A stretch of 64,000 bases of DNA, taken from positions 62,001 through 126,000 of the IMG/VR virus record IMGVR_UViG_3300033145_003233. One strand, written 5' to 3'. Position 1 is the first letter of the stretch, and each line of letters starts with the position of its first letter. This document shows positions 1-64,000 of the stretch, piece after piece. The notes beneath the pieces are model-generated. The model was not told where the DNA came from. It searched no databases and worked only from the letters and a program-made list of their open reading frames with translations. The position numbers and the translations under genes were made by a program.

Positions 1-31
1 AAGTGAAAAGAATCATAGTATAATAGTTGCT

Positions 32-508
32 ATGAAAAAAGAATTTGTAATAATGCGTGGTCTTCCTGGCTCAGGTAAAAGCACCCTAGCTAAGCAATTA
101 GCAGGAACAAATGGTCAAATATTCTCTGCTGATGATTTCTTTATGGACACAGATGGAAACTATAATTTTGACCCTTCTAAATTAGGACAAGCTCATGAGT
201 GGAATTATAATAGAATCAGAGAGGCTATCAGCGCAGGGGCCTCCCCTGTTATCCTGGACAATACAAATGTTGCACAATGGGAGTTAAGGAAATTAAAACC
301 TCTCATAGAACATGCTACATTAAGAGGATACAAGTCAAGAATAGAAGAACCTCAAACTCCTTGGGCAATGGACCCAGAAGAACTTGCGAAAAGAAACACT
401 CACGGAGTTCCTCAAGAAGCTATTGAAGGAAAACTTAGAAAATGGGTTAAAGATCCCACAATAGAAGATATCCAAAGCAATTTTGGCATTCCTCAATCTC
501 CCCAATAA
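32..508 (+). CDS. P-loop kinase/ATPase, AAA_33 / N4BP2-like polynucleotide kinase
   Basis: Walker A MRGLPGSGKST; FSADDFF, HEWN and ILDNTN motifs typical of N4BP2-like kinases. Confidence 0.75.
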   Translation: MKKEFVIMRGLPGSGKSTLAKQLAGTNGQIFSADDFFMDTDGNYNFDPSKLGQAHEWNYNRIREAISAGASPVILDNTNVAQWELRKLKPLIEHATLRGYKSRIEEPQTPWAMDPEELAKRNTHGVPQEAIEGKLRKWVKDPTIEDIQSNFGIPQSPQ

Positions 509-565
509 AAATGGGGAGAAAACCCTTGCAGGCCTTCCCCCCACAGAGTAGTGGAATCAGGGGGG

Positions 566-1180
566 TTATTTACATTTTATCGCGTTAGCAAATAAATCTT
601 TTATTTTAACTTCTTCCATTTTATACCATCCGGTTGGCATATCATTAAAATATTGATTTATATATTGTTTATAAGAATTGAACCAGTTCTTTCTGTTTTT
701 TTCTGATGTTTTGTTTATTTTTTTTCGGCTAATTCCAGTCAAATATGTTGCATAGTCTTCTGCTTCTTTGTTTACATTATCAGAATCATTCTTATTGCAG
801 GAAGCAGGCCCCCAATGAAGCAACTTTCTATCTGAAGAAATGGCCCAACAGTCTACATTATATTTAGACAATTCTAAAAATTTCTTACTAAATTTTATAG
901 CTTGAGGATCATAACCTTGATTTTCTAAATTCTCGTCAGAACGACTTTCTTTAACTATTACATCATTTATAGCTATTAAGTCGCCAGAATTGAATTGAGT
1001 TTTAACTAAAACATCTATATCTCTAATTCTAAAATCTGAATTATCAATATTCTCAGCATAAGATCCCCAGAGATAAAGATCTTTAACTCCCTTTACTTTT
1101 CTAAAATCTTCTAACGCCCCTGATATGTGGGGCTTTATATCTTTTATCTTAGGCATACACTTTTCGTACCAAGAACTCAA
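566..1180 (-). CDS. Pol-beta superfamily nucleotidyltransferase-like protein
   Basis: LYLWGSY...IRDIDVLV matches the hG[GS]...DxD motif; TTG start. Confidence 0.6.
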   Translation of the reverse strand: MSSWYEKCMPKIKDIKPHISGALEDFRKVKGVKDLYLWGSYAENIDNSDFRIRDIDVLVKTQFNSGDLIAINDVIVKESRSDENLENQGYDPQAIKFSKKFLELSKYNVDCWAISSDRKLLHWGPASCNKNDSDNVNKEAEDYATYLTGISRKKINKTSEKNRKNWFNSYKQYINQYFNDMPTGWYKMEEVKIKDLFANAIKCK

Positions 1181-1321
1181 TATTAATCTCCTCGTAACTT
1201 TATTAATGTTTTTTATTTCAAGTATATTTATTATATTCCTTTTTTTGTCTTTCCGCTTAATGAAAAAAAGAGGTTTTTCCGATATATAAAAATATATAAA
1301 AGGGGTTTTAAAGTATAAAGA

Positions 1322-2179
1322 ATGAAAAAAATATTTTTAATTCTGTTATTGTTATCGTTAATAACTGCTGCTTGGGCAGGAACAAGAAGAACTAGGGAAC
1401 AAGAGTACCTGAAAGGGTCGTTCACTATAGAAGAAGGTATGTCTTTTTCCAGAAATTTTCGGGCTTGTGATGTAGATGGAGATCCCTTAATAATAGAAAT
1501 AGATGACTTGCCTCCAGGAGCAACTTTATCAGATGCCATACCTTTAATCTGGGACCCTGATCCCAATCATTGTAATAATGAATCAGATCCAAACTATTGC
1601 ATGACCTGTTTCTCTGGTTCTGTAAATACTAGTTGGTATATTTCAACTTTTGACTGGACCCCCGATTATACTCAAGCAGGATTCTATCAACTACATCTTC
1701 ATGTAATGGACGATCAGGGAGGAGATGATTGGGTGATGTATGAGATAACTGTTACCAATGTAGATCAAGGGCCTGGAACAAGAAGACCAAGAGAAGACGA
1801 ATATTTAGCAGCCACGATAAATGTATCAGAAGGAGAACTTGTTTCTGCTACTATCAGAACTTGTGATGTAGATGGAGACCCGATACAAATAGAAGTAGAA
1901 GATTTGCCTGCTGGGGCAATCTTGTCAGATGCCATTGAAATAGTCCCATCTCCTGATCCAAATGTGTGTGACGAAGATCCCAACAATATGGAAGCATGCC
2001 TTGCATGTTTAAATAGTCCTACTACAAGCTGGTATTCTGCCACTATAACGTGGACTCCAGATTATTCACAAGCAGGGCAATATAAGCTTTACGTTCACTC
2101 AATGTCTGGCCTTGGTGGAGAAGATTGGGTGGTGATAATAATAAATGTAGCCGATAAAAATAGAGAACCTGTATTATAA
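1322..2179 (+). CDS. Secreted protein with two Ig/cadherin-like (He_PIG-like) domains
   Basis: Signal peptide MKKIFLILLLL...AWA; two repeats of CDVDGDP..I.I.DLP.GA.L...WTPDY.QAG.Y.L. Confidence 0.7.
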   Translation: MKKIFLILLLLSLITAAWAGTRRTREQEYLKGSFTIEEGMSFSRNFRACDVDGDPLIIEIDDLPPGATLSDAIPLIWDPDPNHCNNESDPNYCMTCFSGSVNTSWYISTFDWTPDYTQAGFYQLHLHVMDDQGGDDWVMYEITVTNVDQGPGTRRPREDEYLAATINVSEGELVSATIRTCDVDGDPIQIEVEDLPAGAILSDAIEIVPSPDPNVCDEDPNNMEACLACLNSPTTSWYSATITWTPDYSQAGQYKLYVHSMSGLGGEDWVVIIINVADKNREPVL

Positions 2180-2196
2180 TTTATAAAGGAGAAAAA

Positions 2197-2643
2197 ATGA
2201 AAAAGAAAATGATATTACTTTTAATGATTGCTGCATGCTTAACTGTCAGCACTGTTCTATTTGGTGTGTCTAGACACACTAGGGTAGATGCGCCAGTTCG
2301 TTTTAGCATAACCATAACAGAAGGAGAAGCTCTCACAAAGACTATTTCATGTTATGACCCTGATGGAGACCCAGTGACCATTACGGTAGAAGACCTTCCA
2401 GCAGGAGCTAGTGTCGCCCCTCAGGTAACACAACCTCCTGGGTATAGTGATCCTGATTTGCCAGCTGTGCCTCCAGATGCCCCTAATGCCGTTTGGTACA
2501 CAAGAGAACTCACATGGACTCCTGATGCAGAACAGTCTGGGGTAGCCACAATTTATATTCATGCAACAGATGACTCAGGCGATGATGACTGGGTAAAATA
2601 CGAGATTACTGTTACTAACGTAAATCGTCCTCCTGTGTTATAA
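2197..2643 (+). CDS. Secreted single Ig/cadherin-like domain protein, paralog of upstream gene
   Basis: Signal peptide; CYDPDGDPVTITVEDLPAGA...WTPDAEQSG...DDWVKYEITVTNVNRPPVL aligns with the repeats of 1322..2179. Confidence 0.7.
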   Translation: MKKKMILLLMIAACLTVSTVLFGVSRHTRVDAPVRFSITITEGEALTKTISCYDPDGDPVTITVEDLPAGASVAPQVTQPPGYSDPDLPAVPPDAPNAVWYTRELTWTPDAEQSGVATIYIHATDDSGDDDWVKYEITVTNVNRPPVL

Positions 2644-2668
2644 CATATAGTTATTGTTATATAAAAAT

Positions 2669-2723
2669 AGAGGGTCTTATAGAATTACGATGGAGGAGGA
2701 GTAATTCTTAGACCCTCTTTTTT
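2669..2723 (+). terminator. Intrinsic terminator
   Basis: AGAGGGTCT...AGACCCTCT stem with inner AGAATTAC/GTAATTCT pairing, followed by a T run. Confidence 0.7.
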
Positions 2724-2736
2724 CCGATAATAAAAT

Positions 2737-3480
2737 ATGAAAAAAGAAATTTATAAATTTATAGACAAAGAAAAATATATTCCTGTTATAGCCAAGGAAA
2801 TAGTAGATACGTTTCAGACCGAAGCTGATCAAGAGAATATCGATTACAGCTTTACAATAAATAGAAAAACAGGAGAAGTATGTAATCAAGAGGCCAACAC
2901 ATATTTCCTTTTTGACACCTGTGGTCAAACTGTACTTCATAATTTTAAAAAAGCACTGTTTAATGATGATTTATCTCATATCGAAGAGGGAAGCGAAGAA
3001 GAGCAAAAATTAATGGAAGATGTTAAAAATTTTCTTTTAAAAGTTTGTAAAAATATAACAAAAGAATATTATGGAAATTTACAAGAAACAGTTAGAAGGG
3101 TAATTCTAGGAAATAAAGTTGATGCTGAAATAGCCCCTCTAGATATTATAGAAGTAATATCAATTGATTTAGCTGATTATTCTTCAATCCCAGAATCTTC
3201 AAAATATTTATTAAAGATAGGTAAGAAACCAGATTCAGATATAAACACAGATGAAATTATTAAATTTGTTCAGAATAGACAAGAAAAAACAGGCATGGAT
3301 ATTGATACAATTCTTTCTATTGAACAAAAAGCAGGAAACCCCATGTTTAAGAATGTCATAAGCATTGAAAAAGGTAGAAAATTTCTAAATGAAATCTCTA
3401 TTTATTTTTTTGTTGATTATTCTCTTAAAAATGAAAAAATAGAGGAAAAAGAGCTTGACAATAAGAAAGAAACAGTGTAG
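2737..3480 (+). CDS. Hypothetical protein
   Basis: 247 aa ORF; CCGATAATA motif just upstream of ATG. Confidence 0.7.
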   Translation: MKKEIYKFIDKEKYIPVIAKEIVDTFQTEADQENIDYSFTINRKTGEVCNQEANTYFLFDTCGQTVLHNFKKALFNDDLSHIEEGSEEEQKLMEDVKNFLLKVCKNITKEYYGNLQETVRRVILGNKVDAEIAPLDIIEVISIDLADYSSIPESSKYLLKIGKKPDSDINTDEIIKFVQNRQEKTGMDIDTILSIEQKAGNPMFKNVISIEKGRKFLNEISIYFFVDYSLKNEKIEEKELDNKKETV

Positions 3481-3483
3481 AAT
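3455..3483 (+). promoter_or_regulatory. Sigma70 promoter upstream of tRNA-Gly
   Basis: TTGACA-N17-TAGAAT with TG extension. Confidence 0.75.
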
Positions 3484-3492
3484 AGCTTGTGC

Positions 3493-3564
3493 GTCGTGTT
3501 GGTGTCAATGGTAGCATATCAGCCCGCCACGCTGAAGGTGAGGGTTCAAGTCCCTTACACGACT
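3493..3564 (+). tRNA. tRNA-Gly (GCC)
   Basis: Acceptor GTCGTGT/ACACGAC; anticodon arm TCAGC-CCGCCAC-GCTGA; T arm GAGGG-TTCAAGT-CCCTT; no encoded CCA. Confidence 0.9.
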
Positions 3565-4233
3565 TATCTCTTCTTTTGAAATTTTTCCATGCCCCAAATC
3601 CCAATGGTGGTTCGGGCATAAAAAGACTAGGTTATCAAAGGAATTAATTTCGTTTAAAGTTACATCGTCATTAAAACTCCCTATATCTTTAATGTGACAT
3701 AAATCTAAATGATTTAAATAATCGCATAATAAACATTTGTCAGATTTCAACTTATAATATCTAGCTACCTGATGAGCGTGATTTCTTATCCCTTGATATC
3801 TATTTTTAGATGCTGGAATTTTTCGAAATTCTCTTATAGACTTTTCTCCAAATTTTTTCATAGTATAAGGAATATAACATTTTCTACAAGTTTGCGATTG
3901 TCTGATTATCCTTTTTCCACATATTTTACACAGATTGGGAGGCCCATACCGTCTTTTATTACTATAGGTGGCATTACAAGATTGGGAACAAAATTTAGGA
4001 TTTTTTGTTTTTTTGCCGCAATTTTTACATTCAATAATGGGTCTTTTTGGAGGTTGGATTCTTACCACCTCTCCAAAACATTCTAATAATGCATTGTTCC
4101 AGGTGCCAAATCTTCTTTCAACAGTTGCAGAATTGTATCTCCCATATTCATCATAATATTTTTTAGAAGGGATAGATTTTATTTTATTTTTTACGCTCTT
4201 TAAGTCATCTAAAAGCTCTTGTGTCTTAATCAT
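3505..4233 (-). CDS. HNH homing endonuclease
   Basis: N-terminal YDEYGRYNSATVERRFGTWNNAL homing-endonuclease-associated repeat, CxxC clusters, LCHIK...NLVFLCPNHH HNH core; C-terminus runs antisense through the tRNA-Gly. Confidence 0.8.
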   Translation of the reverse strand: MIKTQELLDDLKSVKNKIKSIPSKKYYDEYGRYNSATVERRFGTWNNALLECFGEVVRIQPPKRPIIECKNCGKKTKNPKFCSQSCNATYSNKRRYGPPNLCKICGKRIIRQSQTCRKCYIPYTMKKFGEKSIREFRKIPASKNRYQGIRNHAHQVARYYKLKSDKCLLCDYLNHLDLCHIKDIGSFNDDVTLNEINSFDNLVFLCPNHHWDLGHGKISKEEISRVRDLNPHLQRGGLICYH

Positions 4234-4359
4234 TTTAGGTTCTCCAGAATCGAAATACACAATATCATCTTCCTTATATATTATGTACTACAAACGAGAT
4301 ACCTCTTTTTTATTTCATACACTCGAAAATTCATTCCTATAATATTTTTCAAAAAGTCC

Positions 4360-4388
4360 TTGACAAAAGTATATAAAAGTAGTATAAT
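4360..4388 (+). promoter_or_regulatory. Consensus sigma70 promoter
   Basis: TTGACA-N17-TATAAT. Confidence 0.85.
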
Positions 4389-4400
4389 GTCGATATTAGA

Positions 4401-4557
4401 ATAGAGGAACTGTAGGCGTAGATACGATCCATAAATTGCTATGTCAAGTTCGCTAGCGACTCGTTGGTAGTTTAAAATCCTTAACGATTGGATATTTAGG
4501 ACCAATCAGCGAGACATATAAGGTGGAGAATCGGGAATCCTTACTACATTTCTCTGT
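4401..4557 (+). ncRNA. Candidate structured RNA or long structured leader (~157 nt)
   Basis: Closing stem ATAGAGGAACTGTAG/CTACATTTCTCTGT; inner TATGTC/GACATA, TCGCT/AGCGA, TCGTT/AACGA and TTGG/CCAA pairings; directly after a consensus promoter. Confidence 0.5.
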
Positions 4558-4586
4558 TTCGTAAGTAATTTATCTAGGAAATAGAC

Positions 4587-5120
4587 ATGGAAACAAAAGA
4601 AGAATTAAAAGAAAAGATTAAAAAACTTGATCGTCAGCAAGATAGAATTCATGCGCAAAGTCAAGCCCTATGGAATCAAGGCTCAGAAATACAAAAACAA
4701 AGAGAAAAAGTTGTTATGGAGTATTTTAAGGTTTGTGGTTTTCTAAGCAGAATGACATGGAGAATTGATACTCCTAATTTCTTCGATAGATTTATGTTAT
4801 CCGCTAAAGAAGATTGGATACAATGTCCCCAAGAACTTGTTGATATACTTAAACCTAGTTATCATGAGCACTATTCTTTTGATGAGAATGAGATAGAGGG
4901 AGTGAAATTTAAATTACATTTTGATGATGGAGAAATATCTTTAGAGATAATATTAGACGAAGGTAATACCAATATAAATGATATACAAAGATTCTTAGAA
5001 CTATGGAAAATAAAAGTAGATTTAACAACAATAGAAAATGACATAATTGACCATCAAAAAAAGATAGACACAAAACAAAAAATTATTAATTCCTTTAATA
5101 GCATAAGAGAGAAAAAATGA
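4587..5120 (+). CDS. Hypothetical protein
   Basis: 177 aa ORF with coiled-coil-like N-terminus. Confidence 0.7.
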   Translation: METKEELKEKIKKLDRQQDRIHAQSQALWNQGSEIQKQREKVVMEYFKVCGFLSRMTWRIDTPNFFDRFMLSAKEDWIQCPQELVDILKPSYHEHYSFDENEIEGVKFKLHFDDGEISLEIILDEGNTNINDIQRFLELWKIKVDLTTIENDIIDHQKKIDTKQKIINSFNSIREKK

Positions 5121-5428
5121 AACATGGTCGTCTTCTATCTATTACCCCTGAAAAAGTTGGACCTCACAAAATGGAAATACGAGTTGATGGTCGTGCCATC
5201 GGGACTGTTCAAGGAGAAGTATTTAAAACTATAGAAACCAAGAAATTCAGAAAAAATGTATTAAATGAAAAAACAGGACGTTATGAAGAGAAAATAGTAG
5301 AAGAGAAAACAGAAGGAACTGTTAATAGCATGATAGAAAAAACTAAAGCAATAGTAGAATGGATGACAACTCAATACAAGCCAATGACTCATGGAGAATT
5401 GTCCTTTATAGATCCAAAACATTTATGA
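5117..5428 (+). CDS. Hypothetical protein
   Basis: 103 aa ORF, ATGA overlap with upstream gene. Confidence 0.65.
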   Translation: MKHGRLLSITPEKVGPHKMEIRVDGRAIGTVQGEVFKTIETKKFRKNVLNEKTGRYEEKIVEEKTEGTVNSMIEKTKAIVEWMTTQYKPMTHGELSFIDPKHL

Positions 5429-5988
5429 ACGATCAGCCATCAAAATATTATCTAATTACAGATACCCACTTCTTTCATGATAAAATGACACTCTATTGTA
5501 ATAGACCTTCTGATTTTGACAGGATTATTATAAACCAGTGGAGAAATATAGTAAAACCTCAAGATGTAGTTTTTCATCTAGGAGATGTAATATGGGGATC
5601 TCAAGATCAGCTAATCTCAGTTATGAACCAGCTGCCTGGAATAAAAATCCTTATCAGGGGGAATCACGATAGAAACCATTCTAACAACTGGTTTATAAGG
5701 GCTGGCTTTGCAGCAGTGGTAGAAAAAGTCCAAGTTAGTGGTATTGTTCTTTCTCATTTTCCCGCGATTTTATCAGAAGAAGAACTCAAAAGAGGAATAA
5801 TTAATGTCCACGGACATTTTCACAATAATCCTGCCGACAAATGGGAAAGAGAACAAAAGAAAAAAATCACTAAAAATCACTATATTTTGGTCCTAGAAGA
5901 TGTGGGATATATGCCAATATCCCTACAATCTGTCTTAAAACGAAAATTTATCAAAAGTTCTCAGAAAATTCTTGAAAGTGAAAGATAA
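5425..5988 (+). CDS. Calcineurin-like metallophosphoesterase
   Basis: LITDTHFFH, VFHLGD, GNHD, SHFP and VHGHFH motifs; ATG at 5425 overlaps the upstream stop. Confidence 0.9.
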   Translation: MNDQPSKYYLITDTHFFHDKMTLYCNRPSDFDRIIINQWRNIVKPQDVVFHLGDVIWGSQDQLISVMNQLPGIKILIRGNHDRNHSNNWFIRAGFAAVVEKVQVSGIVLSHFPAILSEEELKRGIINVHGHFHNNPADKWEREQKKKITKNHYILVLEDVGYMPISLQSVLKRKFIKSSQKILESER

Positions 5989-6054
5989 TGTGGTATAAAG
6001 TGATAAGTTGTATTAATGATGTAGATATGGTTAAATTTTTCAAAGGATGAAGAA

Positions 6055-6333
6055 ATGGCAAGAAATGGCGTAAAAATAATTGACAGAGCCGTAGGAAGGT
6101 TCAAGGGGATAGTGAAGGACCTCGACAATGGTATTAATGCCTGTGGCAAAGAGCAAACGAAAAATACCGCGAAGGTGGACAAGCTAACTGCCAAGAACGA
6201 GGTATTACAAACCAAAACGAAGCAGGCAGTAATCTTCAGAGATAATCTGAATTCTATGCTTCATGACGAAAAACCCCCTTCTGGAGAAGAAAAGGCCGAA
6301 GAGCCGGAAAATGCCGAAGATCAGGAAAATTAA
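6055..6333 (+). CDS. Hypothetical protein
   Basis: 92 aa ORF with SD-like GGATGAAG, downstream of a TTGAAA-AGTGA promoter. Confidence 0.6.
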   Translation: MARNGVKIIDRAVGRFKGIVKDLDNGINACGKEQTKNTAKVDKLTAKNEVLQTKTKQAVIFRDNLNSMLHDEKPPSGEEKAEEPENAEDQEN

Positions 6334-6418
6334 TTCTGCGAGGACATAATATCTGATTAAAGGAGTTCTGTCATTTATTTCGAATATATAGATATAAACT
6401 ATTTATATAGGAGAAATA

Positions 6419-7105
6419 ATGAGAAAAAGGACAAATGTAGTATGGGCGTCCCCTCTTAAGGAACTGAAAAAAGTTGTTGCTGAAAGCAATAGCTTAGCTG
6501 ATATTTTAAGACATTTCGATCTTCCTTTAGCGAGTGCAAATTATAGAACTCTAAAGAAAAGATTAAATGAAGAAAAGATCATCTATACTCATATCCAGTT
6601 AGGAATAAATAGTAACAGAGGTAGGAAATTTCATGGCAAGGGGATTCCTTTATCAGAAGTGATGATAGAAAATTCTAATTATGATAGAGGATCTTTAAAA
6701 AAAAGACTGATAAGAAATAGCATGTTAAAAAATAGATGTGCTATATGTAATTTAGAACCAATCTGGCAAGATAAAAATTTAACAATGGTTCTAGACCATA
6801 TTAATGGGAATGGTAGTGATCATAGGTTAGAAAATTTAAGATTATTATGCCCTAATTGCAACAGCCAAACTTCTACCTTTTCCGGCAGACATCGCAAAAA
6901 ACGTTATTATTGTAAAGAATGCGGAGAAGAAAGAAAATGGAAAGATTCTAAATTGTGTCACAAGTGTTCAGGAATTCAAAGAAGAAAGGTCAAAAATAGA
7001 CCTCCTAAAAAACGGTTATTGAAAGAAATAGAAGAAACTAATTGTTGTGCTGTAGGTAGAAAATATGGTGTTTCTAACAGTGCTATTATAAAATGGTTGA
7101 AATAA
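6419..7105 (+). CDS. HNH endonuclease
   Basis: CAIC...LDHINGNGSDHRLENLRLLCPNCNSQT; AGGAG SD. Confidence 0.85.
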   Translation: MRKRTNVVWASPLKELKKVVAESNSLADILRHFDLPLASANYRTLKKRLNEEKIIYTHIQLGINSNRGRKFHGKGIPLSEVMIENSNYDRGSLKKRLIRNSMLKNRCAICNLEPIWQDKNLTMVLDHINGNGSDHRLENLRLLCPNCNSQTSTFSGRHRKKRYYCKECGEERKWKDSKLCHKCSGIQRRKVKNRPPKKRLLKEIEETNCCAVGRKYGVSNSAIIKWLK

Positions 7106-7145
7106 AAAAAGGGTTCGGCCCATCTTGGTCGAAGTTTAATATGAC

Positions 7146-7217
7146 TGAGCAGTAGTTCAATGGTAGAACGTCTGGCTCTGAACCAGAAGGTTGTAGGTTC
7201 AAGTCCTACCTGCTCAA
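7146..7217 (+). tRNA. tRNA-Gln (CTG)
   Basis: Acceptor TGAGCAG/CTGCTCA; D arm GTTC/GAAC; anticodon arm TCTGG-CTCTGAA-CCAGA; T arm GTAGG-TTCAAGT-CCTAC. Confidence 0.95.
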
Positions 7218-7313
7218 CTTTAAGAAAGAAAATGGAAAAAGAAAACGACAGTTTAGAATCTGACCCGTATCATCAGCGATGGTGCGGAATAAATTCTAGG
7301 GTAAGAACAGAGA

Positions 7314-7610
7314 ATGATTTCAAGGACTATATCTATAGATATTGTACGGCATCTACAAAAGAAAGGATATTCTGTAGATGATATATCTAATTCTATGGGT
7401 ACGTCTCCTCAACACATAAATAATGTCATAGATAAAAAAGAACCTCTCACACCTGACGATATCAATATTTATCTCAATAACACCAAAATATCATTTTGGG
7501 AATTTGCCTATGAAGCTATCCCACTTTCACATCTCCCCGAAAAGGCCCAAAAAAGAATTCTACTTTGCAAAGAGATTGCAGAACACTTGAAAAAAAAGAA
7601 TAAAAAGTAG
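7314..7610 (+). CDS. XRE-like helix-turn-helix protein
   Basis: LQKKGYSVDDISNSMGTSPQHINNVI has an HTH pattern. Confidence 0.6.
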   Translation: MISRTISIDIVRHLQKKGYSVDDISNSMGTSPQHINNVIDKKEPLTPDDINIYLNNTKISFWEFAYEAIPLSHLPEKAQKRILLCKEIAEHLKKKNKK

Positions 7611-7689
7611 TTGATAGTGAAAGTGATTTATGGTATAATGCCAACTGATTAAATATGAATAATTATAACTAATTACAGGATAATGACTT

Positions 7690-8349
7690 ATGAATAATAA
7701 TGATAATGATAAAAAATTACTTTTAGGGTGTGAATGCCGATGCATGAACCATATAGCCCGTTTTGACTATTATATTCCTACCACAAAAGAAGAAGAGGAA
7801 GATGAAGAATATAATGTTGTTTATTTTACAGTAACTACAGCAAATCTTTTTAGTAGTATTGTCCCCCCAATCAGATATTGCTATGATCTTAGTGATTGGG
7901 CGGCATATTTCAGATGGCATATCTTCAATCGCATATGGATAGCTCTTAACCATATTTTTAATCTCCACTATACAAAAAAAGATGGAATACTAAATTGCTT
8001 TGATTTTATGAATAAAGACCTTCCTGCTCTTTATGAATTTCTTACTTATCTATCAAAAGAAGAAACTAAGGTATCATTTACCTCTCCTGTAAATATCCAC
8101 AATGAGAGATTAGCAATAATCTTCTCATCCCTACAAATAATCGAACAGACTCCATGGGGATTAGGGTGGGAACCACAATTTATAAGAAGAGGTTTTTTCA
8201 GAAAAATCAAAGATGGATTTAAATATATATTTGGGATGTTTCCTGACGAACAGGATTTTGAAATAACAAAAAAACAAGCAGCAGCATTAAAGGGATTAAT
8301 AACTTCTATATTAGAAAAAGAAGAAAAGAGGATCGATGGAACAGACTAA
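7690..8349 (+). CDS. Hypothetical protein
   Basis: 219 aa ORF behind a TTGATA-N17-TATAAT promoter. Confidence 0.65.
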   Translation: MNNNDNDKKLLLGCECRCMNHIARFDYYIPTTKEEEEDEEYNVVYFTVTTANLFSSIVPPIRYCYDLSDWAAYFRWHIFNRIWIALNHIFNLHYTKKDGILNCFDFMNKDLPALYEFLTYLSKEETKVSFTSPVNIHNERLAIIFSSLQIIEQTPWGLGWEPQFIRRGFFRKIKDGFKYIFGMFPDEQDFEITKKQAAALKGLITSILEKEEKRIDGTD

Positions 8350-8776
8350 AGATCAAGGAGTCAAAGTAGGACTAACTGCTATGATTGTAAGAGATGGTAA
8401 GGTCTTACTTGGAGAAAGAAACAACACAGAGACAGCGAAAGGGCTTTGGGCATTTCCAGGAGGAAGAATGGACTATGGGGAGACTCCTAAAAGTGGCCTT
8501 GCAAGGGAAGTATTCGAAGAGACTGGATTAGTAGTAGATTTCTCTCGTTTAAAATTTCTTCGCTATGCAAATGAACCTTTTATTGAAGAAAAAAAACACT
8601 ATGTAAGTTTAGTGTTTTTAGTATGGGGTCTTCATGGAGAGCCAGAGATAAAAGAACCAGACAAATGTAAAGAATGGAAGTGGTTCTTTCTTGATGAACT
8701 TCCAAGCAATATATTTATTCCGTGTCTTAACAGTATCAACATATATAAAGACGAAGTAGAACTACTCCAGAAATAA
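8336..8776 (+). CDS. NUDIX hydrolase
   Basis: Nudix box PGGRMDYGETPKSGLAREVFEETGL. Confidence 0.9.
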   Translation: MEQTKDQGVKVGLTAMIVRDGKVLLGERNNTETAKGLWAFPGGRMDYGETPKSGLAREVFEETGLVVDFSRLKFLRYANEPFIEEKKHYVSLVFLVWGLHGEPEIKEPDKCKEWKWFFLDELPSNIFIPCLNSINIYKDEVELLQK

Positions 8777-8811
8777 TTTTCCAGACAAATGTTTTTCTGG
8801 AACAATAAAGA
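8777..8811 (+). promoter_or_regulatory. Putative phage promoter class TTTTCCAGACA-N18-TA(A/T/G)A
   Basis: Same box and the same 18-nt spacing to a -10-like hexamer as at 43434-43468 and 51754-51788. Confidence 0.5.
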
Positions 8812-8836
8812 AAAAGATGTAAAAAGGATGAAGTAA

Positions 8837-10918
8837 ATGGCGAAAACTGAAAAAGTTGATATATTTGCACCTGTCATCGATAAAGGTGAATCTCCAAGAA
8901 TCAAACAACTTGAATTTATCATTACGGCACTTGACACAGCTTTTCATATAAGGGGAGATGATTGCATTAATCCCGTTACAGGAGAAATAGTTCTTGATAA
9001 CGAATATGATGCTCTCAAAAAAGAACTTTTTGCTCTTTGCCCTGAATCCAAGATTTTCAAAAATATTACAGCAGCACAGGGAGAAGTAAAAGGAACGAAA
9101 ATCGTTCATGATCCTCCCATGACTTCTATCGATAAGTGTAATGGGACAGAAGAAGAAAAAGAGCAGATGTTTTCAAGTTGGAGAAAAAAATGTTTTCCAA
9201 TTTTCAAAACAACACTTAGTGCCGTTTTATCTATGTCTTATAAACACGATGGTCTTGCTCTTTCCTGCGAATATGAAAATGGAGAATTAAAAAGGGTAGG
9301 CCTTCGTTCTAAAAGCGGAATGGACGGCATCGATGTTACTGATAAAGCTAAATATATAAAAGGCATTCCTCAAACCCTTAATAAATCTATAACTTGCAAA
9401 ATTAGAGGAGAAGTAGAAACCACAATACCTGAGTTTAAAAGGTCTAGCATCGAACTTGGAGAGAATGCTAAAGCCAACCCAAGAGCGCATACCGCTGGAA
9501 GCATGAATCAAAAAACGGCAGCAAAAATGAAAGATAGAGGATTAAGATTTATAGCTTATAATATTGTGGATATTGAAAACCCTCCATATCAAACAGAAAT
9601 AGAAAGAGCAGAATTTGCCACAAAAGTTCTTAAAATAAATTATGTCAAAACAATTCCCTTCTCTACAAAAACATTGAAATTATTTGAAGAACAACATCGT
9701 AGATTAGATTTTATGGTGGATGGCGTGGTTATTTCTGTTAATCACTTAGAAACACAACAAGATCTTGGACAATCAGGAGATAAAGATACTGGTAATCCTA
9801 GAGGAAAAATAGCATGGAAATTCAAAGACGAAGTTAAACCAGTAACTGTAAAAGATATAATATGGCAAACAGGAAGAGTTGGAAATGTTACTCCTGTTTT
9901 AATATTTGACGGAATACAATTAGAAGGAACAACCGTATCAAAATGTACCGCTCACAATGTAGGAATCATTAAACAAAATTCTATAGGGATAGGCTCTGTC
10001 ATTGAAATTATTAAATCTGGCAAAATAATTCCCAAAATCAAAAAGGTAATTAAAGCTAGTGGTAAACTCAATATTCCTAAAACATGTCCTTCTTGTGGAG
10101 AGAAGGTTATGATTGAACAAGGTTCTGATGGAGCAGAAGCATTAATGTGTCTTTCAAAAGGCTGTCCTGCTCAGAATATAAAAAATCTCAATCACTTCTT
10201 AACCATATTGGGAGTAAAGGGAATCTCAGAAAAAACTATTGGGAAGTTAGCGGACTTGGGGCTTTTAGAAGAACCAAAAGATTTTTATCGTTTAACAGTT
10301 AAGGACTTAATGGAAGAAGGGATAACAGAAAGAAGTGCTATACTTATAGTGGCTAGAGTATGGATGATTCATGCTCCTGAACAAATAAAAGATAATACCA
10401 AATTAGCTATTGCTATAGCCAATAAAATTAAGAATCCGATCAAGATTCCAATGGAGAAGTTGTTTGCAGCTTTCGGAATGAAAAGCGCAGGAAAAGAAGC
10501 TGGCAGAATTCTTTCTAAAACTTATAATGATTGGTATAAAATCAAAACTGCTCTCCCTCAAGAACTTGAGAACCTTGATGGCATTGGTCCAACTATGGCA
10601 AAAGAAATATATGAATTCTTCCATAATAATTGGGAAATGGTTGAAGATGTAGAAGGCTACTTTGAGTTTGAGGCTACCCAACAAAAGGGAGATAAATTAA
10701 AAGGAAAGAAGTTTGTTCTTTCTGGAGCAGTAGATGGTGGAAAATCAAAGTGGAAGAAGATTATAGAAGAAAATGGTGGAGAGATAAAAAGCAGTGTTAG
10801 TAAAAAAGTTGATTACCTTCTCGCAGGAGCTGGCTCTGGTAGTAAAACGGACAAGGCAAACAAGTTGGGAATAACCATTCTAACAACTGAAGATTTAAGT
10901 AAAATGATTGAGGATTAA
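8837..10918 (+). CDS. ligA: NAD-dependent DNA ligase
   Basis: DNEYD (domain Ia), KHDG adenylation motif, RGEV, DGVV, TGRVGNVTPV, CPSC Zn finger, HhH and C-terminal BRCT (FVLSG...SVSKKVDYLLAG). Confidence 0.95.
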   Translation: MAKTEKVDIFAPVIDKGESPRIKQLEFIITALDTAFHIRGDDCINPVTGEIVLDNEYDALKKELFALCPESKIFKNITAAQGEVKGTKIVHDPPMTSIDKCNGTEEEKEQMFSSWRKKCFPIFKTTLSAVLSMSYKHDGLALSCEYENGELKRVGLRSKSGMDGIDVTDKAKYIKGIPQTLNKSITCKIRGEVETTIPEFKRSSIELGENAKANPRAHTAGSMNQKTAAKMKDRGLRFIAYNIVDIENPPYQTEIERAEFATKVLKINYVKTIPFSTKTLKLFEEQHRRLDFMVDGVVISVNHLETQQDLGQSGDKDTGNPRGKIAWKFKDEVKPVTVKDIIWQTGRVGNVTPVLIFDGIQLEGTTVSKCTAHNVGIIKQNSIGIGSVIEIIKSGKIIPKIKKVIKASGKLNIPKTCPSCGEKVMIEQGSDGAEALMCLSKGCPAQNIKNLNHFLTILGVKGISEKTIGKLADLGLLEEPKDFYRLTVKDLMEEGITERSAILIVARVWMIHAPEQIKDNTKLAIAIANKIKNPIKIPMEKLFAAFGMKSAGKEAGRILSKTYNDWYKIKTALPQELENLDGIGPTMAKEIYEFFHNNWEMVEDVEGYFEFEATQQKGDKLKGKKFVLSGAVDGGKSKWKKIIEENGGEIKSSVSKKVDYLLAGAGSGSKTDKANKLGITILTTEDLSKMIED

Positions 10919-10919
10919 A

Positions 10920-11489
10920 ATGGAACAAGTAAAACACGTAAATATTATCAAACATGAAACAGCCGTTCCTCTAAATGATCGTGGGGATATTCTAAAACCA
11001 TTTGAAGATTGGAAATCTACTTCCACTGGCGGAGGATGGTTTAGCGCGGTTCCAGAAGATTTTTATACCAAAAAATTATATTTTCCTTTAACTTCTATTT
11101 CTCAAAATCCATGGAAAACCTTAAAAAGTTTGAGAGTACAATGCTTTGATTTTCAAGAGATGGTTCAATATATTTGCCCCTATAATGACTATGTTCATTA
11201 TTGGGCAGTTCCTGTTATTATATTTACAGACGATGTAAAATTCTGGCTCAAAAGATATAATATCGTTAGGCAACAAAGATATCTTGATGATGAGTGGATG
11301 AGAATCCATTGCCCTCCCAAAACCAAAGAAGGGCTAACATTTACAAAAATACAACGAGCATTATTAGGACCAGGATATACGGAAATGGCATGTCAAGACG
11401 ATGGGAATAGCTTCTTATATGATGGAATCGTAGCTATGGACAACGGAGACTACATGGGCGTTAAGGTATGGATATGGTTTAATAAATGA
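10920..11489 (+). CDS. Hypothetical protein
   Basis: ORF directly after ligA; ATG at 10920. Confidence 0.65.
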   Translation: MEQVKHVNIIKHETAVPLNDRGDILKPFEDWKSTSTGGGWFSAVPEDFYTKKLYFPLTSISQNPWKTLKSLRVQCFDFQEMVQYICPYNDYVHYWAVPVIIFTDDVKFWLKRYNIVRQQRYLDDEWMRIHCPPKTKEGLTFTKIQRALLGPGYTEMACQDDGNSFLYDGIVAMDNGDYMGVKVWIWFNK

Positions 11490-11623
11490 TAACTACCTTG
11501 TATTACTGAAGTTATAAAAAAATATGAAAAAAGTGATTTTTTCCTTGCAATTTAAAAGTGAAAGTGTATAATATGTCTTGTTGACATTAGCCGTAAATTT
11601 AAAATCCCGAAAGGAATAAGAAA

Positions 11624-12457
11624 ATGGCAAAAGAAAGAATTGATTTAGTTATCATTGACCCCCAAAAAGATTTTTGTTGCTCCGGCACTGGGGGAGAGGT
11701 CCATCAGGGAACTCTTTATGTCGATAATGCGGAAAACGACATGAAAAAAGTGGCGATGCTGGTGGAAAAATTCGGTTCGAAAATTAAAAAGATCCATGTT
11801 ACATTGGATTGTCACCACCTCATCGATATCGCTCATCCTAATATGTGGAGGAATAGCGATGGAAAACATCCGGATCCCTTCACCATTTTTGGATCTAAAG
11901 AAATTCGTGACGGAGAATGGACTCCTATTTACCCGAATCTTCGTCAAAGATTCATTGATTACTGTGAGGCTCTTGAAGCGACAAAGAGATATCCTTTGTG
12001 TATATGGCCTCCCCACTGTCTTATCGGAAGTTCAGGGAATACCATATATGATTCTCTGTTTGAAGTTCTTCTTAAATGGGAAGAGGAAAAGAACAACAAT
12101 GTCGATTATGTGAGTAAGGGTAGCAATCCCTATACAGAACATTATTCGGCTGTTAAGGCAGAGGTTCCTGATCCAAACGATCCCTCCACTCAATTAAACA
12201 CCCGTTTGATTCAGACCTTAATGGAAGCGGATCAAATTCTGATTGCTGGAGAAGCAGGAAGTCATTGCGTTAAGAACACTGTCGAAGATATCGCAGACGG
12301 TTTCGGTGACGATTCCTATGTCAAAAAGATGGTGATGTTGACAGATGGAGTTAGCCCTGTTCTAAGTCCGTATGTTGATTTCCCAGCCATCCAGAAACAA
12401 TTCATCGCTGATATGCAAGTCAGGGGAATGAAAACAGCCTTAACGACTGATTTCTAA
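11624..12457 (+). CDS. Nicotinamidase/isochorismatase-family cysteine hydrolase (PncA-like)
   Basis: LVIIDPQKDF, LDCHH, WPPHC, SKG and GEAGSHCV motifs. Confidence 0.85.
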   Translation: MAKERIDLVIIDPQKDFCCSGTGGEVHQGTLYVDNAENDMKKVAMLVEKFGSKIKKIHVTLDCHHLIDIAHPNMWRNSDGKHPDPFTIFGSKEIRDGEWTPIYPNLRQRFIDYCEALEATKRYPLCIWPPHCLIGSSGNTIYDSLFEVLLKWEEEKNNNVDYVSKGSNPYTEHYSAVKAEVPDPNDPSTQLNTRLIQTLMEADQILIAGEAGSHCVKNTVEDIADGFGDDSYVKKMVMLTDGVSPVLSPYVDFPAIQKQFIADMQVRGMKTALTTDF

Positions 12458-12512
12458 ACCCAGTTTTGTTAAAAATGAATAATAATGAAGAAATAAGAAA
12501 GGAGCAAAAACA

Positions 12513-13256
12513 ATGAGCAACAGTACCACGTTAGTAGAACACAGTCTGACTGGAGATAGTTTTGGATATTCAGCAGCAGACTTAGGGGATTTAGGAGCTA
12601 CAGAATATACTCTCGTCACCATCGCGGTAGATAAGAGTAGTAGCGTTGCTGAATTCGAAACAGAAATGGAAAAATGCATCCAAGAAATTATCAAGGCATG
12701 TAAGTATAGCCCCAGGTCGGACTATCTACTTATTAGGCTCGTAGCCTTTAATCGATCCATGGATGAAATTCATGGTTTCAAACAACTCGTTGACTGTGAA
12801 TTGTCAGATTATGACGGATGCCTGAAGGTCGGAGGTTCGACTCTTCTGTTTGAGACGGCTCGCAATGCCATTTCTTCCACGGCCGACTATGCAAAAGACC
12901 TTGTGGAAAATGAATTTGATGTTAACGCTATCGTTTTCATTCTAACAGACGGAATGGATAATGAATCTGGCAGCATCGATGCTGATTCGGTTGGACAAGC
13001 CCTTCAACAAGCGATGAGAGATGAGAAACTTGAATCTATCTTATCAATCCTTATCGGAGTTGGAGTTGGCAAGTATGCGGGTGTAAGCGATTACCTCAAT
13101 GAATTCAAAACCGATGCAGCACTTAGCCAGTACGTTGAAATCAAAGATGCTAATGACCAAACATTGGCGAAATTAGCAGATTTCATCTCCAAATCTGTGT
13201 CCAGTCAAAGTAATTCTATCGGAACTGGTGGCCCTAGTCAGACCCTCCAGTTTTAG
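12513..13256 (+). CDS. vWA domain protein (TerY-like)
   Basis: MIDAS motif AVDKSSS, GSTLLFE, FILTDG. Confidence 0.85.
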   Translation: MSNSTTLVEHSLTGDSFGYSAADLGDLGATEYTLVTIAVDKSSSVAEFETEMEKCIQEIIKACKYSPRSDYLLIRLVAFNRSMDEIHGFKQLVDCELSDYDGCLKVGGSTLLFETARNAISSTADYAKDLVENEFDVNAIVFILTDGMDNESGSIDADSVGQALQQAMRDEKLESILSILIGVGVGKYAGVSDYLNEFKTDAALSQYVEIKDANDQTLAKLADFISKSVSSQSNSIGTGGPSQTLQF

Positions 13257-13272
13257 TTGGACCAAAGAACAT

Positions 13273-13304
13273 GCCCCACCCGTAATTAGGGTGGGGCTTT
13301 ATTT
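13273..13304 (+). terminator. Intrinsic terminator
   Basis: GCCCCACCC-GTAATTA-GGGTGGGGC followed by TTTATTT. Confidence 0.75.
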
Positions 13305-13318
13305 GAAGGAGATACTAA

Positions 13319-14206
13319 GTGAACACAGATTGCGCTTTTTACATAGGAACGACACATGAAGTCTGTCACGATTACACCCTATCTGGAAAAGATAAGATAA
13401 TACTATCAGACGGTTGCTCTGGGTCTCGCTTATCAGATATGGGTTCAAGAGTATTAAGCATAACAGCAATAAATAAAATAGCAGAAGTTGACGATCTTCA
13501 TAACTTTGAACCGGGAGAATGCATATTGCTTTCTCGCCCCTCAATAAAAATATTAAATCTACCAAATACCTGTTTAGATGCTACCCTACTAGGAGCAGCT
13601 GGTGAAGAGGATTGCTTGCAAGCATTTTGCTATGGAGACGGGACAATAGCACTAAAAACAAAAAACGGGGACATTGCTATCATTGATATAGTTTATACAG
13701 ATAATCATCCTTTTTATATAAATTATCTTTATGATAAAACTGGCAGATTTACAAATTGGGAACAAAATCATAATAAGAGAAAAGTAACTTTATCTATAAT
13801 AAAGAAGGATGGAGAAATTAAACTTATTAAAGACAATTGTGATTATCCCAACATTGTTAACTCTGTTACTAGAATCCCTATGAATGGAGGAGTAGATATA
13901 GGTTTGGTAACAGTTTCTCCCGACAGAACATTTGTCCAAATAGTTAATGATAAAATTGATGATGAAATTGAATGGATTGCCATTATGTCAGATGGGGTTC
14001 ATAGTTTCTATAAGCCCGCTATAACAGAAACCTCAAAGAAGAATGAGCCTGTACCTTATCTTGAAGTTTTAAAATCTTTGTTGAACTTTAAAAATTATAA
14101 TGGCAAATTTGTTCAAAGAAGAATAAATAGATTTCTAAAAGACTGTAAAAAAGCCGACTGGCATAATGCTGATGATGTTTCTTTAGCTGTAATCCATTGC
14201 GGATAG
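13319..14206 (+). CDS. PP2C-like protein phosphatase
   Basis: CHD, ILSDGCSGS, AIMSDGV and DDVS motifs; GTG start. Confidence 0.8.
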   Translation: MNTDCAFYIGTTHEVCHDYTLSGKDKIILSDGCSGSRLSDMGSRVLSITAINKIAEVDDLHNFEPGECILLSRPSIKILNLPNTCLDATLLGAAGEEDCLQAFCYGDGTIALKTKNGDIAIIDIVYTDNHPFYINYLYDKTGRFTNWEQNHNKRKVTLSIIKKDGEIKLIKDNCDYPNIVNSVTRIPMNGGVDIGLVTVSPDRTFVQIVNDKIDDEIEWIAIMSDGVHSFYKPAITETSKKNEPVPYLEVLKSLLNFKNYNGKFVQRRINRFLKDCKKADWHNADDVSLAVIHCG

Positions 14207-14214
14207 GAAACAAA

Positions 14215-16192
14215 ATGTCAAAACACGAAGAAATCTTAAATAAAATTGAAGAAGGGGATAAGAAGCTTGATAAGATTGCAAGGCATCTTAAAAAGAAATT
14301 TGTAGGCATTGATAAGGTTATAGATAAAATTATGCAAAATATTCGCATATGGTATATCTTTCCAGAATTAATCCAAAGACCTATCATTATTTGTTTATGG
14401 GGGTTAACGGGAGTTGGAAAAACTGATCTCGTTAGAACTCTAGTCCGTGAAATTAAATTTTCAGGAAGATACATCGAAACAGATCTTAGCACAAAAAGAA
14501 GTAATTCGATGTGGGGGAGAACAAACGATAGAGAGCATACTTGAATATTCTTCTATAGAGAATGATGAACCAGGTATTTTTCTTCTTGATGAAATACAAA
14601 GGTTTAGAACTATAGATTCTACTGGATTAGAAATCCTTGACACTCCTTATCAAGATTTATGGACATTATTAAGTGATGGTAAATTTAGTTCCAGTGGTCA
14701 GAAAAAAGATCGATTAATGTGCATGTATTTTGATGCTCTTTTTGACGAAGATCAACATAGATCCGAAGAAGAAGAGAAATCAAAAGAAAAAGACGAAGAA
14801 AAAAAAGAAGAGGAAAAAAAGAAGAAAAAACAAACGAAATTCAAACAAAATGTATGGAGAGCGAAGTACCTTAAAAAAACATTGAAACTAAAAGAAACTG
14901 TACTCGAAATTATGAGATGGGACAGTAGAAAAAGGCTCACTTTATTAAAAAACTCTCTAGAACAGATAAGTCTTTTTGAAGGAGAATCTTTCTCTAAATT
15001 GCTTATTTTTATTTCTGGGAATCTTGATGAAGCTTATTATATGGCAGATAGAAATGCTGATGCAGATATTGATGCAGATATTTTCCATGAAAGATCAAAA
15101 AATATTAAAGTCACAAATATTAAAGACGCATTAGGTAAAAGATTCAAACCAGAACAAATTGCTCGTTTTGGTAATACTCATATTATTTATCCCTCATTAT
15201 CGAAAAAAAATTACAGAAAAATAATCCGTAACAACATAAGAAAAACAATCGTTGCTATACAAAAACAACATAATATCAAAATATCATTTGATAAAACAGT
15301 TTATGAATTTATTTATAGAAATGGAGTGTACCCATCGCAAGGAGTTAGACCAGTTCTATCTACAATATCTTCTGTTATTGATAATTCAATTCCTACTTTT
15401 ATCATGTTTTGTTTAAGACAAAATGTGAAAGAAGTAAAGGTTGTTTATAAAAATAGTTATTTATTAGCAGAAATCAACGGTATTATAGAAAAATATGAAA
15501 CCATAGGGGACATAGATGACATTAAAAAAGGTCATGGATTAGATCAAAAAGCTAGCATAGCCACTCACGAGGCAGCACATGCAGTAGTTTATGCTATTTC
15601 TTTCAGCTTAGTCCCTTCTCAAATTGTTGCAAGTTGCTCCCTTCCTGATACAGGAGGGTATATAGGTTGCCATACTTTCTCAGAAAGTAGCAATTATATT
15701 AAAAGACATTTGCAAGTACTATTAGCAGGCAGGGTAGGGGAAGAAATGATATTTGGAGAAGAATTAGTAACTTCGGGAGCAGCCTCAGATCTTGCTCAGG
15801 CCACAAAGTTGGCATCAAAATATTATCGTGTTTTTGGAATGGGAAACACTCTTAGTAAGAAAATGAACAAGTACACAACTCAAGCTCCTCAATTTAATTC
15901 TGATTTTGATGAAGCCAATACTACAATAGAAAGTCTTTTACAAAATGAGAAAAAAGTAGTAGTAGAAACCTTAAAAAACCATAAACCCTTTTTCATGACA
16001 GTCGCTAAAGAATTATATCGAAATGGAAAAATATCATCAATTGATTTTCAAAAAATGGGAGTAAAATTTGGTTTCAAATTCGAAATAGTAAATACTCAAA
16101 GACCAATATACGAAAACTTTGCATCTTTATTAGAAGGTCCAAAAGAGGAACAAGAGCAAATACCTAGAGCAGCTTCTAGTAACCCGAAATAA
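14215..16192 (+). CDS. AAA+ ATPase fused to M41-type Zn peptidase, split by an apparent +1 frameshift at G5 (14513-14517)
   Basis: Walker A GLTGVGKT in frame 1; Walker B FLLDE, Clp-like RFKPEQIARFG and HEAAH / GAASDL (M41) in frame 2; deleting one G joins them into about 658 aa. Confidence 0.75.
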
Positions 16193-16217
16193 ATATAATT
16201 ATTTATGGAAAAATAAT

Positions 16218-17930
16218 ATGGAAGTAAGAGTAAAAGGCAATCAGAAAAAAATCAGACTCAATAAAAATAACTTTATTGCAGCTGGTGGAGAGGGTCAAAT
16301 ATATGCTGCCAACAAAGTTGCATTTAAAATTTATACCAAAGTTAAAAATATGCTTCCGTTTGCCAAGATACAAGAATTATCTGCCATAACTAATTCTAAT
16401 GTAATAAAACCAGAGAAAGTAGTTCTCAACACCAGACAAAAACCTATTGGATATACAATGAAGCATATCTCTGATACATATGCTCTTTGTCAAATATTCC
16501 CCAAGGGGTTTAGAGACAGAATGCATTTAGATGGAGATGCTGTTTTAAAACTTATCCGGAGAATGCAATCAACTATATCTGATATACATAATATGGGAGT
16601 TCTTATCGTTGATTTAAACGAAATGAATTTTCTTGTTGATAAGAAATTCAAAGAGATATATTTTATAGATGTAGATAGTTATCAAACACAAAGTTTTCCA
16701 GCTACAGCAATAATGGAATCTATTAGAGATAGGCATACTCGGAAATTTAGTCAGTTAACAGATTGGTTTTCATTCGGAATAGTTTCTTTCCAAATGTTTG
16801 TCGGCATTCATCCCTATAAAGGAAAACATCCTAAGATACATTATCCTCATGATAAACCGAGACAACTAAATGAGAGAATGGAAAAAAATATTCCTGTTTT
16901 TCATAAAGATGTTAGGTTCCCTCAATCTTGCCTTCCTTTTGGCACTATTCCTAAAATCTATCAGGATTGGTATAAGGCAATATTTTTTGAAGGAAAAAGA
17001 GTACCTCCACCAACAGAGTTAGGACAAGTTATTATTGTTCCTGTTGTAATTAAAACTGTATCTGGAAATGAGGATTTTGAGATCATAGAAATATTTGAAT
17101 ATAGCTCTAATATAGTGAGATTCTTATCGATAGGCGGCATAAGAACAACAGTTACTTCCAAAGATTTTTATATTAATAACAAGATTATGCCTCAAAATTG
17201 CAACCAAGATATCCATGTGGGCATTACTCCCTTGGGTAACAAAGTGATCTCTGCTACATTGAAAGATGGTTGTTTACTTTTATTTAATTCTACTGATAAC
17301 AATGTCCCTAAACATGATATAAGAGCAGAAGATATCATGTCATATAAAGGCAGAATATTTATAAAGAATAAAGACATTCTTTCTGAAATAAAATTTGTAG
17401 AAATGGGAAGTAATATCCATGCTGTGCCTCATCATATAGCAAATGTAATGGAAAATGCTACTAAACTTTTTGATGGGGTCGCTATTCAAAACATCCTGGG
17501 ATCATTCATAGCATCAATTTTTCCTTCCTCTGGAACTCATCATCAAATCCAATGTCCAGAATTTCAAGGATATCAAATAGTTGATGCAAAATACGACAAC
17601 AATGTATTAATGGTTATAGCTAGCCAAAAAGGAAAATATGATAAATTTATCCTGAAATTTGATGAAAAGTTCTCTTCCTACTCGATAAGAAAGGTAGAGG
17701 ATATTTCTTATTGCGGTATTAATTTTGCGGTTTTGGACAATGGAATCGTTATTCATATTAACGAAAATGAAGAAATTGAAATATTTTCTAACAAAAAAGA
17801 TAAAAATACTGTCAAAGTGATTGATAGTTCAGTAATATCGGGAGATATGAAGTTATTTAATGATGGAGCAAAAGTCGTTTTTGCTCAAGGTAAAAAATTA
17901 TATCAACTCAAAATGAAGAAAGGGCAATAA
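16218..17930 (+). CDS. Ser/Thr protein kinase-like protein (TerY-associated type)
   Basis: AGGEGQIY, VAFKIY, IVDLNEMNFLV, FIDVDSYQ; long beta-rich C-terminal region. Confidence 0.8.
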   Translation: MEVRVKGNQKKIRLNKNNFIAAGGEGQIYAANKVAFKIYTKVKNMLPFAKIQELSAITNSNVIKPEKVVLNTRQKPIGYTMKHISDTYALCQIFPKGFRDRMHLDGDAVLKLIRRMQSTISDIHNMGVLIVDLNEMNFLVDKKFKEIYFIDVDSYQTQSFPATAIMESIRDRHTRKFSQLTDWFSFGIVSFQMFVGIHPYKGKHPKIHYPHDKPRQLNERMEKNIPVFHKDVRFPQSCLPFGTIPKIYQDWYKAIFFEGKRVPPPTELGQVIIVPVVIKTVSGNEDFEIIEIFEYSSNIVRFLSIGGIRTTVTSKDFYINNKIMPQNCNQDIHVGITPLGNKVISATLKDGCLLLFNSTDNNVPKHDIRAEDIMSYKGRIFIKNKDILSEIKFVEMGSNIHAVPHHIANVMENATKLFDGVAIQNILGSFIASIFPSSGTHHQIQCPEFQGYQIVDAKYDNNVLMVIASQKGKYDKFILKFDEKFSSYSIRKVEDISYCGINFAVLDNGIVIHINENEEIEIFSNKKDKNTVKVIDSSVISGDMKLFNDGAKVVFAQGKKLYQLKMKKGQ

Positions 17931-17931
17931 A

Positions 17932-18150
17932 ATGATTGAAGCATTGTGCATAATAGTTCTTATATTGGGAGTGCCTTTTATGATCGTGGGATTTCTTCAA
18001 GGATATTTTACTAAGGCCAAATGGTTTTGTCATACGATGGGATGGCATTTAAATCCATCTATCCAAGGTTTTGACGGTTGTAGCTCAACTGGCATTTGTC
18101 CTAGGTGCAACGAGGCAGTTATGCAAGACGGCCAAGGTAATTGGTTCTAA
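17932..18150 (+). CDS. Small membrane protein with Cys cluster
   Basis: N-terminal hydrophobic helix; GCSSTGICPRC. Confidence 0.6.
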   Translation: MIEALCIIVLILGVPFMIVGFLQGYFTKAKWFCHTMGWHLNPSIQGFDGCSSTGICPRCNEAVMQDGQGNWF

Positions 18151-18168
18151 AAGAGAAGCTTTTACAAT

Positions 18169-18531
18169 ATGATCGGGGAGAAAAAAAAGTATCTGATACA
18201 ACTTTTTTTAAAAAGATGTACATTACAAGAAATTAATAGAAAACATATTGATTTCTCATTTGAACTTTTTAAAAATACGTATAATGTCTCGGATGAAGTT
18301 CTGTCCAAATTAAGAAAAAAGTATAATATAGACGAGTATATAGATAGGCTGCTGCCATTAATAGACGAACAATTTACAACTGAAGAATTGCAAGCAATAG
18401 TAAAGTTTTATTCTTCAGATATGGGGAAAAAAATATTAGATCCTATTTTTTTAGAGAAAGTAGGAAAAATAGGTACTAACATGTTTGCTCAAATAGAGCA
18501 AGAATTTTCTATCAACAATAACTTAAAATGA
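18169..18531 (+). CDS. DUF2059-like protein
   Basis: QFTTEELQAIVKFYSSDMGKKIL pattern. Confidence 0.65.
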   Translation: MIGEKKKYLIQLFLKRCTLQEINRKHIDFSFELFKNTYNVSDEVLSKLRKKYNIDEYIDRLLPLIDEQFTTEELQAIVKFYSSDMGKKILDPIFLEKVGKIGTNMFAQIEQEFSINNNLK

Positions 18532-19625
18532 AAAAACCAAAACCAAAAAAAATATATGTAATGCCTAGAGGGTCTCTTGCTTACTCTTTTTATGAGAAGA
18601 TACCATATATCCATAAACATTTATTGAAACATGCCGACACCAAAGAAATAAAATATTTATTTGTAACTCCTTTTTCAAATGGGGGACTATCTGTTTGTGA
18701 AAGATCTCAAGAACCAATATATAGAATAGTAACATCATGCGAGAAGTCAGATAAAGCTTTAAAAAAGTTCTTTGATCAAGGATTTATAATTAAAAATATG
18801 TTTTTAAATAATTATGTAAGATACTCTCCGTTGATACAAGAATATGCAAAAAAACACGGAACTAAAGTTAGTGTTTGTGAACATAGTTGGTTCCCAGCAT
18901 CTCAATGGCATTTAGATCCTGTCGGTTTTTCTCATGAATCGTTATTGGCTAAATCTAGATTAGATAATGTTAATATAGATATAGAGAAAGAGAAAGAGAA
19001 AATAAAAGAATATAAAAAAGATTTAATTCAACACAAATATAGTATAAATAAACCTTATATTGTATTAATTCTTCAAAAGACTCAAGATATCACTATCGAT
19101 ATAGGGTATCCAGATTTTCCAGGCTGGCAAAGAATAATAGATTGGGCCAACTCATTGAGAATTGATAAAGAAATATTAATTATTAAATTAAGGCATACTC
19201 TATTTAAGCTTAAAAGACTTGGAGAATCATACGTTTTTCCTAAAGACTCTATTGTTATCCAATCAAAAAGAGTAAATAACAATATTTTAAAAAATGCTAA
19301 TTTAGTAATAGGTGTTAATTCTACAATGTTATATGAGGCAAGCCTTATTTACAATAAACCTGTTTTAGCTCTAGGCAGTAGCTGGTTTGATGCTCATCAT
19401 CCTGAAGTGGTAAAAAAAATAAAAATAGATGATAAAATAGAGAGACCAGTTGTTAGTGAAGAAGATCTTAATTATCGTGCTAAAATGTTTTATATAATGT
19501 CAAAAATGCAAATTCCTAAGAAATTTTATTCGATAAAACAACCCCTTGAATTTGCTAACGATTTCTTAAAAAAACATGCACAAGCTTCTCAAATTAAAAA
19601 AATAGAAGATTGGGTAGATGTGTAG
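18528..19625 (+). CDS. Capsule polysaccharide biosynthesis (KpsS/KpsC-like) glycosyltransferase
   Basis: CEHSWFP, LILQKTQD, VIGVNSTMLYEASLIYNKPVLALGSSWF. Confidence 0.65.
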   Translation: MKKPKPKKIYVMPRGSLAYSFYEKIPYIHKHLLKHADTKEIKYLFVTPFSNGGLSVCERSQEPIYRIVTSCEKSDKALKKFFDQGFIIKNMFLNNYVRYSPLIQEYAKKHGTKVSVCEHSWFPASQWHLDPVGFSHESLLAKSRLDNVNIDIEKEKEKIKEYKKDLIQHKYSINKPYIVLILQKTQDITIDIGYPDFPGWQRIIDWANSLRIDKEILIIKLRHTLFKLKRLGESYVFPKDSIVIQSKRVNNNILKNANLVIGVNSTMLYEASLIYNKPVLALGSSWFDAHHPEVVKKIKIDDKIERPVVSEEDLNYRAKMFYIMSKMQIPKKFYSIKQPLEFANDFLKKHAQASQIKKIEDWVDV

Positions 19626-20666
19626 ATGTTGGGCAATATAGATAATTCAGAGTTTATACACAAAATAGTCGCAGCAGAAAAAAACTCCAAACTAGACCTA
19701 AAACCTAGAAAAATATTATTGATCAACGAACTATGCCCAGGAGATCTTCTTATGTTAACTGCTGCCATAAGAGACTTAAAAATCTGCCACCCAGAAATAT
19801 CAGTAGAAGTAAAAACAGTTTGTCCTGCGATATGGGAAAACAATCCCGACATAACTCAATTTGAAAAAGACGATCCAGAAGTAGAAGAATTTAAAATAGG
19901 CTATCCTCTTATCCATAGCAGCAATAATGGCCAATATCATTTCATTCATGGTTTTAGAAAAGATATTGAAGATAAGCTGGGAATTACTATAACCCCAACT
20001 AAATTTAAAGGGGCAATATACTTAAGTGAAGAAGAAAAGTCGTGGCTCTCTCAAATAGAAGAGATGGGAATAAAAGATAAATTTTGGATCATGGTAGCAG
20101 GAGGGAAATATGACTACACAGCTAAATGGTGGAATCCTGATTCTTATCAACAAGTTGTGAATCACTTTAAAGGAAAAATAACTTTCGCACAATGCGGAGA
20201 AGAAGGACATTGGCATCCCCCATTGAAAAATGTGGTTAACTTGATCGGCAAAACAAATTTAAGACAATTTATAAGACTAATTTATCACTCTATTGGGGTT
20301 CTTTGTCCTGTAACTTTTGCAATGCATGCAGCGGCGGCGATTGATTGCAAATATAATTTACGAAATAGACCGTGTGTAGTTATTGCTGGAGGAAGAGAAC
20401 CTTCCCAATGGGAAAAATATCCTCATCACAGATTCCTTGAGAACAATGGCTGTTTGCCTTGTTGTGATAATGGAGGATGTTGGAAAAGTAGATGTCAAAA
20501 AGTTGGGGATGGCGACGAAAAAGATACAGAAGGAGTCTGTCTTTTTCCGATAAAAATTAAAGAAGATTTATTAATACCTAAATGTCTAGATATGATAAAA
20601 CCAACTGATGTTATACGTGCAATAGAGATGTATTATAATGGAGGTGTTTTACAATATAATGAATGA
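19626..20666 (+). CDS. Glycosyltransferase family 9 (heptosyltransferase-like)
   Basis: PGDLLMLTAAIRDLK, NNPDI, NLIGKTNLRQFIRLI. Confidence 0.8.
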   Translation: MLGNIDNSEFIHKIVAAEKNSKLDLKPRKILLINELCPGDLLMLTAAIRDLKICHPEISVEVKTVCPAIWENNPDITQFEKDDPEVEEFKIGYPLIHSSNNGQYHFIHGFRKDIEDKLGITITPTKFKGAIYLSEEEKSWLSQIEEMGIKDKFWIMVAGGKYDYTAKWWNPDSYQQVVNHFKGKITFAQCGEEGHWHPPLKNVVNLIGKTNLRQFIRLIYHSIGVLCPVTFAMHAAAAIDCKYNLRNRPCVVIAGGREPSQWEKYPHHRFLENNGCLPCCDNGGCWKSRCQKVGDGDEKDTEGVCLFPIKIKEDLLIPKCLDMIKPTDVIRAIEMYYNGGVLQYNE

Positions 20667-22581
20667 AAATTTTATTAATCAAAAAGAAATAAGAGTCCTA
20701 GGACTAAAAAGAACAGGACATCATGCTGTTATTAACTGGATTATAAAACAAACTAAAGGAACAGTATGTTTCATAAACGATGTTAAAGTAGATAGAAATC
20801 CGTTTAGAACGTCCAATGCTTATAGCTCTATAAAAGATAGAAAAAAGCAAATGAAAGGAGATTTAAGAAAAAAAGATTTGCTTATCTACAGCTATGAAGA
20901 TAAATTATGGGAAGAATGTATCACTCAATTTTATGAAGATAATAGAGAATCATATGTTGGAAAAAGCAAAGAGAAAATTGATATATTAATTGTGAGAGAT
21001 CCTTTTAATCATTTTGCTAGTAGGTTAAAAACTAATAGAAAAAAATGCCTATGGTCATGGGGGGAAGAGAATGAAGAAAATGCGAAATATTATATGGAAA
21101 AATGGAAAAATCACACAAAAAAATATCTACACTTCAAAGAATCAGAAAATGTTGTTATTATAGACTATAATAAGTGGGCACGAAACAAACCTTATCGAGA
21201 AGAATTGGCCAATAGATTAGGAATAGAATTCACCGATGATGGATTCGAAGAAATCACTAAAGCAGGTGGAGGCAGCGCATTTACAGGAAGAAAATTAGAT
21301 GGTAAAGCGTCTCAAATGGATATTCTCAATAGATGGAAAGTATTTTATGGAGATCCATATTACCTATCCCTCTTCGACAAAGAAATAATGGAGTTGTCTA
21401 AAAAGATATGGACAGAAGAAGAATTAAGATATATGTACGTTAAAATAGGATTATTCTCAAAATTTAGGACTGAATCCGAAACAGTTGAAACAAAATCTTC
21501 AAAAAATAAAGTTAAAAGCATCTTAATAGATTTGAAGAACATAACCCTATTCCTCGATAAACCTAATCATATACCAAACATCCTTCTCAATTTAGCACAT
21601 TATCTTCAAACTCAAAAAGGAACAAAAATTTATATTCACATGCTTGCTAGGTCACACTCAGCATTGAATAACTTTTTAAAAACTAAACAGTTTAAATTCG
21701 AAGAAATTGATTTAGAACTAGATGGAAATGCCCCTTCAAGCGTAAAAAGACTACAAGATGTCGATTTTTATATCGGTTTCTGCGGATTTAAACATCGGGG
21801 AAAAAGAAAATGTTTTAAACAATCTAAAAAACCATACCTAGTATACGAAGCAGGAGGTATGGATAATACTCTTTTAGTTGATCCAATAGACATTTACGGA
21901 GGAGGGCATATAGCTAAACAATTCGATTCTATATTAAAGAATTATCCATTAAAAGACACACAAGAATATTGTAACTATATGGTGAAAAATCATATTAGCA
22001 AAAGAACACAAAAAGGAAACTCGCAGATACCAGATGAGAAATTTATTTTTTTACCAGGACAAGCTCTTAGAGATACCTCTATCACCAAATGCAGCACAAT
22101 AGGTATCCTAGAATTTATAGACATTGTTTCAGCTTTCGCTAAAAAACATAATCTCTTAATAGTTTTTAAGCCACACCCAGGACTAGTACCAGGCAAACCC
22201 AGACATGGGAGAGAAGCACAATTAGATCACTGTAAAAAATATGATAATATCCGTATAATTGAGAACTCTATTTATAATATAATTGATAAAGCTCTATTCA
22301 CAGCCACAATAAATTGCGGAGTGATTGTAGATTGCTTTATGGCAAATACTCCCATTTATTGTTCTGGAGAATCATATTTTATGAGAACCAAAGCATTGCA
22401 TTATAATAATGACATTAATAAAGGATTGTTACAGATGCTAAATAAAGAATATGATTGGGAATTAATGAAAGAAAGACAACTTCAAACCATATCATGGTTA
22501 AGAGACAATTTATTAATAGAAACAGCCTCACCAGCTGAGAATTGTAAAAGAGTAGAAAGGATAGCTAATATAGTTTTTTAA
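20659..22581 (+). CDS. Fusion of sulfotransferase-like domain and capsule-synthesis-like domain
   Basis: N-terminal LGLKRTGHHAVINWI and IVRDPFNHFAS (PAPS-binding-like); C-terminal FLPGQ...FKPHP...TINCGVIVDC (KpsS-like). Confidence 0.6.
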   Translation: MNENFINQKEIRVLGLKRTGHHAVINWIIKQTKGTVCFINDVKVDRNPFRTSNAYSSIKDRKKQMKGDLRKKDLLIYSYEDKLWEECITQFYEDNRESYVGKSKEKIDILIVRDPFNHFASRLKTNRKKCLWSWGEENEENAKYYMEKWKNHTKKYLHFKESENVVIIDYNKWARNKPYREELANRLGIEFTDDGFEEITKAGGGSAFTGRKLDGKASQMDILNRWKVFYGDPYYLSLFDKEIMELSKKIWTEEELRYMYVKIGLFSKFRTESETVETKSSKNKVKSILIDLKNITLFLDKPNHIPNILLNLAHYLQTQKGTKIYIHMLARSHSALNNFLKTKQFKFEEIDLELDGNAPSSVKRLQDVDFYIGFCGFKHRGKRKCFKQSKKPYLVYEAGGMDNTLLVDPIDIYGGGHIAKQFDSILKNYPLKDTQEYCNYMVKNHISKRTQKGNSQIPDEKFIFLPGQALRDTSITKCSTIGILEFIDIVSAFAKKHNLLIVFKPHPGLVPGKPRHGREAQLDHCKKYDNIRIIENSIYNIIDKALFTATINCGVIVDCFMANTPIYCSGESYFMRTKALHYNNDINKGLLQMLNKEYDWELMKERQLQTISWLRDNLLIETASPAENCKRVERIANIVF

Positions 22582-22584
22582 ATT

Positions 22585-23193
22585 ATGGCAAAAGAAAAAT
22601 ATAAATATGAAAAAATATACCAAGGTAAGGGCATCTATAGAAGAAATAGAAAAATAGACAAAACAGGAAAAATAAGAAAAACATATGGTAGAGAAAATTG
22701 CGGCAAAAAACATCTTCAATATATAATCAATGAAATTCAACCAACTTCTATTATAGATGTGGGTTGTGGAAGTAATAAATTCTGTGCTATGTTAAAAAAA
22801 ACTAATATAAAATCAATTGGCATTGATTGCGCCTGCCCTCTTGCAGATGTTATCTCGGATGCTGATAATCTTCCTTTTCACGATAATCAATTTGATTTAT
22901 TAACGGCATTCGATGTACTAGAGCATATACCAGAAGAAGAAATAGATATAGTATTTAAGGAATTTAAAAGAGTAGCTCATCGCTTCATGTATCAAATAGC
23001 CTTAAGAAAATCTCCCTCCTCCATAGATCATGAGACATTACACCCGACAGTTAAACCTTATGACTGGTGGATAGATAAAATTACAAAAGATGATCCAAAA
23101 ATAATTAAGATAATGTATAAACGAAAAAGGTACATAGTCCCGCCAGAAGATGCAAAGAAACTTATTATTTATGGAATATTTGATAAGACATAA
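22585..23193 (+). CDS. Class I SAM-dependent methyltransferase (paralog 1)
   Basis: IIDVGCG, LPFHDNQFDLLTAFDVLEHIP. Confidence 0.85.
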   Translation: MAKEKYKYEKIYQGKGIYRRNRKIDKTGKIRKTYGRENCGKKHLQYIINEIQPTSIIDVGCGSNKFCAMLKKTNIKSIGIDCACPLADVISDADNLPFHDNQFDLLTAFDVLEHIPEEEIDIVFKEFKRVAHRFMYQIALRKSPSSIDHETLHPTVKPYDWWIDKITKDDPKIIKIMYKRKRYIVPPEDAKKLIIYGIFDKT

Positions 23194-23196
23194 CCT

Positions 23197-24117
23197 ATGC
23201 TTTATATAGACTATTCTGGAGCAGAATTCGGGAGCACTATTTCAACAGGACTGTGGCTTCCTTATATCTATAGGAATACAGGGCAAAAAGTAGGAGTATA
23301 TACAAAAATCCCTTTTCCAAAAGAATGGGTTTTGGACAAGTGGTTTGATGATTACATCCCGATGGAAACTCCTCTCCATGGGATAAATAAAGGAAGATCA
23401 ACTGAGACTCTACTAGTAGATAGACATAGAATACAAAATTTAGTTGTAAGAGATAGATTTATTCCGATTGTCCCTAACAGCGCCATACACTCAATGCCCT
23501 TACCAGATTTTAAAAGAAAAACGAAAGAGAAATATGTCGTTATCGTCCCTAATGTTTATGAACATATGTTAGAAAGAAAGGGGCAAATAACCCATGCATG
23601 GAGATGGAGGCATTCTCTAAGTTTTAAAAACTGGATGAAGATAAGTAAGCTACTAAGAAAACACAAAATCAGAATAATAGGTTTTGGATGTTCTAGTTCT
23701 TGTTCAGAAGATCATTTAAAGAGTATGAGCGATGAATACTATTTCTTCACCGCAAAATCAGTTCGTGTTAAAAATAATATTTTTGTAGAGCAATTAAAAT
23801 GGATGAAAAATGCATTATGCACTATTGCTTTCGGTGGAGCTATGCACCCCCATTTTGTATTTAAAGGACTTTCTATTATCGGATATGACAAAAAAATAGA
23901 AAGAATATATAGTTATTTAATTAAACAAGCAAAAACCGAAAGAAATGATTTACATTTTATACAAGATCCAGAAATGTATATTCATCAAAATGATTTATTA
24001 AATTTCTCTAGCAAACATCTTCACCGTTATAGAATAATGAGTCGAAAAGAATCTTTTCAAGCTAATAACTTTGTAAGAGATTTAGTAATTAAAAAGATTA
24101 AAGAAGTAATATTATAA
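23197..24117 (+). CDS. Putative glycosyltransferase (GT-B, GT9-like)
   Basis: Position within the glycan cluster; only weak GT9-like pattern. Confidence 0.4.
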   Translation: MLYIDYSGAEFGSTISTGLWLPYIYRNTGQKVGVYTKIPFPKEWVLDKWFDDYIPMETPLHGINKGRSTETLLVDRHRIQNLVVRDRFIPIVPNSAIHSMPLPDFKRKTKEKYVVIVPNVYEHMLERKGQITHAWRWRHSLSFKNWMKISKLLRKHKIRIIGFGCSSSCSEDHLKSMSDEYYFFTAKSVRVKNNIFVEQLKWMKNALCTIAFGGAMHPHFVFKGLSIIGYDKKIERIYSYLIKQAKTERNDLHFIQDPEMYIHQNDLLNFSSKHLHRYRIMSRKESFQANNFVRDLVIKKIKEVIL

Positions 24118-24759
24118 ATGGCAAAAGAAAAATACAAATACGAAAAAATATATCAGGGCAAAGGTGAATTCAAAAGAATTTATCAGCTAGATGGATCGGG
24201 AAAGAAACGAGAGATGTATGGACATAATAACCACGGTAAACAATATTTTAAGTTTATACTAAGAAAAGTTAAACCCACTTCGGTTGTAGATATAGGTTGT
24301 GGATATAATGAATTTTGTGAGATGCTGAAAGAAAAAGGAATAGAATCAGTAGGTGTTGACTTCGCCTGTCCCGGAGCCGACATAATGGCTAGTGCTGAAA
24401 ACCTTCCTTTTAGAGATGGGCAGTTTGATTTATTAACAGCATTCGATGTATTAGAGCATATACCAGAAGAAGAAATAGATACATCATTAAAAGAATTTGA
24501 GAGAATAGCTCATCGCTTTATGTATAAAATATGTTTAAGAAAAGATTTTAAAAAAATAGATGGAGAAACATTGCACCCCACAGTTAGATTCCCTGAATGG
24601 TGGATAGATAAAATTACAAAAAATGGTGGACATATAGGCCAAATAATATATTCTAATAAAAAAGGAATAATGCCAAAATGCAGGGCTAAAATATTAACCG
24701 TTTATGGATTTTTTCATGTAAAACCACCTCCTCCAAAAAGCAAATCATATTATGATTAA
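24118..24759 (+). CDS. Class I SAM-dependent methyltransferase (paralog 2)
   Basis: VVDIGCG, LPFRDGQFDLLTAFDVLEHIP; same MAKEKYKYEK start. Confidence 0.85.
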   Translation: MAKEKYKYEKIYQGKGEFKRIYQLDGSGKKREMYGHNNHGKQYFKFILRKVKPTSVVDIGCGYNEFCEMLKEKGIESVGVDFACPGADIMASAENLPFRDGQFDLLTAFDVLEHIPEEEIDTSLKEFERIAHRFMYKICLRKDFKKIDGETLHPTVRFPEWWIDKITKNGGHIGQIIYSNKKGIMPKCRAKILTVYGFFHVKPPPPKSKSYYD

Positions 24760-24770
24760 AGAAGAATAAG

Positions 24771-25322
24771 ATGGCAAAAGAAAAATATAAATATGAAAAA
24801 AGAATCAAAGAAATAAAATATTCTGACAAGGATAAAAAAAAGAACCATGGACTAAAAACAATGCCATTCATAAAAAATATTATCAAACCTTCTTCAGTTA
24901 TAGATGTTGGATGTGGGTGGAACTCGTTTTGCCATTTATTAAATGAAAAAGGGATAGAATCAGTTGGTGTTGATTTCGCTTGTCCAGGTGCAGATATTAT
25001 AGCAGATGCCGAATATCTTCCTTTTAAAGATGGGCAATTTGATTTATTAACAACATTTGATGTATTAGAGCATATACCAGAAGAAGAAATAAATATGGTG
25101 TTTCAAGAATTTAAAAGAGTAGCAAATAAATTTTTCTACCAAATATGTCTAGGAAGAGGAAAGAGACATATAACTCTTAAATCTCCCACATGGTGGCTAT
25201 TAAAAATAATAGAAAACCAAGGAGATATTGGACAAATAACATATTATGATGGGGCAAATAACATAGTCCCCAAAAATAAAGCAAGATGGATTACTGTTTA
25301 TGGTTTCTTTAATAAAAATTAA
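24771..25322 (+). CDS. Class I SAM-dependent methyltransferase (paralog 3)
   Basis: VIDVGCG, LPFKDGQFDLLTTFDVLEHIP; same MAKEKYKYEK start. Confidence 0.85.
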   Translation: MAKEKYKYEKRIKEIKYSDKDKKKNHGLKTMPFIKNIIKPSSVIDVGCGWNSFCHLLNEKGIESVGVDFACPGADIIADAEYLPFKDGQFDLLTTFDVLEHIPEEEINMVFQEFKRVANKFFYQICLGRGKRHITLKSPTWWLLKIIENQGDIGQITYYDGANNIVPKNKARWITVYGFFNKN

Positions 25323-25345
25323 TTTTCCAGATTGTCATTTTTTTC

Positions 25346-25374
25346 TTGACAAAACCTACAAAAAGTAGTATAAT
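25346..25374 (+). promoter_or_regulatory. Consensus sigma70 promoter upstream of the radical SAM gene and the MKIR array
   Basis: TTGACA-N17-TATAAT; shares AAAAGTAGTATAAT with the promoter at 4360. Confidence 0.85.
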
Positions 25375-25436
25375 AAACAATTCGAAAGTAGAGATATGGG
25401 GCAGTAGGAATGTAACCGCTTATGACAGAGGAAGTT

Positions 25437-26483
25437 ATGAAAATAATCGATAAAAAAGATAGAAAAGCTCTTTATTCACGGAATTATAATTTTGTTCTAA
25501 ATAAGAAAAATGGGCTTTTTATAAGATAGGGAAGGGCTTTAGGAGATGATCCTCAGTTCTCTCCATTTGGACCTGAAATTTTGGATTTAGAGATTTCCTC
25601 TGGTGGAGATTGTCTCGGAAATTGCCCCTTCTGTTACAAATGTAATGGTGGAGATCAACCTACTCACAATATGACTTTTATAGAGTTTAAGACAATCTTT
25701 GATAAGATGCCTAAAACTCTTACTCAGATTGCTTTTGGGATTATGAATATTAAAACTAATCCCGACTTCTTTAAAATGATGAAGTATGCTAAAAAGAATG
25801 GAGTTATTCCTAATTATACCTGTCATGGTTTGGATGTTACTCCTGAGATGGCAGAAAGAACTTCCAAACTTTGCGGAGCAGTAGCAGTTAGTCTTTTAAA
25901 TAAAAAGAAAACGTATAAGGCTATTAAGCTTTTTACTAGTTTCGGTATGAAGCAAGTTAATATTCATTATATGCTTAGTGAAGAGACTTATGATAAAGCA
26001 TTTGAGATTGTAGATGATTTGGCATCTGATTCTGACTTAAAGGATTTTAATGCTATTGTCTTTTTACAGTATAAATCAAAAGGCAGAAATCCAGATGATT
26101 TTACTTCTGTTCTGGACGTAGAAAAATATAAGAAGCTAACAGAATATTGCAAAGCAAGAAATATTCGCTATGGCTTTGACTCTTGCTCTGCTTCTATGTT
26201 TATAGATAGTTTGGAAGGACAACCTGATAAAAAGGTCACAGAGCTATTTGTAGAGCCTTGTGAGAGTGGATTGTTTAGCTCTTATATAAATTGTCATGGA
26301 AAATTCTTTGTTTGTAGTTTTGCTGAGGACGAAGATGAATGGATAAAAGGATTAGATGTTTTACATTGTGATGATTTTATGAAGGATATTTGGGACCATC
26401 CAAGACTTGTTGCTTGGAGAGAAAGATTGATAAAAAACAAAAGAGAATGTCCGATTTATGATTTATCTTTGGAGAAAGCATAA
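25437..26483 (+). CDS. Radical SAM protein with SPASM/twitch-like C-terminus; in-frame TAG at codon 31
   Basis: CLGNCPFC (CxxxCxxC), CESGLFSSYINCHG...VCSF, RECP; ATG at 25437 with GAGG SD is in frame, TAG at 25527-25529. Confidence 0.85.
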
Positions 26484-26764
26484 TGCAAGAATGGATTAAA
26501 TTTGTTTGTCAGAATTGCGAGCAGGGAGTGAAAACACCTGTAGAAAATGCGGGCAAAAAAGGAAGATGTCATCAATGCAAGACAGAATGCATTATCCCAG
26601 AAAGAGAAACAGAAGAAGAGAGAGAAGAGGCATTTATTTCTGATCTCTTTAAAGATCTTGACGAAATTGATAAACAAGCAGAAATAGAATCAAACTCTTT
26701 AGCTAAAATTTTAAAAAATCAAGAAGCAATGAGTGGATCAATGGATTTGGACGATCCAATATAA
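26483..26764 (+). CDS. Zn-ribbon hypothetical protein
   Basis: CQNC...CHQC. Confidence 0.65.
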   Translation: MQEWIKFVCQNCEQGVKTPVENAGKKGRCHQCKTECIIPERETEEEREEAFISDLFKDLDEIDKQAEIESNSLAKILKNQEAMSGSMDLDDPI

Positions 26765-26789
26765 GTTTAAAAAATTATTGGATATATAA

Positions 26790-27182
26790 ATGAAAATTAG
26801 AACAGGATTTGTTAGTAATAGTAGTGTCAGTTCTTTCACTATCTATGGATGGACAGAAAAAGATCTGTCCGAACATCTTGCAAGTTTATGTTCCTCTTTT
26901 AAAAATGTGGATGTCAGTATAGATGAGAGCTTTATAGAATCTCTTGATGAAATTTGGGAAGGTAATAAGTGGGATCTTAATTCTACATATGGCCCTGATG
27001 GAAGAATGGTTTTTGGACTTGGCACTCATGATAGTGAGGTAGATCATAGTGGATATGATTATACAGGCGAAAACTTTAAATTTCCAGAACCATCATATAA
27101 AGATCAAAAGAAATTTGACGAATTGGCTAAAAAACTAAAATTACCTCAACCCAAAATGCATCAAGCAACATGGTATGATTAA
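26790..27182 (+). CDS. MKIRxGFVSNSS-family protein 1
   Basis: Starts MKIRTGFVSNSSVSSF. Confidence 0.8.
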   Translation: MKIRTGFVSNSSVSSFTIYGWTEKDLSEHLASLCSSFKNVDVSIDESFIESLDEIWEGNKWDLNSTYGPDGRMVFGLGTHDSEVDHSGYDYTGENFKFPEPSYKDQKKFDELAKKLKLPQPKMHQATWYD

Positions 27183-27194
27183 TAGGAACTAGAT

Positions 27195-27791
27195 ATGAAA
27201 ATTAGAACAGGCTTTGTTAGTAATAGTTCAAGTGCTTCTTTTGCCATACCGTCTATTCTCCTTACAGACGAGCAAAAAGAAATGCTGCTTAGCATAGATG
27301 ATATGAAAGAAGAAAAAGCAGGATTGCAAGAAAAATTTGGAGATGATCATAATTGGGAAACCTCAAAAAATGATTATCCTGTTAATGAAGAATATCATAG
27401 AATTTATCAGAAAATGCTCGATGATAATAGATGGGACGATAGTTGGTCAATAGGAGAACATAAAGAAGATCAACTAGTCTCAGGAAGCACAATGATGGAA
27501 AATGGTAGTTTGAGAGTATTGATGGAACATATCGGAATAGATATAGAAATAGTTGAAGCCCATGAGCAACTCTCTACTCGCTTGGCAACTCATCCTGAAG
27601 CAGTAAAATATTTTATAGAACTGAATAAAAAATATAGAAAGAAATTCGAAGACCTGGACAAAAAGCAACAAGAGATACAATCAGAATTTCTTGGAGGCGC
27701 TCCTCTTGAAAGAGGCCCTTATGAAATGAGTGACAAAGAATTAGAAGAAAATGAACTACCATATTATAGAAGGGGAAAAGATGAAAATTAG
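27195..27791 (+). CDS. MKIRxGFVSNSS-family protein 2
   Basis: Starts MKIRTGFVSNSSSASF. Confidence 0.8.
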   Translation: MKIRTGFVSNSSSASFAIPSILLTDEQKEMLLSIDDMKEEKAGLQEKFGDDHNWETSKNDYPVNEEYHRIYQKMLDDNRWDDSWSIGEHKEDQLVSGSTMMENGSLRVLMEHIGIDIEIVEAHEQLSTRLATHPEAVKYFIELNKKYRKKFEDLDKKQQEIQSEFLGGAPLERGPYEMSDKELEENELPYYRRGKDEN

Positions 27792-28224
27792 AATAGGATT
27801 TGTAAGCAACAGTAGCACTAGCAGTTTTGTATTAGCTGGTTTTAATTTAGGTCAAGAGAAAGTTTTGTATGAACAGATCTATACCAGCATTACCGGCAAA
27901 ACCGAAGAATACATTACTACCAAGATGAAAGAATCAAAAGGTTATAAAGATGACTCAGACGATCCAGAATATAGAGAAGAATATGTTAGAGAATACCTAT
28001 GGAATGAAATCCAACCTGAGATTGCTATTCAGTCTGGTAGCGAATCCGGAGTTGGAGACAAAACAGTTGTTGGTAGGATGCTAGTATGGTCGGGTTCAGA
28101 TGGAGACTACTGGGACAATATAGAAGTAGATATGGACAAACTATCAAAAGAATTAGAACCCTTAAGACAAATACTTGGGACAGATTCGGAATTGAAGTTG
28201 TTTATCGGTTCTGCATGTTGTTAA
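27781..28224 (+). CDS. MKIRxGFVSNSS-family protein 3
   Basis: Starts MKIRIGFVSNSSTSSF at ATG 27781. Confidence 0.8.
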   Translation: MKIRIGFVSNSSTSSFVLAGFNLGQEKVLYEQIYTSITGKTEEYITTKMKESKGYKDDSDDPEYREEYVREYLWNEIQPEIAIQSGSESGVGDKTVVGRMLVWSGSDGDYWDNIEVDMDKLSKELEPLRQILGTDSELKLFIGSACC

Positions 28225-28234
28225 GGAATGTAAT

Positions 28235-28792
28235 ATGAAAATTAGAACAGGATTTGTGAGCAATAGTTCAACACAGAGCTTCGTGTGTCCTCTTTGCGAT
28301 GATCTCTATCTTCTTATGGACGGAGATCCAGAGACTAACACCTATGCTTTATGTATTTGTAAGAACCATCATGCTTTCTGTCAAGTTCATATTCCCTTCT
28401 CTGTAGAAGAAATTACAAAAGTAATGAAAGAAGAATTAAAAAAGAATCCGCCGGATGCCGTAATTCCTTCACATATTAAAAAAAAGATTGATAAACTTTC
28501 TCTTAGAGAATTAAAAGAATTATTTGATAGGAAGAATGAGGATAAAAAAACAGCGATGGAAATGAATGATTTTATTCATTACTTCTTCCGCAATCTTCCT
28601 ACAAAATTATGTCCCATCTGCACTTTTAAACGCATTCTGCCATGTGATGTTAAAGATTATTTCTTTATAACTGCTGAAATGGACACGGTTTTAAACAATA
28701 TACAAAAAACATTTGGAACTTATAAAAAGTTTCAAAAATTTCTTGATACAAATAGAAATCAAAATTTAGACTGGGACGAAAATGAAGATTAG
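28235..28792 (+). CDS. MKIRxGFVSNSS-family protein 4 (Cys/His Zn-binding)
   Basis: Starts MKIRTGFVSNSSTQSF; CPLC, CKNHHAFC, CPIC. Confidence 0.8.
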   Translation: MKIRTGFVSNSSTQSFVCPLCDDLYLLMDGDPETNTYALCICKNHHAFCQVHIPFSVEEITKVMKEELKKNPPDAVIPSHIKKKIDKLSLRELKELFDRKNEDKKTAMEMNDFIHYFFRNLPTKLCPICTFKRILPCDVKDYFFITAEMDTVLNNIQKTFGTYKKFQKFLDTNRNQNLDWDENED

Positions 28793-29186
28793 AAAAGGTT
28801 TTGTAAGTAATAGTAGCACTTCAAGCTTTATTGTGGGAATCCCTAAAGACTTATCAGAAGAAGAAAAAAAGATCTTCCTAATAAATAAAATGGGAGGAGA
28901 AAAAAGTATATTCTCAGAAATGTTTGAGCCAATAGCAAACCTCATTCTAGGAGGAGATATTGGAGAAGAACGTATTCTTGAATACTGGGGAGAGGATTCT
29001 CTTGAAGGATTGAAAGAGAATTGTTCCGATATGTATGATATAATAATGAAATGTAGAGAAAAAGGTCTGGAAATTCATATGGGAAGTGCTGATGACCAAA
29101 GCTCAGATAGGTCAGAAATATCATTTTGTGGAATGACTATCTATGTAGATGAAGATGATTTCTTTTTTGATAAAGAAGGAAGATAA
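28782..29186 (+). CDS. MKIRxGFVSNSS-family protein 5
   Basis: Starts MKIRKGFVSNSSTSSF. Confidence 0.8.
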   Translation: MKIRKGFVSNSSTSSFIVGIPKDLSEEEKKIFLINKMGGEKSIFSEMFEPIANLILGGDIGEERILEYWGEDSLEGLKENCSDMYDIIMKCREKGLEIHMGSADDQSSDRSEISFCGMTIYVDEDDFFFDKEGR

Positions 29187-29716
29187 TGAAAATCAGAAAT
29201 GGATTTATTTCTAATAGTTCAGCTAGTTCTTTTATCGTTCAAACGAAAAAAGATAAATTTGATATGATTATGGAGAAAGAAATAGGAACTCTTGATCAAG
29301 AACAGGTGAAACTCTTAAAAGAAAACGGTTTTGCTCCGACTACAACAAGCGATCCATTTTCTTTTTTAGAACTTAATAGAAGATCTTGGCCCGATAGTAA
29401 AGGTCAAGAAGAGGATATAGACAATGATGTTTATATGGCCCTTATGGTAGCTTGTAATCAGGATGAAATAATATATCTTTTAGTCAAAAATAATATTCCA
29501 TTTAAAGCAGCTTGTCATTATGGACAAGAGTTTATATGCTATGAAAAAGATTCAGATTATATGTTTAAAGCCAATAATTTTGGCATGGAGGCTTGTATGT
29601 ACGGGGCCGAACATGTCGAAGAAGACAGGTTCAATTCTCCCAAATTCGAGAGAATAGATGTTAAAGGATGGATGGAAAAAGAAGAACCAGTGTTGGAGAA
29701 TGAAGATGAAGATTAG
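29186..29716 (+). CDS. MKIRxGFVSNSS-family protein 6
   Basis: Starts MKIRNGFISNSSASSF. Confidence 0.8.
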   Translation: MKIRNGFISNSSASSFIVQTKKDKFDMIMEKEIGTLDQEQVKLLKENGFAPTTTSDPFSFLELNRRSWPDSKGQEEDIDNDVYMALMVACNQDEIIYLLVKNNIPFKAACHYGQEFICYEKDSDYMFKANNFGMEACMYGAEHVEEDRFNSPKFERIDVKGWMEKEEPVLENEDED

Positions 29717-30260
29717 AAATGGATTTGTAAGCAATAGCTCAAGTAGCTCTTTTGTTATAGCCTTTCCGAGCAAACCGAAATCAATAGAAGATGTTAAAAA
29801 AATGATATTCGGACAACAAGAGTGGCATTATTCGGGATATATAGGAAGAGATGAGAGTGACGTTCCAACTCTACCTATTGCAGAGAATGTTTTTTCCAAA
29901 ATAGAAAAGAAAGCAACTAAAAAAGAAATCTTAGAATCAATTAAACATGGATGGTTTGGCCCATATTATGATTCTCTTGAACATCTTCCTGGATATAAAA
30001 GCAGAGATATAGGTGATCAAAAAGAACTTCAAGCATTAAAACATGGTTCTCCTGAGTGGCATAAGCTTTATGATAAAATTGCTAAAGTCGAAGATGAAGA
30101 AAATGAGAAAAGAGCCAACGATATCGTTGAGGCATTTATGTTAATGAATCACAAAAGCTATTTTGTGGTTATGGATTTTTCTGATAATGATGGAGAAGCA
30201 ATAGAAGAACATACAGAGATCTTCGGAAGACTTCCACATATTAGAACAAGTTATCACTAA
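29706..30260 (+). CDS. MKIRxGFVSNSS-family protein 7
   Basis: Starts MKIRNGFVSNSSSSSF at ATG 29706. Confidence 0.8.
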   Translation: MKIRNGFVSNSSSSSFVIAFPSKPKSIEDVKKMIFGQQEWHYSGYIGRDESDVPTLPIAENVFSKIEKKATKKEILESIKHGWFGPYYDSLEHLPGYKSRDIGDQKELQALKHGSPEWHKLYDKIAKVEDEENEKRANDIVEAFMLMNHKSYFVVMDFSDNDGEAIEEHTEIFGRLPHIRTSYH

Positions 30261-30268
30261 GGAATATT

Positions 30269-30610
30269 ATGAAAATCAGAACAGGATTTATAAGTAATAG
30301 TAGTAGCTCTAGCTTTCTATGTAGGGGAAATTTTACGCCAGAAGAAGCAAAAGATATTTTACAAGAGACATTGGATTTTTACAATAAAATGTGCGGCACT
30401 GACAAGACTTTTGGAAGTGTTTTTGAAGAACCTAGATTAGGAACCAAAGCTGATTTTAAATTTTATTCTGAAGATTGGGAAATTGGAGTTATTGAAGAAG
30501 AAGTTGTTGGACATCTTATTATAAATGGTTGTGATGATAACTCTATTCCTTACGAATTATTTTATTTAATAGAGCGCAAATTTGACGCTCAAAGGTTTCA
30601 TTTAGGATAA
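30269..30610 (+). CDS. MKIRxGFVSNSS-family protein 8
   Basis: Starts MKIRTGFISNSSSSSF. Confidence 0.8.
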   Translation: MKIRTGFISNSSSSSFLCRGNFTPEEAKDILQETLDFYNKMCGTDKTFGSVFEEPRLGTKADFKFYSEDWEIGVIEEEVVGHLIINGCDDNSIPYELFYLIERKFDAQRFHLG

Positions 30611-30624
30611 GAGGGAGACAAATT

Positions 30625-31014
30625 ATGAAAATAAGAACAGGATTTATAAGCAATAGTAGTAGTTCTTCTTTTGTCGTGCTGGGAGAATGGGTGGCTAGGT
30701 GGAGAGCAAAAGAAGAATTTGCAAATGGAAATAAAAAAATTTACGCTATTGGGGATTCCCTTGGAGATGGAGACGACATTATCCATGTAACCCCCAAACT
30801 AGCCAAATACTTATTCTCCGAATCTCCTGATTTTGATTTTGGAGATATGCAGTTTCTTATAGCTATCGTAGCGGCCAGTGGAGAAGGAACATTTAATACA
30901 TCAGATATTGACCCTACTAAAAATATAGAATTAACCGTAGTCTCTCTGGAAAAGGATATGCATTCCTGCCAGACAAAAGCAGATTTATTAGATATTTATG
31001 GAATAGAAAAATGA
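30625..31014 (+). CDS. MKIRxGFVSNSS-family protein 9
   Basis: Starts MKIRTGFISNSSSSSF. Confidence 0.8.
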   Translation: MKIRTGFISNSSSSSFVVLGEWVARWRAKEEFANGNKKIYAIGDSLGDGDDIIHVTPKLAKYLFSESPDFDFGDMQFLIAIVAASGEGTFNTSDIDPTKNIELTVVSLEKDMHSCQTKADLLDIYGIEK

Positions 31015-31373
31015 AAATCAAAAGAGGTTTTGTAAGTAACAGTTCGACAACATCGTTTATGGCATACGGAATATGCGCAGATAGTAATGAAATTATGGAA
31101 GCCCTTAAAGAAACAGGAACAATTACCGATGGAGAAGATTTTGAATGTATCTCAGACTGGACATGGGATAATCGTAAGGTTCTTGAAGATATGGAAATCG
31201 ATTGTTGGCTTCCTCCGTATGACGATACTTGTTATATGGGAGTTAGTTATAACTGTCTTAAAGATGATGAAACTGGTAAGCAATTCAAGGACAGAGTTAC
31301 AGCAGAAATGAAAAAATTATTAGGGGATAAATTTGATTTCTCCATTATCGAAGATGGATGGAGAGACGGATAA
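31011..31373 (+). CDS. MKIRxGFVSNSS-family protein 10
   Basis: Starts MKIKRGFVSNSSTTSF. Confidence 0.8.
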   Translation: MKIKRGFVSNSSTTSFMAYGICADSNEIMEALKETGTITDGEDFECISDWTWDNRKVLEDMEIDCWLPPYDDTCYMGVSYNCLKDDETGKQFKDRVTAEMKKLLGDKFDFSIIEDGWRDG

Positions 31374-31387
31374 GAAAGAGGTAAGCA

Positions 31388-31786
31388 ATGAAAATTAGAA
31401 TAGGTTTTGTAAGCAATAGCTCAAGCACATCTTATGTGCTAGCTGTAACAAGAAATTTCAAGCTCACGGACGAAAAGAGAAAAGAACTATTTGAAGAGCA
31501 TGTCGATTGGAGCGGCGAAGAAGATATAACAATAGACCAAATAGATGGATACTTTCAGGACATCATTGAACGACTATGCTCTAGTGGAGAAGTATATGAA
31601 GATGATGATGAGCCTCCTCTATTTTACCCCTTTATTACCGTATTTGAAGATGAGATACTCTTCACAACAATAGAGGCAGGTCCAGGGCAAGGAGTCCATA
31701 TCAATCTTCTATCTGACAAGGAAATAGAAAAAACTCTTAAGAAAATGAAAAAAATAATCTCTGAGAATGATGAAACATCATCATAG
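31388..31786 (+). CDS. MKIRxGFVSNSS-family protein 11
   Basis: Starts MKIRIGFVSNSSSTSY. Confidence 0.8.
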   Translation: MKIRIGFVSNSSSTSYVLAVTRNFKLTDEKRKELFEEHVDWSGEEDITIDQIDGYFQDIIERLCSSGEVYEDDDEPPLFYPFITVFEDEILFTTIEAGPGQGVHINLLSDKEIEKTLKKMKKIISENDETSS

Positions 31787-31849
31787 ATTTTCTCAATATT
31801 TTCTTGAAAAGTGATTGTATCTATAATATAATCTTTGAAAGGATTTCCT

Positions 31850-32512
31850 ATGACAAAACAAAGAATCTTATTATTTGGCGGCACATTTAACCCTATCCAT
31901 GTGGGACATCTCCTAATGGCCCAGGAAGCCGTAGAACGTCTCAATTTCGATAAAGTCATTTTTATACCCTCTGCTATCCCCCCCTTCAAGAAAAGCCCTG
32001 TATCGTTCTCTCAGAGGCTCAAAATGGTCACTATGGCTATCGATGGTATAGACTATTTCGAAGTTTCAGATATAGAGGCAAAAAGGGGTGGTCCAAGCTA
32101 TACAATCGATACTGTCAGATATTTCAAAGAAAAATGCCAGAACTGGGCAAAAATCTATTGGATGATAGGTTCTGACTGTGTTAAAGAGTTAACAAAATGG
32201 CATAAAATAAGAGAACTTCTTGATGAATGCATATTTGTGATAGCCGAAAGAAATCAATATAGAAATTATGAGGGGGGAGATTTTATGTCGTTTGTTTATG
32301 AAACCCTGAAAGAAATAGCAGATATAAATCAACCTATCATGACAAATCATTTTACCCCTCTTATTAATAGGGTATTAGAAATTTCCTCAAGTGATATCCG
32401 AGATAGATTAAGATGTGATGAATCAATCAGGTTTTTAGTTCCTGAAGCAATAGAACAATATATAAAAGATAATGAACTCTATTCAAATAACAGACAACAT
32501 ATCGCTGTATAA
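31850..32512 (+). CDS. nadD: Nicotinate-nucleotide adenylyltransferase
   Basis: ILLFGGTFNPIHVGHL, SYTIDT, WMIGSD, ISSSDIR. Confidence 0.92.
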   Translation: MTKQRILLFGGTFNPIHVGHLLMAQEAVERLNFDKVIFIPSAIPPFKKSPVSFSQRLKMVTMAIDGIDYFEVSDIEAKRGGPSYTIDTVRYFKEKCQNWAKIYWMIGSDCVKELTKWHKIRELLDECIFVIAERNQYRNYEGGDFMSFVYETLKEIADINQPIMTNHFTPLINRVLEISSSDIRDRLRCDESIRFLVPEAIEQYIKDNELYSNNRQHIAV

Positions 32513-33296
32513 CGGAGAAGCGGAGAAAGTTATTCCCATTTTAGAAGATGATAGCATTGACTTGACTATCACTTCTCCACCCTATAATGTAAAATTAGGG
32601 GATAACAAGTTTAATAAGAATCCCTACGACTTATACAACGACAATAAAGATCATAAAAAATACATAAAGTGGTTAAAAGATATCTTCTCTAGACTCTACC
32701 CCAAATTAAAATCAGGAGGAAGAGTCTGTATTAATATTGGAGATGGGAAAAATGGAGCAATTCCAACCCATGTGGATATTATCCACTTTATGACAAGAGA
32801 ATTAAAATACATTCCTATGGCTAATATTATATGGAACAAAAGCCAGATAGGGAATAGATTTTCATGGGGGAGCTATATGTCTCCTAGTTGTCCTTCTTTT
32901 CCCAAACCATTTGAATATATAATGGTTTTTGCTAAAGAAACTACAAAATTACAGACAAAAGGAGAGACAGATCTAGTTCCTAAACAATTTATAGAATGGG
33001 CATTTTCTATATGGAATTTTGCCCCTGAAACAAAGATGAAAAAAATAGGCCATCCAGCAATGTATCCTGTTATACTTCCCTATAGATTAATAAAAATGTT
33101 GAGTTGGACAAATGCTACAATTCTTGATATTTTTAATGGAGCAGGGACTACAGGTGTTGCTTGTGAGCAGTTAGGTAGAAAGTATATTGGAATAGAAATG
33201 TCTAAAAAATATTGTGATATAACAGAGAAAAGAATAAAAGATACAAGACCATTAAGCGAAATAAATATGTTTCCGGGAGAAGAAAAATGGATATAG
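32472..33296 (+). CDS. DNA methyltransferase (N4-C/N6-A, beta class)
   Basis: ITSPPYN catalytic motif precedes HPAMYP and DIFNGAGTT (SAM-binding). Confidence 0.9.
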   Translation: MNSIQITDNISLYNGEAEKVIPILEDDSIDLTITSPPYNVKLGDNKFNKNPYDLYNDNKDHKKYIKWLKDIFSRLYPKLKSGGRVCINIGDGKNGAIPTHVDIIHFMTRELKYIPMANIIWNKSQIGNRFSWGSYMSPSCPSFPKPFEYIMVFAKETTKLQTKGETDLVPKQFIEWAFSIWNFAPETKMKKIGHPAMYPVILPYRLIKMLSWTNATILDIFNGAGTTGVACEQLGRKYIGIEMSKKYCDITEKRIKDTRPLSEINMFPGEEKWI

Positions 33297-33337
33297 TTTT
33301 AATTGTCCCCACAGGGATAGGTTGTAAAATAGAGTAA
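33287..33337 (+). pseudogene. Truncated 5' remnant of the DUF3326 gene
   Basis: Encodes MDIVLIVPTGIGCKIE*, nearly identical to MNIVLIIPTGIGCEIG at 36234. Confidence 0.75.
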
Positions 33338-33382
33338 AACTGGCTAAAATAAAGGTATTAATTTATTTTTTTTAGAATAGTA

Positions 33383-33410
33383 TTGAAAAGTGATTATTAA
33401 TCACTATAAT
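33383..33410 (+). promoter_or_regulatory. Promoter with operator-like palindrome
   Basis: TTGAAA-N16-TATAAT; the spacer region carries the inverted repeat AGTGATTA-T-TAATCACT. Confidence 0.6.
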
Positions 33411-33514
33411 GATTTTAGACTTTTGAGAGAATATCTTAAGAGCATTATAGATTATTTTTAACTAGTTTAGTAGTACCGTATGGGCTATTAGACGCAATGT
33501 AAAGGAAACGTATT

Positions 33515-35164
33515 ATGTTAGAACAAAATGTAGTGAACAGTTCACAGGAGCCTTCATTTAAGTATGGTAAGGTTTCAATTCAACCATCACCAATGTTGAT
33601 AGATTCCATTCGTTATTCAGGTCATAATTATAAAACAGCTATAAAAGACATTGTTGATAATAGTCTTGACGCTGGGGCAAGTGAAATTTTTATTTTGATA
33701 GGGAAAGAAGATAAAAAATCAAGAATAGTCATTGCAGATAATGGAAGCGGGATGTCCCCCGCCACTTTGCAGAAAGCTTTTTCTCTGGGCTGCTCTATTA
33801 AAAATGGAGGTACAGATCAAAAGTTGGGTAGATTTGGAATGGGTTTAAAAACTGCTTCAGGATGCTTAGGCAATGAGTTAGTTGTTTTAACAAAAAGTGA
33901 AGGAAAAAGCCTTATTAGAGGAGAGCATTTTTTCAAGAAGATAGAGAAAGAAGGATGGTTCGCTAATATCTCAGTCGCTAATGATGATGATAATGAATAT
34001 TTCAATAATATTTTTAAAAGTAGCAAAAAGGGGACAATAATTATAATTCAAGATCTTCGTATTTCAGATAATATCTATCAACTTAAGGAACCTATGTTAA
34101 AAGAAATTGGAAGAACATATAGATATTTTCTTGCTCCAAAATTAAAAAAAGATCAATCTCCGGCACCGATAGGAAAGATAAAAATGTATTTTGGATCTTC
34201 TGTTTCAAATTGTAAACCCGTATATGGTCTAGATCCTTTAGAGCGTCAGCATAAGGATACAAAGATTGTGTTAGAAGAGGATGTAAAATTAGATAATGGT
34301 CGTAGTTTTAAAGTAAGCATATCTATATTGAACAGAACGTCTCTAGATTGTGACCTTAATTTTAAACCTACTTTAATAAATCAGGGAGTTTATATAGTTA
34401 GAGAAAATAGGGAGATACAAGCGCATACTGCTAAACATAGACTTTTTGGAGGAAAAGTGAAAGATCCTCATATGAATTACATCAGAATGGAAATAAGGTA
34501 TTCTAATATGGACGATGTATTTGAATTAAATAACACTAAAACGAGCATTGAAACAATTGATCAACCTATCGCTGATAAAATCGAGACACTAACAAGTTCT
34601 TATATTAGCCAGTGGGCTAAGGATTGTAAAAAAGCTTCCAGTGTTGACTCTACAAAGGGGCTAGATAAAATTCTTTTAAAAGCTCAAGAAGAGGTTGAGG
34701 GCAAAAAGAATATTTTAGAATTGCCATCGGCTGCGAAAGGTAAAAAAAGACCAGGCACAACGGATAAAAAAGGAACAGTAAAAGGTACAGGAGAAGGATC
34801 TCATCACTCTAATAAAGAACCTAAAGAACCTAAAGATTATAGCAATAAACCTAAAGATTATGAATTTAAAGAGAGAGATATGTCAGAAGCTGGCCCTATC
34901 TTTGAATATGGAGGTCTTGATAATGGGGTAATAGAGATTACATGGAATGTTGCTCATCCTTATTTTTGTAAATTTATTGCTGGTAATATTGATAAAGATT
35001 CTAATGATAGTTTACTTTTATCATTACAATACATGGCATTCGCTATGACATCTTCATTTATGATTTTTTGTCAGAGGGCTAATATGGAATATGAAGATGC
35101 TCAGGTTCTTACCGAAAATATGATGGGAACAATTTCTAATAATCTAAGAGCCTTGTCAAGATAA
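33515..35164 (+). CDS. GHKL (HATPase_c_3, MORC-like) ATPase
   Basis: DIVDNSLDA, IADNGSGM, GRFGMGLKTAS, KGT motifs. Confidence 0.85.
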   Translation: MLEQNVVNSSQEPSFKYGKVSIQPSPMLIDSIRYSGHNYKTAIKDIVDNSLDAGASEIFILIGKEDKKSRIVIADNGSGMSPATLQKAFSLGCSIKNGGTDQKLGRFGMGLKTASGCLGNELVVLTKSEGKSLIRGEHFFKKIEKEGWFANISVANDDDNEYFNNIFKSSKKGTIIIIQDLRISDNIYQLKEPMLKEIGRTYRYFLAPKLKKDQSPAPIGKIKMYFGSSVSNCKPVYGLDPLERQHKDTKIVLEEDVKLDNGRSFKVSISILNRTSLDCDLNFKPTLINQGVYIVRENREIQAHTAKHRLFGGKVKDPHMNYIRMEIRYSNMDDVFELNNTKTSIETIDQPIADKIETLTSSYISQWAKDCKKASSVDSTKGLDKILLKAQEEVEGKKNILELPSAAKGKKRPGTTDKKGTVKGTGEGSHHSNKEPKEPKDYSNKPKDYEFKERDMSEAGPIFEYGGLDNGVIEITWNVAHPYFCKFIAGNIDKDSNDSLLLSLQYMAFAMTSSFMIFCQRANMEYEDAQVLTENMMGTISNNLRALSR

Positions 35165-35192
35165 GTAGATGAATATAGATTTTTTAATTTTC

Positions 35193-35229
35193 AAGGCTAT
35201 AACTCGACATCAGGGTTATAGCCTTTTTT
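35193..35229 (+). terminator. Intrinsic terminator between convergent genes
   Basis: AAGGCTATAAC...GTTATAGCCTT followed by a T run. Confidence 0.8.
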
Positions 35230-35251
35230 GCAAATAGAAACGAATGTAATT

Positions 35252-35947
35252 TTAACCTGTTTTGAGATATTCATTTATTTGTTTTTTATTGTTATTTTTA
35301 TATCCATATTTTTTATGAAATTTTGAGTGACAGTCATTACAAAAAGTTATCCCATTAAATTTTATAAATCTTAATTTTTTGTTATTTATATAATTTTTTA
35401 TATGGTGAGCATTTAACTTTCCTCTTAGTTGAAAACATTTTTGACAGGTATATTGATCTCTTTTATATACTTTTTCTCTCCATTTTTTATAAAATGGACT
35501 TCTTCTTCTGTTTTTGTTATCTTCTCTTTGTTTGTCAGTTAAATTTGGATTGTAGTTATAATGATTGCATCCAGAATTTTTTTTAATACCACATTTTTTA
35601 CATCTTTGTCCTAATCTGAAGTGGTCAAAAACTATTTTGCTAACATCTCCGCAATTGCATTTATATTTTAATTTGCTGCGTGCATTTTTATATTCTTTTT
35701 CTAATAATTCACAATTTTCTTTTTTAAAAAAGGTATTTACGTATTCATACGTCAGTTTTTCTCCTCCTTTGCATTTTGAACATCTTTGGCCTATTTTAAA
35801 AGATTTGAAATTTATTTTGCTAATATTGCCACAATTACATTTATATTCTAGATGGGTTTTATTATCTTTATATTCTTTTTCTAATAATTCACATCTTTGC
35901 TCTTTGAAATATTCCTTAATATACTTAAAAGTATATTTTTTACTCAT
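35252..35947 (-). CDS. HNH endonuclease with two N-terminal Cys-rich repeats
   Basis: Two CELLEKEY...KCNCG...GQRC repeats; RDQYTCQKC...LNAHHI...NGITFCNDCH. Confidence 0.85.
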   Translation of the reverse strand: MSKKYTFKYIKEYFKEQRCELLEKEYKDNKTHLEYKCNCGNISKINFKSFKIGQRCSKCKGGEKLTYEYVNTFFKKENCELLEKEYKNARSKLKYKCNCGDVSKIVFDHFRLGQRCKKCGIKKNSGCNHYNYNPNLTDKQREDNKNRRRSPFYKKWREKVYKRDQYTCQKCFQLRGKLNAHHIKNYINNKKLRFIKFNGITFCNDCHSKFHKKYGYKNNNKKQINEYLKTG

Positions 35948-36090
35948 TTTTTTCTCTCTAAATAATAGTCTATTATTTTTCTAGTCATTTCAGAAAAAGT
36001 TATTTCTCTATTTTCTGCTTCTTTATAAATTGCTTTGTGTTGTTTTTCTGTTATATACATTTCTGTTCTTCTCATTTTCTTTTTTGACAT
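35944..36090 (-). CDS. Small ribbon-helix-helix (CopG-like) protein, not in the ORF track
   Basis: MSKKKMRRTEMYITEKQHKAIYKEAENREITFSEMTRKIIDYYLERKK; AGGAG SD; stop overlaps the HNH start. Confidence 0.65.
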   Translation of the reverse strand: MSKKKMRRTEMYITEKQHKAIYKEAENREITFSEMTRKIIDYYLERKK

Positions 36091-36233
36091 TTTTATTTCT
36101 CCTATATATTATATACGGTGTTATAACTGATACTCCTCTTTTTATCGGAAATTATTAAAAACTTCTTTAAAAGTGAATGAATAAGTTGTATAATAAGAAA
36201 TAGATTATATAATTAAATTAAGGAGAGCAAGGT

Positions 36234-37268
36234 ATGAATATAGTATTAATCATTCCCACAGGGATAGGATGTGAAATAGGAGGCAATTGCGGAGATGCCA
36301 ATCCAGTAGCTAAATTAATTGGGAAATGTTGTGACAATCTTATTCTACATCCAAATGTAGTTAATGCTTCAGATGTAAATGAAATGCCTGAGAATACATG
36401 GTACGTAGAAGGAAGTCATCTAGATGAGTTTTTAGAAGGAAATTTATTTTTAGAAAGAGTTCATCAGAATAGAGTTTTAATAGCAGTAAATAAAGCAGAT
36501 TGGCAATCTATAAATGCAGTTTCTGCTGCTAGAGCAACAATAGGATCTAATGCAGAAATTATTGAATTAGAGACTCCTCTGGAATTAATTGCTCAAATAA
36601 AAAATAAAGTAGCCACAGGAAAAGTTAATGGATGGGCAAGACTAGTGGAGCAATTAGCTCCATATGAATACGATGCCTTAGGAATAGCCACTCCTATTAC
36701 AATTTCCGAAGAAATGTTAAGACATTATTTTAAAGTGGGAGGAGTAAATCCTGTTGGTGGAGTAGAGGCTGTTGCTACTAGATTAATAGGAAGTGCCATT
36801 GGAAAGCCCGTAGCTCATGGACCAGTAGACTACGCAATACCTGGATTTGAAGAGATAGTAGATCCTCGAAAAGCTGTTGAAGTAGTTACGTTAAATTTTA
36901 TTCATTGCTTATTAAAGGGCCTTAATAAAGCCCCTAAACTTATCTTCCGTCCATTTGAACATAAGTTCGATAATAAAAGTAATAAAAGTCTAGGAGTGGA
37001 AGATGTAGATTTTATGATAAGCCCTCATGGATGCTGGGGCCGGCCTCATAAAGCTTGCAGAGAAAAGGGTATTCCTATTATTATAGTAAAAGAAAACACA
37101 TCTGTTCTTAATGATGGCTATCCTTCTGGAACTGATTTGATTTTTGTAGAAAACTATCTTGAAGCAGCTGGATATATTCAATCTATCAAAGCAGGAGTTA
37201 ACCCTTCTTCTGTAATAAGGCCATTAACGAGTACTATAGTGTGGTCTTCTAAGAACCAACAGCCTTAA
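36234..37268 (+). CDS. DUF3326 family protein
   Basis: IIPTGIGCEIGGNCGDANP, LILHPNVVNASD, NYLEAAG. Confidence 0.8.
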   Translation: MNIVLIIPTGIGCEIGGNCGDANPVAKLIGKCCDNLILHPNVVNASDVNEMPENTWYVEGSHLDEFLEGNLFLERVHQNRVLIAVNKADWQSINAVSAARATIGSNAEIIELETPLELIAQIKNKVATGKVNGWARLVEQLAPYEYDALGIATPITISEEMLRHYFKVGGVNPVGGVEAVATRLIGSAIGKPVAHGPVDYAIPGFEEIVDPRKAVEVVTLNFIHCLLKGLNKAPKLIFRPFEHKFDNKSNKSLGVEDVDFMISPHGCWGRPHKACREKGIPIIIVKENTSVLNDGYPSGTDLIFVENYLEAAGYIQSIKAGVNPSSVIRPLTSTIVWSSKNQQP

Positions 37269-37575
37269 ATTTTCCAACAGGACAAGTGAGTTTAAGATTC
37301 TGAGAAATAGCAACGAGAGAAAGTCCTTTTTTAATTTTGTGGCATATCCTTATTCTGGACTTTTCTTCTAATCTAGTTTGTATTGAGTGTGAACATTTGC
37401 TACATATAGCACGTCTTTGAGCTTGTATCCCCAGCTTTAGTTGCTCTGCTTTCATGACTTTACCATTTTTTACTAATCTTTTTGCTTTCAGCTTTCTTGC
37501 TTTCCGCATAGCTTTATTCTTAGCTTTATCTCTAGCTATTCTATTTTTTCTAGCTTTTCCACAACCGCAGCCCAT
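37249..37575 (-). CDS. Basic Cys-containing hypothetical protein
   Basis: MGCGCGK start, CSKC and CPVGK; GGGAG SD. Confidence 0.6.
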   Translation of the reverse strand: MGCGCGKARKNRIARDKAKNKAMRKARKLKAKRLVKNGKVMKAEQLKLGIQAQRRAICSKCSHSIQTRLEEKSRIRICHKIKKGLSLVAISQNLKLTCPVGKFKAVGS

Positions 37576-37641
37576 ATAGTTCTCCCTTTTATTATTGGTA
37601 ATAATTAATCGAAAACCTTTATAGATCTCGATAAATATATT

Positions 37642-37971
37642 ATGGATAAATACGAAAACATGAGAAAAATTATAAAAGAAGAAAATAATGATGTCTTATT
37701 TTTAGCACATGAGTTTAATGAGGCCCTTATGGGCAGTTGTCTTATTGAAACAAATAAAGCTGTGGCTGTTTATGATACTGATATTTATATAAGAATATTA
37801 ATAAAGAATCTTGAAATAGAAGAGCTAGAGGCATTGAAAAAGTTAGAAGATTGTATTCTCTATTATTATGGCTACCCAAATCATCCGGTATTTATTAATG
37901 ATTTTAGACGAATAAAAATGGTTAATCTTGAACATTTAGAACCAACAGATACAATAGAAGATCTATCTTAA
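37642..37971 (+). CDS. Hypothetical protein
   Basis: 109 aa ORF. Confidence 0.6.
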   Translation: MDKYENMRKIIKEENNDVLFLAHEFNEALMGSCLIETNKAVAVYDTDIYIRILIKNLEIEELEALKKLEDCILYYYGYPNHPVFINDFRRIKMVNLEHLEPTDTIEDLS

Positions 37972-38351
37972 GAAGCGCAAACAGGCCACTCTGATATATC
38001 ATATCCTATATCTTCAGATATGTAGGACCAGTTAATGGGAATGCAACCTTCATCCCATGAAACTCCATTAATAAATACTGCAAGGTCTCCATAAGTTCTC
38101 TCAGTAAAAACATTTATTGCTTTTATAATCCTTTTTCTTTCTCCGTCTATATCCCAGTTATCTAATGCCCATCTATGAAATCTATCCATTTTACCAAGTA
38201 AAGCAAGTTCAGCGGCGAGTCCATCATCAGAGCTATCTATATCCACAATGGTTAAAAGAGCATTATAGATGTAGCCCACAGCCCCCGGTTTATCTGTAAC
38301 GGTAGCTTCTATGTCTAAAACGAGTGATTTATAAGTCTCTTCCCATGCCAT
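37968..38351 (-). CDS. Hypothetical protein
   Basis: 127 aa ORF. Confidence 0.6.
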   Translation of the reverse strand: MAWEETYKSLVLDIEATVTDKPGAVGYIYNALLTIVDIDSSDDGLAAELALLGKMDRFHRWALDNWDIDGERKRIIKAINVFTERTYGDLAVFINGVSWDEGCIPINWSYISEDIGYDISEWPVCAS

Positions 38352-38465
38352 AATACTATTAATTTCTATTTTTACCCTAAATTTCCTCTAAATTCCAGTT
38401 TTTTTGTTGGAAAGTGAATGTGTTTTCGATTATAATATATAGACATAATATTCAGGAGATGAAAA

Positions 38466-38903
38466 ATGATAAAAGTAGGTTTCACAGGTACTCGTCATGG
38501 GATGAACGATACCCAAAAAGAAGAATTCTCAAAAATAATTCATGCCAAAGAATTTTCAGAGTTCCACCACGGAGTCTGTATAGGCTCAGATAAAGAAGCT
38601 CATGATATAGTTACTAAGCTGAAAATAGACAAACTTAAAAATGGAAAGGGTGATATTAAAAGAGTTGGACATCCTCCCAAATTTAAAGGATCTATGGCAG
38701 ATTGTGAATGTGACCTTTTAATGAAGGCTGATGAATATCTAGCAAGGAATCACAATATTGTAAATCACACAGATGTTCTTGTTGCAACTCCTGATACAAA
38801 AGAAAAAATAAGATCAGGTACATGGTCAACCGTTAGATATGCTCGTAAACTGGGAAAGAAAATTTATATCATTCATAAAAATGGGAGGATAACAATAGAA
38901 TGA
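38466..38903 (+). CDS. SLOG superfamily (DprA/Smf-like) protein
   Basis: VGFTGTR, HHGVCIGSD, RNHNIV, RSGTWSTVRYA. Confidence 0.7.
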   Translation: MIKVGFTGTRHGMNDTQKEEFSKIIHAKEFSEFHHGVCIGSDKEAHDIVTKLKIDKLKNGKGDIKRVGHPPKFKGSMADCECDLLMKADEYLARNHNIVNHTDVLVATPDTKEKIRSGTWSTVRYARKLGKKIYIIHKNGRITIE

Positions 38904-39268
38904 AAAAGCAACGTGTAGAGATTAGACCAGGAGATTGGTTTTGGATATACTGCGAAAACGGCGAATATGGGACTGTGCATTTTGATGAACCACAAAAAAT
39001 TGCTAAAGTAAAGGGTAAATTTTTTCAAATTGTAAATTACGACAGACAATATGATAAAGGTGAAAAGTACACGATATCTAATTACAAGTTCACTAGAGTC
39101 TCTAAAAAGAAATGCGATGAAAAAATAGAACTTATAGCAAAAATAGATGAAGCAGAAAAACTCATCGCTAGGCTGATAACGGAGATAGTCAAAAAAATAG
39201 AAAATATTGATGATGACATTGATGTTAGCTATCATGATGGCAAATATGCAAGTCAGAAATATATCTAA
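38900..39268 (+). CDS. Hypothetical protein
   Basis: 122 aa ORF, ATGA overlap. Confidence 0.6.
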   Translation: MKKQRVEIRPGDWFWIYCENGEYGTVHFDEPQKIAKVKGKFFQIVNYDRQYDKGEKYTISNYKFTRVSKKKCDEKIELIAKIDEAEKLIARLITEIVKKIENIDDDIDVSYHDGKYASQKYI

Positions 39269-39286
39269 TAACAAGGAAAAAATAAC

Positions 39287-40129
39287 ATGAATATCAAGAA
39301 AATAATTATATTATTAATTATCTTATCAATAAATATTAACCTATTAGGTTGCTTGCCCACCAAGCAAAGACTCACCAGACGAAGACCTGTCAAACCAATA
39401 CCCACCAAACTAAGACTTGCTAAACCAAGACCCACTAGGCGAATTCTCCTCAAACCGATGCCCCTTTTTTATATTATGCCTCCTTTAACTACCGGAAACA
39501 TCTTTTTCAATATCAATGAATATTATGTATGGGCAATTGCTAATGATCAGTTTAATATCCCTGTAGGATTTATACCTACAGAAGTAAATTTAATATTAAA
39601 TGGAATATCTCATGTCTTAGATGATCCTGATTGTCAATTAGATATCTATTTAATTGATAATCCCTTAGTTTCTGAGGTTGGGAATTCTTTTACAACAAAT
39701 GATGGAGATGTTATAGATAACATAGAAAATTCTTCTCATCCTGCAAGAAGAGAGATTATTCCTCTAAAACCCACATTAATTTATTCATATACTGACAATG
39801 CTCCAGGTTTGGAAAATATATCTTTTAATATTAATCAAACAAATGATCCTAATTCATGGTTCTTCAATAACTCTACTATTTCTGGGCCAATTGATATGCA
39901 ATTATCAGATTCCTCTACTACTACTATGAATTCAAAATTATTAGAATTTATAGATTTTGCTGGATCCGGAGAAAGCCTTGGATTGCTTTTTGACCCAGAA
40001 GGAGTAAATAGTTTCACAATCAATGAATTATCAATAGAGATAAAAATAGAAACATATGTCGGAGAATATACATCTATAACACAACGTATTTCAGCATGGC
40101 CTGACAATAATCCACCATTTACTTTCTAG
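39287..40129 (+). CDS. Putative lipoprotein
   Basis: Hydrophobic leader ending in LLGC, followed by an Arg/Lys/Pro-rich stretch. Confidence 0.55.
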   Translation: MNIKKIIILLIILSININLLGCLPTKQRLTRRRPVKPIPTKLRLAKPRPTRRILLKPMPLFYIMPPLTTGNIFFNINEYYVWAIANDQFNIPVGFIPTEVNLILNGISHVLDDPDCQLDIYLIDNPLVSEVGNSFTTNDGDVIDNIENSSHPARREIIPLKPTLIYSYTDNAPGLENISFNINQTNDPNSWFFNNSTISGPIDMQLSDSSTTTMNSKLLEFIDFAGSGESLGLLFDPEGVNSFTINELSIEIKIETYVGEYTSITQRISAWPDNNPPFTF

Positions 40130-40196
40130 AGAAGGAAACATCCGAAATTTGTTAAATAGTATATAAAACAATTCTATTTAATAAAAGGGGATCAAC

Positions 40197-40469
40197 ATGA
40201 GAATGGATGAAAATAATACTATTTGTTGCCCATGGTGTGATGAATGGCAACATTTAGATGCTCTTAATAAAGATGATTCATTACACCGATGGACAACATT
40301 AGAATGTGAAGATTGCCACAAACTATATAGAGCATCTACATATAGAGATCTCACTTATTATTGGGAAATTGAAAAATATGAAAAACAAGAAGAACCTAAA
40401 ATAAAAGTAGAGGACGTCCCTGGGCAATTATTTTTTTGGAAGAACCTTATTCTCAGAGGGGTCACTTAA
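40197..40469 (+). CDS. Small Zn-finger protein
   Basis: CPWC...CEDC. Confidence 0.6.
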   Translation: MRMDENNTICCPWCDEWQHLDALNKDDSLHRWTTLECEDCHKLYRASTYRDLTYYWEIEKYEKQEEPKIKVEDVPGQLFFWKNLILRGVT

Positions 40470-41449
40470 TAGCTCTTTAGTTTTTCCACAAATGCTAATT
40501 TAATAAAAGGTTGCTCTTCATCTTGTTTAAGATAATAAGTTACAAGATATAAGCTTTCATTAAACTTCGCCATGCCAGTATATCCAAAATTATATTGATT
40601 TTTAGGATATTCCCAATCTATAGGAGAATTATCTATTATCTCTCCGCTATCTAAATCATGATTAAAAATAGATACCTGACAAGAATCTGTTTGTCTATAT
40701 GCCCCTATCACATTTTTGCCTTCCCTATTGGCAGTAACCCTTTGCCCAAAAAGTGGAAGTTCAACTGGATTAGACCATGAAATGCCGTCCCTAGAAGAAA
40801 CATAATAAATAGGTCTTTTATGCTTACTATTGTCTCTTAAATATGCTACTAAAAATTCACCCATATTTACGATAGATGCTTCACAATATTGATGTTCTAA
40901 GTCATGAGCTATGATATTTGTATCAAACCATGTCGCTCCGTTGTCCCTAGACCATGTTACAAGTTGGACCAAATCATTCTTAATAGATTTTATTTTATGA
41001 TTAGCACAAAATAATTTATCTTTAAATTTAATAACTCTATCAGGAAGCATACCTGGAATATTTGTAAGATATTTATGGAAAAATTTATATTTATATTTGG
41101 GTTTTATTATAAAAGTTTCGAATTTAGCTTTTCTTTCAATTACACCATCTTTTGTATCACAGACAATACTAGGAAGAGTATTATTATCTAAATAAGAAAA
41201 TCTTGGACAATTCCATACTTTTCCATCTCTTTCTAAGCTTAAAGGAAAAGATTTTATTTCTTTCCATGTTCTGCCCCTATTCTTTGATACCATTAGATGA
41301 AGATATGACCATGTAGGATGATGAGCATTGCCTGACCTATATATAAGAAAGAATTGATTAGGATTATCCTTGCTTTGAATAATATCTGGGAATGATAAAT
41401 AGCTCTCATTATCTTTTGCCACTATTACTGAATTTTTAACTTTAAACAT
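40466..41449 (-). CDS. Sialidase-family (BNR/Asp-box) beta-propeller protein
   Basis: Asp boxes SKNRGRTW, SRDNGATW, SRDGISW. Confidence 0.8.
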   Translation of the reverse strand: MFKVKNSVIVAKDNESYLSFPDIIQSKDNPNQFFLIYRSGNAHHPTWSYLHLMVSKNRGRTWKEIKSFPLSLERDGKVWNCPRFSYLDNNTLPSIVCDTKDGVIERKAKFETFIIKPKYKYKFFHKYLTNIPGMLPDRVIKFKDKLFCANHKIKSIKNDLVQLVTWSRDNGATWFDTNIIAHDLEHQYCEASIVNMGEFLVAYLRDNSKHKRPIYYVSSRDGISWSNPVELPLFGQRVTANREGKNVIGAYRQTDSCQVSIFNHDLDSGEIIDNSPIDWEYPKNQYNFGYTGMAKFNESLYLVTYYLKQDEEQPFIKLAFVEKLKSY

Positions 41450-41687
41450 TATCTACCTCGTTTTCCTCTTCTTTATAATATGTTTCCTGATTATAAAATC
41501 TATCAAAATCCCTTAATTTGTCATTATAACTTTTATCCTCATTTGGTTCTTTTGTCTTGTCCTTCTTATCTATCATCTTTATTTTCTTTTCACTACACCT
41601 ATGTAATGGAACCCCCTTCTCTATCTTATCGTCACAAATGGGGCAAAATCTATCTTCTGGCTCAGTTAAATCATTATTTTCTTCCAT
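41442..41687 (-). CDS. Hypothetical protein
   Basis: 81 aa ORF with CPIC. Confidence 0.55.
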   Translation of the reverse strand: MEENNDLTEPEDRFCPICDDKIEKGVPLHRCSEKKIKMIDKKDKTKEPNEDKSYNDKLRDFDRFYNQETYYKEEENEVDNV

Positions 41688-41694
41688 ATATATA

Positions 41695-42417
41695 TTATCG
41701 GATTTTGTTGATTATTTCTTCTTGATCTTTAAGATATTTAATACTTTTCTCCCATATCTCAAAATCCATAATAAGGGCAATAGCTATTTTGTTGTGTAAA
41801 TCCGTATCTGGGTCTATTATTTGTGAGGCCATAATTCTAATAGATGATTCCATAACTATTGGGAGATCATGGTCCCAAGCCACTTGAAGCTCATTTAGCA
41901 ATCCATGGAGTTCAGATAAAACAAGATCGTGAGGATTAAGACATTTGCAATGTATTTTTTGACAATTGTAATGTCCTATCTCATGCGCATAAACAACCAT
42001 TATTTGTCTTGGGGCCAATGCTTCATTAATAAAAATAAATTCGTTAGGCCAACCTTTTACCCCATGATTAATAACATACATTCCGAGTATGTTTATATCT
42101 TCTACAGAAGATACTTTTAATCCTATAGAATTAGGATCATCGAGAAAATAATAAAGAAAATCAAAGGCAAACTCATTCATGCTCATAACAAAAACGGGAA
42201 TAGGGGAAGAACTTAATATCTCATCATATTTCTCCATCCTGACAGCATAATCTATTTGTAGATTATTAGGGTCCATGCCAGAGAAAGAGAAGGAAGGCAC
42301 TTCCCACTCAGTTATAGATAAGGTTTGAAGAGGGGAACAAGAAGAAAATAAGAACAACGAGATAAGAATTAAGAATGTAGCTGCTTTTCTACTCCACATT
42401 TGTAAAAAAGTGTTCAT
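41695..42417 (-). CDS. Putative lipoprotein with HExxH Zn-metallopeptidase motif
   Basis: Leader ending in FSSC; VYAHEIGH. Confidence 0.55.
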   Translation of the reverse strand: MNTFLQMWSRKAATFLILISLFLFSSCSPLQTLSITEWEVPSFSFSGMDPNNLQIDYAVRMEKYDEILSSSPIPVFVMSMNEFAFDFLYYFLDDPNSIGLKVSSVEDINILGMYVINHGVKGWPNEFIFINEALAPRQIMVVYAHEIGHYNCQKIHCKCLNPHDLVLSELHGLLNELQVAWDHDLPIVMESSIRIMASQIIDPDTDLHNKIAIALIMDFEIWEKSIKYLKDQEEIINKIR

Positions 42418-42458
42418 ATACTTTAATACAAGAGAGAAAGATAAAAACCTCTATTATT

Positions 42459-43091
42459 TTACGCCTCGGCAGGAGTGATAGGAGAGACAATGAGGTAATA
42501 ATTATTTTCTACTCTCCCAGCGGTAAGGGGTTGACCACCTATTCGAACAGTCATAAATTCTGCTACATCGTCCATGGAATATTCACTATTATTTAGAATT
42601 AGTTCATTCTGACTTCCTTGTGCCATTTGAATTCCCATAAACATCACAACATTTTCTGCATTCCCAGTTAATCCTGTTTTAACGATATTAAAATAATATC
42701 TGTTATCTTTTTTACTAGCTGATAATCTATTACCCTTTAATACAAATGTTTTATCACTAGGAGCAGTTGGAATAACTATCCCCTCACTATTACTAGGATT
42801 GAGGTTCTCTATCTCTGGATCTTGCTCATTGTTATTTTCTATGGTATCTAAAGCCCAGAATGAAGTAATTTGATTTAGAGCGAAAGATGGTTCTGCATCA
42901 GGATCTAAGAAAAAAGAGATCGATAATGGTATCCCACCTAAAAATAATTCCCTGTTATAATCAAGAGTAGTTTGATTCCAATTAGAAGAATTGGCATAAG
43001 ATGCTAGAATAGTTGATGCAGAATTATTCCAATGACGGTTGTTTACAACAGCTATCCTTGCCCCTCCTATTGTGGCGTATTCTATCTCCAT
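42459..43091 (-). CDS. Hypothetical protein
   Basis: 210 aa ORF; TATAAATA upstream. Confidence 0.6.
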   Translation of the reverse strand: MEIEYATIGGARIAVVNNRHWNNSASTILASYANSSNWNQTTLDYNRELFLGGIPLSISFFLDPDAEPSFALNQITSFWALDTIENNNEQDPEIENLNPSNSEGIVIPTAPSDKTFVLKGNRLSASKKDNRYYFNIVKTGLTGNAENVVMFMGIQMAQGSQNELILNNSEYSMDDVAEFMTVRIGGQPLTAGRVENNYYLIVSPITPAEA

Positions 43092-43132
43092 AGTTATTTA
43101 TATTCTTAATTGTAATCCTAAATCCTTTTAAT

Positions 43133-43164
43133 AAAAAACCCGACTAAGAATTACCTTAGCCGGG
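43133..43164 (-). terminator. Intrinsic terminator
   Basis: CCCGGCTAAG/CTTAGTCGGG stem followed by T6 on the minus strand. Confidence 0.65.
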
Positions 43165-43196
43165 ATGATCACAAAAATATCTTTAACATAAAACAG

Positions 43197-43415
43197 TTAA
43201 ATCATGTTTTGTTTTTCCTTATTTTGTTCTTTAAGATGTTTTGCCACGGCCCTGGATTCTGAAATCTTGCGAGTAGCAGTTGATTTCTTAGTGGGGTTAA
43301 TATGGAGAGAACCACAAGAACTACAACGGCACGCAGACCTACGCCCCCTATCTCTAGCTGATACCCAAGTAAAAGCTCCACACTCATCACAAACGTATTT
43401 AAACCGACCTCTCAT
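43197..43415 (-). CDS. Zn-ribbon protein
   Basis: CDEC...CSSC. Confidence 0.6.
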   Translation of the reverse strand: MRGRFKYVCDECGAFTWVSARDRGRRSACRCSSCGSLHINPTKKSTATRKISESRAVAKHLKEQNKEKQNMI

Positions 43416-43433
43416 GTTACATATTCCCTTTTT

Positions 43434-43468
43434 ATTATATTGTATCAGAAAATTAATTGTCTGGAAAA
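43434..43468 (-). promoter_or_regulatory. Putative phage promoter class TTTTCCAGACA-N18-TATAAT
   Basis: CAGACA at 43463-43458, 18-nt spacer, TATAAT at 43439-43434. Confidence 0.6.
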
Positions 43469-43473
43469 ATAAA

Positions 43474-43692
43474 CTAAGTATTCTTACTTTTTCTTATTCC
43501 ATAATCTTTTCTACAAACAGGGCAAAAGGCTTTATTGCCGGGCCTGAACAGCCACCCAGCTGCTTGATAATCTTTTTTATATTCTGCTGCGCTCGTATAT
43601 GGGGAATCTCCTTGACATGCTTCTCGACCGTAAAATTCGCAATCTGGAGAGCCTCCATTACAATAAAGATATATTACTCTGCTAAATCCCAT
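43474..43692 (-). CDS. Small Cys-rich hypothetical protein
   Basis: 72 aa ORF with CPVC. Confidence 0.55.
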   Translation of the reverse strand: MGFSRVIYLYCNGGSPDCEFYGREACQGDSPYTSAAEYKKDYQAAGWLFRPGNKAFCPVCRKDYGIRKSKNT

Positions 43693-44170
43693 TTTTTTGC
43701 TTCGTCCTTCTTATTACTTCATTTCTTACAGTGTTAAAAAGAGGACTAGAACAGCCACAATCAAACATCGGCCATGTCTCATCTTTTTCAAATTCTTTAA
43801 TTTCTTTATAGATTAAACATTTGTATGTTCCTAATTCTGAATCATCAACCATTAAAAATCTGCAATGTTCTTCTATAGTTTCCCCATAAGAGCAGGGACC
43901 TACTTTGCAACAATATCCACACCGGATGCACGAAGAAATCATATCTTGATTTTCAATAACTTGTTTCATTGATTCTACTATCCCTTTCTTATGAGGAAGA
44001 ACACAACTGCTACAATCCCATATTTTATCTTTAAGCCATGTTCCTAACTCTTCATCCTTACAAGGGTATAAGGGGCAATAACAATAGGTGCAATCTTCTA
44101 ATCCTTCATGACAAGGAAAATGAGGGCAATTTTCTTTAATTATTTTTAAAATCCCTCTTTTTTTGATTCT
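43682..44170 (-). CDS. Cys-rich small domain plus CxxCxxCC (YkgJ-like) domain; start uncertain
   Basis: The frame stays open upstream of the tracked ATG (43969): CPHFPCHEGLEDCTYCYCPLYPC...WDCSSC, then CIRCGYCC; no ATG/GTG/TTG precedes the first domain. Confidence 0.5.
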   Translation of the reverse strand, partial: RIKKRGILKIIKENCPHFPCHEGLEDCTYCYCPLYPCKDEELGTWLKDKIWDCSSCVLPHKKGIVESMKQVIENQDMISSCIRCGYCCKVGPCSYGETIEEHCRFLMVDDSELGTYKCLIYKEIKEFEKDETWPMFDCGCSSPLFNTVRNEVIRRTKQKNGI

Positions 44171-44400
44171 TCATTCTTTTCATATTCGTGAATACATTGA
44201 GAAATTGCATCGTGCTTACAACAAGCAGTATAATGCCCTTGAAAATCAAAAAACATAGGTAAATCTACAAACCATTTACCTATCCCTTGATCTCTATAAA
44301 CAGAGATATCTTTCAAAAGCATTTTATGTTCTTCTCTATCCCTTTTACACATTGTCATACAAAAACTATGCATTATTTTTTCCCTGAATGAGCTGGGCAC
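44146..44400 (-). CDS. Hypothetical protein
   Basis: 84 aa ORF. Confidence 0.5.
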   Translation of the reverse strand: MPSSFREKIMHSFCMTMCKRDREEHKMLLKDISVYRDQGIGKWFVDLPMFFDFQGHYTACCKHDAISQCIHEYEKNEESKKEGF

Positions 44401-44579
44401 ATAACTACTTTTTTATCAACTATCTGCCAACCATCTTTTCTAGCTTTTCTTTTACATTGCCCTAAAGTATCTCCGTAAAAAGTGGCATCTGTTTGACATT
44501 TTATAATACGAGAAAATATTCCTGTTCCCGTATGATCACATGTTATTCTAAGTTCATAAATACTTTTACAAATAGCCAT
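44373..44579 (-). CDS. Hypothetical protein
   Basis: 68 aa ORF ending in CPAH. Confidence 0.55.
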   Translation of the reverse strand: MAICKSIYELRITCDHTGTGIFSRIIKCQTDATFYGDTLGQCKRKARKDGWQIVDKKVVMCPAHSGKK

Positions 44580-44690
44580 TATGCACTCGTAATTCTCGCA
44601 AGATTGTTTTTCAACTTCACATCTGCTCCTTCTTCAGCAGCTTTAATCAGAGCAAGGATTTTTTCTTTCGATGCCATTTTATTATCCTTT

Positions 44691-45062
44691 TTAGAAATTA
44701 ACCGATTTAAGGAACAAATAAAGAAGTGTCGGCACTATACAATAACCTATAGTCCCACCTATTATACTACTTACACTACGATCTCCTTCGAAAGCATTAA
44801 ATAAGATGAGACCACCGAATGCACCAATCGTAAGCCATGCATAAGAAGATATTAATCTAACAGTATTATATATAATATTAACTAATAATTTTAAAATAAA
44901 TTTAATAAGATATGCCCAATTACAAAAAATCCAAGAAACTATTCCTGCTAAAATGCATAAAATCCATGTAACTATTCCTACTAGAATATATACAAGAAAC
45001 ATCCATAATAAGAATACAACAAAAACATAGCACATATTCATTATTATTTGTAAAATTTCCAT
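44691..45062 (-). CDS. Membrane protein
   Basis: Three to four hydrophobic segments. Confidence 0.55.
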   Translation of the reverse strand: MEILQIIMNMCYVFVVFLLWMFLVYILVGIVTWILCILAGIVSWIFCNWAYLIKFILKLLVNIIYNTVRLISSYAWLTIGAFGGLILFNAFEGDRSVSSIIGGTIGYCIVPTLLYLFLKSVNF

Positions 45063-45085
45063 TTTCTTTTCTTCTAAAATTATAT

Positions 45086-46333
45086 TTTAAGAGCTATTTT
45101 TATTATTCTTTTATAAATTAATATTTTCTTAAAGGTTTTTCTTATATATTCCGATAATATACATATATGAAACTAATTCGTACAATTAAACTTAAATTAA
45201 ATATACCTGAATCAGAGATATTACCTACTATTCAGGCATATACAAAAGCATATAATCTTGTATGCCAACAAGGTTGGCAAGATAGTGATTATAATGCTAT
45301 ATCTTTACACCACAAGACCTATAAAACCGTTAGAGAACAATTTAACCTTCCTTCTCAACTTGCTATTTCAGCTAAGACAAAGGCAACTGAAAGCCTTAAA
45401 TCCGTTAGAGCTAAAATTATTAAAAAGAAAAAGGCTACTCAACCATTCTCTAAACAGTGTTCTATTAGATACGACAAAAACTCTATTACTATCTGGTTCG
45501 ACAAAGAAAAGATTTCTCTTCTTACTATAAATGGTAGAAAAAAATTCTCTATTCAAGTTCCAGACTATTTTAAACAATATATTACTTGGAGAAAATGTTC
45601 TGCTGACCTCTTTATTAGAAACCATGTTGTTTTTCTTAATATAGTAGTTTCTACAGAAAAAACAGATATTCCTAAAATAGATACTTATGTAGGAATAGAT
45701 CGTGGTATTAAAAAAATAGCAGTAACATCTGAAAAACAATTCTTTAGTGGTTCTAAAATCAAACAAATTACAGATAAATACGAAAGATTTAAAAGCAAAC
45801 TGCAAAGTAAAGGAACTAAATCTGCAAAAAGACACCTTAAAAAACTTTCTAAAAAGGTTAACCGTTATCGCAGAGATGTTAATCATTGCATTGCTAAGCA
45901 AGTTGTTCAATCTGTGGCCCCAGGAAGCACTATCATTCTTGAAAAGTTGACGGGTATTCGTCAAAACGTTAGGTTGAGAAAAAAACAGAGAACAGAACTT
46001 CACAAATGGAACTTTTATCAGTTTGAACAGTTTCTGAAGTATAAAGCAGAAGAAAAGGGTACTCAGGTAGAATATGTCTCTGCCAGATATACTTCTCAAA
46101 AATGTAGTAAATGTGGTCATGTTTCTCGTTCTAATCGTAAAAACCAATCTCAATTTAAATGTACTCAATGTTCTTATCAATTAAATGCAGACTTAAATGC
46201 TGCTTTTAATATAAAACAAAATTATTTGGATAGTATATCTTACCCAAGTAGGGCTGATGTCAATCAGCCTATTGTAGCATCGTCATAATGACGATAGCTA
46301 TAAGCTTCTACCTTTATGGTAGAGACAATTGAT
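45086..46333 (+). mobile_element. Solo tnpB (IS1341-type, IS200/IS605 superfamily) element; left boundary uncertain
   Basis: tnpB with no tnpA nearby; right-end hairpins ending at CAATTGAT (46326-46333). Confidence 0.65.
45167..46288 (+). CDS. tnpB: RNA-guided endonuclease TnpB
   Basis: RTIKLKL; RuvC-I VGIDRGI; RuvC-II IILEKL; YTSQKCSKCGH...CTQC Zn finger; RuvC-III NADLNAAFNI. Confidence 0.92.
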   Translation: MKLIRTIKLKLNIPESEILPTIQAYTKAYNLVCQQGWQDSDYNAISLHHKTYKTVREQFNLPSQLAISAKTKATESLKSVRAKIIKKKKATQPFSKQCSIRYDKNSITIWFDKEKISLLTINGRKKFSIQVPDYFKQYITWRKCSADLFIRNHVVFLNIVVSTEKTDIPKIDTYVGIDRGIKKIAVTSEKQFFSGSKIKQITDKYERFKSKLQSKGTKSAKRHLKKLSKKVNRYRRDVNHCIAKQVVQSVAPGSTIILEKLTGIRQNVRLRKKQRTELHKWNFYQFEQFLKYKAEEKGTQVEYVSARYTSQKCSKCGHVSRSNRKNQSQFKCTQCSYQLNADLNAAFNIKQNYLDSISYPSRADVNQPIVASS

Positions 46334-46352
46334 CTACCTTAGATATAGCCGC
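46240..46352 (+). ncRNA. 3' part of the TnpB omegaRNA/reRNA plus putative guide
   Basis: Hairpins GGCTGAT-GTCA-ATCAGCC, ATCGTCAT/TGACGAT and TCTACC-TTTAT-GGTAGA, then TTGAT; the 5' boundary lies further upstream and is not resolved. Confidence 0.55.
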
Positions 46353-46781
46353 TACCGCTAATCTATCACATTCTTCATTTTCGGGATGTCCAGCATGACC
46401 TTTAATCCATTGTATTGTAATCGTATGTTTATCTATTAGCAAGATAAATCTCTTCCACAGGTCTATATTTTTAACTTTTTTCTTTCCACTGGTTTTCCAC
46501 CCATTATTTTCCCAATTTTCTAGCCATCCCTTATTGATAGCATTGGCCACATATTGAGAATCTGTAAAAATCTCAATAGTAAGACCTTCTTTCCATTCAG
46601 TCATATGTTCTAATGGAGCTATAACTCCAAGCAATTCCATCCTGTTATTGGTGGTTAGCTTATACCCTCTCTTGAAAGTTATCCTGTTTTTAGGAGAAAA
46701 AAAGGAGATAGATCCATATCCACCTGGCCCAGGATTACCTGAGCAAGCTCCATCAGAATATAATTTCATATTATCACTCAT
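46314..46781 (-). CDS. rnhA: Ribonuclease HI
   Basis: LYSDGACSGNPGPGGYG, TNNRMEL, TDSQYV, WIKGHAGHPENEECDRLA. Confidence 0.95.
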   Translation of the reverse strand: MSDNMKLYSDGACSGNPGPGGYGSISFFSPKNRITFKRGYKLTTNNRMELLGVIAPLEHMTEWKEGLTIEIFTDSQYVANAINKGWLENWENNGWKTSGKKKVKNIDLWKRFILLIDKHTITIQWIKGHAGHPENEECDRLAVAAISKVDQLSLP

Positions 46782-47230
46782 TCTATATGTCCTTCTCTCT
46801 TTCCCCATTCTAGCCATGCATGTTGAATTAAACGAATTTTGCCACGCATACATTCAGTAATAGGAATATCTTTTTCTTCCACCAGGTATTTTAATAAGCT
46901 AAATATCATACTATCTTCGACCTGCATCCTCTTTAAAATCCATGGGATAGCTTTTTTACCCATCAAAATTATTTTAACATAAGAAGGATGATCCTTTGCC
47001 TCAAAAGATAGAACCATCGTCTCTCTTATATATTTATCAGCTAGAGCATTAAAATATGCTTCTTCGTCATTATACCCTCTATGCCCTACACCAGAACAAG
47101 AACGACAGGATTCATCAGGATGAGATTTGTTAAACTCATCTAAAAACTCATCAGGGCATTTTATATATTCTCTATAGGCGTTAGAAGGAGTTCTTCCATC
47201 TCCATCGCATTTCACACAAGTTGTAATCAT
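46778..47230 (-). CDS. Hypothetical protein with CxxCxGxG motifs
   Basis: CVKCDGDG, CRSCSGVG. Confidence 0.6.
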   Translation of the reverse strand: MITTCVKCDGDGRTPSNAYREYIKCPDEFLDEFNKSHPDESCRSCSGVGHRGYNDEEAYFNALADKYIRETMVLSFEAKDHPSYVKIILMGKKAIPWILKRMQVEDSMIFSLLKYLVEEKDIPITECMRGKIRLIQHAWLEWGKREGHIE

Positions 47231-47243
47231 AAAAATCTCGTTT

Positions 47244-47519
47244 CTAATAATGCAGCAATTTGGTTCTATGGTCCCAATATGCTACAATCTGACCATCCGT
47301 ATTAAGCCACATTGAATCATACTTCTTAATTTGATCGTAGATGTCTAATTTAATATGACCCTTTCTTGTAAGAAAGACCTCTGTTAAAAATCCGAGATGA
47401 AGGTTTGAAAAAATAGCTTGCGCTTTTTCATCAAACTTAGTATCATCAAGCATGTGGGCAGTTCTTGTAAAACTCTTAACATCTATATCTACTTTTTCTC
47501 TTTGCATTGTTTTTAACAT
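47244..47519 (-). CDS. Hypothetical protein
   Basis: 91 aa ORF. Confidence 0.55.
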   Translation of the reverse strand: MLKTMQREKVDIDVKSFTRTAHMLDDTKFDEKAQAIFSNLHLGFLTEVFLTRKGHIKLDIYDQIKKYDSMWLNTDGQIVAYWDHRTKLLHY

Positions 47520-47535
47520 TTACCAATCCCTTTCA

Positions 47536-47991
47536 TTAACAAACATTTAGTACTGACCATAATCCGAATGTTTTCTCATCCCAAAATCCAAGAGGTTCCA
47601 ACTTGTTCTTCATTTCTATTTTTAGAGCATCGATGTCTTCTGGTATTTTAATCATATTCTCATCATGCTCATCAATATGATGATCATCTTTTACAACCTC
47701 AATAGCCACATAAGTTCCTGATGGGCCATAATCTGAACCATGATAAAGAACAGCATAACCACATAAACTATGACCAATAGGAAATTCTTCCCAATCATTT
47801 TCTTCTGTGTTGAATTGAGGAATAGGAACCTCTTCGAAATTCCAAATTCTTTTTCCACATGTGCCGCAGAAATTTTCTTTATCTATATCCTTTATTATAT
47901 GCCCGCAAGACCTTGATTTTTTTGTGGTCCTAAGTTTGGAGTCATCTATTTTTACTCCAATAAAAGCATAAGATGAATAGGTAATACTCAC
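47536..47991 (-). CDS. Hypothetical protein
   Basis: 151 aa ORF with GGAG SD. Confidence 0.6.
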   Translation of the reverse strand: MSITYSSYAFIGVKIDDSKLRTTKKSRSCGHIIKDIDKENFCGTCGKRIWNFEEVPIPQFNTEENDWEEFPIGHSLCGYAVLYHGSDYGPSGTYVAIEVVKDDHHIDEHDENMIKIPEDIDALKIEMKNKLEPLGFWDEKTFGLWSVLNVC

Positions 47992-48002
47992 TGGGCATCT
48001 CC

Positions 48003-48725
48003 TTAAAAATCTAATGAGAAATTAATTCCTACAACGATAAAATCACTATCCTCTCCAAAACTTTTGGAGTCCCTTACCTTTTCGCCTATCAGAGATATAT
48101 AGCTGATAGAGGGAGTGATTTTCCAATCATTGACCTCTATAAGAGTGGAGAGGGATAGAACAAAATCATTAAAATTATTTTTATCCTTATCCCAATAGGC
48201 ACTATTATAGTCATTATCTCCCCATCCTACCAATGAACTAATAGTTAAGGGCAAACAACCATTCTCGAAAGTATGCTCTATTCCAACAGATGCATATGTT
48301 CCATCTACCTCGTCTATATCTCTATAGATGGCTATAGAAGGCTTGAGAAAGACATCAAAATTCAAACCGGCATATATCTCCGTTGTGATAGGAGCATCAC
48401 TATGAGGGAAGTCATAGACGATCAGACCCAGAGAATACCCTACACCATCAGATAATTCGTTAGAATAGTCTAGTATCCCATTGATTTCTGTGATGTTCCC
48501 AGATTGGTCATTCTTATTGGTTAAGTCTAAATTACCCCAACCAGTTAATGCCAAGTTTTCCCATTTTGCAGTTATAGATGTTTGGCTAACACCACCATCT
48601 ACCGCCCTTTGACCACGCCATACATAGTCGCTAAAAACACCAGTCGTAAAATTAAAACTGGGTTCTTCAGCCAATATGACATTGGACAAACCGATTAACA
48701 ACATTACAATAAATAACTTCTTCAT
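48003..48725 (-). CDS. Outer-membrane beta-barrel protein (TorF/TIGR02001-like)
   Basis: Signal peptide; SDYVWRGQ motif; alternating beta strands; C-terminal Phe (INFSLDF). Confidence 0.7.
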   Translation of the reverse strand: MKKLFIVMLLIGLSNVILAEEPSFNFTTGVFSDYVWRGQRAVDGGVSQTSITAKWENLALTGWGNLDLTNKNDQSGNITEINGILDYSNELSDGVGYSLGLIVYDFPHSDAPITTEIYAGLNFDVFLKPSIAIYRDIDEVDGTYASVGIEHTFENGCLPLTISSLVGWGDNDYNSAYWDKDKNNFNDFVLSLSTLIEVNDWKITPSISYISLIGEKVRDSKSFGEDSDFIVVGINFSLDF

Positions 48726-48738
48726 TTGTTTCTGCTCC

Positions 48739-49449
48739 TTACAATTCTAATTCTCGCCATTCTTTTATATCGGCAGTTGGACCGCCCAATGCTTTGCCGT
48801 TATTTACTTCAAGTTTCCATTCTCCTCTTTCGTTTAAATGTGCTACAGTGATTATGTCGTCATGCAATTTAACAAGAACAGGAACATCGGGAGATGGTTT
48901 AATAACGCTATTATATTTTTCCCATGTAGGTTTTTCCCTTGCGAGTTCCATCAATGCTCTGACTTCCTTGTACTCTTTATGCTCTCTTTCTCTTTTTTGA
49001 GCTTCTATAAATGTTGGATCACGATGCATCGCTTCGTCAGCGACCGAGCGCCTTCCCCTTTTGGCACTTCTATCAATTGCAGAGGCAGAAGTAGTAGTCT
49101 CCCATTTAAAATCATTTTTTTGGACACGGGAGTAATTGTATGTAGTAGATTTGACTCTTACATATAGATCTCCCTTTTCTCCTACTTTTGGAAGATGATC
49201 GCAGACCAACCTCTCCATCCTGATAATACTTCCATCTGTAAAATTGAGTTGCACTTCATGAAAATGCTTGCTACATGCCTGATCAAAATAATAAATATTT
49301 GATATTTCTCCGGTATGATGTATAGTCCACTCCCACTTTGATGCCGGAGGTTCCTCTTCGAAGCAGCCGCTAACAAGTGTTATTATAAGCATGAAACAAG
49401 TAGTTAAAAAAACCTTGCCGAATATCTTATCTTCAGTTTCTTTCGTCAT
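48739..49449 (-). CDS. Putative lipoprotein
   Basis: Hydrophobic leader ending in VSGC. Confidence 0.55.
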   Translation of the reverse strand: MTKETEDKIFGKVFLTTCFMLIITLVSGCFEEEPPASKWEWTIHHTGEISNIYYFDQACSKHFHEVQLNFTDGSIIRMERLVCDHLPKVGEKGDLYVRVKSTTYNYSRVQKNDFKWETTTSASAIDRSAKRGRRSVADEAMHRDPTFIEAQKREREHKEYKEVRALMELAREKPTWEKYNSVIKPSPDVPVLVKLHDDIITVAHLNERGEWKLEVNNGKALGGPTADIKEWRELEL

Positions 49450-49469
49450 TTTATTGTTCCTTTCTCAAT

Positions 49470-49640
49470 TTACGTTAAATCAGATTTTTCTATTAACAAT
49501 AACAAGGCCCCTAAAGGGCAGTCATCTTTATGCTCACCTGTAAATTGATATTCTCCACAGTGCAAACATCTATTTTCACAATTGGAATATTCCCAATTTC
49601 CCCTATTAGCAAGTTCTAACACTTTTTCTTTTGTAATCAT
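49470..49640 (-). CDS. Small Cys/His protein, not in the ORF track
   Basis: MITKEKVLELANRG...CLHC...HKDDCPLGALL, 56 aa. Confidence 0.5.
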   Translation of the reverse strand: MITKEKVLELANRGNWEYSNCENRCLHCGEYQFTGEHKDDCPLGALLLLIEKSDLT

Positions 49641-49641
49641 A

Positions 49642-50232
49642 TCATCCCTTCTTAGACATATGTTTCTTCATTCCATTCTTATAGAGAATAGAATCACAAA
49701 GCATTGTTAACATTTTTTCAGGGTCAGTCCCCTTCATTTCAGTTCCACCCTTAAGATGCAACCAGTTTCTTACGAGAGTCATAGGATCTATTGGAGGAGG
49801 ATTTTTTTTCAACCTACCATTTATAGAGACTATATCCCAATCAGCACCAGTTACATTATCTCCATCTTCCTCAAGAACATCTTTTCTATAGAGAACAATG
49901 TCCACAAATTTGCATCTTTTCTTAGGTTCTAATATTTTAACTTTTAACTTAGCTGGTTCATGTTCTCTGCCAGGAACCTTCTCCCAACTTGCGGCTAACT
50001 TCATTCCTTCAAACATGGGAAATCCATCATAAGTCCAGAATCTACTAGAGCCGAACATCCCATAAGCATGGACAAGCACAACTCCATCCCTATATCCTGG
50101 AGACCAATCGCCTATATTGAAGCGATATTCAGTCAATGCTATTAAATCTTCCCAGCTTCCCTTAAAAGAAGTAAACTGGGATTCGAAAGTCTGTCTTTTT
50201 ACAAATTCACTTACACCTATAAGGTCTGACAT
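49642..50232 (-). CDS. DUF3228-like protein
   Basis: SEFVKRQ and GYRDGVVLV patterns; WDIVSIN. Confidence 0.6.
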   Translation of the reverse strand: MSDLIGVSEFVKRQTFESQFTSFKGSWEDLIALTEYRFNIGDWSPGYRDGVVLVHAYGMFGSSRFWTYDGFPMFEGMKLAASWEKVPGREHEPAKLKVKILEPKKRCKFVDIVLYRKDVLEEDGDNVTGADWDIVSINGRLKKNPPPIDPMTLVRNWLHLKGGTEMKGTDPEKMLTMLCDSILYKNGMKKHMSKKG

Positions 50233-50582
50233 GCCTTCTCCTTTGTGTTTATTATATTTATTGTATCAATATAGGTGGTATCTCTAAAACACCTATTTGT
50301 CATTATATCATTCCATCTATCTTTGTCTATTCTTAGAGTTATTAATTTGGCATTCGGGTTACAATCATGATTATCATAATAATCTTGATCTTCGAACTCT
50401 AGGAATGTTTCTCCATCATCAAACAATATGAATTCTGCATCAATAATTTTGTTCTTATCTTTATATCTCTTATCATCGAAATTTTTGTCGTAGCCACGGA
50501 CAGCAACTATCTTTTTACCTATTAATAGTTGTTGTATTATATTCTTCCATGCTTCTAATTGTTTGGCTTTAGTTAGTGCCAC
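50217..50582 (-). CDS. Hypothetical protein
   Basis: 121 aa ORF. Confidence 0.55.
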   Translation of the reverse strand: MALTKAKQLEAWKNIIQQLLIGKKIVAVRGYDKNFDDKRYKDKNKIIDAEFILFDDGETFLEFEDQDYYDNHDCNPNAKLITLRIDKDRWNDIMTNRCFRDTTYIDTINIINTKEKACQTL

Positions 50583-50997
50583 GATGTTTTTCCCTTCTAT
50601 CCTTAGTTAAAGCTACTACATCTCTTCCCAGTTGATTTAAAATCCTATCAGTTTTGGCTTTCTCTGCCATATATTTTTTTATTTCTTTATTTAATTTCTT
50701 TATCGCCAAGAAATATTCTTTATCTGTAATCTCGGTTGTTGCTGCTCCTTCAACAATGAACTCTCTACCCCTAGTCATATATCCCGCCCCATACGTCCAT
50801 TTTTCTTTGCCTTCTTTTTCTGCGGCACTATTCCATTTCTCCACCCATTCTTTATCAAGATGGACAGCAACAACGATTTCTCCCATATTAAACTGGCAAG
50901 AAGTTCCATAATATAAAGAAGACATTAGATCACTAACTAGAATTTTAATAAATACCAGTTTATGCCCTTTTTTTGTCTTCACCATATATTTTTTCAC
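50569..50997 (-). CDS. Hypothetical protein
   Basis: 142 aa ORF. Confidence 0.6.
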   Translation of the reverse strand: MKKYMVKTKKGHKLVFIKILVSDLMSSLYYGTSCQFNMGEIVVAVHLDKEWVEKWNSAAEKEGKEKWTYGAGYMTRGREFIVEGAATTEITDKEYFLAIKKLNKEIKKYMAEKAKTDRILNQLGRDVVALTKDRREKHRGTN

Positions 50998-51008
50998 AAT
51001 ATATTCCC

Positions 51009-51269
51009 TTACAAATCCAATATATCAAATCTACTTTCTATTTCATGGGACTCAGGATTCTCTGCCCAATCATCTAAGCCATCTACTTCCTGTTTCCTTC
51101 TCAACAATTCTTCTCTTACCATTTTGATTTTTGAGCGATTTCTAGCTCCTTGCCCGGCATCGCAATCGAAAAACCTAATAACATTTTTTAAATGCTCAGT
51201 CGTCATTTTCCTGACAGGGATTTTACGTCCGTCTTTAGTTGTCCAAATCTGTTCTTCTGCCATTATCAA
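51009..51269 (-). CDS. Hypothetical protein with C-terminal SRFDILDL motif
   Basis: WTTKDGRKIPVRKMTTEHLKN...ESRFDILDL. Confidence 0.6.
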   Translation of the reverse strand: MIMAEEQIWTTKDGRKIPVRKMTTEHLKNVIRFFDCDAGQGARNRSKIKMVREELLRRKQEVDGLDDWAENPESHEIESRFDILDL

Positions 51270-51496
51270 TCAAAATGTGCAAATGTTTTTCCACGAGTAG
51301 GGTGCTTACTAACTGAGTCATTTACCATTTTCCTAAACTTACCTTCTGCTTCTATAATAGCTGCATCACTTACTCTTGTGCAGTCCCAGCCCAACCTATG
51401 GGTTTTACAACGCTCTTTAATATATGCCTTAAGTCCTGCCCGATTTAACAAGCTATTTATTTTCTTTCTCCTCTTCTTTTCCATTTTAATCTCCAT
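51266..51496 (-). CDS. Small basic protein
   Basis: 76 aa ORF. Confidence 0.55.
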   Translation of the reverse strand: MEIKMEKKRRKKINSLLNRAGLKAYIKERCKTHRLGWDCTRVSDAAIIEAEGKFRKMVNDSVSKHPTRGKTFAHFD

Positions 51497-51734
51497 TATT
51501 TTCTTCTGTTAAGACTTCATACGAAAAGTCTTCCAAATCTTCTTTAGCAAAATAGAAATAACCTGTATGTTCTGTCCATATATACAGATATTTTTCATCT
51601 TCTTCTACATAAGCACAAGTCAATTCAAAATATGACTCATCCAAATGCTTTATCTCAACATAGTATTTAAAGTCCTTGTCGCTTCGGAGATCCTTATCCT
51701 TCTTCTCCATAAAAGCTACTATGCTCTGATTCAT
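51486..51734 (-). CDS. Hypothetical protein
   Basis: 82 aa ORF downstream of two promoters. Confidence 0.6.
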   Translation of the reverse strand: MNQSIVAFMEKKDKDLRSDKDFKYYVEIKHLDESYFELTCAYVEEDEKYLYIWTEHTGYFYFAKEDLEDFSYEVLTEENNGD

Positions 51735-51753
51735 ATTCTACTTCCTTATCTAT

Positions 51754-51788
51754 ATTCTATTGTTTGTAATTTTTGATTGTCTGGAAAA
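51754..51788 (-). promoter_or_regulatory. Putative phage promoter class TTTTCCAGACA-N18-TAGAAT
   Basis: CAGACA at 51783-51778, 18-nt spacer, TAGAAT at 51759-51754. Confidence 0.6.
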
Positions 51789-51849
51789 TTAATAAATCAC
51801 TATAACTATTTACATAGTAGGCGGTTATATTTCCTACCAAGTTTCACTC

Positions 51850-51878
51850 ATTATAGCAGAAATGGATTTTTTTGTCAA
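51850..51878 (-). promoter_or_regulatory. Consensus sigma70 promoter
   Basis: TTGACA-N17-TATAAT on the minus strand. Confidence 0.85.
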
Positions 51879-51943
51879 GTGTTTTTTTAGAAGTGAAAAT
51901 AAGAGGTGCAAAATGATATAGGAAGAACTACTCTAATAGCAAC

Positions 51944-52255
51944 TTATCTTCTATGTAAATGGGTTATGGCTCCCCTGTGCTTGCCTATTTGTAATTGTAT
52001 CTTTTTCTTTTGCTCATCTGACAACATAGGATTTTTTAATTGCTCTTCTAGTTCTGCAATAGCATCTTGATTAATATATATTTTACGCCATTTGTCAAAT
52101 CTCTTTTTTCCTCTATCAATAAGAAGCTCTTCTTCATCTTTCTGTCTCCATTTTGATAGCTGATCATCGTCATAATTATCTTCTCCCTTATAATATGACA
52201 TATCTCTATCAGAGGGATAGAGCCAACGATTCTGTGATTTCTTATACCAGTTCAC
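51944..52255 (-). CDS. MNWYK-family protein
   Basis: GTG start overlapping the upstream TGA gives (M)NWYKKSQNRW. Confidence 0.65.
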   Translation of the reverse strand: MNWYKKSQNRWLYPSDRDMSYYKGEDNYDDDQLSKWRQKDEEELLIDRGKKRFDKWRKIYINQDAIAELEEQLKNPMLSDEQKKKIQLQIGKHRGAITHLHRR

Positions 52256-52422
52256 CTGTACGGTTTCCTTAATCTCCCTGTGGGAGTGCATATCCCAACT
52301 CTTACTAAAAGCTCTAAGGCTTTCTCTGGATTGTCCTTCATTTCTTTTCTTTTTTCTCTACACCACTTTTTAAAATTTCTTAATTCTTGTTCTGGTGTAG
52401 GTCTAAATCTGTTTTTGATCAT
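52252..52422 (-). CDS. Small basic hypothetical protein
   Basis: MIKNRFRP...GICTPTGRLRKPYR. Confidence 0.5.
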   Translation of the reverse strand: MIKNRFRPTPEQELRNFKKWCREKRKEMKDNPEKALELLVRVGICTPTGRLRKPYR

Positions 52423-52891
52423 CCCAAAATCTCCATAATTCACCTAAAAATTGATACTGATAAGCAAACTCTTCTGCTTCTCTTTCGTCCATATCGAAGT
52501 TAATTCCTTCTTGTATTCCATGTGCCAACTCATGTAGTATAGACATTTCTAAATCACTTTTCAACTCAGAACCATATTCTGTAGCAATTTCTCTGGTTCT
52601 TTCTATGTCTATAAGGATAACAACCCATGGTTGTGTCCCGCTTATATATCGTGCTATCATCTCCTTTCCATCATTCTGAACAAAACCAACTTTGATATCT
52701 TGAATAAATCCTATTTGTGGTAATAATTCTTTTTTTAATTTGTTTATATATTGTTCTACATATTGGACTATTTGTTGATCTGGGTTGTTATTCATCTCAT
52801 AGTCCCAGTTAGGATCATAATCATGCTCTGCTCCAGGATATTCCCATTTAGGAGATTCTTCAAATTGTTGAGATTTTTTATACCAATTCAT
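52403..52891 (-). CDS. MNWYK-family protein with HExxH metallopeptidase-like motif
   Basis: MNWYKKSQ start; ILHELAHGIQE. Confidence 0.7.
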   Translation of the reverse strand: MNWYKKSQQFEESPKWEYPGAEHDYDPNWDYEMNNNPDQQIVQYVEQYINKLKKELLPQIGFIQDIKVGFVQNDGKEMIARYISGTQPWVVILIDIERTREIATEYGSELKSDLEMSILHELAHGIQEGINFDMDEREAEEFAYQYQFLGELWRFWDDQKQI

Positions 52892-54464
52892 ATTTACCTA
52901 TTTGCTTTTTATTTTTATACCAATTCCCAGTCATAGCAATTGTAGGTTGTGGATTTTGTTGTTTTTCCATTTCTTTTCTTTTTCTCTCTATGTCAAAAAG
53001 TGCTTGAGCACTAGGTATTATGCCTTGTTCTCTATAATCTTTTATTTCATTTAATAAATCTTTTGCAAAACCACCTTCAAGACTTTGCCCTAACCATTCG
53101 TCATGTATATCTGCTTCTGCTTCTTGGAATGCCTCCATAGCTTCTTCATACTCTTCTGGAGTTTCATAATTTTCTTGATGAGGATAATCTAATCCACTTT
53201 CATACTGCATAAAAGTATCTTCTACTTCGTCTATTTGCTTCCATGCCCATCGCTCTACTTCTTGTATGTGTTTCCAGTCTGTTTGTTTTGGATTATTAAC
53301 AATCATATCGTTATATTCTTGGCTGTGCCTTGGCCAACTTTCCAACTCTAGATCTTCTTTCAGAGCAAGATTAACAATAGTTGGAGGAGATTCAGTAATA
53401 TCTCCAGAATATTGATTATCTCTATTTGTGCTTTTTGCCTGAGTTAGAATGCCATCAAGAACTGTTTCTATATCAGAATCAAAAATATATCTTAATCCAT
53501 ATTCATTTTCTGTTCCTTGAAGAATGCTATCTATTGCTCCATTAATATCTGAGATATTTGCACTATCATAAGCATGATAATCTTCTAATTCTTCAAATGA
53601 ATTAATTTCTCTGTTGATTCCTATTTCTTCTCCTCCAGTAGATATCCATTCTTTTATCATGGCTTTAGATGCAGCATCTGGTTCCTGATTTGAGTTACCT
53701 TGAATTTGTTGCCAGCTGCCTGGAGAATATCCACTTGCTCCCCCTATCTCGATTGTAGCATGGGGATGATTTTGAGGATCTCTTAGAGAGTAAATAACAG
53801 TTTCCCCTCTCTCAACATCATTACAATAACTTCCCACACAATGATTCATCTTATTTCCTTCTGCCAATAAATCATTTTCACTTTCTACTCTTTGAATTGT
53901 CCATCCTGCCCATTCCGGGTTTGTCCATTGCGGACCATACTCAATCTGAGCTTTTCTAGTTGGTTCATATTCTTTACCAGTGCCTTGTCCTGCCATCATC
54001 CTGTGCCATTCATCTGAATGCTCTAATGCCTCTTGAAAAGAATAAGAGGATATATCTGGTTTAGGAATAGATCTTTGACTCCAGTCATATATCTCTTGTA
54101 ATTTATTAGAAATAGTATCGAGATTTCTATCTGACAGAAGAGAGTCAGCCTTACTAGGATCTGATATTCTTATTTTTCTAAAATTAACTAAAATCCATTT
54201 TTGTATTTCTGGGAATCTTTTTGCTATTGTTTTTTCTTTAATAGAATAAGGATCTTGTTTCTGAGGAAGTTGCATTTGTTGTAATTCCACAATAGTTAAC
54301 TGAGGATTTTTTCTTACTTCATTTGTAAGAAGTTGAGCAGTTGAAATGTCTAATGATAAAATATAGTTAAGAACATCTTGTCCAACTCCAAGTGTTCCTA
54401 AGTATCTTGCCATGCCTCCTACCGGAGCGGCTTGAGATAATATTGTTTTGAAATACTAATTCAC
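52878..54464 (-). CDS. MNWYK-family PcfJ-like domain protein; probable GTG start with TAG at codon 3 (tracked ORF starts at 54413)
   Basis: SDEWH, LLAEGNKMNHCVGSY, IYSLRD (PcfJ-like); upstream GTG AAT TAG TAT in frame; C-terminal GNWYKNKK. Confidence 0.7.
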
Positions 54465-54937
54465 TATAGCTTAACCTTATGCATAGCCCTAGTGAGCATA
54501 CTATTAATTCGATTAGGAGAATGTCCTTCTCTTTTTAACAGTCGAGTATATTCATTAATGCCTGCCCAATCTTTTTTCACATATAAATCTTTTAATTTAG
54601 CTACAAGCTCCCCTTCTACTACCTCATTATCACTAATAATATCTGTCATAACAGAGGAACCAGGTCTGTGCTCATCCCCCTGCTCTTGGCCTGGATATCG
54701 TGGACCGCGGGCGGCTTCTTTTTTTTCTAATTTCTCTTCCATCTTATCTAATTCTGTATAATAAGTAGGGAATTCTTCCAGATGGTCCATAGCTATATCT
54801 TTAGCAAGCTCTTTATCTTTAGTATGTTCTAATTCTATTTCCTCACCGCGAGAAAGTTCTTTTTGATTAAAATCAGAAGGCTTCTTCTTGTCTGCTAATC
54901 CTCCTGGTAAATTTTTTGCTTGTTTATACCAGTTCAT
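54464..54937 (-). CDS. MNWYK-family protein with DUF5661-like domain
   Basis: MNWYKQAK; GGLAD...IELEHT...IAMDHLEEFPTYY. Confidence 0.7.
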   Translation of the reverse strand: MNWYKQAKNLPGGLADKKKPSDFNQKELSRGEEIELEHTKDKELAKDIAMDHLEEFPTYYTELDKMEEKLEKKEAARGPRYPGQEQGDEHRPGSSVMTDIISDNEVVEGELVAKLKDLYVKKDWAGINEYTRLLKREGHSPNRINSMLTRAMHKVKL

Positions 54938-54945
54938 AATAATCC

Positions 54946-55563
54946 TTACTTATATTTTAGTAAAATATAATTTTGAGTTTCTGTAGGAGAATGTGCTATC
55001 CAATCTTCCCCATATTTTTCCCATGCATTTTTTACATTTCCTATTCCCCAATCATAAGATCCTAACCTTGTTTCAATATTATCAGGTATATTATAATATT
55101 TTAACATTTGAGGGATTCTTTGATTAAGATAATAATCGGCCACTTGGCTACTTTTATTATAATCCATAGATCCATTCCACCAATCCCAGTTTTTCCCCAT
55201 TCTACTCATCATCTCATTCCAAGTTTTTTCTAAAAATTGAAAATGCCCCCTAGCTCCTGCTTTGCTTCTGTCCATATTGGGATCTTGCCCGCTCGATGAT
55301 TCTATCCCCCATATTTTATTAATATCAATATTTATAGGGGCATTTTCTACTTGTTGGACCTGTGGTTCTTGTGGCGCTTGTTTTTCCTGTTGAGCTTGTT
55401 GAACTTGTTGGGTTAATTCTTGAGGATTTTCTTTAATCCGATTTTCAATATCAAAAACAGATACGCCCAATAATAAAGCTATAGCAGGAACAGCCAAAAA
55501 TCCGAAAGCTGTCCATAATCCCTTAGCTTCTTTATTCATTTGTGCTTTTTTGTACCAATTCAT
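54946..55563 (-). CDS. MNWYK-family lytic transglycosylase (SLT/lysozyme-like) with one TM helix
   Basis: MNWYKKAQ; IESS (catalytic Glu), GARGHFQF..KTW, SYDWGIGNV, ETQNY. Confidence 0.8.
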   Translation of the reverse strand: MNWYKKAQMNKEAKGLWTAFGFLAVPAIALLLGVSVFDIENRIKENPQELTQQVQQAQQEKQAPQEPQVQQVENAPINIDINKIWGIESSSGQDPNMDRSKAGARGHFQFLEKTWNEMMSRMGKNWDWWNGSMDYNKSSQVADYYLNQRIPQMLKYYNIPDNIETRLGSYDWGIGNVKNAWEKYGEDWIAHSPTETQNYILLKYK

Positions 55564-57707
55564 TAGGCAGAGATCCTTTTTCTATACCAATTATAACCCA
55601 ACTTCATTAAGACATAAGGTTGTATATCACCAGGAACTTTGTTCATCAATGCCTCAAAATTTGATGGTTGTCTATTTAGCATATTAGCATAATATTGTGC
55701 TGTTTCATCTATCAACTCAGCCGGTAAGTATGTTCTAACATTTTCTGGAACACTCATCCAAAATTGATGAAGCATACCTGGATATCTGCCCTTATTTCTA
55801 GCAAAAGCTTGACCTATATCTGCTCCATAAGTTTTCAAAAGAGCATCTTGAATATCGGGGGTCAAACTTTTCCAATAACCAGGGTCTCTCATAACATGAT
55901 TCTTTTTCTCTTCTAACAGATACCCTACTTGACCTACATCTTGCCCGCCTAAAATATCATTTTTATACTGAGGAGGCACATAGTCCATCCATTCAGGATG
56001 CCTTCTTAAAGCACCTTTAAAAGCTTCTACTATTTGCTCTCTAGTTATTAGCCCCATAGTTACTAATTTTTCCGCTCTTTGTAGTTTATCATATTTTCCG
56101 CGAGCTTGAGAAACAGGGAATTTGGCAAAATCTGCAAGAACATGTTTTTCAATTTCTCCGGCATCAAATAATTGCAAAATTTGAGGAAACATATAATCAA
56201 TATGCTCTGGATTTCTTTGTAATAATTCTGCCCACTCTGTTTTTAGATTATTTAATGGAAAATTCTGTTTAATATCACTAGGTATTCTCTTATCGTTATA
56301 ATGATAAGGATCTTGACCTATATAGTTATGCCATGCTGAAACCTGTTCCTGTTCAGAAAACATTTTCTGGATGTCAGGAGAAAATTCTGGAAAAAGAATA
56401 GGATTATGGTAAAAGGCACTTTTATGAGCTTGTAAAATACGAGGTTTCATATCCCCTAAAGCATTTCTTACTTCCTCTGGAATACGCCTATAATAATCTT
56501 GAAACGATTCAAATTTTCTTAAATATTCATCAGGCTGTACCCCTACTCCCTCTATTTCCAGAAGCCTATCATTTATTTTTATAGAATATCCTTCTTTAGC
56601 AGCCGTTAAAAATTCTGGGAAATTTGCTCTGTTTTTTTCACTTACTGAACGATATTGATTAGGGTCGTCTTTAATTATCCCCATAATATAATTAATTTTT
56701 TCTGTATCACCCTTTTCAATATCAGCATTCATCAACATTGTTTTTTCAAGGGTTTTATATTGAGCACATTCTTTATAGTCTAGGCCGCTTTGTGATAAAA
56801 AGTTAACAACTGGCTCCCAGTAAGGAGTTAGATTTTCATCTTTATTATGATGACCTCTAATTTCAGATACTCTATTCCCGACTAATCTTACCGCCACTGT
56901 AGCCTTACCATCTACTAGATATAACCAAAAATCTCCTTGTGATAGATATGGTCTAGCCTGACCGCATGCTGTACACCATCCAGTTCCTGTGCTAAATCTT
57001 TTTAACTTGTCTGCATTAGCCTCAAAATTTTTAGAATCTGCTGATTTAGATGGAATTCTTATCCACTCTCCACCTTCTTTAGTTCCTATCTTTTCTACAG
57101 ATTTTTTATCTACATCGGAAGCAAGCTTACCATACCTTTTAAGGATATTCATTTGGGTAGAACCTTGAGTAGTTAATTCATCCCATACTAATCCTAGAGC
57201 TTCAGCATTGATAGGTGGAGGAGCAGCCTTTTTTGTTTCGGGAGAACTATCGAAGATGGGTTTAAGAATAGAAAAAGCAAATGCTGGATTTTCTTTGTAT
57301 ATATCATTTTCTTTAGTTAGATATTCCCACCAATCAGAAAATACTTTCTTCTTATCATCATTAACTACTTTTAGAATTTTTTCTTTCGCTCCTTGAGGAT
57401 CTGCCTGATAAATTCTCATAGCTATTTGTACTTCAGGATTATTTGGATCTTGAGCAAACTCTCTTTCCAAATTTATATCTTTTACATAATTGTTGTTATC
57501 TGAAGAAGGGTCTATCTTAGATTGTAGGGAAGGAAGAAATTCAGTTGATATAATGTTTTCTAAATCTTCTTTGGTTTTTATTTTATTCCAGTCAACAAGC
57601 TTTTCATATTTATAGACAAACAACTTGAGAGCAGGATTAGCTATTCCTAACTTATTAATCTTATCTTTAGCACCAGCAAGTTTTGTTAGTTTTTTATGCC
57701 AATTCAT
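55563..57707 (-). CDS. Large MNW(H)K-family protein with GTGWCTA domain
   Basis: MNWHKK start; STGTGWCTA...GDFWLY...EIRG; C-terminal YNWYRKR. Confidence 0.7.
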   Translation of the reverse strand: MNWHKKLTKLAGAKDKINKLGIANPALKLFVYKYEKLVDWNKIKTKEDLENIISTEFLPSLQSKIDPSSDNNNYVKDINLEREFAQDPNNPEVQIAMRIYQADPQGAKEKILKVVNDDKKKVFSDWWEYLTKENDIYKENPAFAFSILKPIFDSSPETKKAAPPPINAEALGLVWDELTTQGSTQMNILKRYGKLASDVDKKSVEKIGTKEGGEWIRIPSKSADSKNFEANADKLKRFSTGTGWCTACGQARPYLSQGDFWLYLVDGKATVAVRLVGNRVSEIRGHHNKDENLTPYWEPVVNFLSQSGLDYKECAQYKTLEKTMLMNADIEKGDTEKINYIMGIIKDDPNQYRSVSEKNRANFPEFLTAAKEGYSIKINDRLLEIEGVGVQPDEYLRKFESFQDYYRRIPEEVRNALGDMKPRILQAHKSAFYHNPILFPEFSPDIQKMFSEQEQVSAWHNYIGQDPYHYNDKRIPSDIKQNFPLNNLKTEWAELLQRNPEHIDYMFPQILQLFDAGEIEKHVLADFAKFPVSQARGKYDKLQRAEKLVTMGLITREQIVEAFKGALRRHPEWMDYVPPQYKNDILGGQDVGQVGYLLEEKKNHVMRDPGYWKSLTPDIQDALLKTYGADIGQAFARNKGRYPGMLHQFWMSVPENVRTYLPAELIDETAQYYANMLNRQPSNFEALMNKVPGDIQPYVLMKLGYNWYRKRISA

Positions 57708-57708
57708 T

Positions 57709-60138
57709 TTATAATTTTGGTTTATATTCGTTATAAGTTCTTTTCAATACTCTTACCACTGCTCCCCTACCATGAGATGCATTCATTGCTTTTAAACTTT
57801 TTATATATTGAGCAGTAGCATTTGCATCTTGAAATTTAGGAGAAATCTGTGCCATAAGCTCAAAAAATTTCTCTATCACTTCATCAACATTTCTATTTTC
57901 TTTTATAATTCTTTGTTCTGCTAGTTCTCCGAGGTCATATTTGCCAAACCAAGAAGGTAAACCAGCAGGCTTTTCAGGGATAGCTTCAGGGATAGCTTCA
58001 GGAAGAGCTTCAGGAGGAGCTTCAGGTGCGGCCGCAGGATCAACTATTTCTAATTTCTTTATTTGGGTATTTCTATAACGAGCATTAGTAGGTCCTTTGA
58101 TTCCCTTCACATATATTTCTTCTCCCTGTTGTGCTCCACCCCATGGCTCACGATTAGTAAATAGAATATACTTGCTTGCATCTCGACCCCTAAACTCATT
58201 TAGATAATTAGTATATCCTCCACGCTGGAATGGTCTAGAGCTTACAAACTTAAGATGAGCAGTAAAGGTAGAACCTTCATCTACTTCTGTTATATTGTCT
58301 ACTCCAGCAGGTCCTTCTGGTTCAGGCGTAGGAACAGGAGCAGCTATTTGCTCAGGAGCAGCTACTGGTTCAGGCGTAGGAACAGGAGCAGCTATTTGTT
58401 CAGGAGCAGCTACTGGTTCAGACTCTTGAATCGGTGCAGGCTCTAAAGTAATTTGATTGGCCTCTAAATACATCCTAACCATTGCGAGAAGATTCCTTAA
58501 ATTTTTATCTTTTAATCCTATAGTACTAACAATACTTAAATTAACTTTATTTCTACCATCATCATAATCTTCTAAATCTAAACCCCCAACTTTATCCATC
58601 CACCATCTTCTTGCTTCCTTACCTATTCTAAAATCTTCTTCAGAAATATCGGGGGCCTTTCCATAATACCTCCCTCTCTGTTGCGCATTTGGATCATAAC
58701 CTGGCTTGGCCATTTCGTCCTGTTTCCGTTCATAGGAACGAGCACCTCTCCATAGGCTATTTAATAATCTATAATCTCGATCTTGTGCGGCAGGAGTTCT
58801 TAACAAATGAATAGCAGTAGCAAATAACACATCAGAACCGATACTACCATATCCCCATCCTCCTCCTTTATGTTTCTTCTTAGCTTTTGCTTTTTCATAT
58901 TCTTCTCTATATTTTCTTGCACTATTAACCCATCTTTTAAGATTATTAATTGTTTTTACAGCATCAAATGGATCAATACATTTACCCCCGAATTGTTGTT
59001 GTTGAGCGTTTTCTATATCTTCATCTCTAATAACCTTAACAGGTTGTTGTTCTGTTTGTCCACTTTGTCTATTTGTAACATTTCTCATCATAACTTGCTC
59101 TTGCCCATCTGGTCCTCTCATCGTCTTATTCTTCATTTGAGATTGAGGGACTACAACGCCAACGTAAGTGGCCTTTCTTGCTGTAGCTCCTGCTTTTTTA
59201 ACCTGACAAGCATGACAATATTGAGGAGAACTATACCAGAACTGACCATCTAATGGTGGAGCGCCCTCTAATGCTTCAACTTGATTAAAATATGGGGTTT
59301 CCCTTTTAGTCCTGCTCTGTTCAATAACTCCTCTTAATGGAGAATCAGCAGGTAGGGTTTGAAGATAATGCTGTTGTCTTTCTTCGTCTATAGGTATATG
59401 AGTTATTTTAGCAACTAATCTCACTCCAACAGGTTCATAACCATCAAAATTCCATTTCGTTGAACCGTCCCTTGCTGTTGTTGCCTTATATTTTTTAATT
59501 CTAATTACTTCGGAAGGACTTGGAAGAGTTCCAGATACCTTAACTCTTACAAAATCTTCTTTATATGTTCCATTTTGCCATTTAACTGGTTTAGGATATG
59601 GATCAGAAATTTGAACACTAATCTCAGGATAAAACATGTCCTTTAATCTTTTATTAGTCGTGTTTAGTCTTTTAATTAAAGTATTAACTCTGGCAGATGG
59701 AATCTCGAATGTCTCTAATAATGTTGGGTCAGAAGTTACTTTTTCTTCTAAACTAGGAGGAGTGTCTAACTGTTGAGTTAATGGAGCGCCTCCCACTTCT
59801 TCGTCTGCTGCCCCTTGCTCTCCTTCCTTCCCATCAGGCTCAATTACCTCTTCAGGAGGAGCCTGTGCTCTCTGTACATCAACCGGAGTAGGAACAGGCT
59901 CTTCTCCTACATCCATTCCTTGTAAATGAGTCATTAATCCATTGGGATCTCCTACAAGACCCCATAATTGAGGGTCCCTAAAAGCAGGATCTTCTATTGA
60001 CATTTCTCCTATAAATTGATTAATAATTTGAACAACATCTCCACCTTCTTGCAATGATTGCAACGCTTTATTTCTTATATCTGCTTTAGATGCTTCTTTG
60101 CCAAAAATACTCTTTGTTCTTTGTCTATACCAATTCAT
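57709..60138 (-). CDS. Large MNWYR-family protein with Pro/Ala-rich repeats
   Basis: MNWYRQR start; CHAC motif; PEPVAAPEQIAAPVPT repeats. Confidence 0.75.
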   Translation of the reverse strand: MNWYRQRTKSIFGKEASKADIRNKALQSLQEGGDVVQIINQFIGEMSIEDPAFRDPQLWGLVGDPNGLMTHLQGMDVGEEPVPTPVDVQRAQAPPEEVIEPDGKEGEQGAADEEVGGAPLTQQLDTPPSLEEKVTSDPTLLETFEIPSARVNTLIKRLNTTNKRLKDMFYPEISVQISDPYPKPVKWQNGTYKEDFVRVKVSGTLPSPSEVIRIKKYKATTARDGSTKWNFDGYEPVGVRLVAKITHIPIDEERQQHYLQTLPADSPLRGVIEQSRTKRETPYFNQVEALEGAPPLDGQFWYSSPQYCHACQVKKAGATARKATYVGVVVPQSQMKNKTMRGPDGQEQVMMRNVTNRQSGQTEQQPVKVIRDEDIENAQQQQFGGKCIDPFDAVKTINNLKRWVNSARKYREEYEKAKAKKKHKGGGWGYGSIGSDVLFATAIHLLRTPAAQDRDYRLLNSLWRGARSYERKQDEMAKPGYDPNAQQRGRYYGKAPDISEEDFRIGKEARRWWMDKVGGLDLEDYDDGRNKVNLSIVSTIGLKDKNLRNLLAMVRMYLEANQITLEPAPIQESEPVAAPEQIAAPVPTPEPVAAPEQIAAPVPTPEPEGPAGVDNITEVDEGSTFTAHLKFVSSRPFQRGGYTNYLNEFRGRDASKYILFTNREPWGGAQQGEEIYVKGIKGPTNARYRNTQIKKLEIVDPAAAPEAPPEALPEAIPEAIPEKPAGLPSWFGKYDLGELAEQRIIKENRNVDEVIEKFFELMAQISPKFQDANATAQYIKSLKAMNASHGRGAVVRVLKRTYNEYKPKL
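57973..58026. repeat. 12-bp tandem repeat within CDS (PEAx)
   Basis: TTCAGG(GAT/AAG/AGG)AGC x4.5. Confidence 0.8.
58319..58421. repeat. 48-bp tandem duplication within CDS
   Basis: GGTTCAGGCGTAGGAACAGGAGCAGCTATTTG(C/T)TCAGGAGCAGCTACT x2 plus a partial copy. Confidence 0.85.
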
Positions 60139-60265
60139 TTAGATATCCCTTACTGTAATCGCACACTGTCTGTAGAAATATGTTTCTATATTCGATAAAA
60201 ATCTCCAAAATCCTATATATATTTCTGAAAGGATTTTTATACCATAAAAACGAATAATAAGTATT

Positions 60266-61255
60266 ATGATAGGGAAATTATTACAACCTCTGAATTCTCT
60301 ACAATTGCCATCAAACCTTTTCATTGCTAGCGATAATCCTATCACTGAATATGATAGAATATGGATTAGAGATAATCTATATAGCGCCCTAGCTTATGAG
60401 GCAACTGGACAACAAAAAATAGTAGAAAAAATATACCACGCCCTACTAGACCTCTTCCTTAAATTTGAATGGAAAATTGATGAAGTAATACGAGAAAAAC
60501 CAACAGAAGACTATAAATTTCTACATCCTATGTACACAAAAGACCTAGAAGAAATAACAGCAGGATGGGGATGGAAACAAAATGATACAATTGGTGGATT
60601 TTTATACCATATAGGAAAATTGTGGGATAAAAAATATAATGTTATTAGAAATGGTATAGATCTAAAAATAATTAATAAACTTGCACGTTATCTAGAATCT
60701 ATACAATACTGGGAAGATGAAGATAATGGGATGTGGGAAGAGAACAAAGAAATTCATGCCTCTTCAGTAGGAGCATGTGTAGCAGGATTGAAGTCAGTAA
60801 GTAACCTCATCCATATTCCTCATGAGGTAATTGCAAATGGAGAAAAAACACTAACACAACTCCTTCCAAGAGAATCTCAGGAAAAACCAGTTGATCTATC
60901 TCTTCTAAGTCTTATATGTCCATATCAAATTACAACTCTTAAACAAACATATCAAATTCTTCAAAATATAGAAACTTATCTAATTAGAAAAAAAGGATCA
61001 ATTAGATATATAGGAGATAAATATTATATGGAAAATGATATAGAGGCAAGCTGGACTATGGGGCTACCATGGTTAGCGATATGTTATTATCTTTTGAAAG
61101 ACTTTGACAAATACAATCATTATATAGCAATGTCTATTGAGTGTCTTAATAGAAGAATGGAAATGCCAGAATTATATAAGGAAGATAAAATTCCCAATGA
61201 GAATACTCCATTAGGATGGCCCCAATCATTACTAATTGTAGCTCTTAGTTTATAG
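60266..61255 (+). CDS. Glycoside hydrolase family 15-like (glucoamylase / phosphorylase-kinase-like) protein
   Basis: WIRDN, GMWEE...HASSVGAC.AGL, PLGWPQS. Confidence 0.75.
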   Translation: MIGKLLQPLNSLQLPSNLFIASDNPITEYDRIWIRDNLYSALAYEATGQQKIVEKIYHALLDLFLKFEWKIDEVIREKPTEDYKFLHPMYTKDLEEITAGWGWKQNDTIGGFLYHIGKLWDKKYNVIRNGIDLKIINKLARYLESIQYWEDEDNGMWEENKEIHASSVGACVAGLKSVSNLIHIPHEVIANGEKTLTQLLPRESQEKPVDLSLLSLICPYQITTLKQTYQILQNIETYLIRKKGSIRYIGDKYYMENDIEASWTMGLPWLAICYYLLKDFDKYNHYIAMSIECLNRRMEMPELYKEDKIPNENTPLGWPQSLLIVALSL

Positions 61256-61654
61256 CTATTTAGACCAATGTTTGGGAGTTTTTGTGTGTTTTCTGCGATA
61301 GAGATTAGTTTCATATTTAGGAGGAGAATGACCATTACAAATTGGAGACTCTTTTCTATACGTCCTTCTCTGGGGAGTTCTATTCCTAAATTTTCTCCAA
61401 TCTCTTCTATATTGTAAATTATACATAGCCCTTCTACTATCCCAACTATGAGCACAATTATAAGTATTATAAGGGTGTTGCCTAATCACACGAGGGGAAT
61501 AACCGCTACGATTTTTTCTATTTTGAATTAGTTTTCTTTGAGCAACCGTCCGTCTATCTTTTAATAGTCTTCTTCGTCTGGTTCTTTTGGACTCTCCAGA
61601 AGCCACAGATGGAAGAAGTAGTAAAATCATGATAAATAAAAATGTCTTTTTCAT
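61256..61654 (-). CDS. Secreted Arg-rich hypothetical protein
   Basis: MKKTFLFIMILLLLPSVASG signal peptide; ATG at 61654 (the longer tracked ORF reads through the upstream RNA-like region). Confidence 0.55.
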   Translation of the reverse strand: MKKTFLFIMILLLLPSVASGESKRTRRRRLLKDRRTVAQRKLIQNRKNRSGYSPRVIRQHPYNTYNCAHSWDSRRAMYNLQYRRDWRKFRNRTPQRRTYRKESPICNGHSPPKYETNLYRRKHTKTPKHWSK

Positions 61655-61664
61655 TATTGTCCTT

Positions 61665-62051
61665 TCAAAAAATAGAAAGCAGGCAGGAATCTTCTCTGTA
61701 ATATGCCTTGCGGCTATTATCCTGCTGCAACAGATTGCCCGAGTACACGCTTTCAGCCGTCCGTCGGTACACGCCTTCCACGCCGCTGCTTCCCTAAAAC
61801 ATCCTAAAAGTAGGCAGTTGGTTTGCCTCCTATCTCCACAAGGGAAATAGGGATAAAATTTAACACTGCAACCTTTTTCAGCGGTAAAGACGCAAGTATC
61901 CAAAAGCCACTAAGGAACGGCAATCTCCACAAGTCAGGCTACCACACCACTACTTTCAAGAAATATCAATTTTTTAATGAACTATCTAAAAAGAAAGCAT
62001 CAAACTGAAGTGCTCCAGCCTGATGCTTTCCGGAGGGGAGAAAACTCTTTC
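61665..62051 (-). ncRNA. Candidate large structured ncRNA (~390 nt)
   Basis: GC-enriched island without a credible ORF, behind a sigma70 promoter; several hairpins, GNRA-type loops and internal direct repeats. Confidence 0.5.
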
Positions 62052-62057
62052 ACTAAT

Positions 62058-62086
62058 AATATACAAAGAATCCCCCGAAAAGTCAA
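62058..62086 (-). promoter_or_regulatory. Sigma70 promoter
   Basis: TTGACT-N17-TATATT on the minus strand. Confidence 0.7.
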
Positions 62087-62144
62087 GAGAAAAATAAAAA
62101 ATATTTAAAATTTTAAGTGCCTATAGAATAAAGAGTTATAAAAA

Positions 62145-62627
62145 TCACAATATTAATATTTCCCATCTATTATGAATCATACTATTTTCAACACATTTTG
62201 AGCAAGCATATGCCTTAGGAAAGTTATAGTGATTTTCAATCATTTCCTCGATTAAAAAATACTTTTTACAACTATTACAGAGATCATGATCGGGAGAAAA
62301 TTTTTCTGGGTTTAAACCAACACAGGTTTCACAATAATAACCATCATAATCAATCATTTCTTCAATTAAAAATCTCTCTATACAGCTATTACAATACTGG
62401 TAATCTGAAGATGATTTTTCTGGCATTAAATGGACACAATCCGAACAATAATAATAACCGTCACAATGATCATAATATAAATATTCTTTATATATTATTG
62501 TTCCTCAATTTGAGCAGTCTCCATAATCCTCTATCATAAAAGAGCATCTAAGACAACCATCATCTTTACAATGCCTAATATGTAGTATGTCATCTTCTTC
62601 TGAAAGATATCTATCAGGTACTTCCAT
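62145..62627 (-). CDS. Multi-CxxC Zn-finger repeat protein with in-frame TGA at 62505-62507
   Basis: MEVPDRY...CSN*GT...CSDC...CNSC...CETC...CNSC...CSKC...NRWEILIL; all one frame. Confidence 0.55.
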
Positions 62628-62952
62628 AAGCTTTCATCCTATATATAGCATCATACGTTAATTGATCCTTTATATATTGTCCACAATCCTCCCACTTTGC
62701 AACAGAAAAATTGTCAAAATTCTTAATATGATAAAAAGGGTCTACATCGCATTTCATCTCTCCACAAGCTATTTTTATACAAAAAGCATATCCCATGCTA
62801 TTATCAAGCAACTCAAAATATATATAAAGAAGAGTTTTATCTTCAACCTGATATACCTCCCACTCTTGCCCTTCGATAAAGAAGCTTGTAAGATATTGAT
62901 CTGAAGAAATAAGTTTCAATTCTTCTAAATGCTTTTTAACTAAATTTTCCAT
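62614..62952 (-). CDS. Hypothetical protein
   Basis: 112 aa ORF. Confidence 0.55.
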   Translation of the reverse strand: MENLVKKHLEELKLISSDQYLTSFFIEGQEWEVYQVEDKTLLYIYFELLDNSMGYAFCIKIACGEMKCDVDPFYHIKNFDNFSVAKWEDCGQYIKDQLTYDAIYRMKAYGST

Positions 62953-63730
62953 TTATAAAAGGATTGTCCCTCCATATAACATGATTTTTATCAACTCTAT
63001 CTTTGAAATTTTTAGCCATCTTTTTGTAATCTCCTGGTAATATTTTTTTGGGAAGAATATATGTAATGGGATCACTCACAAAATGGGACCAGACATATTT
63101 GAAATTATCTTTATCTATTTGTTGCAAAAAAGATTCTTTCCATATCTTAGAAAAATATTTATTACAACTAATTCTATCATAATGACCATGATATTTGTTC
63201 ACAAATCCTATTTTATCAACATGTAAGGTATACATGTAAAAAGCATAAAAAAAAGTTAGCATGTGACAAGTTTCTGTCCACCACCATGAAACACGGTCAA
63301 AATTAGTATATACCGGGAAGCACACTTTAAAAGCATCAGAATGAAAAGCTAATAAAATAGTGGTTTGATGTTCTATTTTATTAATAAAGTTATAGTAAAC
63401 AGTTCCAATAGCAGGTTGGTACTCTAATAAAAAATCATCAAATATTTGCCATGGATTCTTTCCCTCATCTTCAGGATATTTATCTTTTCTAATACGTAAT
63501 TCAAGGTCATTCTCCAAACAAACATAATATAAATATTTCTTAGGAACTATCTCTGCTAATTTATTTTTACCTTCCCAGCATGTGCTATTAGGAAAAAATA
63601 TACTATTTTTATACTCTACTGGCTTCTTCCACGATAAAATATATACGTCCCTTCCCATCTCTTCTAATGTTTTAACATATTTAGGGATATAGTCTGAAGT
63701 CTGAACTAGATATGCTATTTCTTTAGCCAT
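62936..63730 (-). CDS. Hypothetical protein, possibly glycosyltransferase-like
   Basis: 264 aa ORF; YVCLEND resembles a DxD-type segment (weak). Confidence 0.55.
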   Translation of the reverse strand: MAKEIAYLVQTSDYIPKYVKTLEEMGRDVYILSWKKPVEYKNSIFFPNSTCWEGKNKLAEIVPKKYLYYVCLENDLELRIRKDKYPEDEGKNPWQIFDDFLLEYQPAIGTVYYNFINKIEHQTTILLAFHSDAFKVCFPVYTNFDRVSWWWTETCHMLTFFYAFYMYTLHVDKIGFVNKYHGHYDRISCNKYFSKIWKESFLQQIDKDNFKYVWSHFVSDPITYILPKKILPGDYKKMAKNFKDRVDKNHVIWRDNPFINGKFS

Positions 63731-64000
63731 TTATAAAAGGGTTATTCTTCCAAATATTATGATCTTTTTTTACTCTTTTTTTGAAATCCTCTGCTAATTC
63801 CAAATATTCTCCAGGATAAGGTTTTTTATATTTAATACCAGTAGAGGATCTACCATTCCTACATTTAAATCCTTCATCTATTTTTTTCTTATCTTCTTCA
63901 TATAATAAAGAAGTTTTATAGAACTTATCCCAGAAATATCTTCTACGATATTTAACTCTTCCACCTCTATGAAGCCCATTCTCCCAACAGATATCAAAAA
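63723..64000 (-). CDS. Partial CDS, paralog of 62936..63730 (5' end outside the window)
   Basis: Ends PGEYLELAEDFK...HNIWKNNPFING, versus PGDYKKMAKNFK...HVIWRDNPFING. Confidence 0.6.
   Translation of the reverse strand, partial: FDICWENGLHRGGRVKYRRRYFWDKFYKTSLLYEEDKKKIDEGFKCRNGRSSTGIKYKKPYPGEYLELAEDFKKRVKKDHNIWKNNPFING

What the first reader, a model, noticed from the sequence alone, without database searches (positions are those of the whole stretch)
11545..17930. Phage-borne TerY-P-like triad extended with a nicotinamidase and an AAA+/M41 protease
Seen: the order is nicotinamidase-like hydrolase, vWA (DxSxS MIDAS), terminator, PP2C phosphatase, Clp-like AAA+ fused to an HExxH M41 peptidase, and a kinase with a DLNEMN catalytic loop. 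Established: vWA(TerY) + PP2C + kinase form the TerY-phosphorylation triad described in Ter-stress systems (Anantharaman, Iyer and Aravind 2012), and a TerY-P system showed anti-phage activity (Gao et al. 2020). Inference: this phage uses a phosphorylation switch linked to regulated proteolysis and NAD-related chemistry, for inter-phage exclusion or host manipulation. The protease inserted in the triad is the unusual part.
Basis: partly seen in the sequence, partly recalled or inferred. Interest (0 to 1): 0.65.

Follow-up and report, generated by a model that had tools for sequence, protein, structure and literature searches.

The report
Phage nicotinamidase-vWA-phosphatase-kinase cassette
A 548-kb phage carries a four-gene unit (nicotinamidase, metal-binding vWA protein, PP2C phosphatase, kinase with a beta-propeller) that recurs in the same order in about eighty other huge-phage and bacterial loci, often beside NAD-recycling genes, whereas the broken protease gene lying inside it here is a one-off insertion and not part of the unit.

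Summary
The interpretation needs re-centring.

- **The conserved unit has four genes, not five.** Nicotinamidase, vWA, PP2C and kinase keep this order in 45 of 53 non-redundant huge-phage loci and 37 of 63 MAG or genome loci. Some of those are bacterial chromosomes with housekeeping flanks.
- **It sits among NAD salvage genes.** NAPRTase (PncB) and NAD synthase (NadE) lie beside or inside it in 23 of 53 viral loci. This phage also encodes PncB, NadD, NadE and an NAD-dependent ligase.
- **The protease is not part of it.** It lies inside the cassette only here. None of 55 other viral loci with a protease homologue has the kinase, PP2C or nicotinamidase within 9 kb. The gene is split by one extra G (G5 against G4), and two strains share the break.
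- **It is not a TerY-P member.** No PADLOC TerY-P model matches, and the kinase ends in a beta-propeller, not a zinc ribbon or OB fold.

Best reading: a TerY-P-like phospho-switch tied to nicotinamide-to-NAD+ salvage, with an unrelated, probably dead protease inserted. The link between the triad and NAD salvage did not turn up in my literature searches.

The parts
8837..10918 (+). NAD-dependent DNA ligase. It consumes NAD+ and is a syntenic neighbour of the cassette in the window's clade.
   Evidence: Pfam DNA_ligase_aden, OB, HHH and BRCT domains. phrog_3869 at E 1e-131. Also lies upstream of the cassette in L005, L009, L010 and L011.
11545..11572 (+). Promoter-like site (TTGCAA-16-TATAAT) in the 135-bp gap before the nicotinamidase gene.
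   Evidence: Consensus scan only. The region holds no more such sites than shuffled sequence, so this is weak evidence.
11624..12457 (+). Nicotinamidase-like (PncA-like) hydrolase, first gene of the conserved cassette.
   Evidence: Pfam Isochorismatase. Profile A4's best PDB hits are nicotinamidases. Lys165 and Cys215 are invariant and Asp12 nearly invariant across 21 homologues; metal-site Asp62, His64 and His131 are invariant.
12513..13256 (+). vWA protein with a complete MIDAS and a conserved Ser-rich C-terminal tail (about 13185-13253).
   Evidence: MIDAS residues D40, S42, S44, T110 and D146 are invariant. AlphaFold2 pLDDT is 92 with vWA/integrin I-domain matches. The tail SxSISSQSQALGTGGPSQxLxF is conserved in 89 of 90 loci.
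13273..13297 (+). Intrinsic-terminator-like hairpin followed by a U-run, then an AAGGAG ribosome-binding site before the GTG start of PP2C.
   Evidence: Equivalent hairpins with different stem sequences follow the vWA gene in L005, L009, L010 and L011.
13319..14206 (+). PP2C-type phosphatase.
   Evidence: PP2C_2. All 21 of 21 family members hit PP2C_2, best E 1.9e-17. The metal-binding Asp/Gly motifs are invariant.
14215..16192 (+). Soluble AAA+ (ClpB-D2-like) / M41 (FtsH-like) protease gene. It is split by a +1 frameshift at the G5 run 14513-14517. It is an insertion specific to this lineage and not part of the conserved cassette.
   Evidence: The break separates Walker A (14401-14424) from Walker B (14579-14599).
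16218..17930 (+). Ser/Thr kinase (residues 1-260) fused to a C-terminal beta-propeller (residues 285-570). Last gene of the cassette.
   Evidence: Pkinase. K37, D132, N137, D151 and D153 are invariant. AlphaFold2 pLDDT is 83. Foldseek returns LRRK2 (kinase + WD40) and WD40 propellers.
18169..18531 (+). DUF2059 protein. It lies downstream of the kinase only in the window's close clade.
   Evidence: Pfam DUF2059. Present after the kinase in L005, L007, L009, L010 and L011, and after the protease in L002.
31835..32512 (+). NadD (nicotinate-nucleotide adenylyltransferase). It completes the phage's Preiss-Handler route.
   Evidence: TIGR00482 at 183.7 bits against a cut-off of 112. PncB lies at genome 46218-46964 and NadE at 52494-53231.

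Best explanation
The locus is a mosaic of two things.

(A) A conserved four-gene cassette: PncA-like nicotinamidase, vWA (MIDAS), PP2C phosphatase, and a Ser/Thr kinase with a C-terminal beta-propeller. It belongs to the nicotinamide-to-NAD+ (Preiss-Handler) salvage neighbourhood of huge phages and of some bacteria.

(B) An unrelated soluble AAA+/M41 protease gene that landed between PP2C and the kinase only in this phage lineage. One extra G breaks it.

Shown:
- the domain identities;
- intact catalytic and metal-binding residues in all four cassette proteins;
- the conserved gene order across phages and cellular chromosomes;
- recurrent PncB and NadE beside or inside the cassette;
- a conserved terminator after the vWA gene;
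- the protease's absence from every other cassette.

Inferred:
- The nicotinamidase turns nicotinamide into nicotinate. Nicotinamide is also the product of NAD+-cleaving host defences. The phage's own PncB, NadD and NadE would then carry nicotinate on to NAD+, which among other things feeds the adjacent NAD-dependent ligase.
- The kinase and PP2C form a reversible switch. Its likeliest substrate is the vWA protein, through its conserved Ser-rich C-terminal tail.
- The propeller is the docking or sensing domain.
- The phosphorylation state of the vWA protein gates the nicotinamidase or the salvage flux.
- Nicotinamidase and vWA are made as one transcript. PP2C and the kinase are made at lower level by read-through of the terminator.
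- In this phage the protease contributes nothing unless a +1 frameshift is decoded.
For: - **Order conserved in viral loci.** Nicotinamidase, vWA, PP2C and kinase, in that order and on one strand, in 45 of 53 non-redundant viral or assembly loci. Kinase identity falls as low as 30%. Genes overlap in compact versions such as L042 and L060.
- **Order conserved in MAG and genome loci.** Same order in 37 of 63 loci. In L084, L077 and L073 the flanks are housekeeping genes.
- **NAD salvage neighbours.** PncB and/or NadE lie within 9 kb in 23 of 53 viral loci, and between vWA and kinase in 10 of them. The own genome has PncB, NadE and NadD and LigA.
- **Nicotinamidase identity.**
- **vWA fold, MIDAS and tail.**
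- **PP2C.**
- **Kinase plus propeller.**
- **Terminator conserved in five relatives.**
- **Protease is separate.** 0 of 55 homologue loci have cassette genes. On one 460,978-bp relative contig the protease (L183) lies about 235 kb from the cassette (L011).
- **Frameshift is real.** It is shared by two strains that differ by 17 SNPs.
- **Literature.** Jumbo-phage NAD synthesis by the Preiss-Handler route is already described (PMC11662467).
Against: - No experiment or expression data were available; no sequencing run was listed.
- Functional coupling of the nicotinamidase to the triad rests on synteny alone. The one co-folding test of nicotinamidase with vWA gave no answer.
- The vWA-PP2C and PP2C-kinase junctions are interrupted by more than 400 bp in about 45% of loci, so the unit is looser than a strict operon.
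- In this genome PncB and NadE lie 20-27 kb from the cassette and NadD lies about 20 kb downstream.
- Five Blastocatellia/Acidobacteriota loci appear to lack PP2C.
- The substrate of the isochorismatase-like enzyme has not been measured.
- The 581-codon downstream protease frame is still fully open, so a decoded frameshift cannot be excluded.
Confidence: 0.55

Rival explanations
1. All five genes form one phage-borne TerY-P-like defence or exclusion system, in which the phospho-switch controls regulated proteolysis by the AAA+/M41 protease and NAD-related chemistry.
For: The genes are adjacent and co-directional. The domains are as described. In the relative L002 the protease also lies next to a nicotinamidase-like gene.
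Against: The protease is absent from every other cassette locus. Cassette genes are absent from 55 protease loci. The protease is frameshifted between Walker A and Walker B, and the genome has no second copy. There are no PADLOC TerY-P hits. The cassette also sits in housekeeping contexts in bacteria.
Confidence: 0.06
2. The four-gene cassette is a conflict module rather than a salvage regulator. The triad senses a signal, and the isochorismatase-like enzyme is the effector. It would destroy nicotinamide or an NAD-derived or nicotinamide-containing signal or toxin, either to starve the host's salvage or to disarm a defence.
For: vWA-PP2C-kinase triads are known from defence contexts (PMC11090510). 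NAD metabolism is a known phage-host battlefield. The kinase domain shows weak similarity to the defence kinases PD-T4-6, mad6 and MkoA.
Against: The enzyme keeps every nicotinamidase-specific catalytic and metal residue. Its recurrent neighbours are the next enzymes of the same pathway, PncB and NadE. The bacterial copies have housekeeping flanks, not defence islands.
Confidence: 0.15
3. Adjacency without coupling. The nicotinamidase is simply a salvage enzyme. The vWA-PP2C-kinase triad does something else, for example phosphorylating host proteins during takeover. The shared order is inherited history.
For: Unrelated genes are often inserted between cassette members. A terminator separates nicotinamidase-vWA from PP2C-kinase. 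Co-folding gave no support (which is not evidence either way).
Against: The order holds down to 30% kinase identity and across phages, Acidobacteriota, Armatimonadota and other lineages. The nicotinamidase-vWA junction is the tightest, with a median of 26 bp. PncB and NadE insert inside the triad rather than only next to the nicotinamidase.
Confidence: 0.16
4. The protease is functional through a programmed +1 ribosomal frameshift at UGG-GGG-AGA, where tRNA-Gly would slip from GGG to GGA. In this lineage it has been recruited to the triad.
For: Two strains keep the identical G5 run, and the 581-codon downstream frame is fully open. It is the only copy of a gene that is otherwise widespread in huge phages.
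Against: The full-length homologues aligned here read through in one frame, and the closest has G4 at this site. The two strains differ by no SNP in the gene, so conservation says nothing about selection. No stimulatory element was looked for or seen.
Confidence: 0.08

Closest known systems
TerY-P triad: TerY-like vWA + PP2C + Ser/Thr kinase (Anantharaman, Iyer and Aravind 2012; Gao et al. 2020; as summarised in PMC11090510)
   Same: The same three domain types are encoded together. The vWA has a complete MIDAS. The inferred logic is also the same: a reversible phosphorylation switch around a metal-binding vWA protein.
   Different: The kinase's C-terminal domain is a beta-propeller, not a zinc ribbon or OB fold. 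No PADLOC TerY-P model matches any of the three proteins. The constant fourth partner is a nicotinamidase. The neighbours are NAD salvage genes rather than Ter, restriction or CoCoNuT genes. The cassette occurs in huge phages and in housekeeping regions of bacterial chromosomes.
NAD+ synthesis gene clusters of 'NAD-jumbo phages' (PMC11662467) and the phage NAD+ reconstitution pathways NARP1, NARP2 and NARP3 (bioRxiv 10.1101/2024.02.11.579819; PMC13464706)
   Same: A huge phage encodes a full route to NAD+ (PncA-like, PncB, NadD, NadE) plus NAD-consuming enzymes. The plausible role is to keep NAD+ up during infection.
   Different: Those reports describe enzymes only. The NAD-jumbo phage paper does not mention a kinase or vWA at all. 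NARP1-3 use Adps/Namat, Nampt/Nmnat or PnuC/NadR, not PncA. Here a phospho-signalling triad is embedded in the salvage neighbourhood.
Deinococcus radiodurans vWA-STPK-FHA-PP2C operon (bioRxiv 10.64898/2026.01.23.701218)
   Same: It is a bacterial operon that combines a vWA protein, a Ser/Thr kinase and a PP2C phosphatase as a signalling module.
   Different: The gene order differs. It has an FHA protein and no nicotinamidase, and it is linked to DNA-damage signalling. I read only the abstract.
FtsH (AAA+ / M41 zinc protease) and the ClpA/ClpB D2 module
   Same: The inserted gene has an M41 peptidase domain with HEAAH, and an AAA+ module with a ClpB_D2-small lid.
   Different: Scores are far below the FtsH equivalog cut-off (50.8 bits against 600). 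It forms its own family of roughly 650-residue proteins, found on huge-phage contigs in the contexts examined, with more than 1,000 homologues. The copy here is split by a frameshift.

Membership tests
TerY-P defence system | TerY-like vWA protein recognised by the system's HMM | tested here: not met
   There is a vWA fold and a MIDAS. However, neither the window protein nor any of its 20 aligned homologues matches a PADLOC TerY-P model at E 0.01.
TerY-P defence system | PP2C-like phosphatase encoded with the vWA and the kinase | tested here: met
   PP2C_2 in 21 of 21 family members. It lies between vWA and kinase in 45 of 53 viral loci. There is no PADLOC hit for the window protein.
TerY-P defence system | Ser/Thr kinase fused at its C-terminus to a zinc ribbon (classical form) or an OB fold (the defence form of Gao et al.), as stated in PMC11090510 | tested here: not met
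   In the AlphaFold2 model, residues 285-570 are all-beta. Foldseek returns WD40-type propellers and LRRK2. PADLOC gives only generic kinase hits: PD-T4-6, mad6 and MkoA.
TerY-P defence system | Association with Ter, restriction or other defence genes, or a demonstrated anti-phage phenotype | tested here: not met
   The neighbours are PncB, NadE and LigA in phages and housekeeping genes in bacteria. The phenotype cannot be tested with these tools.
Nicotinamidase (PncA) within the isochorismatase superfamily | Asp-Lys-Cys catalytic triad and an Asp/His/His metal site | tested here: met
   K165, C215, D62, H64 and H131 are invariant and D12 is nearly invariant in 21 sequences. These residues align with yeast Pnc1, the best PDB hit at E 6.5e-16.
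Nicotinamidase (PncA) within the isochorismatase superfamily | Score above curated family cut-offs; measured activity on nicotinamide | tested here: not met
   Pfam gives 25.4 bits against a cut-off of 27. NCBIfam PRK11609 gives 29.6 bits against 174. This is a divergent branch with an insert of about 90 residues. Enzyme activity cannot be tested with these tools.
vWA domain with MIDAS | Rossmann-like vWA fold with DxSxS...T...D | tested here: met
Hanks-type Ser/Thr kinase | Gly-rich loop, VAIK Lys, catalytic-loop Asp and Asn, and a DFG-like Asp | tested here: met
   GGEG (residues 23-26), K37, D132, N137, D151 and D153 are invariant in 20 sequences. Pkinase scores 25.5 bits, below the cut-off of 31.7. 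The profile hits NEK2 and RSK kinases in the PDB.
FtsH / peptidase M41 | AAA+ ATPase fused to an M41 domain with HExxH, read in one frame; membrane anchor | tested here: not met
   The M41 domain and HEAAH are present. The reading frame is broken between Walker A and Walker B. The FtsH equivalog scores 50.8 bits against a cut-off of 600. Transmembrane segments were not tested.
Preiss-Handler NAD+ salvage pathway (phage-encoded) | PncA, PncB, NadD and NadE all encoded in one genome | tested here: met
   PncA-like at window 11624-12457. PncB at genome 46218-46964, 214.5 bits. NadE at genome 52494-53231, 218.9 bits. NadD at window 31835-32512, 183.7 bits against a cut-off of 112.

The most novel reading that the evidence does not exclude
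The nicotinamidase-vWA-PP2C-kinase(propeller) cassette is an undescribed, phosphorylation-gated control module for NAD+ salvage, shared by huge phages and some bacteria (Acidobacteriota, Armatimonadota). In phages it would switch on the rebuilding of NAD+ from nicotinamide when host defences cleave NAD+. The vWA protein's conserved Ser-rich tail would be the phospho-acceptor, read by the kinase's propeller or by the MIDAS site.
Probability: 0.3. Interest if true: 0.75.

Novelty: new variant of a known kind. Interest (0 to 1): 0.55.

Why it matters
NAD+ depletion is a major bacterial anti-phage strategy. Three phage NAD+ reconstitution pathways have been reported since 2024. Jumbo phages are already known to carry Preiss-Handler genes.

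What my literature searches did not turn up is a signalling layer on that pathway. Here a vWA/PP2C/kinase switch is wired next to the nicotinamidase in 82 of the 116 phage and bacterial loci surveyed. If the switch controls salvage, three things follow:
- Ser/Thr phosphorylation, an otherwise poorly understood layer of bacterial and viral regulation, would be tied to a central metabolite.
- TerY-P-like triads would gain a concrete, assayable output.
- A further regulated counter-defence route would be added to those already known.

The analysis also corrects the original lead. The protease, flagged as the unusual part, is a broken passenger.

Tried and rejected
- **Single-protein locus search.** The search of viral contigs with the protease found nothing. 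An alignment-based search was needed.
- **DNA search of the phage collection.** It gave only a 161-bp match to an uncultured 485-kb phage.
- **PDB sequence searches.** The vWA profile gave no hit, and the PP2C profile gave only insignificant hits (E 0.37 and 0.7). The vWA was settled by structure prediction instead.
- **Co-folding of nicotinamidase with vWA.** The verdict was 'no answer' with a score of 0.00. It is not evidence for or against binding.
- **Sequencing runs.** None was listed. The G-run length and expression could therefore not be checked in reads, and read laying was not used.
- **Rfam at gathering thresholds.** The scan covered the window and four cassette loci and found only two tRNAs. 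No NAD+ or other riboswitch lies ahead of the cassette.
- **Terminase models.** Three Pfam models (PF03237, PF03354, PF17289) found nothing in the 548-kb record. I therefore did not verify the viral nature through hallmark genes. It rests on the IMG/VR and CheckV classification, on kinase homologues in GenBank 'uncultured phage' genomes of 485 and 595 kb, and on PHROG hits. The Shine-Dalgarno sites and intrinsic terminators show that expression is prokaryotic.
- **Tree method.** The maximum-likelihood tree with the default method did not finish. FastTree was used instead. It is rooted at the midpoint for drawing only, so I make no claim about the direction of transfer between phages and bacteria.
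- **Alternative genetic code.** Considered and rejected as the cause of the split protease gene. The two parts lie in different frames, and the first frame runs into several TGA codons.
- **Protease recruited to NAD genes generally.** Considered and rejected. Only 1 of 55 protease loci has PncB and NadE nearby.

Full report
**Where the window lies.** The window is bases 62001-126000 of a 547,943-bp IMG/VR virus record that CheckV rates as complete. The region of the finding is a run of co-directional + strand genes.

**Check of the observation.**
- 11624-12457 encodes a 277-residue isochorismatase-superfamily protein.
- 12513-13256 encodes a 247-residue protein with DKSSS at residues 40-44. 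It has no Pfam hit of its own at E 0.01. However, 15 of 21 aligned homologues match VWA_2 and 9 match VWA. The five MIDAS residues (D40, S42, S44, T110, D146) are invariant. An AlphaFold2 model (pLDDT 92, pTM 0.90) matches integrin I-domains and other vWA domains.
- A 9-bp GC-rich hairpin followed by a U-run lies at 13273-13297 (z-score -3.5). An AAGGAG ribosome-binding site and the GTG start of a PP2C_2 protein follow, at 13319-14206. All 21 aligned homologues match PP2C_2.
- The AAA+/M41 gene occupies 14215-16192 in two frames.
- 16218-17930 encodes a 570-residue kinase with DLNEMN at residues 132-137.

**The frameshift.**
- The frame-1 product matches full-length homologues up to ...SNSMWG. 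The frame-2 product matches them from EQTIESILEYSS onward.
- At the DNA level the window has G5 at 14513-14517, where the closest intact homologue (L002, 62% protein identity) has G4.
- The break separates Walker A (14401-14424) from Walker B (14579-14599). The two products cannot form an ATPase unless the shift is decoded.
- An NCBI MAG contig (L003) carries the same G5. It differs from the window by 17 substitutions over 11,011 bases, none of them in the protease. Two strains therefore share the break, and a one-off assembly error is unlikely.
- The genome has no second copy of the gene.
- No sequencing run was listed, so read-level checks were not possible.

**What is conserved: the kinase survey.**
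- The kinase has more than 2,500 full-length homologues of about 560 residues, up to 71% identical.
- Three contexts looked up by exact protein showed nicotinamidase-like, vWA, PP2C and kinase in that order, with no protease.
- I then fetched 56 viral loci with a kinase alignment. All loci were annotated with iterated profile searches seeded from the window's proteins.
- Among 53 non-redundant loci, 45 have nicotinamidase-like, vWA, PP2C and kinase in this order on one strand. Three of the other eight are cut by the locus edge.
- The nicotinamidase-vWA junction is tight, with a median of 26 bp. The vWA-PP2C and PP2C-kinase junctions hold more than 400 bp of extra DNA in about 45% of loci.
- The recurrent passengers in those gaps are NAPRTase (PncB) and NAD synthase (NadE), the latter in both its short form and its long CN-hydrolase-fused form.
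- PncB and/or NadE lie within 9 kb in 23 of 53 loci, and between vWA and kinase in 10 of them.

**The cassette is also cellular.**
- A scan of one genome per prokaryote species found 63 loci, all on MAG records. Of these, 37 have the four genes in order, and most of the rest are cut by contig ends.
- In a complete 4.1-Mb Capsulimonadaceae chromosome the cassette is followed by PncB. Its flanks are LeuB, LeuA, an FGGY sugar kinase, an MFS transporter and a translation-type GTPase.
- Acidobacteriota and Armatimonadota contigs likewise have housekeeping flanks.
- Other 'MAG' loci look like misbinned phage. One example is L102, whose kinase nearly matches that of the viral locus L040 in the tree. 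Another is L123, which has TROVE and CCA-adding enzyme neighbours.
- A FastTree of 107 kinases gives two results. The window falls in an all-viral group of seven (support 99). The 33 Acidobacteriota, Armatimonadota and one Actinomycetota-labelled sequences fall in one cluster. The tree is rooted at the midpoint for drawing only, so no direction of transfer is claimed.

**The protease is a separate story.**
- It belongs to a family of more than 1,000 soluble proteins of about 650 residues with AAA+ and M41 domains.
- In three contexts looked up by exact protein it sits among replication and nucleotide-metabolism genes, and a protein of about 260 residues follows it.
- I fetched 55 viral loci with a family alignment. 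None has the kinase, PP2C or nicotinamidase within 9 kb. One has a vWA-like ORF and one has PncB plus NadE.
- On one 460,978-bp contig related to the window's phage, the cassette (L011) and the protease (L183) lie about 235 kb apart.
- The only other place where the protease touches this locus is L002. There the order is nicotinamidase-like, intact protease, a 119-residue ORF, then DUF2059, and the triad is missing.
- L002's nicotinamidase is only 44% identical to the window's, against 71-74% for L005 and L009. Its protease is 62% identical.
- One possible reading is that the protease came in by exchange with an L002-like phage at this syntenic locus. That is inference.

**Identity of the cassette proteins.**
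- *Nicotinamidase-like protein.* A profile of 21 homologues finds nicotinamidases as its best solved relatives, led by yeast Pnc1 at E 6.5e-16. The catalytic Lys and Cys (K165, C215) and the Asp/His/His metal site (D62, H64, H131) are invariant, and the catalytic Asp (D12) is nearly so. Scores fall below the curated cut-offs, so this is a divergent branch with an insert of about 90 residues.
- *Kinase.* It keeps the Gly-rich loop, K37, D132, N137, D151 and D153. Its model (pLDDT 83) has a kinase domain at residues 1-260 and an all-beta domain at 285-570. Foldseek matches the latter to WD40-type propellers, and the whole protein to LRRK2, which is a kinase plus WD40.
- *vWA protein.* It ends in a strikingly conserved tail, SxSISSQSQALGTGGPSQxLxF. 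The tail is present in 89 of 90 loci from both phages and bacteria, and it ends in Phe in 72. In the model the last dozen residues are extended.

**NAD context in this genome.**
- The phage encodes PncB at genome 46218-46964.
- NadE lies at genome 52494-53231.
- NadD lies at window 31835-32512, above the TIGR00482 cut-off.
- An NAD-dependent ligase lies at 8837-10918, just upstream of the cassette.
- Together with the PncA-like enzyme, this is a complete Preiss-Handler route from nicotinamide to NAD+.

**Transcription units.** The terminator after the vWA gene is not a chance hairpin. L005, L009, L010 and L011 each have a strong GC-rich hairpin plus U-run at the same place, with different stem sequences. 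This suggests that nicotinamidase and vWA are made together, and that PP2C and the kinase depend on read-through or on their own promoter.

**Comparison with known systems.**
- TerY-P is defined as a TerY-like vWA, a PP2C, and a kinase fused to a zinc ribbon. In the stand-alone defence form of Gao et al. the fusion is to an OB fold (PMC11090510).
- The present triad has the same three domain types, and so probably works as the same kind of switch.
- It fails the membership tests that could be run. There is no PADLOC TerY-P hit for the window's three proteins or for the aligned vWA and kinase homologues. The kinase carries a propeller instead of a Zn-ribbon or OB fold. The neighbours are NAD salvage genes rather than defence genes.
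- Complete NAD+ synthesis routes in jumbo phages are already described (PMC11662467). That paper has no mention of a kinase or vWA.
- NARP1-3 use other enzymes.
- A comparative overview of jumbo phages has no mention of PP2C, and no passage on this cassette.
- Searches for the combination of nicotinamidase, vWA and PP2C found nothing relevant. That is not proof of novelty, because most subscription journals are outside the library.

**Verdict.**
- The unusual protease is the least meaningful part: a broken, lineage-specific passenger at a junction that often takes insertions.
- The best-supported reading is a TerY-P-like phospho-switch attached to nicotinamide salvage. The mechanism beyond domain identities and synteny is inferred.

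Noticed in passing
window 17775-17840 (kinase codons 520-541): 14 of the 17 differences between the window and the near-identical strain contig L003 are packed into 66 bases of the last propeller blades. Several of them change residues. This looks like a recombination tract or a fast-evolving surface.
   Followed up: partly
window 12513-13256, residues 225-247; also 89 other loci: The vWA protein's C-terminal tail (SxSISSQSQALGTGGPSQxLxF, ending in Phe or Ile) is conserved from phages to Acidobacteriota. It is a candidate phospho-acceptor or docking peptide.
   Followed up: partly
window 31835-32512: A NadD (nicotinate-nucleotide adenylyltransferase) gene that scores above the curated cut-off, about 20 kb downstream of the cassette.
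   Followed up: yes
window 22585-23193 and 24118-24759: Two methyltransferase-like ORFs are paralogous, with about 73% DNA identity over 515 bases between 22585-23092 and 24118-24625.
   Followed up: no
window 3493-3564 and 7146-7218: tRNA-Gly(GCC) and tRNA-Gln(CTG) genes, found by ARAGORN and by Rfam.
   Followed up: yes
window about 36000-40000: Cumulative GC skew peaks here. The coding strand switches from mostly + to mostly - at the same place. This could mark a replication landmark, or it could simply follow the change in transcription direction.
   Followed up: no
L070, L072, L074, L078, L120 (Blastocatellia/Acidobacteriota MAG contigs): These loci show nicotinamidase, vWA and kinase with no detectable PP2C between them. 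Four of the five (L070, L072, L074, L120) group together in the kinase tree and have an altered vWA tail (SRSILAQSQVLG...SSL[VI]F). The phosphatase may have been lost in that subclade.
   Followed up: no
L004, and the contexts of P0013 and P0017: In other huge phages, an uncharacterised ORF of about 260-267 residues with no Pfam match follows the AAA+/M41 protease directly. It may be the protease's usual partner.
   Followed up: no
whole 547,943-bp record: Three Pfam terminase models (Terminase_6N, TerL_ATPase, Terminase_6C) found nothing in the record. Any terminase is therefore too divergent for these models, or it is absent.
   Followed up: partly
L140 (IMGVR_UViG_GVMAG-S-1041352-47) and P0054: AAA+/M41 homologues also occur on a contig binned as a giant-virus MAG, and in a protein labelled ftsH of Symbiodinium. 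These are probably misassigned huge-phage sequences.
   Followed up: no

What the first reader, a model, noticed from the sequence alone, without database searches (positions are those of the whole stretch)
25346..31786. Radical SAM/SPASM enzyme heading an array of 11 genes that share only a 16-aa N-terminal MKIRxGF(V/I)SNSSxxSF peptide
Seen: a consensus sigma70 promoter, a radical SAM gene (CxxxCxxC plus twitch-like C-terminal cysteines), a Zn-ribbon gene, then 11 tightly packed or overlapping ORFs (113-198 aa) that all begin MKI(R/K)xGF(V/I)SNSSxxS(F/Y) and diverge afterwards. The Ser codons in the motif mix AGY and TCN, so conservation acts on the peptide rather than reflecting recent DNA duplication. 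Established: SPASM/twitch radical SAM enzymes commonly modify peptides or proteins at short motifs (anSME oxidises Ser/Cys to formylglycine; RiPP maturases act on leader-bearing substrates). Inference: one phage maturase may install a modification or cofactor on the invariant SNSS motif of a diversified protein family. Alternatives are a self-processing Ser-rich motif or a shared N-terminal beta-hairpin that docks many variable subunits on one partner. This is the best candidate in the window for an uncharacterised system.
Basis: partly seen in the sequence, partly recalled or inferred. Interest (0 to 1): 0.88.

Follow-up and report, generated by a model that had tools for sequence, protein, structure and literature searches.

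The report
Phage radical-SAM enzyme with tagged protein array
A huge phage carries one iron-sulfur "radical SAM" enzyme gene followed by 11 otherwise unrelated small proteins that share an almost invariant 16-residue N-terminal tag. This enzyme-plus-tag pairing recurs in many phages, including lab E. coli phages, has no known function, and can be tested directly.

Summary
A perfect sigma70-like promoter (25346-25374) precedes a twitch/SPASM-type radical SAM gene (25437-26483), a zinc-ribbon ORF and 11 same-strand ORFs of 113-198 aa. All 11 begin MKI(R/K)xGF(V/I)SNSSxxS(F/Y), and Ser codons mix AGY and TCN.

The radical SAM gene here has an in-frame TAG exactly where homologues have a conserved Trp. 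The window shows no sign of TAG recoding.

- Starting from the tag, 38 of 50 non-redundant IMG/VR loci with full flanks hold this radical SAM family within 10 kb, always on the same strand.
- Starting from the enzyme, 67 of 72 loci hold tag genes.
- No other window gene tracks the array.
- Cultured T4-like phages (RB43, RB16, Lw1, KP15) carry both, about 20 kb apart.

The tag family is very large: 23,590 clusters at 50% identity, none with a Pfam match among those scanned. The protein bodies show no profile similarity to each other and are mostly acidic.

AlphaFold puts tag residues 13-20 in a core strand and leaves residues 1-12 at low confidence.

The likeliest reading is one enzyme acting on many tagged proteins. 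No modification has been shown.

The parts
25346..25374 (+). sigma70-type promoter-like site, TTGACA-17-TATAAT, 12 of 12 matches
   Evidence: It lies in the 114-nt gap upstream of the radical SAM gene.
25437..26483 (+). Radical SAM enzyme gene of the twitch/SPASM type (phrog_7293 family), interrupted by an in-frame TAG at 25527-25529
   Evidence: Translation. CxxxCxxC plus four further family-invariant Cys. phrog_7293 at E 4.7e-74. The pieces before and after the stop align to residues 1-30 and 32-370 of the intact homologue L002. Residue 31 is Trp in 42 of 46 homologues.
26483..26764 (+). Small zinc-ribbon-like ORF (CxxC...CxxC) with an acidic tail; not a conserved part of the module
   Evidence: No homologue in any of the 86 related loci.
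26790..27182 (+). tag protein 1, 130 aa, pI 4.9
27195..27791 (+). tag protein 2, 198 aa, pI 4.8; its body subfamily is present in 27 loci
27781..28224 (+). tag protein 3, 147 aa counted from the MKIR start, which has a Shine-Dalgarno-like GGGG upstream
28235..28792 (+). tag protein 4, 185 aa, 8 Cys in zinc-binding-like motifs; its body subfamily is present in 17 loci
28782..29186 (+). tag protein 5, 134 aa
29186..29716 (+). tag protein 6, 176 aa; its body subfamily is present in 12 loci
29706..30260 (+). tag protein 7, 184 aa. It belongs to the most widespread body subfamily (phrog_7397, Lw1 gp116), with invariant D160, E168, H169 and C-terminal H184
30269..30610 (+). tag protein 8, 113 aa
30625..31014 (+). 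tag protein 9, 129 aa
31011..31373 (+). tag protein 10, 120 aa; its body subfamily is present in 15 loci; modelled with AlphaFold
31388..31786 (+). tag protein 11, 132 aa
31804..31832 (+). Second promoter-like site (11 of 12 matches), marking the start of the next unit (NMNAT-like gene and DNA methylase)

Best explanation
The stretch is one early-type operon of a roughly 548-kb phage. It encodes a module that is widespread in large phages: one twitch/SPASM radical SAM enzyme plus a variable set (1-14) of small, mostly acidic proteins. These proteins have unrelated bodies but carry the same 16-residue N-terminal tag.

Proposed mechanism (inferred, not shown): the exposed first ~12 residues of the tag (MKIRxGFVSNSS) are the recognition element, and probably the modification site, of the radical SAM enzyme. 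One enzyme would then mature many different proteins. This is the logic of one RiPP maturase serving many leader-bearing substrates, applied to folded proteins. Tag residues 13-18 anchor the tag as the first core strand of each body.

The matured proteins are most likely diverse early effectors for host takeover or counter-defence (inferred).

In this genome the enzyme gene carries a nonsense codon at a conserved Trp. Here the module may be freshly inactivated, may reflect an assembly or population variant, or may make only a truncated enzyme.
For: Shown:
- Tag-anchored IMG/VR scan: 51 of 79 non-redundant loci, and 38 of 50 with full 10-kb flanks, hold the enzyme. The median gap is 499 bp, the strand is the same in 51 of 51, and the enzyme lies upstream of all tag genes in 34 of 51.
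- Enzyme-anchored scan: 67 of 72 loci hold canonical tag genes. Two more hold variant tags.
- An independent sample gave 6 of 6.
- No other window gene co-occurs with the array.
- Two tag loci that lacked the enzyme within 10 kb have it further along the same contig.
- Cultured T4-like phages: enzyme in 174 records, tag protein in 175, with matching host genera. In Lw1 both lie on the same strand in the early region.
- Across 313 unique proteins, tag residues 1, 2, 4, 6-12, 15 and 16 are at least 95% conserved, while bodies fall into 96 BLAST clusters with hhalign probability at most 8.6%.
- Tag variants are genome-wide: a G6S+S9G swap in all 4 paralogues of L106, F7H in all 4 of L129, F7L in both of L179. 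Within-locus identity at variable positions 3 and 5 exceeds 500 of 500 shuffles. This fits one shared partner per genome.
- AlphaFold gives residues 1-10 a pLDDT of about 50 and puts residues 13-20 in a confident core strand, in two different subfamilies.
- The enzyme has one auxiliary-cluster Cys set. Its nearest solved relatives are BtrN and SkfB.
Against: - No chemistry was observed, so the direction of the relationship (substrate, adaptor or regulator) is not established.
- The enzyme gene in this window is interrupted while all 11 tag genes are intact, so the tag proteins may not strictly need it.
- In T4-like phages the genes are not adjacent.
- No RiPP recognition domain, protease or exporter is found.
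- Half of the tag is a buried structural strand in the models.
- Genome-wide tag variants could also arise by gene conversion between the near-identical 5' ends.
- Co-variation with enzyme residues is a single-lineage lead only.
Confidence: 0.5

Rival explanations
1. Docking-handle model. The tag is not modified. It plugs each protein into the radical SAM enzyme, and the variable bodies act as interchangeable specificity or regulatory subunits that bring different host targets (proteins, nucleic acids or metabolites) to one catalytic subunit. This is the logic of F-box adaptors.
For: The co-occurrence and genome-wide tag variants fit this model equally well. The bodies are diverse, folded and conserved as subfamilies across phages. 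The enzyme has a strongly conserved ~50-residue N-terminal extension of unknown role.
Against: No precedent is known to me for a radical SAM enzyme with swappable protein adaptors. The Ser/Asn-rich invariant stretch looks more like a reaction site than a simple docking strand. The enzyme gene is broken here while the array is intact.
Confidence: 0.2
2. Sorting-signal model. The tag is a targeting, assembly or turnover signal read by some other machinery, for example packaging into the capsid for injection, in the way T4 internal proteins share an N-terminal capsid-targeting sequence. The radical SAM gene is linked only by shared regulation or by an unrelated role.
For: The arrangement is an array of unrelated small proteins sharing only a short N-terminal peptide in a variable early region. 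The tag proteins are intact here although the enzyme gene is broken. They are acidic, inhibitor-like proteins.
Against: The radical SAM gene is the only gene that follows the array across about 70 divergent loci, usually within 0.5 kb and always on the same strand. No Glu-containing protease site of the T4 type follows the tag.
Confidence: 0.15
3. Single divergent fold family. All tag proteins are fast-evolving homologues of one minimal alpha/beta scaffold. The tag forms its first strand plus an active-site or ligand-binding loop, possibly self-processing at a Ser. They work in the same pathway as the radical SAM enzyme without being its substrates.
For: Two subfamilies give the same strand-helix-insert-strand-acidic loop-helix-C-terminal strand layout. 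A hydrophobic-small-acidic-Gly motif at 70-90% of the protein length is enriched, in 24% of proteins against 9.6% in shuffles. The protein-7 subfamily has invariant D, E-H and H residues.
Against: Profile-profile comparison finds no body homology. The second motif is absent from most proteins. Foldseek finds no related fold in the PDB or BFVD. Residues 1-10 are not confidently packed in the models.
Confidence: 0.12

Closest known systems
One-maturase, many-substrates RiPP systems (for example the prochlorosin lanthipeptide system, from my own knowledge) and SPASM/twitch peptide maturases such as SkfB
   Same: One enzyme gene sits beside many genes that share a conserved N-terminal recognition sequence and diverge afterwards. 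The enzyme is of the twitch/SPASM radical SAM type.
   Different: The partners are 80-280 aa proteins with confidently predicted folds, not short peptides. The conserved part is only 16 residues and almost invariant. No RRE domain, leader protease or exporter is present. The whole system is phage-borne.
Twitch/SPASM dehydrogenases: BtrN, and anaerobic sulfatase-maturing enzyme acting on Ser/Cys of sulfatases
   Same: The C-terminal auxiliary-cluster region matches BtrN (E 4.5e-5). The candidate target is a hydroxyl-rich Ser stretch near the N-terminus of a protein. Oxidation of Ser is known chemistry for this group (established knowledge).
   Different: The tag has no (C/S)xPxR motif. No sulfatase domain occurs in any body. 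Sequence similarity to these enzymes is marginal.
T4 internal-protein locus with a shared N-terminal capsid-targeting sequence (from my own knowledge)
   Same: A hypervariable phage locus of unrelated small proteins that share only a short N-terminal peptide.
   Different: The tag sequence is unrelated, no protease-site consensus follows it, and it is tightly linked to a radical SAM enzyme. Virion location was not tested.

Membership tests
Radical SAM superfamily | CxxxCxxC motif for the SAM-binding [4Fe-4S] cluster | tested here: met
   The window reads CLGNCPFC. The three Cys are invariant in the 33-sequence alignment and near-invariant (45-46 of 46) in the larger one.
Radical SAM superfamily | Pfam PF04055 score above the gathering cut-off | tested here: inconclusive
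   The window piece scores 20.4 bits against a cut-off of 29.5. Many homologues carry a precomputed PF04055 hit. phrog_7293 matches at E 4.7e-74.
Radical SAM superfamily | Intact reading frame in this window | tested here: not met
   In-frame TAG at 25527-25529, at the position of a conserved Trp. No sign of TAG recoding.
SPASM/twitch subgroup | C-terminal Cys set for auxiliary Fe-S cluster(s) | tested here: met
   Four further invariant Cys (C250, C299, C317, C362 in L002 numbering), all present in the window. This is enough for one cluster, as in twitch enzymes, not the full seven-Cys SPASM set.
SPASM/twitch subgroup | Pfam PF13186 score above the cut-off | tested here: inconclusive
   26.3 and 24.5 bits (cut-off 21.5) in the Lw1 and Maroon homologues, 17.3 in L002, and no hit for the window piece. 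A PDB profile search hits the BtrN twitch region.
RiPP biosynthetic cluster | Short precursor peptides with a leader and a core | tested here: not met
   Partners have a median length of 133 aa (range up to 279) and confidently folded bodies.
RiPP biosynthetic cluster | RRE/PqqD-like recognition domain, leader protease, exporter | tested here: not met
   No such Pfam hit in three intact enzymes. No other gene is conserved beside the array.
RiPP biosynthetic cluster | Several substrates sharing a conserved recognition sequence beside one maturase | tested here: met
   1-14 tag genes per locus next to one enzyme gene.
Anaerobic sulfatase-maturing enzyme with sulfatase | (C/S)xPxR target motif and a sulfatase domain in the substrate | tested here: not met
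   The tag consensus lacks the motif. None of 96 body representatives hits Pfam.
Glycyl-radical enzyme with activase | Activase family signature, and a Gly-radical motif in the correct register near the C-terminus | tested here: not met
   No activase NCBIfam hit. The tag Gly is N-terminal. From my memory of the signature, its spacing to the Arg differs; this was not tested with a model.
T4-type internal proteins (capsid-targeting tag) | Tag followed by a prohead-protease site, with the protein packaged in virions | not testable with these tools
   No Glu follows the tag consensus. Virion content is unknown.

The most novel reading that the evidence does not exclude
A previously unrecognised, very large phage system in which one radical SAM enzyme writes a post-translational mark on a universal 16-residue N-terminal tag carried by dozens of unrelated early effector proteins. 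This would be a protein-level tag-and-mature mechanism that controls the activity, stability or targeting of a phage's host-takeover or counter-defence arsenal. Over 23,000 tag-protein clusters would await functions.
Probability: 0.3. Interest if true: 0.92.

Novelty: new variant of a known kind. Interest (0 to 1): 0.8.

Why it matters
The tag family is very large. It comprises 23,590 clusters at 50% identity in a 1.84-billion-protein library. None of the 96 body representatives matches Pfam, and full-text searches found no paper on the motif.

Its only constant partner is an uncharacterised radical SAM family with at least 3,216 clusters.

If the enzyme modifies the tag, this would be a new kind of radical SAM protein modification. 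It would also explain a large block of unannotated genes in huge and T4-like phages.

The module is present in cultured E. coli phages (RB43, RB16, Lw1), so the question can be put to experiment directly.

Tried and rejected
- **Database searches on the tag proteins:** Pfam, NCBIfam and PHROGs gave only phrog_7397 (unknown function) through the tag itself, plus noise hits to AcrIIA4 and darobactin below cut-offs.
- **Phage collection searches:** blastn of the region and tblastn of protein 7 found nothing. The low-complexity filter probably masks the tag.
- **Structure searches:** Foldseek of both models against the PDB, and of one against BFVD, gave no hit at E <= 0.001.
- **TAG recoding to explain the stop:** rejected. 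Code 11 covers 92.5% of the window, TAG ends 25 of 108 ORFs, in-frame TAG junctions are not enriched, and there is no suppressor tRNA in the window.
- **Neighbouring genes as partners:** glycosyltransferases, kinase/PP2C, methyltransferases and the zinc-ribbon gene do not follow the array in other loci.
- **Co-variation of enzyme residues with tag variants:** only single-lineage oddities, such as Q97S in the F7H lineage. The overall deviation counts are not unusual.
- **Rosetta-stone search:** ten longer tag proteins have no Pfam domain.
- **Distant enzyme relative:** a radical SAM relative at 31% identity in LR756500.1 has no tag genes within 12 kb. The link therefore holds for the subfamily at about 37% identity and above.
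Full report
**What is in the window.**

On the + strand, a 12/12 sigma70 consensus site (25346-25374) sits in a 114-nt gap. It is followed by these genes:
- a radical SAM gene (ATG at 25437, stop at 26483)
- an overlapping zinc-ribbon-like ORF (26483-26764)
- 11 tightly packed ORFs, with tag starts at 26790, 27195, 27781, 28235, 28782, 29186, 29706, 30269, 30625, 31011 and 31388, ending at 31786

A second promoter-like site (11/12) at 31804-31832 opens the next unit, an NMNAT-like nucleotidyltransferase and an N6/N4 DNA methylase.

All 11 proteins begin MKI(R/K)xGF(V/I)SNSSxxS(F/Y), and their alignment shows nothing conserved after residue 16. Codons vary synonymously, with AGY/TCN exchange at Ser 9, 12, 14 and 15. 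Selection therefore acts on the peptide. The tag occurs nowhere else in the window.

**The enzyme gene is interrupted.**

There is an in-frame TAG at 25527-25529. I searched the pieces separately. The 30 residues before the stop align to residues 1-30 of an intact syntenic homologue (L002). The piece after the stop aligns to residues 32-370 at 68% identity. The missing residue 31 is Trp in 42 of 46 homologues.

Recoding does not explain the stop:
- the standard code covers 92.5% of the window
- TAG terminates 25 of 108 long ORFs
- in-frame TAG junctions are not enriched
- only ordinary tRNA-Gly and tRNA-Gln genes are present

The rest of the frame keeps every conserved residue. The stop is therefore recent, polymorphic or an assembly error, and intact copies exist in related phages.

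**What the enzyme is.**

Across 33-46 homologues, the CxxxCxxC cysteines and four more cysteines are invariant or nearly so. Four extra cysteines are enough for one auxiliary cluster. The Pfam SPASM model passes its cut-off in the Lw1 and Maroon homologues. A profile search of the PDB finds the twitch region of BtrN (E 4.5e-5) and SkfB (E 9.5e-5).

The enzyme is phrog_7293, 'unknown function'. Sources name it only generically. [quoted passage not shown] A ~50-residue N-terminal extension is strongly conserved, and the TAG falls inside it.

**The link between enzyme and tag.**

The window comes from a 547,943-bp IMG/VR contig.

- **Starting from the tag.** The pattern GFVSNSSS gave 466 stretches, of which 77 loci were kept. 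After removing near-duplicates, 51 of 79 loci hold the enzyme family at 37-62% identity, as do 38 of 50 loci with full 10-kb flanks. The median gap is 499 bp. The enzyme is on the same strand as every tag gene in 51 of 51 loci, and upstream of all of them in 34.
- **Starting from the enzyme.** Of 72 non-redundant loci, 67 hold canonical tag genes (median 4, maximum 11), on the same strand in 66 of 67. Two more loci hold variant tags. Six further enzyme-anchored contigs from other archives all have tag genes next door.
- **Loci that seemed to lack the enzyme.** Two tag loci without the enzyme within 10 kb carry it further along the same contig.
- **Other genes.** No other gene of the window tracks the array. 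This includes the zinc-ribbon gene, the methyltransferases, the glycosyltransferase-like genes, the kinase and PP2C.
- **Cultured phages.** The enzyme occurs in 174 records and the protein-7 subfamily in 175, with matching host genera: Klebsiella, Enterobacter, Cronobacter, Citrobacter and Escherichia, including RB43, RB16, Lw1 and KP15. In Lw1 the enzyme (gp161) and two tag proteins (gp116, gp111) lie about 20 kb apart on the same strand, in the early region with tk and rI. These cultured phages form one related group, so they count as few independent events.
- **Limit of the link.** A more distant enzyme relative (31% identity) has no tag genes nearby.
- **Cellular genomes.** A scan of GTDB genomes found the tag only on MAG contigs with the same arrays, and on a T4-like contig inside a bacterial assembly.

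**The tag proteins.**

In 313 unique proteins, residues M1, K2, R4, G6, F7, V8, S9, N10, S11, S12, S15 and F16 are at least 95% conserved. The tag starts at residue 1. My search pattern fixed part of the motif, but K2 and R4 were unconstrained.

A profile of the first 36 residues finds 23,590 representative proteins at E <= 0.001 in a 1.84-billion-protein library. The tag is at the N-terminus in nearly all of the top 150.

After residue 20, the bodies fall into 96 BLAST clusters. Profile-profile comparison of the 12 largest clusters gives at most 8.6% probability of homology. None of the 96 representatives hits Pfam. PHROGs gives only phrog_7397 and one 'head-tail adaptor' hit, for Lw1 gp111.

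Several subfamilies are conserved across many phages. The subfamilies of proteins 7, 2, 4, 10 and 6 occur in 46, 27, 17, 15 and 12 loci. The proteins are acidic, with median pI 4.7 and median net charge -9.

**Structure.**

AlphaFold models of the protein-7 subfamily (pLDDT 89) and the protein-10 subfamily (pLDDT 78) share one layout:
- tag residues 13-20 form a confident core strand
- a helix follows, then a variable insert
- next come a second strand ending in an acidic loop, a helix and a C-terminal strand
- residues 1-10 have a pLDDT of about 50 in both models

Foldseek finds no related fold. A hydrophobic-small-acidic-Gly motif near 70-90% of the length is enriched, but it is present in only 24% of proteins.

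The tag is thus half anchor and half exposed peptide. A shared minimal scaffold cannot be excluded.

**One partner per genome.**

Some genomes carry the same tag variant in every paralogue:
- a G6S+S9G swap in all four proteins of L106
- F7H in all four proteins of L129
- F7L in both proteins of L179

At the variable positions 3 and 5, within-locus identity exceeds all 500 shuffles. This fits co-adaptation to one common partner. Gene conversion between the similar 5' ends would give the same picture.

The enzyme of the F7H lineage is the only one of 98 with Q97 replaced. That is a single lineage, and overall deviation counts are unremarkable. It is a lead, not a result.

**Interpretation.**

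That the enzyme and the tag proteins form one functional module is well supported (I put it near 0.85).

How they interact is inferred. I favour the tag as the enzyme's recognition and modification site, giving one enzyme and many tagged proteins (0.5). The rivals are:
- a docking handle for interchangeable adaptor subunits (0.2)
- a sorting or packaging signal read by other machinery (0.15)
- one very divergent fold family with the tag as its active-site strand (0.12)

The chemistry is unknown. Oxidation of a Ser hydroxyl would fit the BtrN/anSME-like group, and a cross-link involving F7, S9 or N10 is also conceivable. Both are leads from general knowledge, not tests.

The module fails the RiPP definition on precursor size, recognition domain, protease and exporter. 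It also fails the sulfatase-maturase definition on target motif.

**Novelty.**

Full-text searches for the motif and for this enzyme in these phages found no description. I rate it a new variant of a known kind (maturase plus tagged substrates), with a real chance of something categorically new. It is directly testable in E. coli phages.

Noticed in passing
L106:11082-12627; L129:9496-12230; L179:8918-9940: Whole-genome tag variants. All four paralogues of L106 read MKIRxSF(V/I)GNSS (Gly6 and Ser9 swapped). All four of L129 have His at position 7, and both of L179 have Leu at position 7. The enzyme of the His7 lineage is the only one of 98 with Q97 replaced.
   Followed up: partly
window 22585-23193, 24118-24759, 24771-25322: Three paralogous class-I SAM methyltransferase genes lie just upstream of the operon. 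Two of them open with the same MAKEKYKYEK peptide. They are shared with only two related loci.
   Followed up: partly
window 13319-17930: A PP2C-like phosphatase, an FtsH-like AAA/M41 protease and a Ser/Thr-kinase-like gene lie in a row. The kinase and PP2C recur in a few close relatives only.
   Followed up: partly
window 31835-33296: An NMNAT/NadD-like nucleotidyltransferase and an N6/N4 DNA methylase directly follow the array here and in L002, L104 and L108; an NMNAT-like gene also lies next to the enzyme in L109. Lw1 has an NMNAT/NUDIX gene between its tag genes and its enzyme. This may mark a counter-defence or NAD-salvage region.
   Followed up: partly
L102:4092-4559 (Lw1 gp111): The body of this T4-like tag protein matches phrog_132, 'head-tail adaptor' (E 3.5e-8). 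It is the only body with any named PHROG hit. It has no Pfam hit.
   Followed up: no
L108:11943-13169: An IS605 OrfB/TnpB-type gene lies between the enzyme gene and the first tag genes in a related contig.
   Followed up: no
window 33515-35164: A GHKL/HSP90-like ATPase (HATPase_c_3) gene of 549 aa lies downstream of the methylase.
   Followed up: no
window ~36000-38000: Cumulative GC skew peaks here, and the coding strand switches from mostly + to mostly -. This could be a replication or transcription divergence point.
   Followed up: no
window 8837-10918; 3493-3564; 7146-7218: An NAD-dependent DNA ligase gene, plus tRNA-Gly(GCC) and tRNA-Gln(CTG) genes. There is no suppressor tRNA in the window.
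   Followed up: partly
window 18169-18531: A DUF2059 gene upstream recurs next to the module in several relatives (L002, L006, L013-L015, L104, L108), but not broadly.
   Followed up: partly

What the first reader, a model, noticed from the sequence alone, without database searches (positions are those of the whole stretch)
51944..60138. Seven unrelated proteins share an MNW(Y/H)K/R terminal tag: candidate capsid-packaging or ejection signal
Seen: consecutive minus-strand genes start (M)NWYKKSQ, MNWYKKSQ, (M)N*YFKT, MNWYKQAK, MNWYKKAQ, MNWHKKLT and MNWYRQRT. Two also carry the motif at the extreme C-terminus (TGNWYKNKK; GYNWYRKRISA). The tagged bodies are unrelated: HExxH peptidase-like, PcfJ-like, DUF5661-like, lytic transglycosylase, GTGWCTA domain, and an 809-aa Pro-rich protein. 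The nucleotidyltransferase at 566..1180 starts MSSWYEK, a possible variant. Established: T4 internal proteins are packaged through a short N-terminal capsid-targeting sequence (MKTYQEFIAE) that the prohead protease removes. Inference: NWYK/R is an analogous portable sorting signal for proteins injected with the genome, and it may work at either terminus.
Basis: partly seen in the sequence, partly recalled or inferred. Interest (0 to 1): 0.8.

Follow-up and report, generated by a model that had tools for sequence, protein, structure and literature searches.

The report
Portable NWYK address tag, huge phage
One clade of uncultivated, mostly huge phages puts the same eight-residue peptide (M-N-W-Y-K-K-A-Q) on the front of dozens of unrelated small enzymes, most likely as a label that loads them into the virus head for injection with the DNA, like phage T4's capsid-targeting sequence but with a new, undescribed motif.

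Summary
Six consecutive minus-strand genes (60138 to 51944) start (M/V)NW[YH][KR]. A seventh (PcfJ-like) has the same start with a stop at the Trp codon. The window expects 0.015 such starts.

The tag, M-[NSGA]-W-[YF]-[KR]-[KQR]-[AS]-[QK], is selected as a peptide:
- It is invariant in orthologues down to 30-45% identity.
- Its synonymous sites vary.
- Position 4 changes only among aromatic residues.
- It also occurs in frame at module junctions.
- AlphaFold gives both tags of the 714-aa protein pLDDT below 50 on a confident body.

I found 138 distinct tagged proteins in 71 unrelated families, including SLT, PcfJ, DUF5661/5662, ART-PolyVal, GNAT, Acb1-like, Tad6, HicA and AAA_33 kinase. All come from uncultivated phage contigs. 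Eleven of the 28 tag-bearing IMG/VR contigs, including this one, share one major capsid protein at 65-93% identity.

The same cargo families carry T4-type capsid-targeting leaders in other phages or sit inside polyvalent proteins. The best explanation is therefore a clade-specific capsid-targeting tag for injected accessory proteins (confidence about 0.5). No virion data exist. The "C-terminal" copies are junction tags. The MSSWYEK variant is not supported.

The parts
57709..60138 (-). First gene of the cluster. 809-aa Pro-rich multidomain protein; tag MNWYRQRT at 60138-60115.
   Evidence: All 10 homologues start M[NGSA]W[YF][KR]. AF2 mean pLDDT 70, with residues 1-14 below 50. Weak OB-fold-like matches only.
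60189..60214 (-). Conserved upstream element AGGAWTTY-N4-WTTTTTRTMGAATR, about 50 nt before the 809-aa gene. Probably the cluster's promoter; its class is unknown.
   Evidence: Conserved upstream of the orthologous clusters in L021, L029 and L024. The only zero-mismatch match in the window.
55563..57707 (-). 714-aa protein with an N-terminal tag MNWHKKLT (57707-57684) and a second, junction tag NWYRKRISA (55592-55566) at its C-terminus.
   Evidence: About 45 homologues keep both tags. AF2 mean pLDDT 89, but residues 1-10 and 706-714 are below 50. Foldseek gives weak PcfJ-like and PA5oct 'structural protein' matches.
54946..55563 (-). 205-aa lytic transglycosylase (SLT). Tag MNWYKKAQ (55563-55540), then a transmembrane helix, a Gln/Pro-rich linker and the SLT domain.
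   Evidence: Pfam SLT. 34 aligned homologues have M1 N2 W3 Y4 invariant at a mean column identity of 47%. Hydrophobic segment.
54464..54937 (-). 157-aa DUF5661 protein; tag MNWYKQAK (54937-54914).
   Evidence: Pfam DUF5661, E = 1e-10. The family is tagged in 7-12 relatives.
52878..54464 (-). PcfJ-like gene. A vestigial tag (GTG AAT TAG TAT TTC AAA, 54464-54447) is broken by a stop at the Trp codon (54458-54456). The ORF restarts at ATG 54413 (511 aa). A junction tag NWYKNKK lies at 52925-52905, followed by only 15 residues.
   Evidence: Pfam PcfJ, E = 8e-11. Orthologues start MNWYLK/MNWYIK/MNWYKI and carry the internal tag about 98 residues before their end. TAG is a normal stop here.
52403..52891 (-). 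162-aa protein with an HELAH motif; tag MNWYKKSQ (52891-52868).
   Evidence: No Pfam or PHROG match.
51944..52255 (-). 103-aa protein with a GTG start; tag (M)NWYKKSQ (52255-52232). Last gene of the cluster.
   Evidence: The GTGA overlap with the upstream 63-aa ORF (52252..52443) is read from the sequence. GTG-started tags also occur in L021, L028 and L135.
1..508 (+). 3' part of another tagged gene, an AAA_33 P-loop kinase of 177 aa starting MNWYKKTV. Its tag lies 26 nt before the window start. It is the last gene of a second tagged cluster in the same genome (L124: 124 aa, 713 aa, ART-PolyVal 180 aa, kinase).
   Evidence: L124 overlaps window 1-1511. Pfam AAA_33 E = 7e-16 and ART-PolyVal E = 8e-15.

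Best explanation
The peptide M-[N/S/G/A]-W-[Y/F]-[K/R]-[K/Q/R]-[A/S]-[Q/K] is a clade-specific, portable address tag. It is a short, flexible linear motif, probably a short amphipathic helix when bound. Genes acquire and keep it as a cassette made of the tag plus a protein module.

The most likely job (inferred, not shown) is to dock accessory proteins to a component of the assembling head, so that they are packaged and delivered with the DNA. The candidate receptors are conserved in this clade: the 290-aa major capsid protein, the 187-aa protein next to it, or the 1,700-2,500-aa fusion protein with an N-terminal head-maturation protease domain. The cargo comprises cell-wall hydrolases, ADP-ribosyltransferases, acetyltransferases, Acb1-like and Tad6 anti-defence proteins, HicA, kinases, PcfJ-like proteins and many unknowns. 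This makes it a functional analogue of the T4 capsid-targeting sequence and the P1 DarB N-terminal signal, with an unrelated sequence.

Shown:
- the tag exists;
- it is selected at the peptide level;
- it is modular and sits at module junctions;
- it is restricted to one capsid clade;
- it is predicted to lie outside the fold;
- its cargo overlaps known injected-protein families.

Inferred:
- the head is the destination;
- the identity of the receptor;
- whether the tag is later removed.
For: 1. Peptide-level selection.
- M1, N2, W3 and Y4 are invariant in 34 SLT homologues whose mean column identity is 47%.
- Both tags are kept in about 40 homologues of the 714-aa protein, down to 30-37% identity.
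- All 10 homologues of the 809-aa protein are tagged.
- Synonymous sites vary roughly as in gene bodies, and position 4 is only Y, F or H.
- Nothing is conserved upstream of the ATG apart from a ribosome-binding site.

2. Portability.
- 138 unique tagged proteins fall into 71 BLAST-unrelated families when the tag is masked.
- Runs of 4-9 consecutive tagged genes occur.
- Fusions keep an internal tag exactly at the module boundary. Examples are the L124 713-aa protein and its 124-aa paralogue, and 714-aa family members followed by lysozyme, DUF5661 or other modules.

3. Same cargo, different leader.
- ART-PolyVal relatives are mostly domains of 1.5-4.3-kaa polyvalent proteins.
- Solo ART-PolyVal forms carry MNWYK, or nothing, or T4-like leaders. 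P0142 starts MKTFKQYFVE and sits in a T4-like contig whose neighbours start MISFKKYVLQE and MSFKEYLLNE. T4 ipII and ipIII start MKTYQEFIAE.
- SLT homologues in other myovirus contigs start M.ELLEQL[LI].E.
- A domain tagged with NWYK in L135 carries a different shared leader in L134.

4. The cargo mixes enzymes that act in the periplasm (SLT, Hydrolase_2, lysozyme) with enzymes that act in the cytoplasm (ART, GNAT, Acb1-like, Tad6, HicA, kinase, DnaJ). The virion is the obvious place they could share.

5. Precedent. T-even internal proteins are diverse defence proteins that share only a conserved CTS (PMC3012670). The CTS is 10 residues long, and Alt is processed at both termini (PMC9026906). 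[quoted passage not shown] Polyvalent proteins are predicted to be packaged in the phage head (PMC5512222).

6. Clade restriction. 11 of the 28 IMG/VR contigs found by the tag's DNA pattern are among the top 80 relatives (65-93% identity) of one MCP, including this contig. In L135 nine tagged genes lie next to the MCP and protease genes. Tagged genes lie 2-6 kb from the MCP in this genome.

7. AF2 places the tags as low-confidence appendages on well-predicted bodies.

8. Only 3 of 71 families have a hydrophobic segment, so the tag is not a secretion signal.
Against: - There is no direct evidence of virion location. No cultured phage carries the tag and no literature mentions it.
- In this window the cluster sits among non-structural genes: glycosyltransferases, methyltransferases, ligase, RNase H.
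- No conserved protease site follows the tag. No [LI]-x-E appears, and nothing is conserved beyond residue 8.
- Portal, protease fusion, the 187-aa protein and the MCP carry no tag.
- Clade restriction is also what plain shared ancestry would give.
- Some tagged proteins are large (up to 1,235 aa) or look like DNA-binding or HNH-type proteins, which are not obvious ejection cargo.
- The Ala7 codon is GCA in 89% of cases against 34% in gene bodies, so some constraint at the nucleotide level exists.
Confidence: 0.5

Rival explanations
1. The tag is a docking motif for some other shared partner, not the capsid. It could be a phage chaperone or hub, an intracellular compartment or membrane site, or a host machine (ribosome, RNA polymerase, nucleoid) to which all these effectors are recruited.
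For: - Everything that shows a portable, flexible peptide-level motif fits this reading equally well.
- The same lineage has further shared terminal motifs: a C-terminal [SND]RF[DE]ILD[LI] tail on 14 unrelated families and M[RK]VIRT[AS]G[WY]K in L134. This suggests a general system of address labels rather than a single packaging signal.
- The cluster in the window is not next to head genes.
Against: - Periplasm-acting wall hydrolases and cytoplasm-acting enzymes share the tag, which is hard to reconcile with one intracellular destination.
- Homologous cargo carries T4-type capsid-targeting leaders in T4-like phages.
Confidence: 0.2
2. The tag is an N-terminal degradation or processing signal (a ClpXP-type or other protease recognition motif). 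It would time the removal of early effectors, or direct cleavage of fused modules.
For: - The N-terminal pattern polar-aromatic-aromatic-basic resembles N-terminal ClpX recognition motifs (own knowledge, not tested).
- Relatives encode a ClpP-family protease 5-9 kb from the cluster, and the window encodes an FtsH-like protease.
- Tags sit exactly at junctions of fused modules, where a processing site would be useful.
Against: - An invariant Trp and an eight-residue consensus are far more stringent than known degrons.
- A cleavage site at residues 2-8 of a stand-alone protein would release nothing.
- The tag is also on a membrane-anchored periplasmic enzyme.
- Internal and C-terminal copies cannot act as N-terminal degrons.
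Confidence: 0.1
3. The conservation is mainly at the nucleotide level. ATGAATTGGTATAAAAAAGCACAA would be a start cassette that promotes translation initiation or coupling, or acts as a recombination junction for shuffling gene cassettes. The peptide would be a by-product.
For: - The tag's bases supply stops in both other reading frames. 52 of 138 tagged genes overlap the upstream gene in this way: 27 with ATGA, and 25 with TAA in codons 4-5, which gives upstream proteins ending in ..ELV.
- The start region is A-rich and codon 7 is biased to GCA.
- Nearly identical 24-mers at many gene starts would favour cassette exchange (inference).
Against: - Synonymous positions vary about as in gene bodies.
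- The only replacements at codon 4 keep an aromatic residue.
- Position 2 varies N/S/G/A while W stays invariant.
- In-frame copies are conserved at C-termini and junctions, where no initiation occurs.
- There is no conserved RNA context upstream.
This is probably a contributing side-effect, not the cause.
Confidence: 0.08
4. Chance, or simple paralogy: one gene family duplicated in tandem.
For: The genes are adjacent, and several families do have paralogues.
Against: - 0.015 starts are expected against 6 observed.
- With the tag masked there are 71 unrelated families with different Pfam domains.
- Alignment of 40 representatives shows 6% mean column identity, with only M1 and W3 invariant.
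Confidence: 0.01

Closest known systems
Phage T4 capsid-targeting sequence (CTS) of internal proteins IPI/IPII/IPIII and Alt
   Same: - A short N-terminal peptide is the only thing shared by otherwise unrelated, fast-evolving accessory and anti-defence proteins.
- It is portable.
- Large cargo (Alt) has propeptides at both ends, as the 714-aa family has tags at both ends.
- The ART cargo family is shared between the two systems (PMC3012670, PMC9026906).
   Different: - The sequence is unrelated (MKTYQEFIAE against MNWYKKAQ).
- No L/I-x-E protease site follows the NWYK tag.
- NWYK also occurs internally at module junctions.
- The head module is not T4-like: a 290-aa MCP and a giant protease-fusion protein.
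- Function is untested.
Phage P1 DarB N-terminal capsid-targeting signal
   Same: An N-terminal signal (residues within the first 30) is sufficient in P1 to load an anti-restriction protein and a reporter into the head (PMC9024508).
   Different: In P1 it is known for one protein, not as a motif shared by dozens. There is no sequence similarity.
Polyvalent proteins of phages and conjugative elements (Iyer et al. 2017)
   Same: The domain repertoire overlaps: ART-PolyVal, zincin-like HExxH, wall hydrolases. The tagged ART's nearest relatives are domains inside polyvalent proteins. Those proteins are predicted to travel with the DNA (PMC5512222).
   Different: Here the domains are mostly separate small proteins, each with its own tag, rather than fused into one giant polypeptide. 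Occasional fusions keep the tags as junctions.
Encapsulin cargo-loading peptides
   Same: A short, disordered terminal peptide on unrelated cargo docks inside an HK97-fold shell and can sit at either terminus (own knowledge).
   Different: The consensus differs, the peptides are usually C-terminal, and the shell is a bacterial nanocompartment rather than a virion.
Sel1-like repeat, helix A (..WY[KR]KAAEQG..)
   Same: The hexamer WYKKA[AQ] is the start of the Sel1 repeat consensus. Most hits to the tag's DNA pattern in bacterial genomes are internal Sel1 repeats. This suggests the tag can form a similar amphipathic helix.
   Different: Nothing beyond residue 8 matches the repeat. No tagged protein hits Pfam Sel1. 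The similarity is probably convergent, or only a structural hint.

Membership tests
T4-type capsid-targeting sequence (CTS) | A short N-terminal peptide is shared by otherwise unrelated accessory proteins of one phage. | tested here: met
   71 unrelated families share the 8-mer. There are 6-7 tagged genes in the window.
T4-type capsid-targeting sequence (CTS) | Sequence resembles MKTYQEFIAE. | tested here: not met
   T4 ipII and ipIII N-termini were read from NC_000866. The tag consensus MNWYKKAQ is unrelated.
T4-type capsid-targeting sequence (CTS) | Ends in a prohead-protease site (L/I-x-E) and is removed on maturation. | tested here: not met
   No conserved [LI]-x-E or other motif occurs after residue 8. 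Actual processing cannot be tested with these tools.
T4-type capsid-targeting sequence (CTS) | Necessary and sufficient to load proteins into the prohead. | not testable with these tools
   No cultured member exists. This needs a reporter-packaging experiment.
Classical secretion signal (Sec, Tat or lipoprotein signal peptide) | A hydrophobic h-region follows a basic n-region. | tested here: not met
   Only 3 of 71 families have a transmembrane-like segment, and SLT is one of them.
Sel1-like repeat proteins | Tandem repeats of about 36-44 residues that match the Sel1 profile. | tested here: not met
   No Sel1 hit in any scanned tagged protein. The similarity is limited to WYKKA[AQ].
Polyvalent proteins | 2-15 effector domains in one polypeptide, including ART-PolyVal or MPTase. 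| tested here: inconclusive
   Domain membership is met for the ART (Pfam ART-PolyVal E = 8e-15; relatives lie inside 1.5-4.3-kaa proteins). The architecture is not met: most are solo proteins of median length 162 aa.
PcfJ-like proteins (PF14284) | Match to the PcfJ profile. | tested here: met
   The 511-aa ORF scores E = 8e-11, above the cut-off. The 714-aa protein shows only weak fold-level similarity and no profile match.
Encapsulin cargo-loading peptide | The terminal peptide binds the interior of an HK97-fold shell. | not testable with these tools
   No multimer prediction or binding assay was available.

The most novel reading that the evidence does not exclude
These phages run a multi-label protein-addressing system. 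NWYK at N-termini, [SND]RFDILD[LI] at C-termini and further leaders such as MRVIRTAGW would be distinct 'postcodes'. Each would send sets of unrelated proteins to a different destination: the head interior, the replisome or clamp, a phage-built compartment, or a host target. NWYK need not be the capsid label at all. That would be a form of intracellular sorting not described for phages.
Probability: 0.15. Interest if true: 0.9.

Novelty: new variant of a known kind. Interest (0 to 1): 0.75.

Why it matters
- If the tag is a packaging signal, it gives a sequence-only way to read out the full set of injected proteins of an entire clade of uncultivated huge phages. Here that set is dozens of counter-defence and host-takeover enzymes per genome, most of unknown function.
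- It would show that the T4 'CTS plus diverse cargo' strategy evolved independently, with a different peptide, in a different head lineage.
- It offers a new eight-residue handle for loading foreign proteins into phage heads.
- It would explain how such phages can swap effector cassettes quickly, because the tag's DNA also supplies start and stop signals and recombination homology.
- Even if the destination is not the capsid, a strictly conserved portable tag on 71 unrelated families is a clear and testable sorting signal.

Tried and rejected
- Literature. Full-text searches for MNWYK, MNWYKK, NWYKKAQ, MNWFK and MNWYR found nothing relevant. 'NWYK' alone only hit author names. Searching PcfJ + phage + virion found nothing useful.
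- Cultured phages. tblastn of the 714-aa, SLT, ART and P0142 proteins against 50,697 phage records found no tagged homologue. Matches start after the tag.
- Host assignment. The tag's DNA pattern in 185,579 genomes gave 77 hits, mostly internal Sel1 repeats. True tagged clusters appeared only on short MAG contigs (Halanaerobium and Saccharibacteria bins), which is unreliable for assigning a host.
- TAG recoding as an explanation for the broken PcfJ tag: rejected.
- Signal peptide or membrane anchor: rejected.
- Fold searches.
  - 714-aa model: no significant PDB match, and only weak BFVD matches.
  - 809-aa model: only weak OB-fold matches.
  - PDB sequence searches were empty.
  - hhalign of the 714-aa family against the PcfJ ORF found nothing.
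- Promoter class. A conserved upstream element exists, but it has only one perfect copy in the window, so no regulon or timing could be inferred.
- Tags on core head proteins (portal, protease fusion, 187-aa protein, MCP): none.
- My first regex for T4-like leaders was too strict. An unbiased comparison of N-termini gave modest support: 13 high-scoring pairs against 1 in five loci.

Full report
WHERE THE WINDOW COMES FROM. The 714-aa gene maps with 100% identity to IMG/VR contig IMGVR_UViG_3300033145_003233, which is 547,943 bp long. The window is therefore part of an uncultivated huge-phage genome. Its G+C content is about 33%, and genes switch strand near 38 kb. Most of the window is non-structural. 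It encodes an NAD-dependent ligase, an FtsH-like protease, a protein kinase, a block of glycosyl-, sulfo- and methyl-transferases with a radical-SAM protein, a DNA methylase, RNase H, a TnpB-type transposase and two tRNAs.

THE OBSERVATION. On the minus strand, seven back-to-back genes run from 60138 to 51944. Six begin (M/V)NW[YH][KR]:
- 809 aa, MNWYRQRT
- 714 aa, MNWHKKLT
- 205 aa, MNWYKKAQ
- 157 aa, MNWYKQAK
- 162 aa, MNWYKKSQ
- 103 aa, GTG start, (M)NWYKKSQ

The seventh is the PcfJ-like gene. It has GTG AAT TAG TAT TTC AAA in frame, 17 codons upstream of the ATG that now starts the 511-aa ORF, and that ATG has its own GGAGG. Orthologues read MNWYLK, MNWYIK or MNWYKI there. TAG is a normal stop in this genome. 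This copy has therefore lost its tag through a stop at the Trp codon, or through a sequencing error. The window holds 6 start+tag patterns against 0.015 expected. Only two other six-frame matches to the motif exist in the 64 kb; one (42989) is in a non-coding frame and the other (59584) is antisense to the 809-aa gene, inside the cluster's span. Pfam confirms PcfJ, DUF5661 and SLT, and the other four proteins have no family.

THE TAG IS SELECTED AS A PEPTIDE. Several lines of evidence agree.
- Of 45 database relatives of the SLT protein, about 36 start MNWY[KR], even at 40-45% identity. In the alignment of 34 of them, M1, N2, W3 and Y4 are invariant, the next ~12 residues are free, and the mean column identity is 47%.
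- All 10 relatives of the 809-aa protein start M[NGSA]W[YF][KR].
- About 40 of 45 relatives of the 714-aa protein have the N-terminal tag.
- The consensus over the 74 unique tagged proteins found in the first 755 kb of related loci is M, N, W, Y(F), K, K/Q/R, A/S, Q/K, with nothing conserved beyond residue 8.
- Synonymous sites vary about as in gene bodies: AAT/AAC 76/24 against 85/15, TAT/TAC 90/10 against 84/16, and AAA/AAG 91/9 against 82/18.
- The codons seen at position 4 are only TAT, TAC, TTT, TTC and CAT, so the residue stays aromatic.
- Upstream of the ATG only a ribosome-binding-site signal is enriched (34% against 9%), and no other base is conserved.
- One hint of nucleotide-level constraint remains: Ala7 is GCA in 89% of cases against 34% in gene bodies.

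THE TAG IS PORTABLE. I pooled the window, loci around SLT relatives and loci found by scanning IMG/VR for ATGAAYTGGTAYAAAMRRGC. This gave 138 unique tagged proteins. With the first 8 residues masked they fall into 71 BLAST-unrelated families. An alignment of 40 representatives has 6% mean column identity, with only M1 and W3 invariant.

Runs of consecutive tagged genes are common: 9 in L021, 9 in L135, 6-7 in L134/L118, and 4-5 in L108, L120, L128, L130, L106 and L148. Median protein length is 162 aa, and only 3 families have a hydrophobic segment.

The recognisable families are SLT, PcfJ, DUF5661, DUF5662, ART-PolyVal, GNAT acetyltransferases, AAA_33 kinases, the 2H/Acb1-like family, Tad6, HicA, DnaJ, PolyA_pol, Hydrolase_2, HTH proteins and DUF1841.

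THIS GENOME HAS AT LEAST THREE TAGGED SETS.
- The cluster in the finding.
- A second cluster that ends at the window's first ORF. L124 overlaps window 1-1511, and its genes start MNWYKRSQ (124 aa), MSWYKKAQ (713 aa), MNWYKKAN (ART-PolyVal, 180 aa) and MNWYKKTV (AAA_33 kinase, cut by the window edge).
- Two tagged genes 2-6 kb from the major capsid gene: a 208-aa multi-HTH protein and a 78-aa HicA.

THE 'C-TERMINAL' COPIES ARE JUNCTION TAGS. In the 714-aa family a second [NS]W[YF][KR] sits at residue ~705-735, the end of the conserved module, in nearly all homologues. In short members it is followed by 5-15 residues, as here (..GYNWYRKRISA). In longer members a further module follows it: a lysozyme (P0062), DUF5661 (P0075), the 63-aa 'HSLDIHC' module (P0048) or the 124-aa 'KLYQKFP' module (P0074, P0076) (alignment A3).

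The L124 713-aa protein has an internal TNWYKKSQLSTIDV, and the 118 residues downstream of it are a paralogue of the neighbouring 124-aa tagged protein. PcfJ relatives carry the internal tag about 98 residues before their end, ahead of a module that also exists as separate tagged 90-aa proteins. In the window that module is missing, which leaves NWYKNKK plus 15 residues.

Over all loci the motif is 3.4 times denser in the last 25 residues than in protein interiors. However, 4 of the 8 cases (5 if L024's 603-aa protein, whose tag lies 28 residues from its end and so falls outside that count, is added) belong to one family. The tag therefore travels with its module, and a free N-terminal Met is not required. 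Whether a junction or C-terminal copy is functional is open.

STRUCTURE. AF2 of the 714-aa protein (30-sequence alignment) has mean pLDDT 89, yet residues 1-10 and 706-714, which are exactly the two tags, fall below 50. In the 809-aa model residues 1-14 are below 50 and drawn as a helix. The tags thus behave as flexible appendages outside the fold, as expected for a linear docking motif.

Fold searches added little. The 714-aa body is an all-alpha solenoid with a small beta domain. It has weak BFVD matches to PcfJ-like proteins and to a 'structural protein' of jumbo phage PA5oct (E = 4e-3, TM 0.2-0.25), and nothing significant in the PDB. The 809-aa protein has an OB-fold-like domain at non-significant E-values.

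SAME CARGO, OTHER LEADERS.
- The tagged ART of this genome has 1,188 relatives in the 1.84-billion-protein library. Most top hits are domains inside 1.5-4.3-kaa polyvalent proteins.
- Solo forms start with MNWYK (P0091, P0153), with no leader (M.VYHGS), or with T4-like leaders. P0142 starts MKTFKQYFVE and lies in a contig with Cpn10/gp31-, gp46/47- and topoisomerase II-like genes. Its neighbours start MISFKKYVLQE and MSFKEYLLNE. T4 ipIII and ipII start MKTYQEFIAE.
- More distant SLT relatives lie in myovirus contigs, with tail sheath and tube genes a few kb downstream. They lack NWYK, and together with several neighbours they start M.ELLEQL[LI].E or similar. N-termini in those five loci resemble each other more than internal segments do, with 13 high-scoring pairs against 1.
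- A 109-residue domain that is 45% identical between L135 and L134 carries MNWYKKAQ in one and MRVIRTAGW in the other.

Leaders are evidently exchangeable modules on the same cargo, and one class of them is experimentally established as a capsid-targeting signal (PMC9026906, PMC3012670). P1 DarB is a second precedent (PMC9024508).

ONE CAPSID CLADE. In L135 the nine tagged genes abut a major head protein (phrog_2522, E = 2e-66) and a 1,842-aa protein with an N-terminal head-maturation protease domain. That MCP has 114 relatives in IMG/VR. The best 80 are 65-93% identical and include 11 of the 28 contigs recovered by the tag's DNA pattern. Among these are this 548-kb contig and contigs of 488, 476, 461, 296 and 122 kb.

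The head module of this genome is portal, a 1,868-aa protease fusion, a 187-aa protein and a 290-aa MCP (L241). None of these carries the tag. The tag is thus a trait of one head lineage. That fits a lineage-specific receptor, but shared ancestry would produce the same pattern.

INTERPRETATION. The shared tag on periplasm-acting hydrolases and cytoplasm-acting enzymes argues against a destination inside the host cell and for a shared earlier station. So does the overlap with families known or predicted to be injected (T4 Alt-type ARTs, polyvalent-protein domains; PMC5512222). The assembling head is the obvious candidate for that station. I put this at about 0.5.

The rivals are a different common partner (0.2), a degradation or processing signal (0.1) and a mainly nucleotide-level start, coupling or recombination cassette (0.08). 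The last of these probably contributes. The tag's bases provide TGA and TAA in the two other frames, and 52 of 138 tagged genes overlap the upstream gene in this way, which is why many upstream proteins end in ..ELV.

No virion data, cultured member or publication exists for this motif. The destination therefore remains an inference.

VERDICT. The 'either terminus' idea should be restated as 'tags mark module junctions', and the MSSWYEK variant should be dropped. I classify it as a new variant of a known kind, a CTS-like portable targeting peptide, with high interest.

Noticed in passing
window 51009..51269 (-); L024 (10 genes), L029 (5), L021 (2), L036 (1): There is a second portable terminal motif in the same phage lineage. 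The extreme C-terminus [S/N/D]RF[D/E][I/L][L/M]D[L/I] occurs on 18 unique small proteins from 14 BLAST-unrelated families. The window's 86-aa protein ends ..ESRFDILDL. From my own knowledge it resembles clamp-binding C-terminal tails of T4 replication and transcription proteins; this was not tested.
   Followed up: partly
window 1..508 (+) and L124 320-3922: The window's first ORF is the 3' part of an NWYK-tagged AAA_33 kinase. Just upstream of the window lies a second tagged cluster: a 124-aa protein, a 713-aa fusion with an internal tag, and a 180-aa ART-PolyVal.
   Followed up: yes
L134 1298, 3020, 4483, 6763 (+): Four genes of a related 134-kb phage contig share another N-terminus, M[RK][VTI][IV][RK]T[AS]G[WY]K. 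One of them is 45% identical over 109 residues to an NWYK-tagged protein of L135, so the same cargo carries a different leader.
   Followed up: partly
L007, L008, L009, L011, L016, L010 (genes around the SLT homologue): In myovirus contigs without NWYK, the SLT homologue and several neighbours start with an amphipathic M.ELLEQL[LI].E or MFNELYENL type leader. It is reminiscent of the T4 CTS and ends in an [LI]-x-E-like site. Tail sheath and tube genes lie a few kb downstream.
   Followed up: partly
window 52878-52891, 54464; many loci: Upstream genes often end inside the next gene's tag. ATGAATTGGTATAA read in the other frames gives TGA (a 4-nt overlap) or ..GAA TTG GTA TAA, so many upstream proteins end in ..ELV. 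This applies to 52 of 138 tagged genes.
   Followed up: yes
window 60189-60214 (-) and 51878-51850 (-): A conserved element, AGGAWTTY-N4-WTTTTTRTMGAATR, lies about 50 nt upstream of the first cluster gene and is shared with L021, L029 and L024. A perfect extended sigma-70 consensus promoter (TTGACA-17-TATAAT with TG) lies just downstream of the cluster, ahead of gene 51486..51734.
   Followed up: partly
L136-L212 (bacterial genome contigs): The hexamer WYKKA[AQ] is the start of the Sel1-like repeat consensus (..MNWYKKAAEQG..AQ.NLG..). Most genome hits to the tag's DNA pattern are internal Sel1 repeats. Start-type tag clusters occur only on short MAG contigs: L148 in a Halanaerobium bin (5 genes) and L181 in a Saccharibacteria bin (2 genes).
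   Followed up: partly
L241 (same contig, contig coordinates 666-21520): The head module of this phage is unusual. The portal has an HNH-like insertion. A 1,868-aa protein carries an N-terminal head-maturation protease domain (1,700-2,500 aa across 72 relatives). The 290-aa MCP is followed by a LAGLIDADG homing endonuclease. A 1,188-aa collagen-like tail fibre protein lies nearby.
   Followed up: partly
window 54458-54456 (-): The Trp codon of the PcfJ gene's tag is a TAG stop, and the ORF resumes at ATG 54413 behind a GGAGG. This is a natural loss of the tag from one cargo, or a sequencing error.
   Followed up: yes
window 57709..60138 (-): The 809-aa first gene has three Pro-rich disordered linkers, including a repeated PEQIAAPVPTPEP stretch, and an OB-fold-like beta domain near residues 624-698. 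It has weak, non-significant matches to ssDNA-binding OB folds, including PrgE of pCF10.
   Followed up: partly
window 45167..46288 (+), 3493-3564, 7146-7218, 18528-26483: The window also holds an IS605/TnpB-type transposase gene, tRNA-Gly(GCC) and tRNA-Gln(CTG), and a block of capsule-synthesis, glycosyltransferase, sulfotransferase, methyltransferase and radical-SAM-like genes. This suggests that the phage modifies a glycan.
   Followed up: no
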